From Sphyrna mokarran (lineage: Eukaryota), in assembly GCA_024679065.1 (NCBI GenBank), contig JAGIQG010000014.1, positions 25,482,001-25,546,000 on the forward strand: a DNA stretch of 64,000 nucleotides, in the 5' to 3' direction. Both the position numbers and the translations under genes were made by a program. The notes beneath the pieces were generated by a model that saw nothing but the letters and a program-made list of their open reading frames with translations, was not told the origin of the DNA and made no database searches. Each line of letters opens with the position of its first letter. The first letter of the stretch is position 1. Of this stretch, positions 1 through 64,000 are shown piece after piece.

Positions 1-455
1 TTCATCTGCTTTGAAAGAAGATGTAGATTGATAGTCCTTACAGAGCTATAAGCTGGTTTAAACAAACAAGGTCAGGACATTAGGAAATAATTTGTGTAAA
101 GTTTAATGCCTGAATTGACTTTTGAGCTTGGATTTGGGGGAGTGATCTGGATTAATTCGGCAGATTGTTCAAACTGAATTAAGAAATCAGTAGATTTCTA
201 TGTTTGCCACAGATTGGCTGAGCAGCCTCTTGCATTATGAAATTTGTCTATGAAATTTGATATATCCTGGGTAAATTAAACTTACAAACATAGTATATAT
301 TTCAAAGCAAGAAAACATTTTATTATGTAATTTGAGAAAATCAAACACAACATTGTTGATAAATGTTCAATTAAATGAATGGTATCCTTGAAGTTCGCAT
401 AGTTAATCCATCTGTACCAGCTCTACCCCATTGGCTCTGTCTCAGTCCATCTGTA

Positions 456-687
456 AAAAGTCTCACAACACCAGGTTAAAGTCCAACAGGTTTATTTGGT
501 AGCAAAAGCCACCAGCTTTTGGAACGCTTCTTCCCTTTCATCAGGAGAGTCACCTGACAAAGGGGTAGCAAGCGCTCCAAAAGCTAGTGGATTTTGCTAC
601 CAGATAAACCTGTTGGACTTTAACCTGGTGGTTGTGAGGCTTCTTACTGTGTTTACCCCAGTCCAACGCCGGCATATCCATATCATT
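456..687. mobile_element. Penelope-like terminal-repeat remnant forming an inverted repeat
   Basis: ctcacaacaccaggttaaagtccaacaggtttatttggtagc is followed by its reverse complement. The same sequence flanks the Penelope-like element at 57300-58857, and a smaller hairpin is at about 25940-26045. Confidence 0.65.
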
Positions 688-784
688 CCATCTGTACCAG
701 CTTCACCCTATTGGCTCTGCCCCTGATCTGTCTGTACCAGCTCACCCCATTGGCTCTGCCCAACTCCATCTGTACCAGCTTGTC

Positions 785-1535
785 ATGCCCAATGTTTGGT
801 AGGAAGAATTAAAAATTGGTATATTCCTTAAATGAAGAGAAATTGCTATATAGGGGGATCTGGATGTTCCTAGTACATGAACAACAGAAAGTTAGCATGC
901 AGGTACAGCAAATGATTAAGAAAGCAAATGGATTGATTTAGTTTATCACAAGGAGAATGTAATATTAAAGGAGGGATGTTTTGCTCCAGTTGTATAAGGT
1001 GTTGTAAAACCGCATCTAGATTATGATGTACAGTTTCAATCTCCTTATTTAAGGAAGGACAAACTTGTACTAGAGACAATTCAGAGAAGGTTCACTTGAT
1101 TGACTCCCGGGATGGAGGAAGTTACCTTCAGAGGAAAGGTTGGAAAGGCTGGGGGTTGGAATTTAGAAGATTGAGGAGTGATCTTCCTGAAATATATAAT
1201 ATCCTGAAGAATCCCGATAGAGTGGATACTGGAAACATCATTCCTCTTGTTGGAGAGACTAGAACAATTGAAAATTAACAGCTCTCCCATTTAAGACAGG
1301 GACGAGGACATTTTTCTCTGAGTGTTGTGAGTATTTGGCACTCTCTTCCTCAAGAGTGGTGGAGGCAAGGTCATTGAATCTAGTCAAATCTGTGTTAGAT
1401 ATGTTTTTGATCTACAGTGGGGTCAAGGGTTATGGGGGATGATGAGGAATGTGGAGTTAGAGCCATAATTAGATCAGCAATGATCTTACTAAATGGCAGA
1501 GCAGGTTTGAGGGGCTAAATGGCCTAGAGCTCTAA
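785..1535 (+). mobile_element. Decayed CR1-like LINE 3' fragment
   Basis: Degenerate QRDLGV / RPHLEYC / QRRFTR / RRLRGDL-type sequence and a CR1 tail. Confidence 0.75.
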
Positions 1536-1909
1536 AACTTGTGTTGGGATTTATCTCCATCCCATTCCACCTGTACCAGTTCCATCCAGTTGACTCTCCC
1601 CCCAGTCCATCTGTAACAGGTTGATATCATTGACTTTGTTCCATATAAATTAATTCAAAAACATCCATAAGAACATCAAGGCATCCTCAATTACCACAGT
1701 AAAAAAGAAATACCTTATACCAAATATAGTCACCAATATTATTTTTAAAAATTCTTTGATGAGATGTAGACACGATTGGCAAATGCCAACATTTGTTGTC
1801 CGTCCTGAATTGCCATTTCAGAGTGCTGTTAAGAAACAACCACAGTTGCTGAGTTTGGAGTCACGCGTAGGCCAGACCAGGTGAGGGTGGCAGATTTCTT
1901 TCCTTAAAG

Positions 1910-2215
1910 TTTTTAAAGTTTAGTATCACAAGTAGGCTTACATTAACACCACAATGAAGTTACTGTGAAAATCCTCTAGTCACCACATTCCGGCACCCGT
2001 TTGGGTACACTAAGGGAAAATTCTGTATGGCCAACGCACTTAACCAACACATCTTTCAGACTGTAGGAGGAAACTGAAGCACCCAGATGAAACCCATACA
2101 GACACAGGGAGAATGTGCAGACTCCGCACACACAGTGACCCAAATTGGGAATCAAACTCAAGTCCCTGGTGCAGTGAGGCATCAATGCTAAACATTTGGA
2201 CACCATGCTGCTCAC
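1910..2215 (-). mobile_element. tRNA-derived SINE (HE1/V-SINE-like core) nested in an older repeat
   Basis: tRNA-like head, then the core gagtctgcacattctccctgtgtctgtatgggtttc...cctcctacagtc. Confidence 0.75.
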
Positions 2216-2592
2216 AATAAAGAAAGATGTGTTTGTATGACAATCGACAATGGCTTTTCATGGTCATCATTAGGTTCTTAATTCCATGTTTTTATTAAAT
2301 TCAAACCTCACCCTTTGCCGTGTCATTACCCCGGTCCGTGGATTACTGGCCAGTGACAATACCACTGCACCACTGCCTTATGATCCCCATTACACTCTGT
2401 AGAACCGATAATATTTGAAATGATTATAGGACATTGAAAAGGGAATCTTTTGGTGACCTTTAGATCATTGCTCCTCAAGGTTCTTTCTTAGTTATTGCTG
2501 GGGACGGGGGAGGGGGTGGGGGCGGTTGGATTCAGGTCATTTAGCAGCCAGAGTAAATCCTCCCACTTGGCTAAATATTTCCCATCACTTAC

Positions 2593-2937
2593 CTGGTTTC
2601 ACCTTCAGTGTGACTCCACAGCCACACCAGTCGTCAGCTTCCTTCTCGTTTTGACAAAAGTACCTGGCCGAATCCTCTGGTTTCACGTTGTCGATTTTTA
2701 AAGAGTATCTGCTCTCACCGGAAAAACGGGGCTCGATCCCCGGCATTCGGGTAAAACTGCTGGATCCCTCTCTCCAGGACACGAGCCACTTGACCTCGGT
2801 GGAGCCGGGAGGTACATAACCCCACTTGGTAAGGAGATTAGTCAGGCTGATTCCACACTGGAGTGTCACCGATTCTCCCTCCTGACTGAACACAGTGCTG
2901 GATGGTAGGTGTAGAGCCGTGTGGGAGAAAAGTGGGT
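2593..2937 (-). CDS. Gene B exon 2, V-set Ig domain with built-in J-like G strand
   Basis: Acceptor ttccatttcag|AC. Translation has EGESVTLQC (B-strand Cys), KWGY (C-strand Trp), RFSG, SLKIDNVKPEDSARYFC (F strand), then WCGCGVTLKV. 345 nt, phase 1-1. Confidence 0.92.
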
Positions 2938-3078
2938 CTGAAATGGAAAATAAAAGAGATGGGAATTGTTGAGGAGAATTCCAGCGAGGACAACGTGAAG
3001 ATGAAGACAATGTAGGGAGCTTGGCTCTTTACCCGTCTGGAGGACAATCAGAAAGAACGACCAAAACATCCTTTGCAT
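2593..3078 (-). CDS. IgSF gene B (5' part: leader + non-rearranging VJ-type V exon); paralogue of the + strand receptor, continues left of the window
   Basis: Leader exon 3033-3078 and V exon 2593-2937 are joined by a 95-nt GT-AG phase-1 intron. The V exon ends at a phase-1 donor (CCA G|gtaag). No downstream exon is recognisable in 1-2592. Confidence 0.85.
3033..3078 (-). CDS. Gene B exon 1, signal peptide MQRMFWSFFLIVLQT (an in-frame ATG at 3084 would add MK)
   Basis: Hydrophobic leader ending ACG G|gtaaag. Same length (46 nt) and phase as the gene A leader MQGMICSFLLLALQL. Confidence 0.85.
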
Positions 3079-4619
3079 TTTCATCTGGGTGGCTGCTTCC
3101 AGTACACGCCGAGGAGAAGGTCAAGTGCAGTTTTGTTCCCCAGCGGAGGATTTGGGTCATGTATTTCCTTCTTCTTTTATCAGCTTTGCGACTTAAAAGT
3201 TGCGAAGATTGCATCTAAATCTGCAGTCGACACTGGATAGAGACCTTCTGATCTCCACCCTTTCCCACAAATTGCTTTCTGGTGTCAGAAATATCACGTT
3301 AGCAGCAAGAAAACTGGAGACACTTGTTTTTGTCGACCTGGTCTTGTTAAAGTGAAAAGAGTAAATGTGGAGACTTAGTTCAACTACGTTGCAAGAGCAG
3401 GATAATGGGAAGACAAGTTGAGTTTGGCAAGTTCTCCAGAGAAAGAGTGACCCACACTTAAGTGAATTCTCAGGAAAGTACTGGTACTGTCTGCAAAAGA
3501 AGGTTATTTTTAACCTTCAGTAGTTTTGCCAAATTGGTGAAATTATTCATTTACAGAAGGGGAAAGATAACCAGTTTCTTGCAATACTGAGCCACTAATA
3601 GAATATGAGAATCAGTGTCTGAATATGTTCTGTAAGAAGTTTTCACATTTTTCAGTGTTAGATATTCCATGTTATTTCAAAACTTTCACCTGTGAATTAA
3701 CTTACTGGGTATCTGTTATAAATAAATTCTTTTGAGTGATTGCAGCAAATTGCTCCATAAGATATCAGACTAATACTTTTAAATATTTACTTTAAACATA
3801 TAGATTGCCACAATTGCATTAAGAAAGTATAACTTTGTTTATTTACCAAGAACATGATTCATGTTAGACTGGGTGTAATTTAACAACAACATTATATAGT
3901 TACCTTTAGCAGAATAAAGTGCTTCACAGGAGCAATATAAAATTAAATTTGACAGCAAGCTACCTAAGGCAATCTTAGGCCGCAAGGTAAAATGCTTGTC
4001 ACTGAGGTAACATTTAAGAATCATCGAGGAGGAGGAAATAAAGTCAAAGAGAATAGAGATTGGACAACTAAAAACATAGCTACCAAATGCAATGGAGTGA
4101 TTAAAATCAAGACGCCTGCATTAGATGAGTGCAAACACCATAAAGGTTTGTGAGTCTGGAGGAGATTACAGAGATACCACGGGGGATTTGAAAGCAAGGA
4201 CAAGAATTTTAAATTTAAATTGCTTGACCGCGAACCAATGTTAATCAGCAATTACAGGGGTGATAGGTGAATGGGATTTAGTGTGAGTTATGTCATGAGC
4301 AGTAGAATTTTGGATGATCTCAGATTTACAGAAGTCAGTTACACTCAGAATCATGGCACAATGTGTAATGGGGAGATTGTGCTCTCTCCTCAACTTGCAC
4401 TGGGCCCAGTGATTGTGTTGGTGCCTGTTAAGCAGGTCCACACCAATAGTTGGTGCTGATGGTAGAGAGTGCAAGGTTTTCCATGATCTGTGAGTGAGGG
4501 AGTGGTTTCTTTGGCAGGCTTGTGGGCGAGGCCCAGGAGGACACAGTCAAAAACATGGTGATGGAGCCACTGAGAGTGGCCCAGTAGGAAACTTGGGAAC
4601 CAGTACTAACTGCTATGGA

Positions 4620-6372
4620 TTTTTTTTTAGAGCAACACAGCACGGGAAACAGGCCCTTCGGCGCAACGAACCCGCGCCGCCGTCATAACTATATAGTAAC
4701 AATTCCATTATCCTATTCTAATTTTAGGTTATTCCTAATATGGAAGAGTCTCAATGTAGGGACAATTTGTTTCCCAATCAGCCTAAGAGCAAATTTTTGG
4801 GATGTGGGAGGAAACCGGAGCGCCCGGAGAAAACCCACGCAACCACGGGGAGAACGCACAAACTCCCGCAGACACCGGCCCAATTCCAAGTGTCTGCACA
4901 GCTACAGCGATAGTCACTGAGCTGTCATGGTGCCCTTCAGATGGTCCAGATAATGCACTCATTTACGACATGAAGCACCAGGCAACCCATGAATCAACAT
5001 CCAAGAGCTGTCCTCGCACCACCTGCCGAATGCATGCTCCTTGTTTGTCAAGTATGGACCGAATTACCTGTGAAAAAAAAAGCCATAGTTAAACAGTCCT
5101 ACTATATCCCTCTATCTGCATAACGCTCATGTGGCTGTCCAAGAGACCCTTAAACAGCCCTAGCGTGCCTGCTCCCACCACCTTACTCGGCAGTGCATTC
5201 CACACTCCCACTACCCTTTGTGTGAAAAACTGCCCTCTAATATTCGTCTTATACATAGCCCCCCTCACCCTAAGGCCCTGACCCCTTGTCCTATCCATTC
5301 CTGAAGGTGGAAAAAGTTTACCACCATTTACTCTATCTATACCCCTTATAATCTTATACACCTCTATGAGATCCCCTCTAAGCAGACGTCTTTCAAGGGA
5401 AAACAACCCCAGTCTATTTAATCGTTCCTCATAAGACAGTCCTTCCATACCAGGCAGCATCCTGGTAAACCTCCTCTGCACTCTCTCCAAGGACTCCACA
5501 TCCTTCCGATAGTACGGCGACCAGAACTGGACGCAGTATTCCAAGTGAGGCCTAACCAACGTTCTATACAATTGCAACATCAAACTCCTACTCTTGTATT
5601 CTATACCCTTTTCTATGAAAGCTAACATACTATACGCTTTCTTTATCACCTTCTCCACCTGTGAAGACACCTTCAGAGACTTGTGAACCTGCACCCCCAA
5701 GTCTCTCTGCGTCTCTATACTCCGAATAGTTTTACCTTTTATCCTATAACTCTCTTCTACATTTTTCCGGCCAAAATGCATCACCTCGCATTTATCCGGA
5801 TTAAATTCCATTTGCCATCTATCTGCCCAGTCTACCAACCTATCTATGTCCTGTTGTATTGCCTGGCACTGCTCCTCTGTACCCGCCAATCCAAGCATCT
5901 TAGTGTCATCAGCAAATTTGCTGATCTCACCACCTACCCCAACTTCCAAGTCGTTTATGTAGACCACAAATAGAAGAGGACCTAGTACTGAGCCTTGTAG
6001 CACTCCACTAGTGACAGGCTTCCAGTCGGAGAAAGAGCCTTCCACTACTACCCTCTGTCTCCTCCTCCTGAGCCAGTTCTCGACCCATCGACATACCTGG
6101 CCCTGTATCCCATGCGCCTTCACCTTCTTTATCAGTCTACCATGAGGAACCTTGTCAAACGCCTTACTGAAATCCATGTAGACGACATCAACAGCATGTC
6201 CTTCATCAACTGTTTTTGTCACTTCTTCAAAAAATTCCACTAGATTTGTAAGACAAGACTTCCCCTTGACGAAGCCATGCTGCGTATCCCTGATCAGATC
6301 GCAGCACTCCAGATGCTCATACATCCTGTCCCTGAGGATCCTCTCCATTAGCTTACCTATAACTGAAGTCAA
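4620..6372 (-). mobile_element. Young 5'-truncated CR1-like LINE (RT domain intact) with long 3' UTR
   Basis: ORF with QHGF, DFSKAFDKV, GSVLGPLLF, FADD and RPHLEYC. A-rich tail. Nearly identical to the copy at 15586-17415. Confidence 0.95.
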
Positions 6373-7569
6373 CTGAACTATAACTGAAGGATTGATGAAG
6401 ACAGAAGGGATAGCATGAAATACCCTGAGTTGAAGATGTCCCACAACATTGAAGATGCAATTTATGATTTAGATGGTAAACTCACTTGTGTCTCACTTGT
6501 TTCAGTGAATCAATTAACAAGCGTGCCACGGCTTGGGACACTTCAGCTTGGAGATAAGCTCCCAACATGTTGGAAATCTTTTTATATATTAACTTTTTTT
6601 GAGTACAGTAAAGAGTCGCTGAACTGGAAATTTAATGCATTTTTATTCTGCAATACATCTGGGAAGCTAGTTAAGCCTTATTTTCAGAATCTTTACCAGC
6701 ATGTTTAGTTACCTCCCATTGGTAAATTGCTTGCGTACATCGTCAAAAGCTTTTTTTTGTCTCTGTTCTTGTTACTCTTCAAAACTGTCCCATCTCCCCT
6801 TCCTCTTGAAGCTTACTACCAACTACTCACTACTAAGTTTCTGACTTCTAAGCTTTATTTCTCCAATATGATGATGAAAGAATGTTTCCTCTTGTGGGAG
6901 AGATTAAACATATTTAAAACATCAGGGGTCTTCCATTTTGAACCGGAATGAGAAGAAAAGCTTTCTTTCACTGGGCCATGAGTTCTTAGGTTCATAATGC
7001 CCTCAACTGCAATATCATTACCAAATGCTGTGTTCCTCGTTCAAATCACACCTTGTTTAAATCATTTCAGTCTAATGTCTACCTTATCTGCACTACCAAA
7101 TTACCAAGGACATTCTTTGTGATTATGCACATGACTCATTAAACCTTCTTGTCCGTATTGAAGTCCCCTAATTGTCTCCTATTCCTCATTTAGATGCTTC
7201 CTTTCAGTTAGATAACCTGCATGTGTTGGGACTAACTTCTACACGTATCCAAAAACACCACTACCTCTCTTCCACCACATTTAACTTCATTACCACTGCC
7301 GCAGCAGTTAGCTTTTTATCTGAAATTGTCAGGAATGTATCAGACCTTTTTCCAACTTGGCAAGACTTCACTTTTCTTTCCTTCAGTCCTGCACTGAATA
7401 TCAGTGTAGATATTTTTTGTGGAGTGGAGTGTGAGCCTGAAACATTCCAGCTCATTGGCAAGAGTTCAGCAGGTTAACAGTTCAAATTTTAAGTTTGTTT
7501 ATTAGTATTACAAGTAGGCTTACATTAACATTGCAATGAAGTTACTGTGAAATCTCCTTGTAGCCACAC

Positions 7570-7975
7570 TCCTGGAACACATTGCCACGGAGGACTGTGG
7601 AGGTCAGATCATTGAGTGTCTTTAAGACAGAGATAGATAGGTTCTTGATCAATAAGGGGATCGAGTATTATGGGGATAAGGATCATATCAATCATGATTG
7701 AATGGTGGAGCAGACTCCATATGCTAAATGGTCTAATTCTCTCTCTCAGAGGGTAATGAATCTGTGGAATTCCTTACCACAGAGGGACGTAGAGGCTGAG
7801 TCAGTAAGAATGTTCAAAGCAGAGATGGACAGATATTTAATCAGTAAGGGATTCAAGGATTATGGGGGATACGGTGGGGAAAATGGAGTTGAGGATTATC
7901 ATATCAAATCAGTCATGATCTAAATGAATAGCGAGCAAACTCGATGGGCTGAACGGTCCATTTTTGCCCCTGTAT
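7570..7975 (+). mobile_element. Two tandem CR1-like 3'-end fragments
   Basis: SQRVMNLWNSLPQ...FKAEMDRYL is a typical CR1 C-terminus; tails are repeated. Confidence 0.7.
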
Positions 7976-8103
7976 CGCGGAAAGCAGAACCATTCATGCT
8001 GATATAGCAGAAAGGAAATTCAAGAATCACCCTCCCTTGAGCCACAGAACGTCACTTGAATTTCCCAGTCGGGCTAAGCTGAACTGGGCAAACCAAGCTG
8101 GAA

Positions 8104-8149
8104 ATGCAGGGGATGATCTGCAGCTTTCTCCTGCTCGCCCTGCAGTTGG
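8104..8149 (+). CDS. Gene A exon 1, signal peptide MQGMICSFLLLALQL
   Basis: ATG at 8104, hydrophobic core, donor TTG G|gtaagc, 85-nt intron to the V exon. Confidence 0.88.
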
Positions 8150-11100
8150 GTAAGCAACAACCCTACTGCTCCCCCCAACAAAAATGTTTCTTTCCTCCAC
8201 TTGCTTGAATATTTCTGTCTGTCTTTCTTTACAGATGCGGTGTTATCTAACGCTAATTTGAGGATTGAGCAGACAATTGTGAACGGCCGAGAGGGAGAGA
8301 CGGTGAGACTGGGATGTACAAGCAGCAGGAAGGAAAATGATAGCCTGATGCGGTGGGGTTACGTACCCGCTAACTCTACAAAAATCAAATGGCTGGTGTT
8401 CTTGAGTCCGGGATCTACAAATTTCGCTCGAATGGAAGAGATCGAGAGCCGTTTCTCCGGAACCAACGAGAGCAACTTAACCTTAAAAATCGACGACTTG
8501 AAACAGACGGATTCAACCAAATATTACTGCCAGAGTGAGCTTGGCAAAAGCTGGTGCGGCTGTGGAATGATTCTGAAAGTGAAAGCAGGTAAGTGGAGAT
8601 TCATTAGGGGGAAATAATGATTGATCTCAAATGTTAACGCCACAACCGGAGAGGAGTTTCCCCGTGTGCTATCTGTAAGGCTGTGTCAACTCTCCCCAAA
8701 CAGCTAAGAGGGAATTTGGTTGATGAGTTCATCTATTCACTGTCAAGTACCTCGCAATATGGTAGCCCTCCCCCCGACTGACTGCAGAAACTTGCAACAG
8801 TTATAAACTGAATCACGGGATAGTTTATTGCTCAATCTTCGATGGTCTTAGGAAGCAATTGAAGCAATTCACTCTATAAGAGTCATCAGTTCTACACATC
8901 TAATCTTTATTGGATGCTGTATTGGTTCTGATGTGTTCTTGTTATTGTTGTAGCTTGGGTCTTTTCAACCAGCAACTTAGTTGTATGTTATGTGGGACAT
9001 ATTAGTGATCTATATCTGGGTATGCAGAAGACAATTTCATAGCTTATCGATGATACAAAACTCAGAAGTATTGCGAACTGTAAGGAGGACCATGTAGAAC
9101 TTTAAAAGGGTACAGACAAGTCGTTGGAGTGGGTAAATAGGTGGCAGATGAAGTTTAATGCAGAGAAGTGTCAAGTGATGCATTTTGGTAGAAAGAACTT
9201 GGGGAGACAAAAATAAATAAGGGATAAAATTCTAAAAGAGGTGCAGAGCAGAAGGATCTTTTTTATTATGCATTTGTGGAACTTAGTGGATGACCAGTAT
9301 TTATTGCTCATTCCTTGTTGCTCTTGGAGGGCAGTTGAGAATCAACTGCATTGCTGTGGCTCTGGAGTCACAAGTAGGCCTGACCAATGGCAGATTTTCT
9401 TCCCTAAAGGACATTAGTGAACCAGATAGGTTCTTTCAAGAATTGACAATGGTTTTATGGTCATTAATAGATTCTTAGTGCCAGTTTACTGTATTCAAAA
9501 TTCACCATCTGACATAGCAAGATTCGAATCAGGTCCCCAAAACATTAACTGAGTTTCTGGATTAATAGTCTAACAATAATACCACTAGGCTATCACCTCC
9601 CCAAAGACCTGGACCTTTCTGTGAAAAGATCATTGAAGATGGCAGGACAGTTGGAGAGAGCATTAATGAAACATATGGAATTCTGGGCTTTATTAATAAG
9701 AACATAAAATATAAGAGCAAAAAGATTATACTGAATTTATACAAGATATGATTTAGACCTCAACTAGAATATTGTGTATAGTTCTGTGCACCACATTACA
9801 GAAAGGATGGGAACACATTTGAGAGAGTGCAGAAGTGGTTTTATAACAATAGTTCTAGGGATGAAAAACCTCAGTTATAAGGATAGACTGGAGAAGTTGG
9901 GACTGTTCTCCCTTAGAGCAAAGACTAAGAGGATAATTGATAGAAATGTTAAAAATCATGAGAGGGTTGGGCAGAGTAGATATGGAGAAACTGTTGCCAT
10001 TTATAAAAAGGATCACAAACGAGACAGCACAGATTTAAAGAGATTTCAAAAAGAAAAAAATTTTTCATACAGCAAATGGTTTGAGTCTGGAATTCACTAC
10101 CTAGAATTGTGGTGGAGACAGGTTCATTGAACTTTAAGATGGCAATAGATGATTATTTGAATAGAAGTGATATGCAGGACTCAGGGAAAAAGCAGGGGAA
10201 TGGCATCAATTCACAATGCCTGTTTGGAGAGCCAGTACAGACACAAGGGGCCAAATGGTCTTCTGCCCCGTAACAATTTCCTCATTTTGTGAGGCAATGG
10301 TATAAAGCTCTTCCGGAGAGCATCCTGGGTTGAGCGTCCTCCTTGTGCACTAGAATTCAATGGTCAAATGTAGACATTAATACCAAGTCAGGTGTTATCA
10401 TCAAAAGTATCAACATCTGAAGTGTGCACACAAAAGTTACAAGAATTAAATAAACAAACCAATCAACAGAACGAGCACCAAATTAGACTTATTTTAGCCA
10501 CAGCTTTAAAATTAGGGTTAGAAAATATAAGGGCAAAATATAGCAAAGCCACTCAAACAATGATATAAGCTTGCACATTGTGAATGTTACAATAGCAGGA
10601 AATTCAGCTAACCAGTTGTTATCTTCTAATCTTAGCCATCATGCCAAAAGCACCTTCAGTTTATCTCTTGCATCCATCTCCTGAGAAAATGTCACAGCAA
10701 ATTATCAGCAAACTTCTTTGTGTGGTGAGCAATTTCTACCCAGAAGCTATCTCTGTCTCTTGGTACATTGGCAGCACCCAAATATCTACGGGGATTTCTA
10801 CTTCGGGCATACTGATGGAATCTGAAAACAGTTACACAACTATCAGTGAACTGGTAGTATCAACCTTTCAATGGGTCAGTGGACTTCGTTACACCTGTGT
10901 TGTTTCACATCAAGCCCTGTCTTCTCCCATCAGAAAAATGATCAGTATTAATGGTAAGTGAAACAAATAAGTTTATTTGAAATCTCTTACAAATTAATTA
11001 TCAACAGCTACCTTTTAAATTAAGAATGCAGAGATTAATACCAGTTAGAGAGCAAGATACTGTCAGGGGACTTATCTATTGCTTGGTTGGCATTTTGGTC

Positions 11101-14100
11101 TATCTTATTTTTGCAAAAAATGTACTTTAGTAGTAAAATATCTATAAGAATACTACAAACATTTCAAAATGGCCATCACACAAAGTGCAATAATATTTGT
11201 GTTTTCTACATACATCACAATGCACTCTGAGGTACTTCAATACAGTCAAAGAAACACTTATTTATTGTGTCACAAGTAGGCTTACATTAACACTTCAATG
11301 AAGTTGCTTTGAAAATCCTTCAGTCGCCACACTCCGACACCTGTTTAGGTATACAAAGGGAGAATTTAGCATGGACCTAACAAGTACGTCTTTTAAACTG
11401 TGGGAGAGGACCAGAACACCCAGAAGAAACCCACACAGACACAGGGAGAACTTGCAGACAGTGACCCAAGCCGGGAATCGAACCTGGGTCCCTGGCACAG
11501 TGAGGGAGCAGAGCTAACAACTGAACAACCATGATGCCCCACAATAAAGAATGGGTTTGTACAACAATCAACAATGACTTCATGGTCATCAATAGAGGCA
11601 GCGGTGCTAACTAGCATGCCACCAAAACCAAATAACCTTATCTGTCATGCACAGGAATAAAGCACAAAGTCAAATGTACAAATTAAGTACAACATAAAAA
11701 AGAGAATGCTGGAAGAGCTTTCTTCCTGAAGCGTGGCAGTACGAGGAATATATTACTGGTGTGTGGTGGAACAAGAAACATGCATGGGTTTTAGTAAATT
11801 ACAGGACAGTTCCTTGTCAATATATAGGATTGAGGGATGTTAAAAATGCACCATAGGAAGACTAAATTGGTAGATAGATGAACCCTTGGGTAAGGCAGTT
11901 GATGTAGTGTATATGGATTTTAGCAAAGCGTTTGATAAGGTTCCCCATGGTAGGCTACTGCAGAAAGTGCAGATGCATGGGATTGAAGGTGATTTAGCAG
12001 TTTGGATTAGGAATTGGCTAGCTGATAGAAGACAGAGGGTGGTGGTTGATGGGAAATATTCAACCTGGAGTGCAGTTACAAGTGGTGTACCTCAAGGATC
12101 TGTTTTGGGGCCACTGCTGTTTGTCATTTTTATAAATGACCTAGATGAGGGTGTAGAGGGTTGGATTAGTAAATTTGCTGACGATACCAAAGTGGGGGGA
12201 GTTGTAGACAGCGAGGATGGATGTTACAGTTTGCAGAGGGACATAGATAGGTTGCAAAGCTGGGCCGTGAGGTGGCAAATGGAATTCAATACGGATAAGT
12301 GTGAGGTGATTCACTTTGGTAGGAATAACAGGCATATGAAATATAGGGCTAATGGAAGGACCCTTAATAGTGTTGTCGAGCAGAGGGATCTTGGGGTACA
12401 AGTACATAGCTCTTTGAAAGTTGGCACCTAGGTTGATAAAGTTGTTAAGAAGGCGTACGGTGTGTTAGCTTTTATTGGTAGAGGGATTGAATTTAGGAGC
12501 CGTGAGGTTATGTTACAACTGTACAAAACTCTGGTGCGGCCGCACTTGGAGTATTGCGTACAGTTCTGGTCGCCGCATTATAAGAAAGATGTGGAAGCAT
12601 TGGAAAGGGTGCAGAGGAGGTTTACCAGGAAGTTGCCTGGTATGGTGGGAAGGCCTTATGAGGAAAGGCTGAGGGACCTAAGGTTATTTTCATTAGAGAG
12701 AAGAAGGTTACGCGGTGACCTAATTGAGGCTTATAAGATGATCAAAGGACTGGATGGGGTGGATAGTGAGAGCCTTTTTCTCGGATGGTGATGACCAACA
12801 CGAGGGGACATAACTTTAAATTAAGAGGTGGTAGTTATAGGACGGACGTCAGAGGCAGGCTCTTTACACAGAGGGTGGTGAGGGCGTGGAATGCCCTGCC
12901 TGCAGCAGTTGTGGACTCGCCTACTTTGGGGGCATTCAAATGGTCGGTAGATAGGCATATGGATGATATTAGAATAGTTTAGGTTTGAGGGTCCACTGGC
13001 CGGCGCAACATCGAGGGCCGAAAGGCCTGTACTGCGCTGTAATGTTCTATGTTCTAAGACCTCTTCTCGCTTGGATCTATTATTATGTTACTATGGCATA
13101 GAAGTTGTCTAGAAAATATTGTTTTAGTATTTATACCAATATTTAGAATTTGAATAATTATTCAAATAAATAAGATTTTTTTCTCAAGATTTCATCAGAA
13201 ATTATTCTCGTTACTCTTTGTGGAATTTCACTGTGTGAAAATTAAATGCCACATTCACTAACAAGTGCGTTCACTGGTTCTGAAGTGCTTTGGTATGGAG
13301 ACATAAGTTCTGAATTCTGCAAAATATGACTCTGAACATTAACCGTCTCTATTCATTTAGATCCAATTCCACCATCTATCTATGTTTTGCCACCAACCTC
13401 TGAAGAGATTGTTATGGAGAAGACAGCAACAATTGTATGCCTGGCTGTTGGATTTTATCCTGAAAGCATTTTCTTTAGGTGGCTGGTTAATAATCAGGTT
13501 AAAGAAGCTTCCAGTTCGCAAACCTTTCCTCCAGTTCTAAATGCAAACGGGAGCTACACTTCCAGAAGTGAGTTAACAGTTGTTGTGGACAAGTGGAAAT
13601 CTGCCTCCGTGTTCACCTGTGAAATTCAACATGTTTCGCTCTCCTTTCCTGTAAGACACAGTTTGAGGAAAAGAAATGGTAAGGACGTTGCAATCTGATT
13701 GGCTTTATTTTCTCCATAATATCCTAATTAACATTAAATGTCTTTAAACAACAATCTCTTACAAGTTTCTTCCAAAATTTCAATTCCTCTTTCCTACCAA
13801 AACCTTCAAAATGCTTTCATTTCTAAAAGGTCTGAGTCCACTTAGACATGGCATCCTCCTCCTCTTTCAGGTACGGTGCACTAGGAGGTTGTTGGTGACC
13901 ATGAAGTTCCATTGGACTGGCCTATGTTTATGCTATGTTAATGCTTGGCAATATACTGCAGTGGTTTGCTATTGCCTCCTGCAGCGTGACTGACCAGGAA
14001 ACTCTTTACTGCCTGCAGTCAGATCTACTGGAAGGATTTACAGGCTGATAATGAACTTGTTTGATTACAGTATACATGAACCTTTCATGGCCCTCAAGCT

Positions 14101-17100
14101 CTGAAATGGAACATGTAACTGGAGCTTCTAGCCCAGAAGTAGGGATGCTACCCACTGCACCAAAGTACTTTGCTAAGCATGGAATACCATTCCAACATCT
14201 GAGCAGAATTATTGAATTTCTGTATATGATAAAAGGACAACCTAAAAAGAAATCATGTGTCCTGTTAAAGCTCTTCTTGTTGCTATATGGTTTATAATTA
14301 TTGTCTTGTTAACATTAATAAAGAAGTAGAGGTAAAGGTTTAAAGGAGATAAGGCAAGTTTTTTACACAGTGGATGGTGGGTGCCTGGAACCTGCTGCTG
14401 GGGGTGGTAGATACAATAGTGAGTTTTAAGGGGCATCTGGACAACTACATGAATAGGATAGGAATAGAGGGATATGGACCCCGGAAGGGTAAGGAATTTT
14501 AGTTCAGTCGGGCAACATGGTCGGTGCAGGCTTGGAGGGCCAAACAGGAGCTTGCTCCTGTGCTGTAATTTTCTTTGTTCTGATCAGTGGGGCATTGTGG
14601 ATACAAATTGCTATTTGACTATATTAAACAGACTATATTAACAGTTTCTCAAGACACAACATGGAGATGCCATTTTTTTTGCCACCATGACTTGAAGCAG
14701 ATAAGGAGCAGTCATTTAGTAAGCTGACTAGACAGTATTTCCATTCTCCAATCTATTTATCCTATTGTCTTAAGAAAATAAAAGTAGCTTTAAGGAATTG
14801 ATATTTGTATTGGTAAATATTAGAAATAAGGTATAGTTTTAAGTGGGTTTAATTTAATGTTTCTGTGTAAAGAAGGGTAAATCTATAGTTAGATTCCTGC
14901 TGGACAAAGGTGTTTGTAGATGTGGGGGTTTTGGTTTCAATTCAAACTGCTTCTATTTGTGCTCAGAGAGATTATGGCATGAAAAATAAACAAGGTCAAT
15001 ATTTAACAACCAAGGGCCCTTTTAATCTAGAAAGAATTTTTGGGTTTAACTTTAGCTGCATATATTGCAGTTAGAAACAGTGAAGGGGAAGGCACCTCTC
15101 AGTGCTGCTAGCAGCAGTTGGTTTAGAAGGTTAGAGAGGGAATATCTCTATCAGCTTTGTCAAAAGGACGCCATATTATGGAGTAATAATTCAGAAAACA
15201 AGTGCAAAGAGCTAAAGTCCAGTTAGTTAGGGAATCTCAAGGGATGAAAAGAAGCTTCCTTAGAGGTGTTAGGATAGAGAAGTGTTCAGTAAAGACAGAC
15301 AGAGTGGAGAAGAGCAGTGAAATGCCAAAAGGATATCTGAAGTGATTTTCAGGTTTGTGAAACATTGTTACAGATTGGGAGACATTATTAGAAATAATCA
15401 TGAAAATTAGTGGCTGGATCCCAGAGTTTGAATAAGATGTGTTTTCTGTTGTATCGCACAATACTCCAGAGATCAAAGGCTCAAGCATTAATTTGCTACT
15501 TGTATTTTTCAGTTTCCCCTTAAGCAGGAGGAAGTTACAGAGGAAGCTTAATAATCTCATTCCATAATTAGATATTGGTCAGCAAGTGTTTAAAAAAGGT
15601 CAGAGGGATCACCCAGGGAACTATAGGCCGGTGAGCTTGACTTCGGTTATAGGTAAGCTAATGGAGAGGATCCTTAGGGACAGGATGTATGAGCATCTGG
15701 AGCGCTGCGATCTGATCAGGGATACGCAGCATGGCTTCGTCAAGGGGAAGTCTTGTCTTACGAATCTGGTGGAATTTTTTGAAGTGACAAAAACAGTTGA
15801 TGAAGGACAGGCTGTTGATGTCGTCTACATGGATTTCAGTAAGGCGTTTGACAAGGTTCCTCATGGTAGACTGATAGAGAAGGTGAAGGCGCATGGGATA
15901 CAGGGTCGGGTATGTAGATGGGTCGAAAACTGGCTCGGAAGGAGGAGACAGAGGGTAGTAGTGGAAGGCTCTTTTTCCGGCTGGAAGCCTGTCACTAGTG
16001 GAGTGCCACAAGGCTCAGTACTAGGTCCTCTTCTATTTGTGGTCTACATAAACGACTTGGAAGTAGGGGTAGGTGGTGAGATCAGCAAATTTGCTGATGA
16101 CACCAAGATGCTTGGATTGGCGGGTACAGAAGAGCAGTGTCAGGCAATACAACAGGACATAGACAGGTTGGTAGATTGGGCAGATAGATGGCAAATGGAA
16201 TTTAATCCGGAAAAATGCGAGGTGATGTATTTTGGCCGGAAAAATGTAGAAGAGAATTATAGGATAAAAGGTAAAACTATAAGGAGCATAGAGACGCAGA
16301 GAGACTTGGGGGTGCAGGTTCACAAGTCTCTGAAGGTGTCCTCACAGGTGGAGAAGGTGACAAAGAAGGCGTATAGTATGTTAGCTTTCATAGAAAAGGG
16401 TATAGAATATAAGAGTAGGAGTTTGATGTTGCAGTTGTATACAACTTTGGTTAGGCCTCACTTGGAATACTGCGCCCAGTTCTGGTCTCCGTACTATCGG
16501 AAGGATGTGGAGTCCTTGGAGAGAGTGCAGAGGAGGTTTACCAGGATGCTGCCTGGTATGGAAGGACTGTCCTATGAGGAACGATTAGATAGACTGGGGT
16601 TGTTTTCCCTTGAAAGACGTCGGCTTAGAGGGGATCTCATAGAGGTGTATAAGATTATAAGGGGTATAGATAGAGTAAATGGAGGTAAACTTTTTCCACC
16701 TTTAGAAATGGATAGGACGAGAGGTCATGGCCATAGGGTGAGGGGGGCTATGTATAGGACGAATATTAGAGGGCAGTTTTTCACAGAAAGGGTAGTGGGG
16801 GTGTGGAATGCACTGCCGAGTAAGGTGGTGGGAGCAGGCACGCTGGGGCTGTTTAAGGGTCTCTTGGACAGCCACATGAGCGGTATGCAGATAGAGGGAT
16901 ATATTAGGACTGTTTAACTACGGCTTTTTTCCACAGGTAATTCGGTCCATAATTTGAGCACGCATTCGGCAGGTGGTGCGGGTACAGCTCTTGGATGTTG
17001 ATTCATGGGTTGCCTGGTACCTCATGTCGTATATGAGTGCTTTATGTGGACCATCTGAAGGGCACCATGACAGCTCAGAGACTATCGATGTGGCTGTGCA

Positions 17101-20100
17101 GACACTTGGAATTGGGCCAGTGTCTGCGGGAGTTTGCGCGTTCTCCCCGTGGTTGCGTGGGTTTTCTCCGGGCACTCCGGTTTCCTCCCACAACCCAAAA
17201 ATTCGCTCTTAGGCTGATTGGGTAACAAATTGTCCCTATGGTGAAAATTTTCCATATTAGGAATAATATATATATTATTATATAGGAATATTAAAATAGG
17301 ATAATGTATTTGGTATGATGGCGGCGCGGGCTCGTTGGGCTGAAGGGCCTGTTTCCCGTGCTGTGTTGCTTAATAATAAAAAAAAAATAATGAAAAAAAA
17401 AATAAAATAAAAAAAAGTGCATCTCAAGCACGAATGCTGGGTGCTCGGCAGTCATCTGCATTGCAGTGCTACACTTTGGCGTTGGTGTTGTCCAGTTAAT
17501 TTAGCTCATTTGTTATCACCACTACAATGGCTGATTTCTGGTATCACAGAATACGGTTTATCAGTTTGTAGAGGCAAATTTAAGCCAGGATTGATGGTAT
17601 AGCACCCAGTTCTGACCCAGGACCATGGAATAGAATGGATGCAATAAAAGTTATTTTGATGAGTTGTTATTGGCACACTTATTTAGTAGTGTGGGAGATG
17701 CCATATCTGCATAAATACAAGATTTTACATCTTCATTCATGTCATCTGCATTGTGGGCATGGCTTGAAGATGGTCAGTTTGGCAGCATGATACATCATTC
17801 ATGATCAATGGCATCATGAGAAGCAAGTTTGCAGGTGACAGCAAGAATGGATAATTTTGAAGAAGGTGGTTGTAGGTGACAGGAAGATATAGATAGGTTG
17901 GTGAAATGGGCACAGCAGTGGCAAATGGTATTTATCCCAGATAAGTCCCAAAGTGACATTTTAGAAGAAGTAACAAGGGTGTATTTAATGAATAACAAGA
18001 CATTAGGAAGCTCAAAGGAACAAATGGATCTTGGGGTACTTAGTCACAGATCCTTGAAAGCAGGCAAGCATGTGAATAACATGGCTAAGAAGGTATATGA
18101 CACACTTGTTTTTATCAGCCCTGGCATGGAGTATAAGAAAAAGGAGGTAATGTTGGAGCTGTACAGAACATTGGTTAGGCCACAGTTGGAGTACTGTATG
18201 CAGTTCTGGTCACTTCACTCTAAGAAGAATGTGATAGCATTAAAGGGGTTACAGAGGAAGTTCACCAGGATGTTGCCTAGGATGGTGCATTTGAACTATA
18301 AGGAGACACTAGATAGGCTAGGATTGATTTCTCTAGAGCAAAAAATGCTGAGGGTATGTAAGATTATGAAGGGTATGGGCAGGCTGAATTTGGAGCAGCT
18401 GTTCCTGTTAGTTGAAGGGTCAATCACGAGGGGACGTAGTTTTAGGGTAAGGAATTGGACATTCAGAAGAGATCTGAGAATTGTTTTTCACTCAGAAGGA
18501 GGTGGGAGTGTGGAATGCACTGCTTGGGCTTGTAGTGGAGGCCTGAAACCTTACAATCTTCAAAAAGTATTTGAAACATCATAACCTTCAAAGATGTGGA
18601 ACGAGTGCTGGAAAATGAGATTAGTGCCGCTTTAGTAATAGTTATTGTTGGTGCAGACTCAACGAGTCTTTCTGCACTGTATGACTTATCTTCATCTCAT
18701 TCAGAATGGCTTGAATGTCATGGGCTTCCTCTTCCTCAGAGATTGGAGCTCTGCCTGTGGCTTTGCTGTCATCTAGTTGAAGGCTCCTCCACTGTGCGAA
18801 TGTTATGCAGTATGCAGCCAACAATAACTATTCTTGAAACCCTTGCTGGAGAATATTGGAGAATTCCCCCTAACTAATGGAAGCATTGGAACCCGATCTT
18901 TCAAATCCCAATGGCCTGCTCGATGATGTTCCTGGTGATAATATGGCTACTGTTATAATTTTCTCTACTGCCAATTATGGATTCTTAAAAGGGTTGTTAT
19001 CTACGTTCTGAGGAAGTAACTCTTGTCCCTTAAGGAGTAATTCACATACCTGGATAGGTCGCTAAAATAGATTGGGGAGTTATGAGTTCTTTAGTGTGAA
19101 GGACTCATGGTAGTTGCCTGGGAAACTTGCACACACTGATTATGGTCGCAAACCACCTGCACATCAATCGAGTGGAATGATTTACGATTCACGAAGGTGA
19201 GTTGAGCTTTTAGGGAAAACATGAGTGGAGTCAATGATACCCTGCATCCAGAGGAAACCATCAATCCTGACAAAGGCTATGCTCAAAATCCATGCCAAGC
19301 TAACAAGTTCTCCCACATGAGCCTCTCCATCCACAATCACATACTGTTATTCTCATCTACAAGAGCTACTGCTTCATAGCAAAAAAGTCAGCCATTGTGT
19401 GTTTTATCCGCTGTTAGAGTCATCAGGTTGTAACTGCAATGCACCCCAATATTAAGTGCACTCCATATCTTGGCTCTCAAGTTCTGAATGTCTAATCGAT
19501 TCTGCTTTATTGCAAAATTATTGATGCTGTGTGACCAGGATACACTCTGCCCTCTGTCCTCACTTAGTATGTTTTAAATGCATTTGATCTGATGTATGTG
19601 ATAAAGCTGTAACAATTGATTTAATTTCTTATCTAATAATGTGTTCCTGTCTTTGCTGTAGATGATTATATTCAGGCACCTGTCATCCAACTGATCTCTC
19701 CCCCTCTTGATGCAGCCTCTGCGAGGCTAACTGTTGTGATAAGTTGTTTGGTGTCAGACTTTTACCCTGCTGCTATCTCTGTGACTTGGAGAGATGAGAA
19801 TGGGCCAGTGGATACAGGACTGATACAGTTTGCAGTGGCTTTGGGCAGTAACAGCACCTACCAGACAGTGAGCCAGCTCACCGTGCCAACAGCAGAGTGG
19901 GAGAATAAAGGCACTTACTGGTGTGAGGTGAAACATGTGTCTCTTGAACAGCCAATGCTGAGAGCAGTCAGCAAGGATCTGGGTAAGATCTACTTTCATG
20001 TGCTTGTGTGTATATAAGTATCTGAATAGGAAGTTGAGGTGCCTGTGTGTGAATGATGACATTTGCAAGATGAGTTTCAGAATGTTTGAGTTGATGGGGT

Positions 20101-23100
20101 TTGCAAGTGTGGTCGGTGTGGGTGTAGTTGGGGCAGGGATGGTTTTATGGATGATGTATGATAAGGGATGGAAGAGTTAACAATTCATTTGTAACCTGGA
20201 CTCCATGAATATAGCTCTGGGACCATTTATACTTTCTGTAGAAGTCAGTGGTTTGAGGAAAAAGACTTTCAAAGCAGCAGAGAGGGGAAGTGTGAATCTA
20301 ACTGTTAGTTTCATATATGCCTTGGTTTACACATAGTGTGAGTATTAAATTGTAAAGATCAGTTTAGGAGATTGTGTGGTGCAGTGCTGGGTCCCTATTT
20401 CTCAGCATGAAGCTTTGGGTTTAGGTACCTCTTCAGGATTTGATGGCCATAGAAGTATGTCAAATATGGTCAGACAGGATGACGAGCAGCCTGTAGATCC
20501 TGCCAATGCACCTACTAATAGTGGGTGGTAAAAGTGGCATAGGACAGATCCCTACTCACCCATACCAGACAAGACTATGGCAAACCATTGGATTGGTTAT
20601 TATGCTTCACAATGGAAGTCGATGGTTACCAATATCCTCTTAGGCCATGATACCTGGAGGAGAAGGAAAATCAAATTAAAGCCAGTTTAATATATTCCTC
20701 TACCAAAAAGCCTCGCCACTTATTCCTCAATCAAGAAATTATTTAATTCCTATCATAACTCTGCCCTATTTGAAAATAGATCTATTGACTCCTTTTCTTA
20801 AAAGCAATGATGTCCGATGGAAACTTAAGAATGATGGCTCCGCTGTGGACTTTTGCTGTCGTGGGAGGGTCACTTTTAATTATTGCTACTGTTATTCTCA
20901 TCTACAAGAAAACGGCATCTTCCACCTGCAAGATAGGTGAGATTGTTCTTTATTGCCCTATGTGTATAGTTGAAACATTGGCACAATTTAACACAAGTAC
21001 TGTACCACCACTTCCCATAAAGGACTCCATCCCATTCTCCCAATTTCTCCACCTCTGTTGTATCTGTTACAATTATGCTACCTTTTGAAATGGACATGTC
21101 TTTGTTTTTCCTGAATTGAGAGGTCTCCCCCCCCACCCCACCACTCCACAACCTCCACCTCCCCCCCCAATCCCTCCAAACCACCCACCCCCCCATGACT
21201 GACAATACACTTAACCATGCTTGACCCATCTCCCTCACCTCTGCCCTCACCCCTTCAACCTCCCTCCCAGAATCATGACATGGTTCCCCCTTGTCCACAC
21301 TTTTCTCCCCACCAGCCTCGGCATTCAAAAGATCATCTTTCGCTACTTCCGCCAATTCCATGATTCCAATAAACCGTTGTTTGAAATCTAACTGTGAAGA
21401 GAAAGTTATATCAATACACATTTGTAAATTATTGTAATAACATTTAGCAAATTACAGTTTCTTCCTATGTTTCCATTTCTTAACACAGCCAACTTCAGGG
21501 AGACATTAAGCCTGGATACCAGTCCGGAATCCATCTATCAAAATGTCAATTATAAGGTACTTGGACCATAGTCGCGTGTTTGAATCATGGGGGAGGTGTG
21601 TCTGTGTCATACATTTCAGGGAATCTCTTTGAAGTATAAGACATGACTGTTACAGTCATGGTGATTTACATTGCACCCTTGCACAGATCTAGAGAACGTA
21701 TGCACTTCATTTAGATATCGAGACATATTAAGTCAGATTATTTTGAATTATCTGATCAATTTTTAATCAGAAAGTCACTCTTTGAGTTTATAAACTCAAT
21801 CTACTGGATAATTCAGATTTTTGTTCAAACACCAGCAATGAATTTTTAACAGATGGCAAAAATAATTTGAAGGGTTTCTATTCTGCTAAATACACAGCCT
21901 GTTCATCTTAGCAGTTAAGCTTTTGCGAATGCTGCTGTTCTGTTATTCCAGTGTGGTTCTGAATGTAGTTTTCATGATTGATTAAACTAAAAAACAGAGT
22001 AATATTATATCTTAACTGAGATCAGAGAAACATCTATCTTCCGACTCTCAGACAGCAGCCTCCAACGAAAGACCAATCTTCACACAGATCTTAGGGGATG
22101 GGGGAGCAGAAAATACCTCCTGCCTTTTGCAGATCTCTGGCGAAGTATCTATTTTCTAGCAGGTCTCAGACTTCAGTTTCCAGACAGAGAAACAGCTGAT
22201 TCTCCTTTTCAAATTCAAACAGCAACTGCCTGCTTGTCTCTCTGCAAGCCTAGTTCCACCTGTTTACATGACTTTCTTTTTGTGTAGCAGCCAAATGAAA
22301 CTCTACACTGAAACCATAGGGGACAACCCAAAGTAAAACAAAATTGCATTAACTCAGATTAAAATGAATACCCGAATAACTGGGAACAATTATTCTTCAA
22401 CATGCAGGCTGCTGGTTGTCGACAAATTGGCACTGTTTAAGCAGAGTTGAATTTTAACATTTCCTTCACAAGAAACATGGCATAAATACATTTCTTAAAG
22501 GTACAGTAGTGTCACATGTTAACTTCAGTCGACTTCTTTCCAGGCTTTATTCCTTGAAATAATTTTGGTTTTGTCATAGTATTGCTGATTCAGTGTTACA
22601 ATTTTCATCTGCCATGTGACTCCTGGTCAGTGCAAGACAAATCTTTGATTCCTCTCACTGTTCCGAGGTGGCACAATGGTTAGCATTGCTGCCTCACAGC
22701 ACCAAGAACTCATGTTCAATTCCAGCCTTGGGAGTTTGCACTTTCTCCCCATGTCTCTGAGTGCTCCAGTTTCCTCCCACAGTCCAAAGATGTGCCAGTT
22801 AGGTCAATTGGCCACACTAAATTGCCCCTGAGTATCCCAAGATAGATAAGTTAGGTGATTAGCAGGGTAAATAGGTGTGGTTATGGGGAAAGGGCCCGGA
22901 TAGGATGTTCTGTCAGAGAGTCTGTCTCTGCCAAACAGCTGCCTTCTGAACTATAGAGATTCTATAATGCTATGCTTAAAGGTTACATCAGACATAATTT
23001 GACATTATTATGCTTTCCAACAATTGTGAAATGAGTAATGAGATGATGGATAAATGTAAAAGGGAAGACAGCTTCATATTTTGGATGTCAGCCTTCCTGC

Positions 23101-23526
23101 AGGGATTTTCCAGCTCTTCCTACCAGCAGGATCTTCAGGTCCTGCCAAAGGTGAACGCCCACATGCCACGGGTTTCCTGGTGGTAGGACAGACGATGCAC
23201 TTGAAATATCATAAATGTGGTGGTTGCGGGTGGGGGGGGGGGCGTTGCTGGAAAATCTCACCTGAGTTGCCTCCGCTGCCGGAAAACACACTGCAGTAAG
23301 ATCAGAAAGTCCCAAACATTTTACAAATGCCAATCCACTATGTTTCCAGCGTTTTTTGTGTTTATTCCCAAATTGTACTGTGAAATTTTGAAATCACGAT
23401 GTTTATTATTGTTTTATAGGTTTACTTCTAAAGCTCTTTCTTTTATTTCAGTCAAACACACCTGAGGGATCAGCAAGGGTTGGTGATTTCGCCAACAACT
23501 ATGTTATGGAAACACGCTGCATTTAA
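8104..23526 (+). CDS. IgSF gene A: non-rearranging V-C1-C1-C1 transmembrane receptor with ITIM-like tail, 543 aa; join(8104-8149,8235-8588,10636-10953,13361-13678,19662-19982,20805-20936,21489-21556,23452-23526)
   Basis: Eight exons with canonical GT-AG sites and compatible phases (1,1,1,1,1,1,0) give an open 1632-nt frame ending in TAA. One domain per exon. Confidence 0.88.
8235..8588 (+). CDS. Gene A exon 2, V-set domain with J-like G strand
   Basis: Acceptor tttctttacag|AT. Contains EGETVRLGC, MRWGY, SRFSG, LTLKIDDLKQTDSTKYYC and WCGCGMILKV. Donor GCA G|gtaagt. 354 nt. Confidence 0.93.
9015..10290 (+). mobile_element. Decayed CR1-like LINE with a ~350-bp repeat inserted at about 9257-9604
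   Basis: DDTK...WQMKFNAEKC...LSYKDRLEKLGLFSL with frameshifts and stops. Confidence 0.75.
10636..10953 (+). CDS. Gene A exon 3, C1-set domain 1
   Basis: PSVYLLHPS...LLCVVSNFYPEAISVSW...YTCVVSHQAL matches the C1-set signature (CxxxxFYP, W, YxCxVxH). Sites cttag|CC and AAT G|gtaag. 318 nt. Confidence 0.92.
11259..11540 (-). mobile_element. tRNA-derived SINE
   Basis: B-box ggttcgattccc and V-SINE-like core. Same tail as the copy at 1910-2215. Confidence 0.78.
11885..13056 (+). mobile_element. 5'-truncated CR1-like LINE
   Basis: VDVVYMDFSKAFDKVPH, GVPQGSVLGP, FADD, one in-frame stop, (gttctat)n tail. Confidence 0.93.
13361..13678 (+). CDS. Gene A exon 4, C1-set domain 2
   Basis: PSIYVLPPTSEEI...ATIVCLAVGFYPESIFFRW...NGSYTSRSELTV...FTCEIQHVSL, strongly Ig-constant-like. 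Sites atttag|AT and AAT G|gtaag. 318 nt. Confidence 0.93.
15586..17415 (+). mobile_element. Young 5'-truncated CR1-like LINE (443-aa open RT) with long 3' UTR and A-rich tail
   Basis: NYRPVSLTS, QHGF and FADD motifs. Same family as 4620-6372. Confidence 0.95.
17815..18690 (+). mobile_element. Decayed CR1-like LINE fragment
   Basis: WAQQWQM...LYRTLVRPQLEYCMQFWS. Confidence 0.85.
19085..19400 (-). mobile_element. PIF/Harbinger transposase remnant
   Basis: GFLWMQGIIDSTHV followed, after a frameshift, by FVNRKSFHSIDVQVVCD. These match the HARBI1-type GxIDxTH and NRKxxHSxNVQxVCD motifs. Confidence 0.7.
19662..19982 (+). CDS. Gene A exon 5, C1-set domain 3
   Basis: APVIQLISPP...VISCLVSDFYPAAISVTW...TYQTVSQLTVPTAEW...YWCEVKHVSL. 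Sites ctgtag|AT and CTG G|gtaag. 321 nt. Confidence 0.92.
20805..20936 (+). CDS. Gene A exon 6, stalk + transmembrane segment
   Basis: AMMSDGNLRMMAPLWTFAVVGGSLLIIATVILIYKKTASSTCKI: hydrophobic stretch followed by KK stop-transfer residues. Sites ttttcttaaaag|CA and ATA G|gtgag. Confidence 0.88.
21010..21365 (+). mobile_element. Penelope-like retroelement fragment
   Basis: KDSIPFSQFLHLCCIC resembles the Penelope RT C-terminal SIPxSQFLRLRRIC motif. Confidence 0.6.
21489..21556 (+). CDS. Gene A exon 7, cytoplasmic exon with ITIM-consensus SIYQNV
   Basis: Acceptor ttccatttcttaacacag|CC, translation ANFRETLSLDTSPESIYQNVNYK, donor AAG|gtact. Phase fits exon 6. Confidence 0.75.
22662..22965 (+). 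mobile_element. HE1-like SINE
   Basis: tRNA-like head ggtggcacaatggttagcattgctgcctcacag, core ggagtttgcac...ttcctcccacagtccaaagatgtg. Confidence 0.78.
23452..23526 (+). CDS. Gene A putative last exon SNTPEGSARVGDFANNYVMETRCI*
   Basis: Strong pyrimidine tract ctctttcttttatttcag, phase 0, contains a second Tyr, ends TAA. No homology support, so less certain. Confidence 0.6.
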   Translation, partial: SNTPEGSARVGDFANNYVMETRCI

Positions 23527-25310
23527 CTGCACAATTCAATGGGAAGAATAGAAATATTGTATTTCTGTCGTTTTGGAACATAAATGCATAGGAAAGGGTG
23601 GACCATTTAGCTCCTGAGCTATTCAATGACAGATTGGCTCAACTGAGATCTAACTTCATATATACCCATCTTTGTCCCTCACTTTGTGAAATAGATACAC
23701 AGGTATTGATTGGTTAGCTCATCCTCTGCTTACATATTTTTGGATTTATTGTAATCTTTTAACATAATTGAAGATAATCAGTGAATAGCTCATTTCAAAA
23801 CTGTAAAATTACATGTAATTGTGTGGATTCCTTGTGCTCTCCTTCCATCCAAGGCTCTCATAATATTTACTCTAGGTTGTTTGCCTTGTTTCCCGAATCC
23901 CTCATTTCAAATTTTCATTGCTGAATGATTGTGCAGAAGCAAAGAGCTGGTTAATGCACTGTTGAAAAAACTATAGGGGGTGGCAAATTGAAACAGTTCC
24001 TATTACTAGGATTTGCTTTTAGCAGATAAGGCTGTCTTGGGATTCATCAGGGGCTATAGATCTTTATTTACAATGAAGAGCCAGCCTGAGAACTGACTGG
24101 GATAAGTTGGTGTTGTACAGCCTCTCTGTTAGGAGTCAGGTCCTGAAGTGTATTAAGCACAATACAACCTGTGTTTGAAGGATATAACTTATTGCCCACT
24201 GCTTGCTCTGTTTACAGTAAAGCTTTTTTTTCCATGTAACAATGAATATTATCTTGTATTTAATTTCTTCATTGCACAGAAGCAATTAAGTATAATACTT
24301 GAGCTACATCCAGCTGTCAGTTCACTGTGTGTTTTGGAGATGGATGATGCATTGAAAAAAGTGTTTAAAATATGATTTAATCCCAATGATGGTGAATAAT
24401 GCCACTCCCGTTTCAGTCAGAAATACTAATTCATACATTACAGGCACATCCTTTCTAGTCCTTCAGTCTATTCCAACCTATGAATGGTTAATACCAGCAA
24501 ACAGTTAATGAAACTCTGCAGGTCATTTTACTTGTTGTTCTGAGATGATGTTTCCAATGGGGAAACAGGATCTGCAGTCATGGCTAATAGTAAATAATTC
24601 TATCCTAGAATTGAGAGCTTATACTGATTAGGAAACACATAAGAGATTGAGGCTCTTTTCCCTTGATAAAATTGGGTGACTGATGGTTTGTTTTTTTAAG
24701 ATTATGAAAGTATTTTGATAAGATAAATGTAGGTATGCTTTCACTTTGGAAAAAGAATTTAGGAGAAACCTCTTTCCAGAGACTATTTGGAATGCAAAAT
24801 TCACTATCACAGGTGCGAGAAATATCACGGATGCATTTAAGGTGGAATTAGATGAACACAAAGAATGGTAATGGGGTCAGATGAAGTAAAATGAGTGCAC
24901 TTGGGTACAGTATAAATACCAGCATAGACCTGTTAAAGTCAGAATAGGGGCGGGTATGTGAAAGAAAAGTTTCAATAGAATGTAACCGGAAACATAAAAA
25001 TCTAGAAAATGATCTATGACTAAAGAAATTAGTACTTTAATGATTAATCTTGTGTAATAGTTTAAGAAAAAATGAGAATTAGTGCTTAAATCCAAATTTA
25101 ATAAACTAGAAAACTTGTAATCAAATCAAAAAAATTAGATGGGCAACTTAGTTTTGTAATTATTATACTCAACTTGAATATTAATTTAAACACTGAATTG
25201 CTATTTTGGGTTTCACTCTTGTAGTCAATTAAATATGACTCTCTTACATATCACACTTAGAATTTTATCTGTATAGTTGTTATCCTGTAACATCCCATAT
25301 TTTTGTATTT

Positions 25311-25650
25311 TGGGCAGCACGGTTGCACAGTGGTTAGCACTGCTACTTCACAGCTTCAGGGTCCTGGGTTCGATTCCCGACTTGGGTCACTGTGTGAAGT
25401 TTGCATTCTTCTTGTGTCTGTGTGGGTTTCCCCCAGGTACTCTGGTTTCTTCCCGCAGTCCAAAGATGTGCGGATTAGGTTGATTTGCTATGCTAAGAAA
25501 TTGCCCCTTAGTGTCTAGGGATATGTAGGTTAGAGAGATTAGTAGGGTAAAAAATATAGGGATATGGGGGTAGGAGCTGGGTGGGATTGTGTTTGGTGTA
25601 GACTTGATGGGCCAAAGGGCCTCTTTCTGCCCTGTATGATTCTATGATTT
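25311..25650 (+). mobile_element. HE1-like SINE (in the putative 3' UTR of gene A)
   Basis: A/B-box head, V-SINE-like core, CR1-like tail ending (gattctat)n. Confidence 0.8.
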
Positions 25651-25660
25651 GAATTGTTTA

Positions 25661-25666
25661 AATAAA
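25661..25666 (+). terminator. Candidate polyadenylation signal for gene A
   Basis: AATAAA about 2.1 kb after the putative stop, followed by a GT/T-rich stretch. Confidence 0.3.
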
Positions 25667-26224
25667 ATGGAATTTCTCAATAGGTGTGGACTTGATTTTA
25701 AAATTTCACAATTGAATTAAAAACATGAATCAATTCTGTGAGCAACTCAGATTGAAATCACACAAGTAAAACCCAGCTATCCTCAGAACATTCATTCTAA
25801 CTATTGTTTTGCATGACTGATATTAGAATGATCCCTTTTTTTTAATTTGTTTATGGGATGCAGGTATTACCCTTGGTGAGCTGCCTTCTTGAATCACAAT
25901 GTGGTGATGTGCTATTGGACTGGGGTAAACATAATAAGTCGTCTCTCAACATCAGGTTAAAGTCCAACAGGTTTATTTGATAATTCAGTAGCTTGTGCAA
26001 CCAAATAAATCTATTGGACTTTAACCTGATGTTGAGACTTCTTTCTTGAATCACTGCAGTTGATACACTCTCAGTACTGTTAGGGATGGAGTTCCAGGAC
26101 TATGACCTAGTGACAGTGAAAGGAACAGTGATATATTTCCAAGTCAGGATGGTCAGTGACTTGGAAGGCAATTTCCAGATGGTGGTGTTCCCATGTGTTT
26201 GTTGTCCTTTTGCTTCTAGGTAGA

Positions 26225-27770
26225 AACATTGGAATTAGGAGCAGAAGAGCGTAAATTCAGCCCTTCGAGCTTGTTCCGGCATTCAATCAGATCATGGCTA
26301 ATCTCTCACTGGTCTCAAATCCACCTCCCCACCTGTTCCCCATATACCTCTTTACATCTTATAATTAGATACATGTCTATCTCCCTTTTGAAACCATTCA
26401 ACTGCATTTTGGAACAGCGAGTTCCACAAATTCACCATTTTCTGCAAGTAGTTCCTCCTCATCTTAGTTTTAAATCTACCACGTTGCAAACTATAAATGT
26501 GACCTCATTTTCTAGATTACCCCATAACAGGAAACATTTGGCCTACATTTATCAATCCTTTTAAAAACTTTATATACTTTGATCAGATCCACTCTCATTC
26601 TTCTAAACTCTAGCGAGTACAAGCCAAAATGTTCAATCTGTCCTCATACCCCTTCATTCCTGGAATCAATCTGGTGAACTTCCTTTGAACTACCTCCAAT
26701 ACCACCACATCCTTCCTTCAATAATGAAATCAAAACTGGACACAATATCCCAGGTGTGGTTTTACCAACAGCCTATGTATTTGTAACAACACTTCTCTAC
26801 TTTTATACTCCAGTCCTTTTGCAATAAGTCTCAGTATCCCATTTGCCTTTTTATTGCATGCTGCACCTGCAAACCAACTTTGTGATCCATGAACATAGAC
26901 ATCAGATCCCTTAGCCCAGATGCAATTTGAATCCGTTTTCCATTGTTATAATTTGCCATTCTAATTCTTCCCCACCAAACTGGATAACTTCACACTTATC
27001 TACATTTAACTCCATCTGCCAAATGTTGGCCTATTCTCCTGGCCTACCTATACCTACCTGTAAAATATTTATATCTTCTTCAATGCCTGCTTTCCTGCCT
27101 ATATTATCATCCATAAATTTTACTATGTTGCACTCTGTGCAACTCCCGCTAGTTAACATTTCGCCAGCCAGAAAAGGATCCATTTTTCCCAACCGTCTGC
27201 TTTCTATCAGCAATCCTCAATCCAATCTAGCACTCCACACCCACTCCCCAGCAATCTCACTTCCTGGATCAGTTTTTAATGCAGCATCTTGTCAAATACC
27301 TTTTGCAAGTCTAGATATATCACATCCAAAGGCTCTCCACTATGCTCCTTGCCGATTATATCCTCAAAAGAAATCAAGCAAGTTTGTGAAGCATGACTTT
27401 CCCTTCATAAAATCATGCTGATTATGGTGAATTGAGCTTTGACTTTCCAAATACTGTCATCAACACCTTAATAATTGATCCCAGCAACCTCCCAACCACA
27501 GTGATCAAACTAACTGGTCCATAGATTCCTACTTTTTGCCTCTTTTCCTTTTGATTAAGGATGTCACATTAACATGCTTCCAATCCACCAGGACCTTACT
27601 AGAATCCAACAAATTTTGAAATATCACTACCAATGCATCCACTATCTCTGCTGCCATCTCCTTTAATGTCCTAGAGTGCAGGCCATTAAGTCTCAGATTT
27701 ATCTGTCTTTAATCCCATTAGTTTATTGAATACCTTGTCTCTGGTGATGGCTATTGTACCAAGTTGATCT
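26225..27770 (-). mobile_element. Decayed CR1-like LINE
   Basis: The reverse strand shows QHDF.KGKSC, YLD, QMELN.DKCEV and PHLGYCVQFW remnants. Confidence 0.8.
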
Positions 27771-27799
27771 GCATTAACTATTCCTTGAAAAATCTTCAT

Positions 27800-29620
27800 T
27801 GTTCTCTAGCTTGAAAACAGAGGCAAATGATGGTAGCAATCCTGAGTTTGAAAGGTCATGCCAAAAAAGCCTTAGTATAGTGTTTCTTGTAGACGGTACA
27901 CAATACTGTCGCAGTGCATTAGTTAGTGAAGTAGTGAACGGGCTGTCAATTAAGCAGGCTGCTTTATCCTGAATGTTGTCATGATTCTCGAGTGTTGTTG
28001 GAGCAGCATTCATCCAGGCAAGTCGAACATATTCCATCACACTCAGAGTCATAGAAGTTTACAGCATGAAAACAGGCCCTTCAGCCCAACTTGTCCATGC
28101 CATTTTCTTTAAAGCCCCTAAGTTAATCCCAATTACCTGCATTTGGCCTATATCTCTCTTTACACATCTTACCCGTGCAACTTCGAAATGCTTTTTGAAA
28201 GACAAAAGTGTACTCAACTCTACTATTACCTCTGGCAGGTTGTTCCAGATGTTCACCATCCTCTGTGTGAAGAGGATGAAAGATATAAAAGTGTCCTCTG
28301 GACATGTTTATATCTTTCCCCTCTCACCTTAAACCTATGCCCTTGTTTTAAACCCCCTGCCACCACCTTCATCTTTGGGAAAAGATATTGAATCTGTGAC
28401 TGATACTGATCTGTGCCTCACATTTTATAGACCTCCACAAAATCAACCCTCAGCCTCCTATGCTCAAGAGAAAAAAAGTCCCAACCTCTCCTTATAATTC
28501 AAACCATCAAGTCCCAGTAGCATCCTGACTTCTGCATCACAGGACTCCTAGCTTCTGACCTTCTTGGTTGTGGTATTAACATGGCTAATCAAGTTTACTG
28601 TCTGGTCAATGTTTACCTCCAAGATACTTTGTAGTGGGAGATTCAGCAACAATAATGCCATTGAATGTCAAGAAGCAATGTTTAAATTCTCCACGGTTGG
28701 AGATGATCGTTGCTTGGTACTTGTATGTGCAAATGTTACTTGCCAATTATCAGCCCAAGTATCCAAGGAGTCACAAATGGTCATGAATATTGTGCAGTCA
28801 TCAGCAAAGTTTCCCATTTCTGACCTTACAATGAAAGGAAAATTGTTGATGAAGCAGCTGGAGAAAGTTGCAAGAACATCTGCAGCAATATCCTGGAACT
28901 GAGATGATTGACCTCCAACCACAATAATTTTCCTTTGTATGTAGAATTCCAACCAAGAATTTTCCCTTGGATTTCCACTGACTCTAGTTTTGATATCACA
29001 TTTGGCCAAATGCTGCCTTCACATCAAGAGTCACTCTCATTTCAACTCTGGAATTCAGCTGTAGTGTCCCTTTTCAAACCAAGGCTGTGATATGGTCAGG
29101 AGCTGAGTGGCCCTGGCAGAATCCAAACTTAAGTGTCAGTATGCAGTTGCTAAGCAAGGGTTAGTTGATAGCTCTGTTGAAGATCACATCACCATATTGA
29201 TGAGCAGAAGTAGACTATTGGAGCAGTAATTGACCAAGTTGAATTTGTCCTACTTTCTTGCACATAACAGGACATAACAGCAATTTTCCACATTGTTGGT
29301 TAGATTGTAACAACTTGGAGAAGGGTGCAGCAAATTCTGGAGCCTAAGTCTTCAGTACTGTTGATGGAAGTGTTACTAAACCTTGCAGTATCCATTGCTT
29401 TTAGCTGTTTCTTCATATTACAGAATGAATCAAATTGGCCGAAGACTGGCTTGTGTTACTGGGAACCTCCAGAGGATCACCACTTGACATGGTTGCAAAA
29501 GCTTCAGTCTTATCATTTACATTGATGTGCAGGGCTCACCCACCATTAAGAATGGGGTATTTGTGAAGCTGCAGCTGCCTCCTCCTTCAGTGAATTGTTT
29601 AGTTGTCAATACCACTACGC
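27800..29620 (-). mobile_element. Older LINE remnant with a CR1 3' fragment inserted at about 28045-28530
   Basis: FSSCFINNFP...FADDCT...WADNWQVTF. The nested piece encodes VNIWNNLPE. Confidence 0.7.
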
Positions 29621-30944
29621 CACAGCCTCGCAAATATTGAGACTAAAACACTTAAAATGTACTTCACTGTCATCCCCTATGCTATGTGGAGTTGATAGAG
29701 CAGGATGAATTTGAAAGCCTTATAAACGTCCAACATACTATTTATCTTACATTAATTAGAGGTTTAAATTTTAAATGGTAAATTGATTTTTGAACATTCA
29801 GCACTGAATTAGCAAATAATCCAGACAATAGGGATAAGCAATTTTGCTAACTTTAGTCATGATGCAGACAGAAATTGCAATGTTGATCCTATTCAGGTTT
29901 GTGAACTTTAAACAAAGCTTGAGCATTGTGGATTTTAACATAGTGCAATGAGATGTTTCTGCTAATGTAAAACTAGCAAAGCTCAATGAAGAGTAAACAT
30001 TTTAGAAATATTCAATTCACATTATTTAATTACTACATTACTAGTGTGAAATTGTGTGTTTCTGGAAAACTAGTGATGGAAGAGAAGGAATCTGGAGGTG
30101 AAATGAAATTTGAACTCAATAAGCAGGTGAAACATACACATTTCAGAAAGATGCATGGATGACCAACATGTGTTTTAGAGATAAAGGACAATGCATTTGA
30201 GACTTAATGATTTTGTGTGAATGTAGACTGAGAATATTAAAAGGATGTGTTTGATATATATATAGTAACTTACGAGAATTCACATTCTTGCAATGTAATA
30301 ATTAGGAGACAGTGGCTGAAAAAGGACATTTCAAGACGGAATTCTTGTCAGATAAAGATATGGTGAAGAACTTGAATTTATATAGCATTCCTCATAAGGT
30401 GCCCCAAAATGCTTCACTGGCAATTACTTTTAAAATGTAGTTACATTTGTAATGTTGGTAAATGCAGCAGCCAATTTGCTCACTGAGCTTACCAACAGCA
30501 ATAAAAGTATTTTAATGATAGTGATTGAAAGATAAACATTCGTTAGAAGCACTCCTCTACTTTGAATTGCACTATAGAATATTTTACACCCACCTATAAA
30601 ATGCATTCAAGCCATGGGTTTAACATCTCATCTGAAGATGGCACACTCCAATATGTGCAGCATTCAGGGTGCTGCACTCAACTATAAGCTTAAATACTTC
30701 AAGTTGGACTTTCCATTGAGATAAGAATGCTGCTAAATCAACACTGATACTTGACAACAATGGTAGTGAAAAAGAGAACCAGCGGAAAATGAACAGATAG
30801 ATTTGATAGAGCATAAATACAAAATTATGAAAACTAAATATATATAAAATGAAAAGGCTAAGGAGTTTCAACTGCCTAGAACACCTTACAAACTCAGTTA
30901 GCAAAGCAAAACCTAATTTCACTCACCTGATGTACTGTGATCTC

Positions 30945-31650
30945 CAGGTCAACTTACCTTGACAGATGGACTATAATGTGGAGAAGCATGAAGTTATCCA
31001 CCTTGATAGAAAGGGAGGATTTTTTGTTATAATCAAGTTGTGACCAATAAATGTTGGTATAGAGATTCATGTGTCCAATTAATAAAGTAAATGGTATGTT
31101 AGCCTTTCTTGCAAGAGGATTAAAGTATAACAGTATTCTTACAAAGAGAACAAACTTGGTATGCTATATTCAATTTGGTCTCTTTACCTAAGGAATGATC
31201 CATTTGCCTTTGGGAATGAAATGACATCACCAGCCTGATTTCTGGGATGAGAAGACAAATGAAGAGAGACTGAGTAAAATAGGCCTCCAGAATATAGACG
31301 AATTGAGAGTGATCTCACTAAAATGTATAGAATGCTTTGAGAGCTTGACATGGGAGATGCAGGGGAGAAACTTCCCCTGGTCAGAATCTGGAACTGAAAG
31401 ACATGGTCTCAAGATCAGATCGGCCACTTAGGATTGAGGTGAGGAGAAATTTCTTTACTCAAGAGTCTGTGATTCTTTGAAGTTCTAACTCCCAGAGTGC
31501 TGTAGATATTCAGTTGATTAGAATATTCAAGACTGAGATTAAATGAATTAGTATACAAAAGGAATCAAAGGATAGGGATGTAGGAAAAGAGAGCTGAGGG
31601 AGTTCAGCCAATATCATACTGAATGGCAGAGCAGGTTCATAGCGTATTCC
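30945..31650 (+). mobile_element. Decayed CR1-like LINE 3' fragment
   Basis: QMDYNVEKHEVIH and RRNFFTQ-type remnants. Confidence 0.65.
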
Positions 31651-32903
31651 TGATGTAGATTTCAGAAATTCTTATCAATTCTTTTGGATTTGCTAGGAGG
31701 CCTGATGTGTTTGTGAGAATGTTCACACCCTGACGTTTTTCTGTACATGGATGCAGTATCAACCAATTCCGGGGAGATGAATTCCCATAATTCTACAAGT
31801 TAGATCCCTCCATTTGGACACAAAGGTCTTATGATTAAAACATCCCCCACATATAACATAATACCAACATAAAACACTACAGAATTTTAAACAATATGAG
31901 CATAAATTTAGTTTCTATTGTCTTTAGCAGTTCTAAAACATTACACTGAAAGGCCACGTATGGAAAAAAAGATTATGGTAAGTTCTCACTTGAACCTCTT
32001 CACTGTCAATAATTTAAAAAGCAGATTACTCACAGGTTGTGGGCTAAACACTTAGTTAAAATGGATTTTGTGAGAATCCTATTTTCAGCTATAAAAAATA
32101 ATTACATTCCATTATGCTTGCTAATACACTGGTTCATAGAAGATTTTACTTTCACAGTAATGCAAATGAGTTTGAAGAGAAACTTCATTTTGAAAAACTA
32201 ACAATTTATACTCAGATTTCCAACTGCAACAAAAGTAACTCTTAAACCCACAATATTTCAAAAATTTTAGTAGTTAGTTGGTGCTTAGATCTTTACATGA
32301 AAGAATGAGTTTATAATTATGTTTTCCCTATTGTTCCCATCCTTTGCTGTAACTAGTTTAATATAATTTCTAATTTGCATTACTATTTATTAGCCAAGTC
32401 AATGTGGAAACTGGGACCGTGTCTGACATTTAACAATGGTACAAAAACCGGATAATCCGTATTTCATAATAAGAGAAAGGAAAGAATCTTGGCTAGATCT
32501 TGAGGAGAGTCCTAGTTCTTTTGCAATAATGCCATTAAATCTAAATACACAGGTGGACAAGCTGAGCTGTAATGTCCGCTCTGAACAACGTAACACAAGA
32601 TTCAATACTGATTGAAATGATAACCCCTATTACATGCTCAAATTCTGTAGTGGGACTTGAATTCACATATTATTTAATGGAGAGAAGACAGAACTGAACT
32701 GAAATATGAAGCAGCGATCATGGGTCTGTTTTGTTTTGGTTTTTGAGATTTTGTTTGTACACAAATTAAATTGTCCTCTCAATTCTTGCTTGTCTGTCTG
32801 TCTCAATACTACAAGGTTTATCACTCTTACATCTGCTAGGCAAAAAATAAATTAAGGAGTTGATTCTCCTAACGCCATCTGTCACCAATAACAATATAAA
32901 AAT

Positions 32904-32909
32904 TTTATT
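32904..32909 (-). terminator. Candidate distal polyadenylation signal of the matrin-3-like gene
   Basis: AATAAA on the - strand near the end of the repeat-poor 3' region. Another candidate lies near 34550. Confidence 0.3.
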
Positions 32910-35900
32910 GTGTAGTGTTCAGGCATAACAAGTTTTCCATTCCAGCCAATCTTCTCAACAGCACAATTTTAAACAAACAAAATAAACCAACAATTTCACA
33001 TTTTGTCATTTAAAGCTTGTTTTCCAACTGATCCTGGACACATCAAGGTTGAAGAAAGTTTAAAAGCAAACATTTTTAAACAACACTGCAATCAAACATC
33101 AAATAAAAGGAAACGGGCCCACTTCATTAACTACCCCATTTTTCAAATAACTAGTCTATTCTCCAATTTACTGCATGTTACAGTATTGTGTTTAGCTGTT
33201 CTCAGAAATGTCACACATCATTTGGGAGTCATGTATCTCTCCCAAAGGGGAACAACTTGGCTTTCACATGCTGCTCAAGAACAGGGAATACTCCCCTACC
33301 CAGGCCAGGCATATACTACTGATGGACAGACTAATCTAGCAGGTCAATTCTGGCCATATGTTTGGACGGCATGATCTACCAAGCCTTCTTTGTACAGCAG
33401 TGGGTTCATTACAGATCAAAATCAAGGAAAAATGTTTAAACAGTTTGAATACAAAACAATGTCTTTACTAAAGACCACAGATTTAAACAAGAAGCAAGAA
33501 TACATCACAGTTCTAATCGGCAATGATTTTGTATGTCTGAATACTTTAAATACCAACACCATCTCTCAGCAGTTTACTAAATACACTTGTAGATCAAATA
33601 GACAAGCAAGCTTGCTCTTAGAAATGCAAAAGCAAGTTATGTGAGTTCAACTGCAGATGAAGACAAGGATCTGATTTAGACTCTGAGGCAAACTGAAAAC
33701 AAGTCACTTCATACAAATTTAGGACAGTAAGACAGAAACCTCAATGTTCTCAAATTTGATCTTTGACACCTTATCAGCAGCAAAACACAATAATCATAGC
33801 TTTTGCAATAATTCTGAGGGATATTAGACTTTTAGTGCACCTCTGTTGTATGTTCCACATAGAATTAAAATGTTTTAAAATATGTGCTTAAATTTTCTAC
33901 ACTTTCTAAATAAACAAGATAGTATTTAGAAAATGTGCAACCAACAGAAAAACAATGTCTGAGGGTTAATTAGTCCAATGGTGTCAAACTGTTATTTTGA
34001 GTTTTTTTGGTTCCCTTGGATTTTCAATTTTTGTTATTAATGGCAAAGACATTTTGAATATCCTATGATACAATATGCAAGAATTTATAGTGACCTTTCC
34101 GAGTCCATGCACGACACTACTGATGCATTAGTAATATGAGTATCTAAAACTGAGTTACAATTATACAAGACTTTGGAAAATATGACATCTGAAAACAACC
34201 AACAGAGTTCATGCCTCTTAATTATCCATTTGGCAAGTTCATACATTGAATACAGCATACAATCCTGAGAAATAAATTTAGCAACATAGCCCTCACTTTT
34301 TCATTGCACATCTGTCATTGTGGGTTTTCACGCAGGTACAATTTTAATAGTTAAATTCTCTCAGGCAGTCATGTTGTATGAAGACTCCGACGTCACTATG
34401 TATGTCAGACATTTTGCTGCAATCTGTATGAATGTACTGAAGTACAAAGATCTCAAGAAACCAAATGGAATGCCCACACCAGAGTCTAGAGAATCTACTT
34501 CAGTCTACAAAACACAGTAATAGGGACTTCCAAAATACACATTTGTTTTATTGCATTCCAGATTTAGAATGTTGATTCATCCAGATTCGGTGAAGTTGCC
34601 ACATATCACTTTAGGACTAGACAAGTTACCGGAAACTGCAACATCAGGTACAGTTTAAAATCATACATTAGAGATCTTAAAAAAAACTGTTCCACTATTC
34701 AATCACTGACCAAATCTTCTACAATTATGGTTGTGATGCAGAAAAACAGCTGTTACATTAACTGATTCATTGGTCCTAACGAAAACTGTGCATGACAGTA
34801 ATCAGTAAAATGAGCTAAATAAGAACTGCTATAAACAAAATTCATATGACCAAAAATGATGTTTGTAAAACACTCTTAATTGCAGATTGAGAGTTTACTA
34901 ATAAATTATAACTGCGTGTTTACCTAACATTACACCAAGATTGAATATGCTACTTCAGCATGCTTACAAAAGTAAAAATGGTAGAGTACTTACTGTACAT
35001 AACCTTATTTTCTGAAAAAAAATGAAAGTTCACAGAAAAATATGAATTACTGCTAATCCACGGGGAGGGATGGAAGCGAAACAACCTTAAGAATGTTGCA
35101 CTTTTTAAATGTAGACCTCCCAGACAATGGCATTTCTTTAGCTGATTTATATTGCAAGGTGATAATAATTCCTAAATTGTAGATGAAAATTCACTGAATG
35201 AATGTAGAAACAACTATTTTAAGACAATCAAATAGAATGTGCTGTATTTTCCAACGTTTATAGGTGTTAAAGGAAAACCCTCAAAACTTTGCTCATTTTG
35301 GGTTGAGATGGATGGATGTCAGTGTTGGTCCAATAAATCACAACCCAGATTACAAACTATTTATGGTTTTACAATTGAAAACATAACCAATATAACTCAA
35401 AATTTCAATTTAAACAAGCCAAGAAACAATGATGGATGATATTCTCTCATTTAACATTTCAATTATTCTCATTACATTTCTCAAAATGGATTTCTATCGA
35501 AAGAGTATTTTACTTTTTTCCATCACAGCCAGTTACATTGTTAACACTTATATTAGCTCAACAAAACATAACTAGCACTTCATCTTTTCACAAACCAATT
35601 CCAGATGTGTAACCAGAGACAAATACTGCATGTTGGATGTATTTGCTTAGATGTTTTTGTTACATTCAGGTGTTAACAAATCAACCTTTTAAAAAAGGTT
35701 TGAAGCTTCATATTGTTAGCACTGAAGGCATAATCACTACTTTATAAAACATTAATGTAGGTAGTGGTGAGAAGCAGCTCATAGCAAGAGATCATATTGT
35801 GTTCAAGATTGAGGCATTGGGACTTGGGTTTCACAGCTGGAGAGGGATATATGGTTTGCTGCAATTGGAGTTACACTTTCTGAAGCTTCAAAACTAAAAA

Positions 35901-36113
35901 AAACGAACAGGAAAGCTGTGACGTATCAATGTTTCAAAACTCAAACTTTTGTATACTCCTAGGTTTTTCAACATTAGAGCACAATACTCAAGTAAATGTT
36001 TTCAGTTTATAAACTGCAAAAAAGATCACATCCATCTGGGTTGTCAGTTTGTGTTCAATGTTTTGGGTAATACTGGAATTATGTTTCTCATTGGTTGCCA
36101 GGTTCTTGTTCAG

Positions 36114-36179
36114 TTACTCCTGAATGATTTGCTGCTGCTTTTCTCTCCAGTAATCCATTGCTTGCTTGGCCAGTGTTTT
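36114..36179 (-). CDS. MATR3: Matrin-3-like terminal coding exon [21 protein letters not shown]
   Basis: Acceptor ctatacttttaaag|, short helical tail ending TAA, followed by a long AU-rich, repeat-poor region. Confidence 0.75.
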   Translation of the reverse strand, partial: KTLAKQAMDYWREKQQQIIQE

Positions 36180-39100
36180 CTTTAAAAGTATAGCAAAGAA
36201 ATGTTAAAACAGTAACACGGACATTTGTCACAGAAAACCCTCACCTTGCCGGGTTGAATGACGACAAGCAGCATCAGTGAGTTAAATAATCAGTCAAATT
36301 CTGCTTTTATTACAAACGTTCATAATAAATTTTACAGTAAAAATAATGAAAATGCTTATGAGCATTTACACAGTGACCTATGAATCCTGGTCCACAACAA
36401 ATTGCAATGAGGATTGCATCATCTTTGCTTATTTAACAACCCCTAATGCAATGCAATGAACCAGATTTTGCCAAAAAGGCTTATAAACACAGCAGGTAGT
36501 CATTAAAGCACAAATAGGCCAGCAAATTGTAGAAAAGATGACCTATTCCATAAATTGAAAACTACCACCAGTTTCTGGCTGATTTGTACCAATTCACTTT
36601 AAGCTCATCACTTGCTTAACCTCCCATAATTTTCAGAGTTTTATTTCCACGTTAACTGCCAGTAAAACTCAAACACAAAGTTAAGACTAAAAGAAAATAC
36701 TGCGGATGCTGGAATTTGAAACAAAAACAGCAATTGTTGAAAAATCTCAACAAGTCTGACAGCATCTGTGGAGGTGGAAAACAGAGCTTACATTCGTCAG
36801 AGCTGAAGACAAAGAAAACAGGACAACACTTATACTGTAAGGGCAGAGGTGGAGAGGTATAATTGACAAAGATGTAATAGACAAAAAGACAAAGGGAACG
36901 TAAATGGTAATAGTTAAGGCTGAGAACGGTGCTAAAAGAGCCCATGAAGCTCACTTTTCATATGAAACACTATTTCATGTGCATCTTCTTTAATTTGCTT
37001 TATATTCGCTGCTCCAAATGTGATCTACTCTACATCAGAGACCAATGCAGACTGGCTGAGTGCTTTGCAGAACATCTTCGGTCCATCCACAAGCAGGACC
37101 CAAACATTACTGTTGCTTGCCATTTCAAGACACCATCCTGTTCTCTTGTCCACGTGTCTTCCATGGCCTGTTGCAATATTCCAGTGAAGTCCAATGTGAA
37201 TTGGAGGAACAGAACCCAGTTTCCAATTAGGCATTTTACAGCCTTCCAGGATTGAGTTAAACAACTTCAGGGCATGAACTCTCTCCTCCACTTCCACTCC
37301 ATTTATTTTTATCTTATTAATCCATTTGTATTACTTGCATCGTTTCATTTGTCCACTTTTTAAAAATCTCGCTTTCCATTGTGTTCTGCCCCTCTCCTAA
37401 GGGAATGCCTCAGGTGGTCCTTTGACACTCTGCACCCTTTTTCTACCATTTACACATTCCAATCACTTAATGGGCTGCTATTAGCACCATTCTCAAGTCT
37501 TTACTACGATTTATATCCCTTTTTTTCTGTCCATGACATCTTTATCAATTACACCCGCCACCTTACAGAATAAATCTTGTCCTGTTTTCTTTGTCTTCAC
37601 CTCTGACGAAGGATCATCCAGACTTGAAAGATTAGTTTTATTCCCTCTCCACCGACGCTGTCAGACCTGCAGAGATTTTCCAGCAATTTCTGACAAAGTC
37701 CTGTAATTAACAATGCAATAATTCTTTTATTGATGTAATAATTATTAAAGGTTGCCAATCAACATAACTTGTAAAGAAATAAACAATTAAAAAAGTTACC
37801 TCAAGATGAAAACTTTCAGAATTAAAAATGTCTAATTTTAGATCGTCTTTTCTTTTTTACATTTCCTAATCCAAGGTTTCCTTCCCTTGATGTACCTGAC
37901 TTGGCACTGAATTCATTCACCCTAATGCACTTTCTCAGCCCTTCCACTGTATCTTTCTCAATCCTTCAATCTCATTGATTAAAGAGAAGAAATACTTTGC
38001 CTATTGTTAATCAAGATCCCAGATGGCCTGCTGTCTTTGTCAAATTATCAGCTTAACACTTCAAGCAATTGTTCAGGCAATTTCGTCTAAACATGCAATT
38101 GTAAATATAACTAATTGCCCATGTGCTACTGCAACAAAAACTGACACTTACACATATATATGTACTTCAGTGCATGATGAGATATATATAATTATTGTTC
38201 ATTTTTCCATATCAATATACAATAAAAATTGCTCAATTAAACTGCTCAGTTTAACTCTTGTTGAGTTCAATACTGATAATTGAAGTGGAAATACATCTTC
38301 TAGAAACTATCTAACCAGAAGATGTGCTGCTGCAAAAAAACAATGCATCAACGACTTAATGGTTGTCTCATTCTTCAAATTCTGATCTTCCACTTAATAG
38401 GATCACACAGATGGTTTGAAATACTTTATTTTTCACATGAATTACATGCACTATTTGATCCTTCCCCTTCTGACAATACACAACTCCACACTTGGGCTAC
38501 CTAGAAGAAATGCTCCACATTCTGAAACTGCCTGTTCTTATCGCCTGGTTTAGATTGAATGACTAAAGATAGAAATTGGAAACTATTTGAACATTGTCTT
38601 CCTTCTTCAAAAAGGAATGCATGTGGAAAGAAAGAAAGAAAGAAAAATCTACTTCTCTTAAAATTCAGACTTACCTTGAGTCTCTGATAATGATCAATGG
38701 TGCCGCAATGAGTCTGCTTCGCTGTCTCTTCATTTGTGTAGAAGAGACAGCAGAGCTTGCAATAATAGCCAGTTTTTGGAACCACATAATCTAACCCTGA
38801 AAGAGTATATAATGCTTTATTAGCTTTCTGATCATTACAGTGCAAGTACTTAAATATTACTGAAGCAGATACTGCACATATTATTCCTGGATATGTTGCA
38901 CAGAAATGCAAAGCACACTGGTATATATTATTTAGAAGGAAAAAAAAACATAAGGTAGAGTTCAGATATTACAAACTGTATACCAGCTTACAGAAATTAC
39001 AAATATACAGAGTATTTATTAATATCTACAGAATGGCAGGACCAATGTAATGCGCTTAATCAAGAAGCATGCATTTTCCATTAAAAATGCAAGCCACAGA

Positions 39101-42100
39101 CTGATATGGTACCTCAGTTTACAAAAAATTTAAAAAGTACCTACTCTGATGCCTGACACTATGGAAGATGATATACTAACATTAGTATTAAGCTTTATCA
39201 AACACTGTTAGTTACTCAGTGCTTCTCAGCATTTTTTTTGTTGTAAAACTCAATGGGCCCAATTTTACTATCACGTTGCACCTGTTTTTGGGCACGAAAA
39301 CTTGATAAAGTCAGACATGAAACAGGTAGCGTGATCCGTATCCATCTCCCTGCCAGTTCCCCCTTTACCAAGGACCGAAAATGGCCTTGTATGCATTTAA
39401 ATAGACTTAATAGGCACATGCCCAGCTTTACGAGCACTTGCCCCTTTACCACTGCGTTTGCCCATCCAGAATTGGCACGAAACAGACATACTCCATAGAA
39501 GTCTGATTCAGGCACAGTTAGTGAGGAAGTAGATGGCAAGCATCCAATGGCTCTGTGCTTGTGTGCGTGTGCATGTGAGAGAGAGAGAGAGAGAGAGAAA
39601 GGGGGTTGTGTGGGGTGGGGTGGGGGAACAAGATGGAAGCATTATCCAGCCTGGGAGGCTTGTGGCAGGGAAGTTGGAGGTGCCAACGGTTCCAGTCGCA
39701 TTATGTCTCGTACACAGGCTTGTGCAGCACAATTCGGAATCGTGATATTTCTGTAGGCAGAGCACGTGGATGGGTAATTGTGGGGAGAGGGTTCCTGAGA
39801 ATGAGTCTAAAAGTTGGGTCTGAAACACACCCAGCTTCAAGTCCACCCAGCATTTAGAATCAAAATGATAAATTAGGGCCCTTGTCTCAATTTGAAATGT
39901 GAAGAAATTGCTTAAAAGCCTGGAACAGCTACGATACAAGCCCTGCCTCAAATTTTGAATGAACTTTCTGGATCAAAAACAACTAATATTAGGCCATTGC
40001 TTCTTAATTAATCTGTTACTTAACCTATTCAACAAAAAATCTATGACTGAAAAACAATACCAAGACCCAACTAAGTAAGTCTACAGCTACAAAATACATC
40101 AATCAGTAGCGACAAAGGACCAAAATATTTAGTCCTCTTAAATTTAGGATTTCTGCTGTGTAGTCCAGTTCCTGCCTAGTGACAGTGCCATTCAAGACAT
40201 TCACAGGTGCAAGAATCACAAACATTGAATTTGGCAGCTAATATTAATGTTAATGTTGCAGTTGTATAAAACGCTAGTTAGACCTCATTTGGAATACCGC
40301 GTCCAGTTCTGGTCACCCTACTACCGGAAGGACGTGGAGACTCTGGAGAGAGTGCAGAGGAGGTTTACCAGGATGCTGCCTGGTATGGAAGGTCTGAGTT
40401 ACGAGGAGATATTAGGCAAATTGGGACTGTTTTCCTTAGAAAGACGTAGACTTAGAGGAGATCTAATAGAGGTGTACAAGATTATGAAGGGGATAGATAG
40501 AGTAAACAGGGTTAAGCTTTTTCCTAGGATGGACTCAAATGGCACGAGGGGTCACGGGCTTAGGGTGAGGGGGGTAAGGTATAATTTGGATGCTAGAGGG
40601 AGTTTTTTCACACAGAGGGTGGTGGGGTATAGAATGCGCTGCCAAGTAAAGTGGTGGAGGCAGGTAGTCTGGAGTTATTTAAGAAATACTTAGATGGGCA
40701 CATGAACAGAATGGGAATGGAGGGATATAGAAAACTGATTTAAAATAGGGATCATGAGCCTCGGGAGTCCCTGGGAAGTGTGTAAATAGATGATGATATT
40801 GATGTACTTGTTTTTATCCTACAGGTGCTTTGGTCTGCCTTGTTGTCTAACGAGGGGCATACATGTGATGGTCATGAGAGGGCTGCTCTTGGATCTCTTT
40901 CGAGTATCCTAGTGCTTCACTGGGAAGTGTACATAAAGTACACTTGACCTGGACCATTTGATGGGCAACACGACAGCTCAGTGACTATCGCTGTGCTGTG
41001 CAGATACATGGATTTGGGCCTGTGTCTGTGAGAGTTTGCGCATTCTCCCCGCACTTGTGTGGGTTTCCTCCAGGCGCTCCGGTTTCCTCCCACATCCCAA
41101 AGCTCTTAGGCTAATTGGCAAAACAAATTCTCCCTAAATTGTCTCAAATTTGGTTTTTAATCCATAGATCTATAAACATGGACATGGATCGTGGGCAGAG
41201 GTGGGAACATCGGGGTGGCGGCGGCGTGGGCTCGTTGGGCCGAAAGGCCTGTTTCCCGTGCTGTTTTGTTCTTTGTTCTTAGTTCTTAATTAGTCTTGGT
41301 TAAGTTTAATTTTCACTCTGGAGAAAAGGGCTTTTCAAGGTCACTTTCTAAAGATAAACTGCAACTGCTCCAACATGAGCTCCAACAAGTTCAGTTTAAA
41401 ACTTGCCAAGCCATAACCTTATGCTCAATCAACTTTATTGCTGGGAAATCATAAGTTGATATATCTATCAGCCATGACCTTTGTCATTCTTCTAGGAATG
41501 TACTAGACTTTGTTAAAGAAAAAATGCAAAGAGATTGCAAGAAAAAAAACATGAAAACTGAACAATTTGCTAATTTCTAATTTGCTAGGGCCATTCAAGG
41601 ACCTACGAAATTTTGGGAAATCATACTCAGTGAGAACGATTGATGACAATAAGTTTGAAATTTCGTGGCTGAAGAGAAAATGGTTGGAATATGTTGTGTG
41701 ACAATAGAATCATGAACACATTATAACACAATCTAGCAAATATACTACAACATGAAGAATCAGAATATTACAGTACTTTTTTAATCAGTTGAGTGAAATG
41801 TTTCTAGGCTTCTTCAAATGAGAATTGTAAGGTACCATAAAATGAATGCAGATGGACTCACTTTTGGAGCCTAAATCTAACAGCCACCTGATACAGCTAG
41901 GATGCATTTTCCAGCTACCTCATTATAAAGGAACACGATACAAAGCATACCAAAATATCAATGACACCAGAGAGAGGGGCAAGAGGGAGGGAGAAGAAGG
42001 GAGGGGGCAACAAGAGTCAAAGGGATGATAAGAGACAGTCTCCTGTGGAGAAGTATATAAAAAAGAAAGCCACTGGAAAGGACTGAACTTTTTTTTTGTT

Positions 42101-45100
42101 TGGTTATTATTCTTCCAACAGTAGTTTTTAAACTTGAAAGACAGACCCAGGAGTTTTTAGAAGGAAAAATAAGTTTTTTTTAAAAGAGAGTCCAGAAAGC
42201 GTGTGCATAAATGAAATAAGCTGCAAGTGTGAAAATGAGCAATGCTATCTGCTACCCGAGAATCACAGAATCCCTACAGTGCAGAGAAGCCATTCAGCTC
42301 ATTGAGCTTGCGCCAACAACGATCTCATCCAGCCCTATTTCCGTAACCCTATCTATTTATGCTGTTCACCTCCTTGACACTAAATGACAGGTTAGTATGA
42401 CCAATCAACCTAACCCACACATCTTTGGAGTGTGGGAGGAAACCCACACAACAAAGAGAGAATGTGCAAATTCCACACAAACAGTTACCCAAGGCTGCAA
42501 CTGAACCCAAGTTCCTGTTGCTGTGAGGTAGCAGTGCTAACTACTGAGCCTCTGTGCCATCACTCCCCCATCATATCGTGTAGGCTTATCCATGAAGAGT
42601 TAGCTTTTAGGGGAGACACCAAATGCCTGCGAACACCTACTAAAAATCACTTGAAGAATCAGCAACTGTATGGAGAATAAAAGAAAATAAATTAAGAGGG
42701 GTGGTAATTAATGTTAAAAATGCTGAACTAGTGATCATCAGAAGCTAGTTCAAATTCTACCACAGCAGCTGGGGAAATTAAATTCATTAAATAAAAAATC
42801 CAGAATAAAAGGTTAACATCAGCAATGGTGACAATAAAACTATCAGACTGCGATTTAATAAATCTGGTTCACATCATTTAGGAAAGAAAGTCCGCCATCT
42901 CTAAATACTCTGACCCAAATGTAACTTCATAACACACAATGTAGTCGAATCTTAACTCCCTCATGGCTTAGCTAACTGCTCAGTTGTATACAAGATAGTT
43001 CTTTTCAAGGGCTTTTAAGGGTGTGGAATAAATGTTGGCCTTACCAGTGTCACCTACATCCTATGAATATTAAAGAAAACTTACCTACAGGATTGTTGGG
43101 TTTATACGGCCCAAGCTTGTATTCATCTGGAAGAGGAGACAGCGCCTGGATCTGTTCGCTTGACGGTTCTTCACACATTGTGGAATTGTTTCCCTTTGCT
43201 TCTTCATCAATTTTTCTATCAGCTTCGGGATTTTCATCCATATTGTTTCTTAGATTAAACCTCTGTCTTTCAGCTTCTTGTTCACCTTTGCTAACATCAG
43301 CATCCATTTTGTCTGTTTGGTCAGATTTTATTTTCGGAGCCAAGATACCATGCGGGTCATCAACCTCATCAAGGGCAAAAAACTCATCTATGTATTCTGG
43401 ACATCGTATGCCTTCTGATCTCTGAAGTGAAACAAAAATTACAATAATACAAATAAAACATTACAGGTTCAAAATGTGATTCAACAGCTTCACTGTACAC
43501 AGAAGTTCACTTGCAAGATGTTTGGTTGCTCCAATGCCATTTTTGGATAAGAGAACAGAATGCAACACTCGTCTCTTTGGGTGAGTCCGGTAAAGATGCA
43601 ACTGTCTCAAAACCATCAGTGCATATAATTTCATTTTAGAATTAAATTACAGATATTCTGAAAGCAAGCAAATGAGTATAAAAACAAATTCATACAGTGA
43701 GGTGAAAACTCAAAAAGAATTCAGAGAAAACAGGCAGGGTAAAAAGAGATGTTTCTACAGGTAAAGACGATATAAAAGGTCTTTCAGATTTAGTGTCGAA
43801 ATTCAGCTGGATCAATGCTGGAACTCAGGCAGCTTCTGCTAAATAGTGCTAAAGACACCACCAACAATCAATGAATGGTCCAAAGGCAAGTCAGCAACTG
43901 TTATACTCCACCATTCAAAATGAGAAACGTCATCACGCAGCACTCGATTAATGGCCAAAGGTTTTTTTCACCAACACTGGAGTAGATGAAAGGACAACCT
44001 TTTGTCTTTTGTTTGACTATACAAAGCAATGTAGCTCTACAAATATTATTTTATGTCAGAGAGTTCCTCTGTGCTTAAATGGACTCCAAAATGTTCTAGA
44101 TAAACAGTTCCAAGTACTGACTCACCATTCCTCCCCAAATCTAACTACACATTCTCTCGTTTGTGAGGAACTTGGATGTGGTTGCAGTGACAGAGACGTG
44201 GTTAAAGGAAGGGGAGCAGTGGCAACTGAACATTCCTGAGTATAAGTGTTTCAGGCGTGACGAGGAGGGTCCAGAAGAGGTGGAGGAGTGGCCTTGTTAG
44301 TTAAGGAGAGCATCACGGCAGTGCAGAGGGAGGACAATACAGAGGAGATAGGAGTGGAGTTGCTGTAGGTGGAGATGAGGAATAGAAAGGGGGCAATTAC
44401 TATGCTAGGGGTGTATTATAGGCCACCCAACAGCCCACGGGCAGTTGAAGGAGGCATATGTAAACACATTTTGGATAGGTGCAGAAAGAACAGAGTCGTT
44501 ATAGTGGGAGATTTTAATCTCCCTAGGGTGGATTGGAAAGTACCTAGAGCTGGGGGTTTGGATGGGCAGGAATTTGTAAAATGCATACTGGAAGGATCAT
44601 TGGAACAGTATGTGGCTAGACCGACTAGAGAGGAGGCTATATTGGATTTAGTTCTGAGTAATGAGCCAGGGCAGGTGGTTGATGTTGTAGTAGGGGAACA
44701 TGTGGCTAACAGTGACCACAATTCTGTCTACTTTAGGATTCAGATGGAAAAGGATGCTTGTTGCCCTAGGGGCAGGCTGTCGAATTGGGGAAGGCTAACT
44801 ACGGTCGGATTAGGCAGGAACTTAGGGAAACTGATTGGGAACGGTTGTTTGAGGGTAAGTCCACGCTAGGCATGTGGAACTCTTTCAAGGGAATACTGAA
44901 AATGTTGCAAGATAAGTACGTGCCGGCCAAGAGGCTCTTGGATCTTTTTCAAGAGTATCCTACTGCTTCACATTGTTAGTGTATGCTTGACCTGGACCTT
45001 CTGATGGGCAACATGACAGCTCAGTGAGTATCGCTGTGCTGTGCAGATACATGGATTTGGGCCTGTGTCTGTGGGAGTTTGCGCATTCTCCCCGTGCTTG

Positions 45101-48100
45101 CATGGGTTTTCTCCAGGTGCTCCGGTTTCCTCCCACATCCCAAAGATGTGCTCTTAGGCTAACCGGCAAAACAAATTCTCTCTAAATTGTTTCAAATTTG
45201 GTTTTTAATCCATAGATCTATAAACATGGACAGGGATCGTGGGTAGAGACGGGAACATCGGGGTGGCGGCGTGGGCTCGTTGGGCCGAAGGGCCTGTTTC
45301 CGTGCTGTTTTGTTCTTTGTTTCTTCCTCCCTCCTTTCGCCGAGTAAAAACCTGAAGCAGCTATTTGCTTTTCTTTACAAAAAAGTGAGAATTTTCTAAC
45401 ATTGGTTAGCTTTATTCATTTACTTTAGTTTGAAGAGAAGACTGATGAAGTCAAATAGCATAACTATCAGTATCAAAACAATCAATCATTTTTGAGTTTG
45501 GTCATATGTACAGAAGTGGATGGTGGAAAACTGAGCAGTTGACTGGATTTTAAAATGATTTGTACCTTTGAAAAGTTAATGCAAATATAAAGCTGGATGT
45601 GATTCACAACATCAAAGCAAACCATGAGTTGAAATGGCCTGATGACTGAGATGTATCCGATGTGTAAACAAAGGGATGGTTAATGTAGTCTCAGCCCAGT
45701 AGCTGTGGGACTGCTTCTCTATGGATATTCTGCTTTGCTCATTGCTGACCACATATCATAATACATAGTAAAGTCACTATAACAAGTCATCAAGATTCTC
45801 AATACTAGTGCTGCAAGAATTATGATGTCCATTGACTGAGTCTACACTTCCCGCTGCCTCTGCAAAGCAGCCAGCATAATTAAGGACCCCATGCATCCCA
45901 GACATTCTTGCTCCCACCTTATTCTGTCTGGAAAAAGATACATAAGTTGGAAGTCACATACCAATTGACTCAAAAACAGCTTCTCTCCTGTGCCATTAGA
46001 CTTTTGAATGTACCTACTTTGCATTAAGTTGACCTTTCTCTATACACTAGCTGTAACTGTGACACAACATTCTGTGTTCTCTTGTTATGAATGATATGCT
46101 TTGTCTCTATGCTGCACAAGAAACAATACTTTTCATTGTATGCTAATACATGTGACAATAAATTAAATCAAAAAAATCAAAAACTTATCTAGTGCAAGGA
46201 TCTCTCTGAAGGCTAGGTCCACGTGCAGTTTTTCTAAATTGAAAGAAATCTTGGAAGCAGATAGAAAATGAGAACTGCCCCATCTAGTGACTTAACATCA
46301 AAGGAACTAAAGAGAATGATGGCTTTTTGGAAATGGGATATCCTGCAGTAGAGAACAGCATAAGAATAGCATGCAGAGACCACAGCAATTCTCATCCATT
46401 GTTCACAGGGAAGTGAAAAGAATTTGCCAAGCATACAAGATTATCATACAAATTTCTTCAAAAGAACAACTTTCTTGAATATCCACCCCACCACTTAAGA
46501 ATGGCGATATTCAATATGTGTGTGAAAGCTACATAAATAGCATTGGGTTTGCACTTAACCATTGTTTTGTGCTGCCATGTTGCAATTTATAAACAGCAAC
46601 TCATTTCAGACTCCAGCTGCAGCAGGATAAATAGTTCTTGTGAAAGGGAGGGGAGAATAGACAAATACTCTTGTTAAAAAAACCTTCTCTTGCCTGATAA
46701 CTACTATAATAATTTTATCTTCTTGAACCTTTATGTTTCTAGTATCTAATATGGCATACAATCATTGTCCCTACTACAAATACACACTAAACTGAATCCA
46801 GACTGAAAAATGACTGAAATGCAAGAATACAAGCAGTCATAATACCTGAATAAAAAGGGTATGAACCCTGTTAGAGAAGCATGAATCCATAAACAAGTTT
46901 CACTCTTTTCTGTAATCCAAATCATACATACTTAATATTGTCAGAATATTTAAACAAACTATGCCTACCTTTCCAGATAATCGTGCTGAGATCTGAGAAC
47001 CTGACTCTTCATCATCAACCTCCTCTTTAGTTTCACATTCACTGAAGTGCCCAACTTCTATATCTGGTTCCAATTCCACTTCCATATCGTCACCAGGTTC
47101 AAACTTGGCTTTCACTGATTCATCATAGACCAACAGTAAATCTTCTGCTCCATCTTCTTCATCATTATCAGTGTCTGGTGAAGGGCTGCCCTGTGACTTT
47201 ACTTTTGCAATATTTTCTCCTTCCGTTTGTTTGGAATCTTTATTTTCCTCCGTTGAAGGAGAGTCCATCTGTGTACTTTCGTGGTCGGTTTCCTTCGAAT
47301 TCTTGGATTTATCTTGAGCCTTTCTCTTATTGCTGGGGGATCGTGCTCGTTTAGAAGGACTGTGAGAACGACCCCTTTTCCTGAAATCAAACATCCACAA
47401 AAACATGAATTGAATTATCAGGCAATTCAAAAACTACCATTATTAGTGTTTTCCTAAAGAAAAATGCCAGGGTTTCAAACGCACTGTTGGTTTGTACCTT
47501 TGACTACAAGCTCTTGATTTTAGTCGATGTTAAAAGAACAGGTGCCAAGAATTTGTCAATATAGGAAAAATAATAATCACTCACAGCATTACAAAATGGT
47601 CTAAATACAAAAAAATTATTGGCTTTGAATCTAATCACGGATGATTGCATTTGCTTTCTGCTCCAATCTTAAGACTGGAGGCATCAAATGATGACATCAG
47701 CAGGTTAAAATCACTCTGAATTCAAAATTGTCCATAATTATGTCTTAATTAGTAATTGCACTTATAAACACTGAAAATTCAGTGCCTCACTAAGGCCTGT
47801 TAACCATCTCACTTGTGTTTAATTTATTGATTTTTGTTTTACTTAGAAGAGTATTAACTCTGAAGATCAGCTGACGTAAATAGATGCCTTGATGCTCCAG
47901 GAGAGGACAGTGCTCTCTAAGGTTATAAACAAATCTGATATTTAGTCTGAAAAGAATTGGTGGTTGAGTGGAAAGATTATAACAATTTTTTAAGGTCTTT
48001 ATTTTTTCTTTCCTTTCAACATGCTGCAATCCATCTATGATGTCTGTCATTAAACCCACAAGCTTTCACTAAAGACGTTCTGAAATTAGCAGCAATGTGT

Positions 48101-51100
48101 ACAGCAGAGCTGTCTTTAATTGCTAATGCCTGCATTATACTCCAAAAAAATTTTTACAAAATACTTACACACTGCAGATATTTCTAAAGATAAATTTCTA
48201 AATTATTATCTAATGCAGCTTAATTACATTTGCTTAACTGTCCTTCAAATAAGTTTAAATAATTCCCAATGAGTTACTATTGAAACTTAGCCAACATAAA
48301 TAAATTGAATATTTAAGTACGCAGCTTACCGGTTTTCTCGCTCTCTGTTTCTTAACAGTTCGTCAACTCCTTTGCCTTGTTTCTGAAAGAAGAAATAAAA
48401 TATTAATTCCCTTGCTGCCACCTGAGTTAATTTTTGAAGTAGCAGAAAATTCTTAAAGTACAATACTAACTCTTATGAAGGAGCTCACATGTTAGACAAT
48501 TTAAATAATTTGCTTATTAAAGGTATGAGAAAATATGTCATCATTCTGCTACTAAAGCACCAAACCCAGCAGTAAAACCCACAGTTTTAAGAAGTCATTC
48601 TGCATGTGAGATTCAATTGTTCTGGTACTTACTATGAATATCTACTTCCAACTATTTAGCTATTTAAATTACAAGTCAGTACTGCTCAGTAACACTGTTT
48701 ACTGGGACAGTGTTTGTTCTACTCAGGCAGCAGTGGTTTTCTTTGGTTGAGGTAAGTGCAAGTAACAGTAACAATGCAAGTTGAAAGGGCATTTTTGCGT
48801 GCCAGTGAAGTAGATTGATTTTGTAAATCCCAAAGCCAACATTTCAATAACCATATCCAGCTACTCACTGGGCTCAATCCTAATAAATAAAATTTAACAT
48901 TAACATATGACTTACCCTCAATACTAGATTTTTATATTTTTGAGACAAATATACTTTCAGCTCTCTGCCATGGAACATAAGAGGTATTTTCTTGAACTTC
49001 TCAATCATGGCCATTGCTATTTGGTGTGTTTCCATTTCCAGGAAAACCTGTAGTTGAAACAAAGGATCATTAGGAAACGTAACTAAGATTGGAAATTGAA
49101 CCAAACAATCCCTACAGTTCAGAAAGGGGCCTTTCAGAGCACTGAATCTGCACTTACTCTCCAAAAGGGCATTACCCAGGCACTCTTATCCTCTATATCC
49201 CTGTGACGCTGCACACAGAGCACAGCTAATTCACCTAATCTGCACATCCTTAGAGTGTGCGAAGAAACCCATGCAGACACGGGAATAACGTGAAAACTCC
49301 ACACAGTCACCCAAGACTGGAATCGAACCCAGATCCCTGGCCTTGTGAGGCAGCAGTGCTAACCACTAGGCCATCCCTCCAATAGGTTCAGCACCACAGC
49401 AGAAATAGACTCACTACAGGCAGCCATGTATTTAATTTTCAAAAGAAGTTCACTTATAATTAGGAATGGCCAGAAATCTTACCAGGGAAAATAACATTAA
49501 CACCATCTTTCCAAGAAAATATACATTTGGGCAGCAGACATTCCTTTCTCTTACTGTGTTAGTTCAGAGCCTTCATGTTAAGCAGATTTATTGCGACATA
49601 CCTAATGATACTACAATCCTTAAAAATAATTCAAATATTTACTAACAATCAATTGTGCATAATCCCTTCTTGAATCTAACAAAGCATCATCCCTAATATC
49701 CTTTTATAGCGTGAACATGAGTAACAAGTAATTCTCACCTCACTTAAAATGCTTCTGCTTTTACATGAGTTTGATCATTCAACATTATAAAATGCATGAC
49801 TCAGTTACTTTGCCTTCTTATTATTTTTATTGTTTTCACTTTTAGAACAGCACTGATGTCACAACCGCATCAGCATGTGTCATCTTCATAGTTGACCATC
49901 TACTTTTACCTAACTATTCATATTTACCTTCACTCCTACCCATCTCAATTTTCTGCTTATGTCATAATGTCAATATTTTATCTTAATATTTGCAGATACT
50001 ACTATTGCCAATAATTAATTCCAAATTCAAAACTTGGATCAGTGAAGCAACAGTTAGTGCAGTTGAATGAATCAATACCCATGACTCAAAAGTAAGAGGA
50101 GGAGAGAGGAATGGTTGGATGGAGCACTTCCCATTTACAGTTTTGGTGCATGAGATCATGATCACCTTTAACATCTCCTCCATGCCTATCCTGACCTGGA
50201 TATACTTAATTGCCTCTTTGTTCTCACTAAGTCATCATTTCTACCTAACAGCTTTGTGGAGCACCTTCATGAAGTAGACTGCAGCAGCTCAAGGAGACCA
50301 TCATCACTTTCAAAGGCAATGAACAGACGGTAATGTCAGCCTTGCTAGCATTGCTTATTTCCCAGAATTTTAAAGAAAATTGCTAAGCAAATTGCATTAA
50401 AAACAAGTTATGTATTAAAATTTTTCCACTAACTGTAAGAATGAGAGTAGCCAATGACAAAAAGGTCTGAAAATTCATAACATGGAATCATGTAATTTTT
50501 GCACTTTTTTCAGAACTGGGATTTCTGAAGCTCTCCCCTCCTGGTGTTGGGGAGGCAGAAGAATTTAAAAGGACAGAATTCCCTTATGCTAATTCAGAAT
50601 TCCACTAAACAATGGAAGTCCTCCCCCCCCTTTAATACACATCAGTTTGGGAACAAAATGACCAACAAATGCTAAGTTAAAATAAATGTTAATTCTATTT
50701 GAATGATTATAACTGTCAAATCCTAATAGGATAAAGAAGCAAAATCAAGGAACTTGCAACACACACTTTAAATAGCCTGAACAAGGCAAGTCCTGAATCC
50801 TTTGAAACACACTGTATTAAAATCCTGCAACCATTGAAATGCTAATAAGTCATATATGTGGCAGCTATTATTTCAAAAACATTCCTTTCTACCAGAACAG
50901 TAATGTATGATCCAAATAACTTAATTCCTTTTATTAGTCACAAAATATTTCACATTATTGCTGACATTTTGAATTCCACAGCACCTGATTCTTTACTCTC
51001 ATCAGTAGGTAGTTGGTCACTTTTCCAAAGGGTATACCAAGGCATACAATTTCTGAATCAGTGTAGCCAACAGAAGGCAAGTTGCTGATGTGGACCACCC

Positions 51101-54100
51101 GACTGCGTTCCTCAATTTCTTTGCCCTAAACACGAATGGAAAATACATTATTTAAACTACATAACTACCAGCACCTTAACTTTCAACAAAACCGGCAATG
51201 AAGTGTCTTCCAGCAAGATCGTCAACAAAGACCAATTTAAACAAAACTGGTGATGAGAAAACAGTCTCTAAAAAATTCATCTGGACTTTGAGTCAAGAGT
51301 CGATTTTCAGGGGACTGTCGATCAAAAATGCAGTTAATTTAGCCGTGAAAACAGATTTTGTATAGCACTTGCTGCAGATGAATATTAACTTCTAAGTTGA
51401 TAAAAGCACTCTTGACCATTCCATTTTTAAAAAAAAACTTGACTCAACATCGAGATAGCTCAAAGAGAATCAGGTGCAGAAAAAGTAATAGTTGGTGAAC
51501 ATAGCGTTTATTAAATAACTGGGTGTGCTCAAACCCCCCTAGAAAATGAAAAGATTGTGTAAATAAGGGAAAAAATCTAAAATCAATAATTTTACTTACT
51601 GAATTGGAGACTCCTTTCGGGCTCTCTGTTGCACGTGGCTGCGTTGGATATTGTGTCTCAGGGTGACCCTGCTTCTGGAAAGGCAACTGCTCCAACAAAC
51701 CACAAAAAAAAAGATAAATCAGAATTTAAATCTTCTGGTTTAAAGGCAGGTTGGTGTTTGCTATAAAAATAATTGAGGAAAAAAAATTGGATTTTTTTCC
51801 AATCTTGAGTCACAGTCCAGTCAAGAAATAATATAAAGAAATACTAGAAGTTAAATTTCTAAGAGTAAAAAAGGAAAGAAAAGGTTAAAGTAGTACTACA
51901 ACCTAGGGATCAGTACTGCAATGACACGGTCATGGAAGTGTTTGAGAAAATGTGGAAAATGGACTGCCTAAGAAAAGAGATTTGAATGCAGCAAACAGAA
52001 AACTGGATGAACTTAACACAATCATTTTCCTTAGCACTGTAAGGTGGAAAACATTTGCTTTGCTGCACAGCCTATTCATCCCAAAAAGCATGAACCACTA
52101 ACAACTGCTGAGACCTTCAGGTTCCATCGATGGAACCAAGAGGACGAAAATATATCACAATTTGTAGCAACATTAAGAAGGCTGGCAATAATTTGAGAGT
52201 TTGACTTGACCCTCGACAGGCTTGACTGTGAGACAGGCTTTTTGTATGCTTTGAAATGAAGCAATTCAAAGACAGATTGCTCACTGAAACTACTATGACA
52301 CTAAAACTTGCTATTGTGTTCATGGTATCCATGGAATTGGCCGGAAAAGGAGCTTCTCAAATTGGAGCTGGAACCAAAACATATGAGATGGAAACTGACA
52401 GAAAGAAATGTCTTAAAATGCAAGCATGTCATAGATATGCCCAAATGGGGGACTTGTCATATGAATGCTGGAGCAGAGAAAATAAACATAAAAACTGTGG
52501 CAAGAAGGGCCACAAAATGAAGGCATGTTGCAAGCCTCCAAGATGTGCAAACACAAGAAAATGTCAAGATTTACAAAAAGAGTCGACAAAGTATCTAAGG
52601 ACAATGAAAATTTCCAAGATGATACCAGACCACTGAAAACTGGAGAACTGAAACTAGGTGTCCTATCCATGAAAGAGGATATACAAAGGTCTGAGTTTAC
52701 CCAAAGTTAGACGGAAATGAAGTAAAAATGGAAGCAGATACCACTTCTCCCAGAAAGTATAAACAATCAGAAACTAAAACATTTGTCACTAAAACCTTTA
52801 AACATAATCTTGCAAATTTATACTGAGGAAGTAGTTCCACAGAAGAGATATATCATGGTTCAAGTAGATGTTAATGGTCAATCAGCAAAATTACCTTTGC
52901 ATATAGTAAAGGGAAATTCTCCTATGTTCTTTGAAAGAACATGCTTACATAAAATCAAGCTTTACTGGGGAGCATTTAACCAATTGGTTGACAGCAAGAA
53001 CACTGCAAAAGCTTCTGGAGAAGGTGGTTGAGAACTCCCTAGGATCCATGACTGCAATGGAGGTAAAGCGTAAGATCAACCCTGATAGCAACTTTAGAAG
53101 TTAAAAGGCAAGAACTGTGCTTTAAGCAGTGAGACAGAAGCTAGAAGCTCAACAAGAAAAGAAAATCAAGAATGCAACAAATAGTCAATGTAACAATGAG
53201 CAACTGGGCAACCTCAATTGTCCCAATTAGCGAATCTGATGGTTCTGTACAAATTTGCAAGGACTTTAAGACAACGATAAATCCAGTCATGTGTGTCAAC
53301 CAGTACCCTATACTGTTCATCAAAGACCTATTCACTGGGTTATCTGGTGGTCAGCAGTTCAGCAAGCTAGACTTGTCCCAAGTATACCTGCAAATGAGGT
53401 TGGCAATTGAGTCACCGCTGAACCACTGCTAATGATTGTTATCCACAAGAGATTGTTCCTGGATAAGCAGCTACCATTCGAAACAACACTTACAACAGCT
53501 ATATTCCAGAAATCAATGGACCAAATCCTATATGGCCTCAAAATGCCCAATGTTATTCGGATGACATTCTAATCACAAGCAAAACTGAATAGGAACATTT
53601 ACAAAGCTTGGAAGAAACACTGGAGCATCTTGAGAAGTCAAACCTCCGTGGGAAGAACGAAGCATATGAATTTTTCGAATAATTCCCATCAGTTATCTAG
53701 GTTATGTAATAGACAAGGATGGCCTCCACAAAGAATCTAAGAAAATGACAGCAATCCTAGATGTGCCAAGACCACAGAATGTGCACAGTTGAGATCATTT
53801 TTAGGACTAATCAATTATTACGATAAGTTCATCCCAAATTTTGTGACACTACTAAAGCCACATCATGCTTGGTGGGCTAACCAAGAATGGAATTGGATGA
53901 AAGGGAATAAAAGTGCATACAAAGGAGTTAAAGACATGCTCAAGCAATTGAGATATTGATTCAGTGCAACTCAAGTGAAAATTCAAATAGCATGTGATGC
54001 ATCACTCTATGGGATGGGTGTGGTATCACCTCACATTATGGCAACTGCGGAGGAGCGGTCAAGAGTGTTCACATCACGAACAATCTCAAGCGCAGGAACA

Positions 54101-57100
54101 AAATTATGCAGAAATTGACAAAAAAGAGCCCTGCAGTTTTAGCATTAAAACAATTTCACCCCAATATGACAGACGAGTTATCTTGTTGACCAACCACAGC
54201 CACTCAATCATTTTTAGTCCATACCAGGGAATTCCTTAATTGGCTGCAAGTCATCTAAAAGCATGGGCATTGATATTATCAATATATAATTATGAAATCA
54301 ATATCAGAGATCAGAACAGCATGCCAAAGTAGATCCTTATCGAGCTTGTCATTTCAAGACAACAATTTCAACATATACTTTTCTCAGGTAGAGAATGCTC
54401 CAATAAAATTGTCTCAGGTATAAATGCATGCGAGGATGACTCGGTAGTGAGTTGGATCACAGACATGGATTTAAGAGAAACATAAGAATAATCCTGAATT
54501 GAGACTTTACATAATCAGCGAACTTGAATTAACTGTCCAAAATGGAGTACTGCTATGAGGGATCAGGGCGATCATTCCTCAATGCTTACAAAGCTGAATC
54601 CTGGATCAACTGCACAAAGGTCATCCAAGGGTAATGCGAATGAAAGCACTCACCCAAAATTGTTTTTGGTGGCCAGGATGTAACTCACAAACAGAAGAAA
54701 AAGTGGGGCAATACTAGTCATATGCCAAAATACAGAATATTCCAACCTACAACCACTTCACCCATGGATTAGCCAAAACAACCTTGGCAGAGGCTACACA
54801 TAGACTTTGCAGGACCCATTGAAGGCTACATGTTTCTTGTCCGAGTGGACATGCAAAATGGACCAAAGTCAGGATAATGAAAGAAAACAGAAACCAGAGT
54901 AGTTGGATGAGTTGCTCACAAGATTTGGATGAGCTGAACAACTAGTCAGTGATAATGGGACTCAGTTAACTCAGGAATTTTTCTATTAACTTAAGAGCAA
55001 TGGTATACAATACATTAGGACTATCCCATATCCATATCATTCACCTGCTAACAGATTGGAGGAGAGGCTTGTACAGTCACTGAAACATGACATTAAAGCA
55101 TCCGAAGATGAAGGTCTGTTACTCTGGGGAATAAATGACTTTCTCGAGTCCTACTAAAACACCATTCATATCACCACACAAAATTCACCAGCAGTGTTGT
55201 TCCTGAGAAGGAAACTAAATTAGATCTACTCACACCATCTGACACAACTACAATAGTAGAGCAACAAGAAGCATAACTTACTGCCATTAGCAAATATCAA
55301 AACTGAGGCATTTTAAGCACAGAGAAAGAGTTTTAGCAAGAAGCTACTCTGCAAGTGAGAAATGGGTACCTGCAACCATTCTAGCTAAAATGGGTCCGAT
55401 GGACATGGATCAAATCCCCACTTCAAACAGTGAATGAGCAGAAATAGTATCAGAAAGGCTTATATCAGACACTAAATATCTGAACCAAGAATTACTATAG
55501 ACCTTAGTTCAGAGTCTACTCCAGTTGAACAACCAACATTTCTGGAAGCTGAAAACAACAAAAAAACTTCACAAGATGAAATACGTGATATTCTTAAAGA
55601 AAAGGCTATCAAGGATGTCAAAGATCAGACTCCAGAATATTGTATCTTACCAAAACAAAATCACATTCACCAAAAAGACTTGTGATCTTACTGCATATTA
55701 ATTGTACATATACATATTATACTGCTTGGTAATGTAACTGATGTGGATAATCATTAAAGTTTAAAAGCTTGTTGTTGTACTATTGAAGCAAAGGGGGAGT
55801 GATGTTACGTATGTGAAACAATGCATCTCTGTATAATTCATCACATGACATACTCTCCCAGCCTAGATTTTGATGAAGTAACACCTATCTCACTGAAGTA
55901 ATCCAAAGGGTGGGCTACCTATTCTTTTCTTCTGTAGAAGAGGCCAAATGTCCAAAACATAACACATCCCATATTAAATAAAATACCTTTATGGTCAACT
56001 TCTTATATTTCTGAGACAGTTCTACTCTGATGATATTGCCATCGACAAAAGTAGGTTTCATCTGGTAAAACTTCACCATGGCTTGAGCTGCTTCAGGATA
56101 CGCCAATTCCACAAATCCCTATAATTAAAAATATAAAAATGTTGAATGCTACCAGATCTTGATAATCACCTGTAATTTTTTTGTATGATCAACTCCAAAT
56201 ATCAATATTCAAACCTGATGGCAAGCAAGCGAAGTATAATGGGAGAAGGAGCAGGAGGAAGAACAACACAATTACAGACTGAGGGATGGAACAAGCACAG
56301 AGAAATTTCAATTATGCGATAGCAGAACATCATTTCTAACATTAGAACAACTTAGTGAAACTATTGTAAAACAACAGAATACTCGCTTGGTAGCTTGGAA
56401 TTGTGTATTGCTGAAAATGGAAACTTTTGTCAAAGTTTTTCATCTTGCACTCATCAGGATAACTTGGAAGAATGCCAAATGTACAGGGAATGACAATTTA
56501 CATTATATAAGAAAGACACACTGGTTGGCAGTTGTGCTCTGAGTGGTAGTGGTATTGCACCAATTAATGGTGACTGACAGTTAACTGCAAAGCATTAACT
56601 AAATTCTAAACCGCAGATGGACATGGATCAAATCTCCCTTCAAAAAGTGAATGACTCTGATTAATCAAGGCATTGCCTTGTGGGATGAACCAGCAAATGG
56701 CTGCCAGTTATTTTGATTAGCTGAAGTTGGCACAACGTATGCATGTTCTTTCTGTCTGCAAAGAACAAGGTTCTGCATATTCATATACGTAGCTCCCAGT
56801 ACATGCAAATGGCTCATACTTCAAGCCTGGCAGACAATCTTAAATTGGTTATCACCATAATTCTGAGCACACTGAAAATTATGTAGTAAGTGTTATCCAG
56901 TCGCAGAATCACATCTATTGCTGGAAACTGTGTGCTATCAATCTCACATAATTGCAAGCAATGTTGGTTGAGTATAATCTGTATCCTGTAAAGAGTGTCA
57001 GGCAAGCTGTTTGATACTGCATCTTGCATGATGCTGAATTGCCTGTCTGATTTTCACATGCAACATGACTGTCTTACAGCCTAGAGATCAACCAGGGCAT

Positions 57101-60100
57101 ACACAGCTATAAACTTAATAAAAGAATGGGAATAATCATCCACAACAAGCACGACTACACAAATTGCATGCCATTCTTAATTATGATCTAAATTTGCATC
57201 CATTGAACTCGCTCTCAACATAACCTTACTCGAAAGTAAGCTGATAAAAACCACTTGGTGAGCTTATATAACAGCCATAAGCTGCCATGGGATATAGGTG
57301 ATGTGGAGGTGCCAGCATTGGACTGGGATAAACACAGTGAGAAGTCTCACAACACCAGGTTAAAGTCCAACAGGTGTATTTGATAGCAAAATCCACTAGC
57401 TTTCGGAGCACTGCCCCTTCGTCAGGTGAGTGGGGGTTCTATTAACAAACAGGGCATATAAAGTCACAAATTCAATTTACAAAATAATGATTGGAATGCA
57501 AGTTTTTACAAGTAATCAAGTCATATAGGTACAGACAATGTGAGTGGAGAGCGTGTTAAGCACTGGTTAAAGACATGTGTATTGTCTCCGAACAGGACAT
57601 TAATAAGATTTTGCAAGCCCAGGCAAGTCATTATGGGAGTTGCAGATAGTGTGATATGAATCCAAGATCCCAGTTGAGGCCGTCCTCATGTGTGCAGAAT
57701 TTGGATATCAGTCTCTGCTCAGTGATTCTGCGCTGTCAAGTGTCATGAAGGCCGCCTTGGAGAACGCTTACCCAAATAAGAGGCTAAATGCCCGTGATCG
57801 CTGAACTATTCCCCTACAGGAAGAAAACAGTTTTGCCTGGTGATTGGCAAGCAGTGTTCATTCATCCATTGTCATGGCGTCTGCATGGCTCCCCAATGTA
57901 CCATGCCTCAGGACATCCTTTTCTGTAGTGTATCAGATAGATAATGTTGGCCTAGTTGCAAGAATATGTATTCTGCACTTGGTGGATGGTGCTCTTACAT
58001 GAGATGATGATATCTGTGCCGATGATCCAGCACATCTTAAAGAGGTTGCCATGGCAGGGTCGTGTGGTGTTGCACTCACTGTTCTCCTGAAGGCTGGGTA
58101 GTTTGCTGCAGACAATGGTCTGTTTGAGGTTGTGCGGTTGTTTGAAGGCAGGAAGTGGGGGTATAAGGATGGTCTTGGCGATATGTTCATCTTCATCAAT
58201 GATATGTTGAAGGCTCCGGAGAAGATGTTGTAGATTCTCTGCTCTGGGGAAATACTGGACGACCAAAGGTAAAAGGTACTCTGTTCATCGTATTTGTCTT
58301 CTGAGATCAGTGCAGCCATACGCTGTGGCGCATTGGAACTGTCGATCGATAAGTCGAATGCCATAGCCTGTTTTTACGAGGGTATCTTTCAGCGTCTGGA
58401 GGTGTCCACTGTGATCCTCATCTGAGCAGATCCTGTATATAAAGAGGGCTTGTCCATAGAGAATGGCTTCTTTAACATGTTTAGGGTGGAAGACGGAGAA
58501 ATAGAGCATCATAAGGTTACCCATGGGCTTGCGTTAGAGTGAAGCGCTGAGGTGACCGTCCATTCCCTGGGCTTGCAAAATCTCACTAACTGTCCTGTCT
58601 AGAGACAATACACATCTCTTTAACCTGTGCTTAACGCTTTCTCCACTCACATTGTCTGTACCTTTAAGACTTGATTACTTGTAAAGGCTGGCATTCCAAT
58701 CATTATTTTGTAAATTGAGTTTGTGTCTTTATATGCCTTGTTTGTGAAAAGAACTCCTGCTCACCTGACAAAGGGGCAGCAATCCAAAAGCTAGTGGATT
58801 TTGCTACCAAATAAACCTGTTGGACTTTAACTTGGTGTTGTGAGACTTCTTATTGTGTGACATACATGACAGGGTGAGTGCTCATGAATCACTGTAGACG
58901 TATGTATGGGCCACTCAAGAAGTACAAGAATCATGACCCTTTATCCCCATTTTATCAATTACTGATTTTGCACAACATGAACTGGCCAAATGGTTGGGTG
59001 ACTTGTTACAGCCAGTTTTGAGCACGTTTTCCCACATATACAGTGAAGAATTCCTTCACATTTGCAAAGACCACACAGGACTTGCAACGATAGCAACAAT
59101 GCATCCCTATGCATGTTTAATATTGCTAGCCTATTCAACTATGTTCTATTTAAAAATATTTGCACTATAGCACTGTATCATGGTGTCCAGACCCGCCATC
59201 ATTATGTGAATCAATATTCATCGAACTTATGAACTTTGCAGCTCATGCAGTTGAGTTCAGTTTTAAGAATACAATGTATGCCCATGCAAATCGTGTTGCC
59301 ATGAGATCCCTTTAGACCCATCTCTTATAAACACACTTATTAGATTTCACGAGAAATGTGCCTTTGATAGAATGACATCTAACTTTTACCCCTTGCATAT
59401 TTATGATATATAGATGACATCTGCTACACTGAAATCTGCAGTTGCCTGTAATAATTTCCTTAGATGGCTTAATAGTCTCCATTCTGCAAATTTTGCCTTG
59501 GAAATGGAGCTGTCATATGAACTCTATTTCTTTAATGCACTAATTGTGAAATCTACCGGGAATTCTCTACCACAGTAGTTAACTGTCAGTGACTATCAAT
59601 TGATGCATTCTTTCAGGCAACATCTTTACTAATCAGAGTCCACCTGCGAACCAATAGCACACTCTTCTCATATGGTACAAATTATTGTTCCCATAACATT
59701 TGGTACTCTTGCAAGTGTGCAGATGAGTGCAAAACAAAAAACTTCAACAACTTTTCCAGCAAAAACAGAACATTGGAACAACCATCAGAACAGTACAGGA
59801 AAATTTAAAGGTTAACTTATGAAGCCATACTTTTTGGAACTAATTCCATACTTCAAAACAAAAATATATATATTGACGAGGGGCCAGGAAAATTATGATA
59901 AAGAAAAATTAACAAAAGATCTCCCTGAAGTTTGCAAAGTATTAAATAGTTTAGATAAGGGGAATGCATAACAATAAATGAAGGTTAGGCTCGGCAAAAG
60001 AAAAAGAGCTAAGGTGGAGTCAAGAGGGTTTAAATGACATATCGGGTAAGCTGGAAATATATCACCATTCCTTCACTGTCATTGGATCAAAATCCTGGAA

Positions 60101-62423
60101 CCCCCTCTCTAACAGTACAATACCTACACCACATGAACTGCAGCAGTTAAGATGCAATTCGCAACTCAAGAACTATTAAGGACTGGGAATAAATGCTGGT
60201 CTATCCAGCAAAAGCCCACATCCCTTAAATAAGAAAAAGAACACACTGGAAGGCTGAGTTTCAATGAGCTGACCAGCCTTTTCTCACCACCAACATTTTC
60301 TATCATAATTATCAAACTTTCTTTAAGGGAATCTGTCCTTTTTGGCCATCATGACACAACTTATAAATACATCCAGAAAATTGAAATGATTATGAAATTT
60401 CACAGGCTTCAACACAATGCAACAGAATAAGTTTAGCCATGGCTGATTCTTACCTCACCCTTTGACTTTATCAGCAAGTAGTTTGTCACCTTCCCAAAAG
60501 GTTCAGCCAACTTGATCAGGTCACGATTCATGCATTTACCTCGCTGCAACTCACTAATGTGAACTACTCGGCCAGGTTCATCGTTCAAGTTCTAAGGTAC
60601 AAGAAAGGATGAGCCTCAAAAGACATTTATTAAGCTTGACTGCACTGTAACACTAAATTATAAACTGTTCCAAATCCACCACACTGACTAGATCAGGTAA
60701 TGGCCTCTGGTTGCAACAGTATGCTTTGTCAATGTAGAACTCCCAACATTCACTGTATGGTCACACAGTGACAATTATTCCTCCCATCAGTCAAATCCAT
60801 ACCTAAAATGCGCTGCTCAGGTCACACTGTGCTTCCGAATGCAAAGCAAGTTTAAGCGACACAGTATTCTTTATGTGCAACACACTGCTCAGGCACACAG
60901 TGATTCCTGGGCATTGTTACAGTAAAAAAGTGCATGCTGTCATATCATAGACATACAAGTAGTAGCTTTTTAATTATAAAAAGCAAAAGAATAAAATGGT
61001 ACCAATATTTTCTATTTTATGCTCTTTCAATTCAATACTGAACAAAAATCATTACTTAGATATTGGAATTCTTCTAATTTTGATCAACTTAATGTGGTAA
61101 GCGGTTAAGTACAGAGTTCACAGAATCCCTACATTGCTGGAAGCTATTTGGCCCATTGTGTAAGCACCAACAACAATCACCCAGGCTCTATCCCCTTAAC
61201 CCCACATATTTACCTTGCTAATACTCCTACCACTAAGCAACAATTTAGCATGGCCAATCCACCTAACCTGCACATATTTAGAATGTGAAAAGAAACCAGA
61301 GCACCTGCAGACAACCCACACAGACATCAGGAGGATGTGCAAACTCCACAAAGACAGACACTAGAAGCTTAAATAAAACCTGGGTCCCTGGTGCCGTGAA
61401 ACAACAGTGCTAACTACTGTGCCACCATGCCGCCCATTCTTCTTTAATATTTTGCTGATGTCCAAAAGATCATGGACATGATATTTGAAAATACATCCCC
61501 CTTGAAGAATAAATTCTTGGCATATTTTCTTTCTTTCTTCAAAACCCTCTGAACAACATATATTAGTTATCAGTCCAAGGAAACTGGTATTATCTAATGG
61601 CTTCCTGGTGTTGTTCAGAAATGTAACCTGAAATAATGGAATCCTTAACCAAATATAACATTGACTTCAAAAACATGCAAATTGGGAAAATCTCACTTAC
61701 AAATATATCAAAAAGCTGAACAACAGGTATAGCAGTATTGATTGCAGCAATCTAGTTACACAGTTATACATTAATTTAGACAAAACAGTTATTTATCTAC
61801 AGAAGTCTAATCATAATTTGTGCATTTTTCACAAAGTATAAAGAATTATCACTGTAAAATTATGTTCTAAATTAAGTACTCTTTGATGCATGCAAAAGTT
61901 ATTTTGAGAGTGGACACTAACCACCACCCCACCATTCCAGGATTCTTCATATTGCAGGCACAAGTTGCGGCGATAAGAGTATTGGAAAACTGTATAGATC
62001 TCTATATTTATAAATGTTCTATATTTAGGCTCAATCAGTACTTGTGACTCATTGCTTGATCTTTCTTCATCTCATACACTGCTGAGCATTTCAACCACAA
62101 ATATATTTCAAGGTAGGGTGCTGATCACATGGATAACTACTGATATTCAGACCAGATCCAGTGTGTTGATTATATCCAACACCACTGCAGTGGCCCCCAC
62201 ATCCACCCCACTACGCAGATTAACTAAAGGTACTGAAAATACAGTTATATCCCTCATCAAATAATTAACTAGCTTCTCTGAAACTAGATTCTATTCATGG
62301 CAATTAGTAACTTTCATTTAAGAATCTTACAAGAGAATGAAACACTAACCATTCTAAGTGGCTTCTTTGGCCTCTGAACATTGTTCCCTTGCTGGTTATC
62401 CATAGGACCTTTGCGACTTGATG
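36114..62423 (-). CDS. MATR3: Matrin-3-like RNA-binding protein, 3' part; complement join(62350-62423,60454-60591,55987-56118,51600-51674,50985-51125,48916-49047,48330-48382,46969-47380,43085-43421,38675-38796,36114-36179); 5' exons lie right of the window
   Basis: Two split RRMs, an RS/K-rich and acidic region, and the C-terminus [47 protein letters not shown], which closely follows the matrin-3 C-terminal zinc finger. All introns are GT-AG with matching phases. Orthologue versus paralogue is not resolved. Confidence 0.85.
36688..37692 (+). mobile_element. Penelope-like element remnant (GIY-YIG end) with inverted termini
   Basis: [13 protein letters not shown]...[13 protein letters not shown]...VACHF. 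The ends at about 36720-36850 and 37575-37690 are reverse complements. Confidence 0.7.
38675..38796 (-). CDS. MATR3: Matrin-type C2H2 zinc finger exon
   Basis: [40 protein letters not shown]. 122 nt. Confidence 0.93.
39560..39600. repeat. Compound (GT)/(GA) microsatellite
   Basis: gtgtgcgtgtgcatgt(ga)n is visible directly. Confidence 0.8.
40247..41288 (+). mobile_element. CR1-like LINE 3' portion with long 3' UTR containing a SINE-like core
   Basis: [15 protein letters not shown]...FFTQRVVG and a (tgttctt)n tail. Confidence 0.9.
42260..42560 (-). mobile_element. HE1-like SINE
   Basis: Reverse-strand tRNA-like head and core. Confidence 0.7.
43085..43421 (-). CDS. MATR3: Matrin-3-like acidic exon ending in the conserved GPYxPNxPVG motif
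   Basis: [20 protein letters not shown]...[16 protein letters not shown](G). 337 nt, phase 0-1. Confidence 0.88.
44157..45322 (+). mobile_element. CR1-like LINE with the endonuclease region joined directly to the 3' UTR (RT deleted)
   Basis: [28 protein letters not shown] and SDH are APE motifs. From about 44933 the sequence matches the 3' UTR at 40885-41280. Confidence 0.85.
45840..46175 (+). mobile_element. Rex1/Babar-like LINE 3' end
   Basis: [12 protein letters not shown]...LSGKRY.S...T..LKNSF, ending in an aataaa/tcaaa tail. Confidence 0.6.
46969..47380 (-). CDS. MATR3: Matrin-3-like RS/basic and acidic region exon
   Basis: [20 protein letters not shown]...[11 protein letters not shown]...SARLSGK. 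412 nt, phase 2-0. Confidence 0.85.
48330..48382 (-). CDS. MATR3: Matrin-3-like small exon after RRM2
   Basis: [17 protein letters not shown](R). Sites ttctttcag| and CG|gtaag. Phase 2 matches the next exon. Confidence 0.82.
48916..49047 (-). CDS. MATR3: Matrin-3-like RRM2, second half
   Basis: [44 protein letters not shown]. 132 nt. Confidence 0.9.
49110..49375 (-). mobile_element. HE1-like SINE
   Basis: Reverse-strand ggttagcactgctgcctcac...gggttcgattcc head and core. Confidence 0.72.
50985..51125 (-). CDS. MATR3: Matrin-3-like RRM2, first half
   Basis: [47 protein letters not shown]. 141 nt. Confidence 0.9.
51600..51674 (-). CDS. MATR3: Matrin-3-like inter-RRM linker exon (acceptor uncertain; 51686 and 51689 are in-frame alternatives)
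   Basis: [25 protein letters not shown], strong donor TCA|gtaagt, phase 0-0. Confidence 0.6.
51900..55900 (+). mobile_element. Decayed Ty3/Gypsy LTR retrotransposon in an intron of the matrin-3-like gene
   Basis: In order: gag knuckle ([11 protein letters not shown]), protease region, RT ([21 protein letters not shown]; [11 protein letters not shown]), RNase H (ACDAS.YG), integrase (LHIDFAGP; LVSDNG). A polypurine tract aagcaaagggggag ends at 55799 and is followed by TG. Many stops and frameshifts. Confidence 0.88.
55987..56118 (-). CDS. MATR3: Matrin-3-like RRM1, second half
   Basis: [44 protein letters not shown]. 132 nt. Confidence 0.9.
56420..59760. mobile_element. Older Penelope-like element (host of the nested copy)
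   Basis: RT remnants on + at about 58890-59570 (RMYG..K, VAM.S, YIDDI). The ends at 56420-56590 and 59575-59760 are degenerate reverse complements. Confidence 0.6.
57300..58857 (-). mobile_element. Penelope-like element with ~280-bp inverted terminal repeats
   Basis: [34 protein letters not shown] and a Cys-rich linker. 57340-57625 is the reverse complement of 58565-58850. Confidence 0.8.
60454..60591 (-). CDS. MATR3: Matrin-3-like RRM1, first half
   Basis: [46 protein letters not shown]. 138 nt, ccttag| and |gtaag. Confidence 0.9.
61117..61436 (-). mobile_element. HE1-like SINE
   Basis: Reverse-strand gggcggcatggtggcacagtagttagcactg head, core and tail. Confidence 0.8.
62350..62423 (-). 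CDS. MATR3: Matrin-3-like linker exon before RRM1 ([24 protein letters not shown])
   Basis: Sites ctttattttag|CA and ATG|gttagt. Ends in phase 0, matching the next exon. Confidence 0.7.
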
Positions 62424-64000
62424 CTAAAATAAAGAAAGAATTAAACAACATCACTCCCAAAAGATTTCAAAATCAAGTATTTTGTTGTCTTTTTCCCATT
62501 GTCTTCTTTTATTTTCACTTCCGAAAGAATGATTTTATTAAATATTGTGGCGCAATATCACCAGCTTGGCTGAAAATTATGGATGATCAAAAATTAATTT
62601 ATCAAAGCTTTGAAATGTTATATAAAATTGACATCAGAAGTGCTAACTTATCAAGAGTCCAAAATACATTATAACAAAAGACTCAACAAAAATAGCTACA
62701 TAAACATGCAGGAAGAAGTACTATGAACCTGATGAAACTACAAAGGCCACACCCTTCACATTATGTCCTGGCAGATTCACAGGGCATTCTCAAACACTTC
62801 ACTGTGGTAAGTTTGCCTTTTTGGTTCAAAATAAGGAGCAGCCACCTGTCCCACCTTCACTTCATAGGAAGGACAGATTTTCTACAAGGTACCCACCACT
62901 CTCGTCAAACCCAACAAATTATACAGTTCTCCCCTATTTTATGTTTTGAGTTGTCCATGCTGTTGAGTCACAGAAAAGCAACAGTAGTGTGATTTTAATG
63001 AAGGCCTTCAGCACTGAGATCAGACGTAACCGTTTGTTCTATTGCAAGTTCACATACTAACTTGAGACGACCTCCATGGGACTTCAGTGAACTAAATGTG
63101 AGCTTTCATGCCAACTGAAGTTAACCAATTGCATTCTCAATTTCTGGATACGGATAAAGATTGGAGCAGGTTCTTGGTCATTTGGCTTAATTTAGGTTTG
63201 CTCCAAAGGACACTTTTTGTCATTGATATAAATTTTAATAGCTTATTTAGCCAATAGCTGATATCAACCCCATCCACAGGATCATCAGTTGACTGTCTCT
63301 TAAAACTTTTTAGCATTGCCTTGACATTCTCCCTGTTAGGATATCTTAAAATGATTTTAACTGATCAAAGTATCCCAGCATATCAGTAACATTTTAGCAA
63401 GAAAGAAATGCAGAGGAATGGGAAAATGCATGAACAAAGGAAACTCAAAGACAAGGAATGAATAATTTACATCTAATTCCAGAGGCAGGCACTGCTTAAA
63501 TAAAGGGACAGTTGCTAAGATACCACTTATGAAAAAACTGCAAGCCACTTGGCTTACCTCATTCCAACTTTAAAAAAACCTCTAGAACAGAGAGGTCAAA
63601 ATATGAGAAGCTGGTAAACAATTAAGTATAGCCTTAGCAATCTTGCATCTACACATGTTGTGTACAGATGCCGTAAGTAGTAAAGTAGAAGAAGAACAGG
63701 ACTCATTTTTCTTGAAGGACAGCACTGTTGTGGTAACTGGGAGTCATCTATGAAAGTTAACAAGTCTGAGAAAGTAGGACTAGACTTTGTGGAAAGGTAA
63801 GCAGGTATTAATTACTTACCATTCAATATAAACTCAGAATAGTTACAAAAAATCAATATTGTTAATAGTCAATGTATACTAAAATTTTGAATGTTTAAGA
63901 GCCACTCAGGTCCAAATCTGAGGAGAGATTATTGTTCTAGACTAACAACCCAAGTCCTGCATCCCAACAATCTTCCGTTGGGAGTTTCTGAGGGAACAAC

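Follow-up and report, generated by a model that had tools for sequence, protein, structure and literature searches.

A head-to-head pair of non-rearranging VJ-C1 genes in Sphyrna mokarran and its probable standing as a third lineage within the UrIg family of sharks

What kind of receptor, if any, is encoded by two germline V genes that lie head to head in the genome of Sphyrna mokarran? The window analyzed here is a 64,000-nt stretch of contig JAGIQG010000014.1 (C446 of assembly G000), and positions refer to it unless contig coordinates are given. A first-pass annotation had described two paralogous V genes in divergent orientation, and this layout stands: the ATGs at 8104 (+, gene A) and 3078 (-, gene B) are separated by 5026 nt, both V reading frames are open, and the V exons have the blocks WGYVP, KWLV, RFSG, LKID, and WCGCG in common. 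The amino acid identity of roughly 45-50%, estimated by hand, is borne out by an alignment with 56 identical residues among 114 aligned pairs (119 columns, 49% identity). Its score of 263 compares with a mean of -19 (sd 10, maximum 18) over 1000 shuffles, and its gaps fall in the CDR1 loop (two positions), past RFSG (two), and in the CDR3 loop (one). The reading towards which we lean is that A and B are a duplicated, non-rearranging VJ-C1 pair and a third UrIg branch, the products of which would form disulfide-linked surface dimers, with A inhibitory and B a non-signaling partner or decoy.

The exons are collected in the table below. Gene A reads L-V-C1-C2-C3-TM-tail and comprises 523 aa when the tail is read to 21571, while gene B reads L-V-C1-C3-TM-stub tail (392-394 aa) and has no C2. 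All modeled introns are bounded by AG/GT with open frames, the leader-V introns (GT-AG) measuring 85 nt in A and 95 nt in B. In both genes, V and J are joined in one exon behind a canonical split leader, with no RSS beside V; the window contains two loose RSS-like matches (18790 and 58327), both far from the V exons. Leader exons of 46 nt had been proposed for both genes. This length holds for A, but the coding leader of B is more likely 52 nt, since its orthologues start with MKMQ in Mustelus and MERQ/MESQ in catsharks. That gene B might be an orphan-V pseudogene is excluded by its downstream exons, which were annotated to the left of the window and complete the gene. C2 is likewise missing from the gene B models of Mustelus and catshark, and a search of gene B for a C2 remnant gave merely cross-matches to C1 and C3. 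The stub ending recurs in P0003, P0120, and P0124 (Mustelus and both catsharks). Gene A was found in just two of the GenBank gene models, each of which has defects: P0002 is without the leader, part of V, and part of C2 and C3, and P0009 is without the ITIM exon. Gene B is present in both Mustelus and S. canicula, yet no RefSeq model of gene A was returned for either.

Table. Features of the A/B locus, in window positions or, where marked G000:C446, in contig coordinates outside the window.
Feature	Position	Strand	Remarks
Gene B V-C1 intron	1..2592	-	exits window at left end
Gene B single-exon VJ domain, 345 nt, G-strand WCGCG	2593..2937	-	Pfam V-set 7.5e-11
Gene B split-leader exon	3033..3084	-	ATG 3084 likely (MKMQ...), two codons upstream of in-frame 3078
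LINE-type reverse-transcriptase fragment	5092..6468	-	A-B spacer; Pfam RVT_1 6.8e-28
Gene A split-leader exon, 46 nt	8104..8149	+	Chiloscyllium orthologue P0009 starts alike
Gene A single-exon VJ domain, 354 nt, G-strand WCGCG	8235..8588	+	Pfam V-set 4e-10; full-length match to 9DMX UrIg2 V, 4.6e-13
Gene A C1 exon, C1-set	10636..10953	+	clusters with first C domain of UrIg/UrIg2
Gene A C2 exon	13361..13678	+	clusters with second C domain of UrIg/UrIg2; no gene B counterpart
Tract homogenized between A and B (approximate)	19495..20010	+	C3 exon and ~165 nt of upstream intron
Gene A C3 exon	19662..19982	+	289/321 nt identical to gene B C3
Gene A transmembrane exon	20805..20936	+	helix without charged residue
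Gene A cytoplasmic exon	21489..21571	+	stop 21569-21571; two ITIM-consensus matches, SIYQNV and VNYKVL
Gene A candidate alternative last exon	23452..23526	+	in frame past donor 21556; by-eye pick, no homology support, speculative
Gene B C1	G000:C446 25481402-25481719	-	outside window
Gene B C3	G000:C446 25478834-25479154	-	outside window
Gene B TM	G000:C446 25477640-25477777	-	outside window; no charged residue
Gene B last coding exon	G000:C446 25476119-25476129	-	outside window; homologous to A tail exon, with entry point shifted 10 nt downstream; 3 codons precede the stop

A and B very probably constitute a third UrIg branch in sharks, beside UrIg and UrIg2, a family that the first-pass annotation had not recognized. 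When the C domains of A/B and UrIg/UrIg2 were placed in one tree with 15 Ig constant domains of the same genome, the latter stood apart and the A/B domains clustered by position with those of UrIg/UrIg2 (C1 97/96, C2 97/92, C3 95/93). The four-domain tree recovers A+B at 100/99, UrIg and UrIg2 each at 100/100, and the whole family at 100/99, and a V tree with seven outgroup rows joins the A/B V domains to those of UrIg/UrIg2 at 97/98. A V-only tree with ten more varied outgroup V domains did not recover the family clade and did not reject it (p-AU 0.445). UrIg and UrIg2 come together at 85/81 in the V+C1 tree but at 45/0 in the four-domain tree, where no order is rejected (p-AU 0.49, 0.28); a first-branching position of A/B was therefore dropped. 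The best full-length match of V(A) in a sequence search was the UrIg2 structure 9DMX, second overall behind a four-domain diabody. For V(B), the top two Foldseek matches of the structure model (pLDDT 83) were 9DMX as well, and a protein atlas search with V-C1 returned generic Ig clusters only.

Two orthology assignments were rejected. A/B are not UrIg, as they possess a TM and their V domains are 34-39% identical to that of the UrIg of this genome, which lies on another contig (G000:C1548:111.43-111.44 Mb); UrIg V identity across species is about 80% (PMC12227049, PMC10751288). Nor are they UrIg2, since they fall outside the UrIg2 clade; their V domains are 28-48% identical to those of UrIg2, for which a table in PMC12227049 gives cross-species similarities of 47-83%. 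Indeed, catshark UrIg2 (XP_038644097) and gene B (XP_038651300) are distinct genes on distinct contigs, and catshark and whale shark each have UrIg2 and a gene B orthologue. With two catshark queries (11/11 and 148/446 candidates scored), UrIg2 was not found in the S. mokarran assembly, and lone C exons on C738, C949, C1326, and C993, examined as candidate UrIg paralogues, had no UrIg-type V within 30 kb each. A published name for the A/B branch was not found in a search that stopped short of the original UrIg, PRARP, and Ohta 2019 papers.

UrIg2 (Flajnik et al. 2025, PMC12227049; PDB 9DMX) resembles A/B in several respects: its leader is split, V and J are joined in a single exon, the C strand bears WG(Y/S)VP and the G strand CxC, the domains follow the order C1-C2-C3, the TM is similar and uncharged, and the C exons show gene conversion. 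In contrast to the three or two C domains of A/B, it has repeated C2-C3 units, and it is linked to IgH/TCR-alpha-delta, whereas A/B lie elsewhere, on a contig that differs from the Ig/TCR contig. The divergent pairing also sets A/B apart, as do the ITIM-like motifs of gene A, none of which were noticed when UrIg2 tails were inspected by eye. UrIg (Flajnik et al. 2023) has the same V-C1-C2-C3 plan as the gene A ectodomain but is secreted, single, and MHC-linked, with one G-strand Cys (WSGCG) (PMC12227049, PMC10751288). Linkage of A/B to MHC paralogons was assessed with PBX, BET (BRD), and NOTCH paralogues: 0/11 PBC, 0/4 BET, and 0/4 NOD matches lie on C446, all being on C938, C827, and C1548. 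TPI, a minor paralogon 12 marker, had no match anywhere in the assembly.

By analogy with UrIg2, the products of A and B are likely to be disulfide-linked dimers. The G-strand CxC is present in 9/9 A/B and 6/6 UrIg2 sequences. According to PMC12227049, these cysteines form inter-chain bonds 112-112 and 114-114 in UrIg2, C3 is a CH3-like pairing domain (PDB 9DMX), and both UrIg and UrIg2 are homodimers. If the UrIg2 crystal is a guide, the V domains of A/B would pair edge to edge rather than as an Fv, linked by two G-strand disulfides, and the C3 domains would pair in a CH3-like manner. The duplication had been called old and maintained, which agrees with dN/dS values between A and B of 0.36 in V and 0.37 in C1, with the completeness of both genes, and with adjacent locus tags on the same contig in Chiloscyllium and Scyliorhinus. 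For C3, dS is 0.19, against 1.1, and we infer that gene conversion has made this tract alike.

To judge from its ITIM-consensus matches, gene A is rather probably inhibitory. Its SIYQNV corresponds to SVYQNV in catshark P0002. The first motif need not inhibit, because it also conforms to YxN, the Grb2-type consensus. As the motifs predict, ligand-induced clustering of A would lead to tyrosine phosphorylation and to recruitment of SHP-1/SHP-2/SHIP. Compared with the A tail exon, gene B has lost the tyrosine and the frame. As it has no tyrosine motifs and no charged TM residue, B could dampen or tune A, either as a competitor, membrane-bound or secreted, for a related ligand or through dilution of the A tail in an A:B dimer; that it regulates A at all, as decoy or partner, has about an even chance.

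A putative A:B heterodimer is unlikely to be the main form. The corresponding stronger model, an obligate two-chain receptor (alpha/beta-like, non-rearranging) in which A and B are co-expressed from a shared upstream region and form a G-strand-disulfide heterodimer with matched C3 domains while A signals, is somewhat less likely still. It would account for the head-to-head arrangement 5 kb apart, for the adjacency of the genes in two other genera, for the near-identical G strands and similar TMs of A and B, and for the likeness kept in C3, the pairing domain. However, gene B has no C2 in this genome or in the Mustelus and catshark models, so that the chains of an A:B dimer would be offset by one Ig domain if C2 were not skipped in A; the UrIg and UrIg2 dimers are homomeric; and C3 likeness can arise without selection, which conversion between inverted neighbors does not require, and gene conversion of C exons occurs in UrIg2 too (PMC12227049). 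Moreover, the LINE fragment inside the 5-kb spacer means that the latter is no compact two-way promoter. Ig octamers number 7 in the window, against 5.9 expected, and none lies between the genes. A V(A):V(B) complex prediction, run without alignments and without controls, scored 0.03 against a mark of 0.34 and speaks neither for nor against such pairing.

It is rather improbable that A and B are two independent homodimers with a non-signaling, UrIg-like task, such as adhesion or innate binding in the matrix or at epithelia, in which case the Tyr motif of A would serve trafficking or an adaptor and the pairing would be a relic of duplication. This would fit the merely 49% identity of the V domains, the skipped TM exon of one catshark gene B model (P0123), and the occurrence of UrIg in the extracellular matrix and of UrIg2 in gill and liver; since UrIg and UrIg2 are liver/gill products and not lymphocyte receptors, a structural or adhesive role is possible (PMC12227049). 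On the other hand, SxYQNV is kept in both A sequences that bear the exon and is lost from B, which fits an inhibitory/non-signaling split. The inhibitory/activating receptor pair suggested in the first-pass annotation would suit neighboring paralogues with ITIM-consensus motifs in A, but is very improbable: the gene B TM helix has no Lys, Arg, Asp, or Glu, the TMs of its Mustelus and catshark orthologues are likewise uncharged, and no ITIM, ITSM, or ITAM and no tail Tyr past the juxtamembrane stop-transfer stretch were found in B. Least credible is a transposed, germline-joined copy of ordinary Ig/TCR genes, including the light-chain-like partner (single C, no TM) once considered for B: germline-joined Ig genes exist in sharks (one was seen in L121), gene B is named "immunoglobulin kappa light chain-like" in databases, and the V-only tree fails to recover the family, yet all three C domains cluster with UrIg/UrIg2 and not with the 15 Ig C domains, WGYVP and WCGCG stand where the C and G strands usually carry other motifs, and gene B has two C domains (C1, C3) and a TM.

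For the favored pairing of an inhibitory A with a non-signaling B, the best functional analogue is PRARP1/2. These are reportedly paired, non-rearranging VJ(-C1) genes of bony vertebrates, comprising V or V-C1, with ITIM/ITSM motifs in both tails and disulfide-linked homo- or heterodimers; no PRARP sequence was recognized among the matches looked up. SIRP-alpha and SIRP-gamma combine V and C1-type domains, one member bearing an ITIM and the other a stub tail with an uncharged TM. Their likeness to A/B is one of logic only, and none of the tests made here showed them to be close homologues.

UrIg and UrIg2 are the best published candidates for relatives of the gene into which the RAG transposon inserted itself, and the precursor account in the consulted parts of PMC12227049 is built on these two paralogues, both from MHC-related regions, a signaling motif not being described there. 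New inputs to this account are a third lineage of similar depth, a contig without the tested MHC-paralogon markers, and a Tyr-motif tail next to a tailless twin. The ancestral V-C1-C2-C3 chain may thus have been membrane-bound and signaling, and the A/B pair offers a direct test case for heterodimers of UrIg-type V domains. It is doubtful, but conceivable, that A/B are the surviving third branch of a pre-RAG antigen-receptor precursor family, dating back as far as UrIg and UrIg2 diverged, and a germline two-chain receptor outside the MHC paralogons, with a signaling A, a tailless B, and C3 conversion keeping the two compatible. If true, they would be a living model of how a UrIg homodimer was turned into a heterodimeric, signaling antigen receptor. 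In the TM exon, dN/dS between A and B is 0.98 over 40 codons, which counts against the favored reading.

In Sphyrna mokarran, gene A (plus strand) and its minus-strand neighbour gene B form a real, intact and conserved pair, which constitutes a third branch of the UrIg family with a new architecture, beside the published non-rearranging VJ-C genes UrIg and UrIg2. The leader and V exons described in the first-pass annotation were recovered at the same positions, with open frames, divergent orientation and 5026 nt between them. The ATG proposed for B at 3078 lies in the open frame, but 3084 is probably the true start according to the Mustelus and catshark B models. The window corresponds to G000:C446:25482001-25546000; addition of 200 kb of left flank completed both genes, and the remaining exons of B were located there (see table). 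All modelled introns are AG/GT and all frames are open, in keeping with the earlier suggestion of a maintained pair. The two V exons agree at 56 of the 114 aligned positions, well beyond chance (alignment score 263; maximum of 1000 shuffles, 18), and each already contains a J-like strand; no RSS-like sites were found near either. All five C exons match the Pfam C1-set, and neither a C2 exon nor a remnant of one was found at the gene B locus. The TM helices of A and B contain no charged residue.

Organization of genes A and B and position of UrIg in S. mokarran
Feature	Location	Strand	Plan or evidence
Gene A		+	leader-V-C1-C2-C3-TM-tail; exon modelling
Gene B		-	leader-V-C1-C3-TM-stub; exon modelling
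Gene B C1	C446:25481402-25481719	-	C1-set (Pfam)
Gene B C3	C446:25478834-25479154	-	C1-set (Pfam)
Gene B TM exon	C446:25477640-25477777	-	
Gene B last coding exon	C446:25476119-25476129	-	
UrIg	C1548:111.43-111.44 Mb		V match to nurse shark UrIg

Structural and phylogenetic comparisons place both genes in the UrIg family. The V domain of A matched UrIg2 (PDB 9DMX) over its whole length, ranking second behind a four-domain diabody, and shares with it WGYVP and the G-strand CxC; when an AlphaFold2 model of the V domain of B (pLDDT 83) was searched with Foldseek, 9DMX took the first two places among at least 2000 matches. A tree of 37 rows clusters the C domains with their positional counterparts in UrIg and UrIg2 (97/96, 97/92, 95/93), separate from 15 Ig constant domains of the S. 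mokarran genome; grouping by position is also the pattern reported for UrIg and UrIg2 in the UrIg2 paper (PMC12227049). A four-domain tree (14 rows), whose outgroup rows were assembled from different genes for each domain, yielded UrIg, UrIg2 and A+B as three lineages (each at least 100/99) with no supported order among them. In V-only trees, the family including A/B occupied one side of a branch with seven outgroup rows; with a more diverse set of 10, in a tree that omitted five rows as fragmentary or redundant, it did not. The accessible part of PMC12227049 names only UrIg and UrIg2, and identifier searches of its table S1 gave no match. No paper naming a third UrIg was found; the UrIg, PRARP (another family of paired VJ-C1 genes) and Ohta 2019 papers and supplements lay outside this search and might mention A/B.

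A/B are neither UrIg nor UrIg2: the species has its own UrIg on contig C1548, UrIg2 and a B orthologue co-occur in both catshark and whale shark, and UrIg2 forms a separate clade. P0125, P0024 and P0020 are the accessions given as UrIg2 in PMC12227049. The S. mokarran UrIg V agrees with nurse shark UrIg at about 100 of 116 residues by eye (fig. S2 of PMC12227049), and its C3 exon reads into a stop. Since shark and ray UrIg2 form a single clade excluding A/B (99/98; V tree with seven outgroup rows), the A/B line should, barring misleading rates, be older than the shark-ray split. Against great age speaks the restricted range of orthologues, found only in Mustelus, two Scyliorhinus, Chiloscyllium and Rhincodon and not in rays, Heptranchias or chimaeras (15 sequences read among 113 matches of one search). 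Genome search of the S. mokarran assembly recovered no UrIg2 and no triosephosphate isomerase, which may point to regions absent from the assembly or poorly covered by the search.

B and A orthologues share one contig under consecutive locus tags, which show adjacency only and give no orientation, in Chiloscyllium punctatum (chiPu_0010574/5) and Scyliorhinus torazame (scyTo_0006167/8). In a V+C1 tree, A and B cluster by gene, not species (98.5/99 and 99/100); the duplication, thought from the outset to be old, therefore preceded the carpet-shark/ground-shark split. A and B show 63-68% DNA identity over leader, V, C1 and TM, vs 90% (289/321) in C3 and 81% in the 150 nt upstream of it (about 60% elsewhere); dS is 0.19 in C3 and 1.07-1.12 in comparison exons. 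With two A sequences, an A clade appears in 92% of bootstrap trees for C1 and 0% for C3, where it is narrowly rejected (p-AU 0.038); a B clade in C3 is compatible with the data (p-AU 0.14). Gene conversion is the simplest reading, judged from the two A sequences compared.

The tails differ. A's tail exon matches that of catshark gene A model P0002 (SIYQNV in A, SVYQNV in catshark), and is taken as terminal, ending at 21571, because its similarity at the DNA level to the last exon of B (score 98; maximum of 300 shuffles, 66) extends beyond a possible donor at 21556; a speculative alternative end, the exon at 23452, was picked by eye. Read to 21571, the tail contains two ITIM-consensus matches. 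In B, the 8 nt holding A's tail-exon acceptor are missing, so that the exon begins 10 nt further on and reads only three codons before a stop; in A's frame, B's last exon has Cys in place of the first-motif Tyr. Among database gene models, this stub recurs in Mustelus and catshark B, and one catshark B model skips the TM exon. A retains the acceptor used by B, 10 nt into its tail exon (window 21489-21510), use of which would give A a stub as well.

In the UrIg2 crystal (PMC12227049), V domains pair along strands A and G and are joined by two disulfides, C2-C2 contact is scant and C3 pairing is CH3-like. Because both G-strand cysteines are kept in 9/9 A/B sequences, disulfide dimers are likely, by analogy, for A/B. 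An A dimer would present two tails with paired tyrosine motifs; judging by motif consensus, A would most simply be an inhibitory receptor. B, having neither tail motif nor charged TM, would serve as a membrane-bound or secreted decoy, or as a partner that dilutes A's tail. The main rival, an obligate A:B heterodimer, is permitted by the converted C3 and common G strand but hindered by B's missing C2. The light-chain-like or activating partner first envisaged for B finds no support in its V-C1-C3-TM plan, uncharged TM and motif-free tail.

No PBX, BET or NOTCH match was found on C446, the contig of the pair, and Ig heavy-chain-type and TCR-type exons (by motif reading) lie mainly on C994. To the left, about 50 kb away, is a P450 exon (C446:25430603-25430842; four copies in the genome), which we take from its motifs to be CYP26-like. 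To the right are three tandem matrin-3/ZNF638-like candidate genes (window about 38500-47400, minus strand, and G000:C446:25575049-25697933), the nearest extending its last exons into the window (zf-U1 match, 38504-38968). As contig C1 carries one more P450 and one more matrin-3/ZNF638-like copy, 2.9 Mb apart, the neighbourhood suggests a different paralogon, presumably resembling human 5q31/2p13.

The left P450 brings the CYP26-like genes to four; contig C1 holds one of the others and C738 the remaining two, in tandem. Also left of the window on C446 are a divergent intronless actin-family open frame (G000:C446:25315401-25316588; Pfam Actin, 1e-110) and, about 21.5-23.2 kb away, a tandem repeat of ~1.7 kb that is open in three frames. 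On C1548, UrIg is accompanied by a pair each of PBX, NOTCH and BET loci (77.9-79.1, 90.8, 103.3-103.5, 16.2 Mb) and, near 81 Mb, by a large IgL cluster; the contig comprises two MHC-paralogous blocks on one scaffold, through fusion or misjoin. Related C exons, TCR-beta-like by eye, occur on separate contigs (G000:C738:57905725-57906024, G000:C949:12699732-12700025), with no V in the 30 kb examined around each. At G000:C993:63168700-63173213, a V-like exon precedes a C1 exon; the C strand is unusual (WWKLG), and the locus, which is not of UrIg type, is possibly another non-rearranging V-C1 gene.

Follow-up and report, generated by a model that had tools for sequence, protein, structure and literature searches.

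Predicted V-V interchain disulfides in a head-to-head pair of membrane-anchored UrIg-family genes of the shark Sphyrna mokarran

Two neighbouring genes of Sphyrna mokarran, here called A and B, appear from their sequences to be non-rearranging, membrane-anchored members of the UrIg family, and two cysteines in the G strand of their V domains quite probably staple two such domains together through two interchain disulfides, by analogy with the crystal structure of UrIg2. The cysteine chemistry is already known, its function having been demonstrated in UrIg2, and is not new with A and B. The part that is apparently undescribed is the locus, a third branch of the UrIg family consisting of a long-tailed and a short-tailed gene and located neither in the MHC nor in the TCR complex.

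The gene pair and its cysteine motif

The window (the whole stretch of 64,000 nucleotides that was analysed) contains the exons of gene A on the forward strand and the leader and V exons of gene B on the reverse strand, the rest of gene B having been read from the neighbouring genome stretch. The exon joins of both genes are predictions from splice signals and orthologue models. The features are the following (contig positions are used for the exons of gene B outside the window):

Gene A
8104..8149, + strand: leader exon (split leader, phase 1)
8235..8588, + strand: single-exon VJ domain (Pfam V-set, 4e-10; no RSS match nearby)
8552..8566, + strand: WCGCG in the V-domain G strand (precursor Cys123 and Cys125, equivalent to UrIg2 C112/C114)
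10636..10953, + strand: C1-set exon 1 (in a loose grouping with UrIg/UrIg2 C1)
13361..13678, + strand: C1-set exon 2 (CH2-like domain, groups with UrIg/UrIg2 C2; missing from gene B)
19500..20014, + strand: tract matching the last C exon of gene B and its flanking intron (87% identity; likely gene conversion)
19662..19982, + strand: C1-set exon 3 (CH3-like domain, groups with UrIg/UrIg2 C3)
20805..20936, + strand: stalk and transmembrane (TM) exon (TM without charged residue)
21489..21571, + strand: cytoplasmic exon (SIYQNV and VNYKVL overlap at 21530-21562, each matching the ITIM consensus)

Gene B
3033..3078, - strand: leader exon (further in-frame ATG at 3084)
2593..2937, - strand: single-exon VJ domain (one weak chance RSS match nearby)
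2615..2629, - strand: WCGCG in the V-domain G strand (precursor Cys120 and Cys122)
G000:C446:25481719-25481402, - strand: first C exon (C1), outside the window
25479154-25478834, - strand: C3-type exon, outside the window on the same contig C446
25477777-25477640, - strand: TM exon, outside the window (TM without charged residue)
From 25476129, - strand: last exon, outside the window (short motif-free tail)

Neighbouring gene
38504..49185, - strand: matrin-3-like gene (zinc-finger and RRM exons; a synteny marker, not part of the pair)

With these joins gene A would encode an open frame of 523 aa with the plan V-C1-C2-C3-TM plus a tail exon, and gene B a protein of 392 aa (leader-VJ-C1-C1-TM and a short tail), all the Ig exons of both being phase 1-1. 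The last exon of gene B is similar to that of gene A but is entered in another reading frame, leading to a stop within a few codons, and B as modelled in RefSeq for Mustelus and catsharks terminates in the same way. The tail motifs of gene A follow the ITIM consensus in general use, and the first of them is retained in the catshark record P0001. The genes (A on the + strand, B on the - strand) are arranged head to head with their starts 5 kb apart, and in the bamboo shark and the cloudy catshark A and B also carry adjacent gene ids on one contig. A LINE fragment sits between the two starts, and shared upstream or promoter DNA was sought between A and B and none was found. Altogether, LINE reverse-transcriptase fragments are seen at 5092-6468 (-), 11874-12788 (+) and 15568-16914 (+), between the gene starts and within gene A introns, and two of the three contain extended open frames of 459 and 449 codons.

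The motif WCGCG occurs exactly twice in the six-frame translation of the whole window, at 8552-8566 (+) and 2629-2615 (-), both times in frame with Y-Y/F-C upstream and L-K-V downstream, as originally described for the V domains of both genes. A second-order Markov model gives an expectation of 0.004 occurrences per window against the 2 observed, the two sites being paralogues and hence statistically one event. When aligned with antibody J regions, W-C-G-C-G-x-x-L-K-V runs without gaps along T-F-G-G-G-T-K-L-E-I with both glycines kept, which agrees with the register proposed earlier: the first cysteine stands where J has its aromatic residue and the second stands at x. Each V exon, in A and B alike, has its two canonical cysteines, the two of WCGCG and nothing more, again as had been claimed. 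The companion claim that the C1 exons and the stalk are free of hinge-type cysteines is right for gene A, whose three C exons and stalk have only canonical ones, and needs correcting for gene B, where the first C exon, lying immediately beyond the window, contains a single additional unpaired cysteine at residue 214, four residues ahead of the F-strand cysteine. The B proteins of Mustelus and catsharks have no cysteine at this place. Spare cysteines in the B proteins of other sharks sit elsewhere (last C domain, TM). The V domain of gene A (8235-8588) also carries four N-glycan sequons, at precursor residues 50, 62, 93 and 96, none of them falling in strand A or strand G. A further signature of the family is the W-G-Y-V-P with which the C strand opens.

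Conservation in orthologues, on which the original prediction hinged, was found throughout: both cysteines are retained in 12 of 12 A/B-type records (isoforms included, from five named sharks) and in 9 of 9 UrIg2 records. A family pattern matched 25 of 92 proteins, namely 12 A/B-type, 9 UrIg2 and 4 UrIg (second cysteine only); it demanded the second cysteine, and nonetheless all the A/B records in the set matched. Among other V exons of this genome, CxC appeared in 0/20, a sample chosen from 150 V-set hits so as to span different clusters. A degenerate C-x-C-G DNA pattern run genome-wide gave 6446 matches and was too loose for use. WCGCG had been put forward as a family signature, and it does mark UrIg2 together with the A/B branch; it is not specific to the A/B pair, several UrIg2 orthologues reading WCGCG exactly. 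The strict search pattern suggested at the outset recovers 10 of the 12 A/B records and none of the 13 UrIg/UrIg2 records.

Placement within the UrIg family

A and B unite with UrIg and UrIg2, apart from Ig/TCR and other VJ genes, in four V-domain trees whose outgroups do not include PRARP and CD79 (support 98/98 with all columns, and 98/97, 97/98 and 99/97 in three trees with the CDR3/G-strand columns removed). Across the V trees the A+B group has support from 92/90 to 97/93, and its sister relationship to UrIg2 from 85/83 to 98/94. The tree without motif columns and with family support of 99/97, which omits five rows more, gives 97/93 for A+B and 98/94 for A+B with UrIg2. The first V tree was a quick one of 65 rows; the later ones omit P0022 (partial), P0079 (a near copy) and most outgroups. 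Inside A+B, B is not clearly one group, and the UrIg2 clade (100/99) leaves out both A and B. The C-domain tree, built without an Ig outgroup and with the Heptranchias UrIg2 C3 landing in the C1 group, places A-C2 with UrIg/UrIg2 C2 (99/96), A-C3 and the last domain of B with UrIg/UrIg2 C3 (96/94), and recovers a C1 group at 92/87 (not starred). There are three C domains in A and two in B, here and in the orthologues. By the C-domain groupings, A repeats the V-C1-C2-C3 plan of UrIg with the addition of a membrane anchor, and B has lost the CH2-like domain.

The features shared with the UrIg family are a single-exon VJ, a split leader, the absence of RSS close to the gene A V exon (near B there is one weak chance match), the grouping of the V domains, the position-wise homology of the C domains and the G-strand cysteine at the x position. 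Judged by sequence, A/B is a third UrIg-family lineage, neither UrIg nor UrIg2 and sister to the latter, present in five named sharks. A/B and UrIg2 are paralogues, since the whale shark and the bamboo shark carry both; this and their separation in the trees led us to reject a relocated UrIg2. Nor is A/B the UrIg2 orthologue, lying outside the UrIg2 clade and having neither TCR/IgH linkage nor the C1-C1 interchain cysteine or repeated C stalk. A search of this assembly with two UrIg2 queries did not find a UrIg2 V exon (assembly gap or loss). The UrIg orthologue of this genome is a separate gene (L003, contig C1548), and A/B has TM exons and two spare cysteines, so that identity with UrIg was also discarded.

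Some other candidates were tried. Germline-joined Ig light chains were rejected, the joined light-chain-type VJ exons of this genome keeping FGxG and grouping elsewhere. RefSeq labels B as 'kappa light chain-like'. CD79 was rejected on the lack of an ITAM, by the general consensus for that motif, in either tail. Clusters at C1548:81 Mb and C772:8 Mb, considered as PRARP relatives, turned out to be Ig light chains. Two further single-exon VJ genes with intact F-G-x-G were seen at L076:94-621 (G000:C994) and L073:196-573 (G000:C1027); the former is on the TCR-bearing contig and joins neither the light-chain nor the TCR group in the tree.

Disulfides and chain pairing

The best single-domain sequence match in the PDB is UrIg2, 9DMX (4.6e-13; 7.4e-47 with a profile), and a Foldseek search with the predicted A domain likewise ranks it first (TM 0.81; model pLDDT 81). 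A second aligner put 9DMX on a par with antibody V domains, and a search of the ESM Atlas returned only generic V-set clusters. In the predicted A domain both cysteines fall within a single strand (residues 105-116). They align without gaps to C112 and C114 of UrIg2, which reads F-C-S-C-G-T-T-L-K-V there (numbering from the supplement of Flajnik et al. 2025, PMC12227049). As reported, the UrIg2 structure (9DMX) has V-V interchain disulfides A112-B112 and A114-B114 across an interface built by the A and G strands, unlike Fv; below V, C1 pairs with C1, C2 is unpaired and CH2-like, and C3 is paired as in CH3 (PMC12227049). The same paper gives UrIg2 as a homodimer and UrIg as a reported disulfide-linked homodimer (PMC12227049). 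In the UrIg sequences that we have checked (3/3) the first position is a serine and the second cysteine is the sole spare one of the ectodomain, in line with Kondo et al. 2023 (PMC10331284). Since UrIg keeps only that spare cysteine and is reported as a disulfide-linked homodimer, the second position is likely to bond between chains, which argues against an intrachain CxC bond.

The interchain V-V disulfides of the original prediction are well supported, being those seen in 9DMX at the aligned positions, and for A and B they would follow by homology. Extrapolating from that structure, Cys123-Cys123 and Cys125-Cys125 bonds would cross an A/G-strand V-V interface unlike that of an antibody Fv, with non-covalent C1-C1 and C3-C3 pairing beneath. 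Such pairing below the V-V disulfides would make hinge cysteines unnecessary, and the idea that the two V-V bonds substitute for a hinge has good support by analogy. Disulfide-linked homodimers of A and of B appear the likeliest arrangement, because the chains differ by one domain; A being longer than B by that domain, the chains would mostly self-pair. Judged by the tail motifs and what is generally known of ITIMs, an A-A dimer would serve as an inhibitory receptor to which SH2 phosphatases are recruited, and B-B, with its motif-free tail, may act as a non-signalling competitor or decoy.

The membrane-proximal parts of the two genes are much more alike than the rest. The last C exons are 87% identical over 515 bases including intron (V 69%, C1 65%), the CH3-like domains that they encode share 85% protein identity, and fourfold sites differ at 6/46 in C3, 10/24 in V and 14/25 in C1. 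The A-C3 of this genome is closer to Mustelus B (89%) than to bamboo shark A (73%), although the V and C1 trees place the A/B split before those species, a pattern consistent with later exchange between the inverted genes; the last C exons were likely homogenised through gene conversion.

That the CH3-like domains are kept alike is also what could be expected if the functional unit were an A-B heterodimer held by the same V-V disulfides, with A providing the inhibitory tail and B as silent partner. The head-to-head arrangement and the adjacent gene ids in two other sharks are in keeping with it, as are the identical cysteine spacing in A and B and the phase 1-1 exons, by which A could skip C2 and equal the length of B. 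We consider it unlikely. Conversion among inverted neighbours requires no selection, with three C domains against two, C3-C3 pairing would leave the V domains one domain out of step, and the starts are 5 kb apart, with a LINE fragment and no common upstream DNA found between them; besides, both UrIg and UrIg2 are homodimeric.

Very improbable, in our view, is an intrachain CxC bond that makes the CDR3-like loop more rigid at its end and leaves monomers or non-covalent dimers. The spare cysteines are even in number and two residues apart, and the dimers of A and B are themselves deduced by homology; yet the aligned pair is interchain in 9DMX, UrIg retains just one of the two cysteines, and the model has both in an extended strand, in which a CxC ring is strained. 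We also give scant credence to the pair being shark PRARP or a CD79-like signalling pair with a convergent likeness to UrIg2. Paired VJ genes, tyrosine motifs and disulfide-linked dimers do match what is reported of PRARP, and CD79a and CD79b are joined by one ectodomain disulfide. Against this, the V and C domains group domain by domain with UrIg and UrIg2, neither tail has an ITAM, and protein searches found no bony-vertebrate orthologue, this last being weak evidence. Interchain bonding of the UrIg2 type is the reading that we retain.

Genomic position and comparison with known systems

The pair is on contig C446; contig C1548 carries UrIg, and C994 carries TCR-type V exons. The pair is flanked by a P450 gene, which we take to be of the CYP26 subfamily, and by the matrin-3-like gene; a REEP-family gene is found about 0.27 Mb onward and a TIM gene 2.6 Mb onward, and STING and an eRF1-family gene share the contig. 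These neighbours are presumably the genes of human 5q31-33 and not MHC-paralogon markers. A 2p13- or 10q-type position, which we assume to go with the EXOC6 family, was rejected, the EXOC6-family genes lying on other contigs. The CYP26-like P450 is seen at L012:7101-7475 (+) and L013 (first exon near window -55600), adjoining the MATR3-like and REEP genes; to our knowledge the matching human region has no CYP26, and the gene may be a retained fourth duplicate. Two matrin-3-like genes are apparently in tandem (window 38504-49185 (-) and L034-L035 (-)), with similar acidic and RRM exons (L034:2039-2524, L034:6692-7180, L035:7149-7340). On contig C1 (23.83 Mb, L074:243-629) a single J-bearing V exon with F-G-A-G is located 0.37 Mb from another REEP gene, with a possible R-R-R-C-P-H tail exon 11 kb on. 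No C1 exon was found for it in the 60 kb examined, and a PDB search with this V exon did not name CD8. The gene looks CD8-alpha-like, and a paralogy between the pair's position and the CD8 region is no more than a lead.

A description of the A/B pair was not found in full-text searches of the literature or in the supplements of PMC12227049, and the names 'urig3' and 'urig-like' were not found in the literature matched; outside this search lay Fu 2019, Ohta 2019, Flajnik 2023 and the paper of Dornburg and Yoder 2022, which could mention the pair. The gene that the RAG transposon split is proposed to have its nearest living relatives in the UrIg family. The UrIg2 paper holds that antigen receptors had a proto-MHC origin and takes two loci as their source, MHC-located UrIg and, in the TCR/IgH complex, UrIg2 (PMC12227049). 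A/B is closer to UrIg2 than UrIg is, and its chromosome, with MATR3, REEP, STING and TIM genes, is a third location for the two-locus account to accommodate, whether through a translocation or through an earlier duplication. The predicted inhibitory-type tail of gene A would give a direct signalling read-out for the UrIg family. A more ambitious reading, which we hold to be improbable, is that of a third ancient UrIg branch outside the MHC and the antigen-receptor complex, beside REEP and paralogous to a REEP-linked CD8-like spot, encoding a covalent A-B inhibitory receptor. If true, sharks would retain, as a model of the receptor before RAG, a VJ-C1 heterodimer that is fixed, locked by disulfides and equipped with a signalling tail, and the proto-MHC scheme with its two loci, UrIg and UrIg2, would call for revision.

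As for other known systems, the PRARP/VJ-C1 genes resemble A/B as pairs of membrane genes of VJ(-C1) type that do not rearrange and have motifs of inhibitory type; they differ in reportedly having a single C1 domain and in bearing motifs on both chains. CD79a and CD79b have one bond, a single Ig domain and ITAM tails and form an obligate heterodimer, the bond presumably lying at a G-strand position in SCGT/GCGT motifs. They resemble A/B in their V-type ectodomains with an interchain disulfide, reported for CD79 and deduced by homology in A/B, and no CD79 chain is present among the best 60 matches shown in the PDB searches. The CD79 parallel drawn in the original prediction was sound in that the interchain bond exists (Cys119-Cys136; PMC10251933); the right comparison is with UrIg2 and UrIg. 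UrIg (tsIgH) shares the V-C1-C2-C3 plan, with positional homology to gene A, and the second G-strand cysteine, the disulfide-linked homodimer being that of UrIg itself; it is secreted, MHC-linked and has one spare cysteine (WSGCG), whereas A/B is membrane-anchored and has two. UrIg2 is like A/B in its single-exon VJ, split leader, C1-set domains, TM and both G-strand cysteines in register. It differs in a repeated C stalk of up to 11 domains (two or three C domains in A/B), in the C1-C1 cysteine and the TCR-complex linkage that A/B lacks, and in its tails, 0/5 of those read having the ITIM-like motifs that gene A has.
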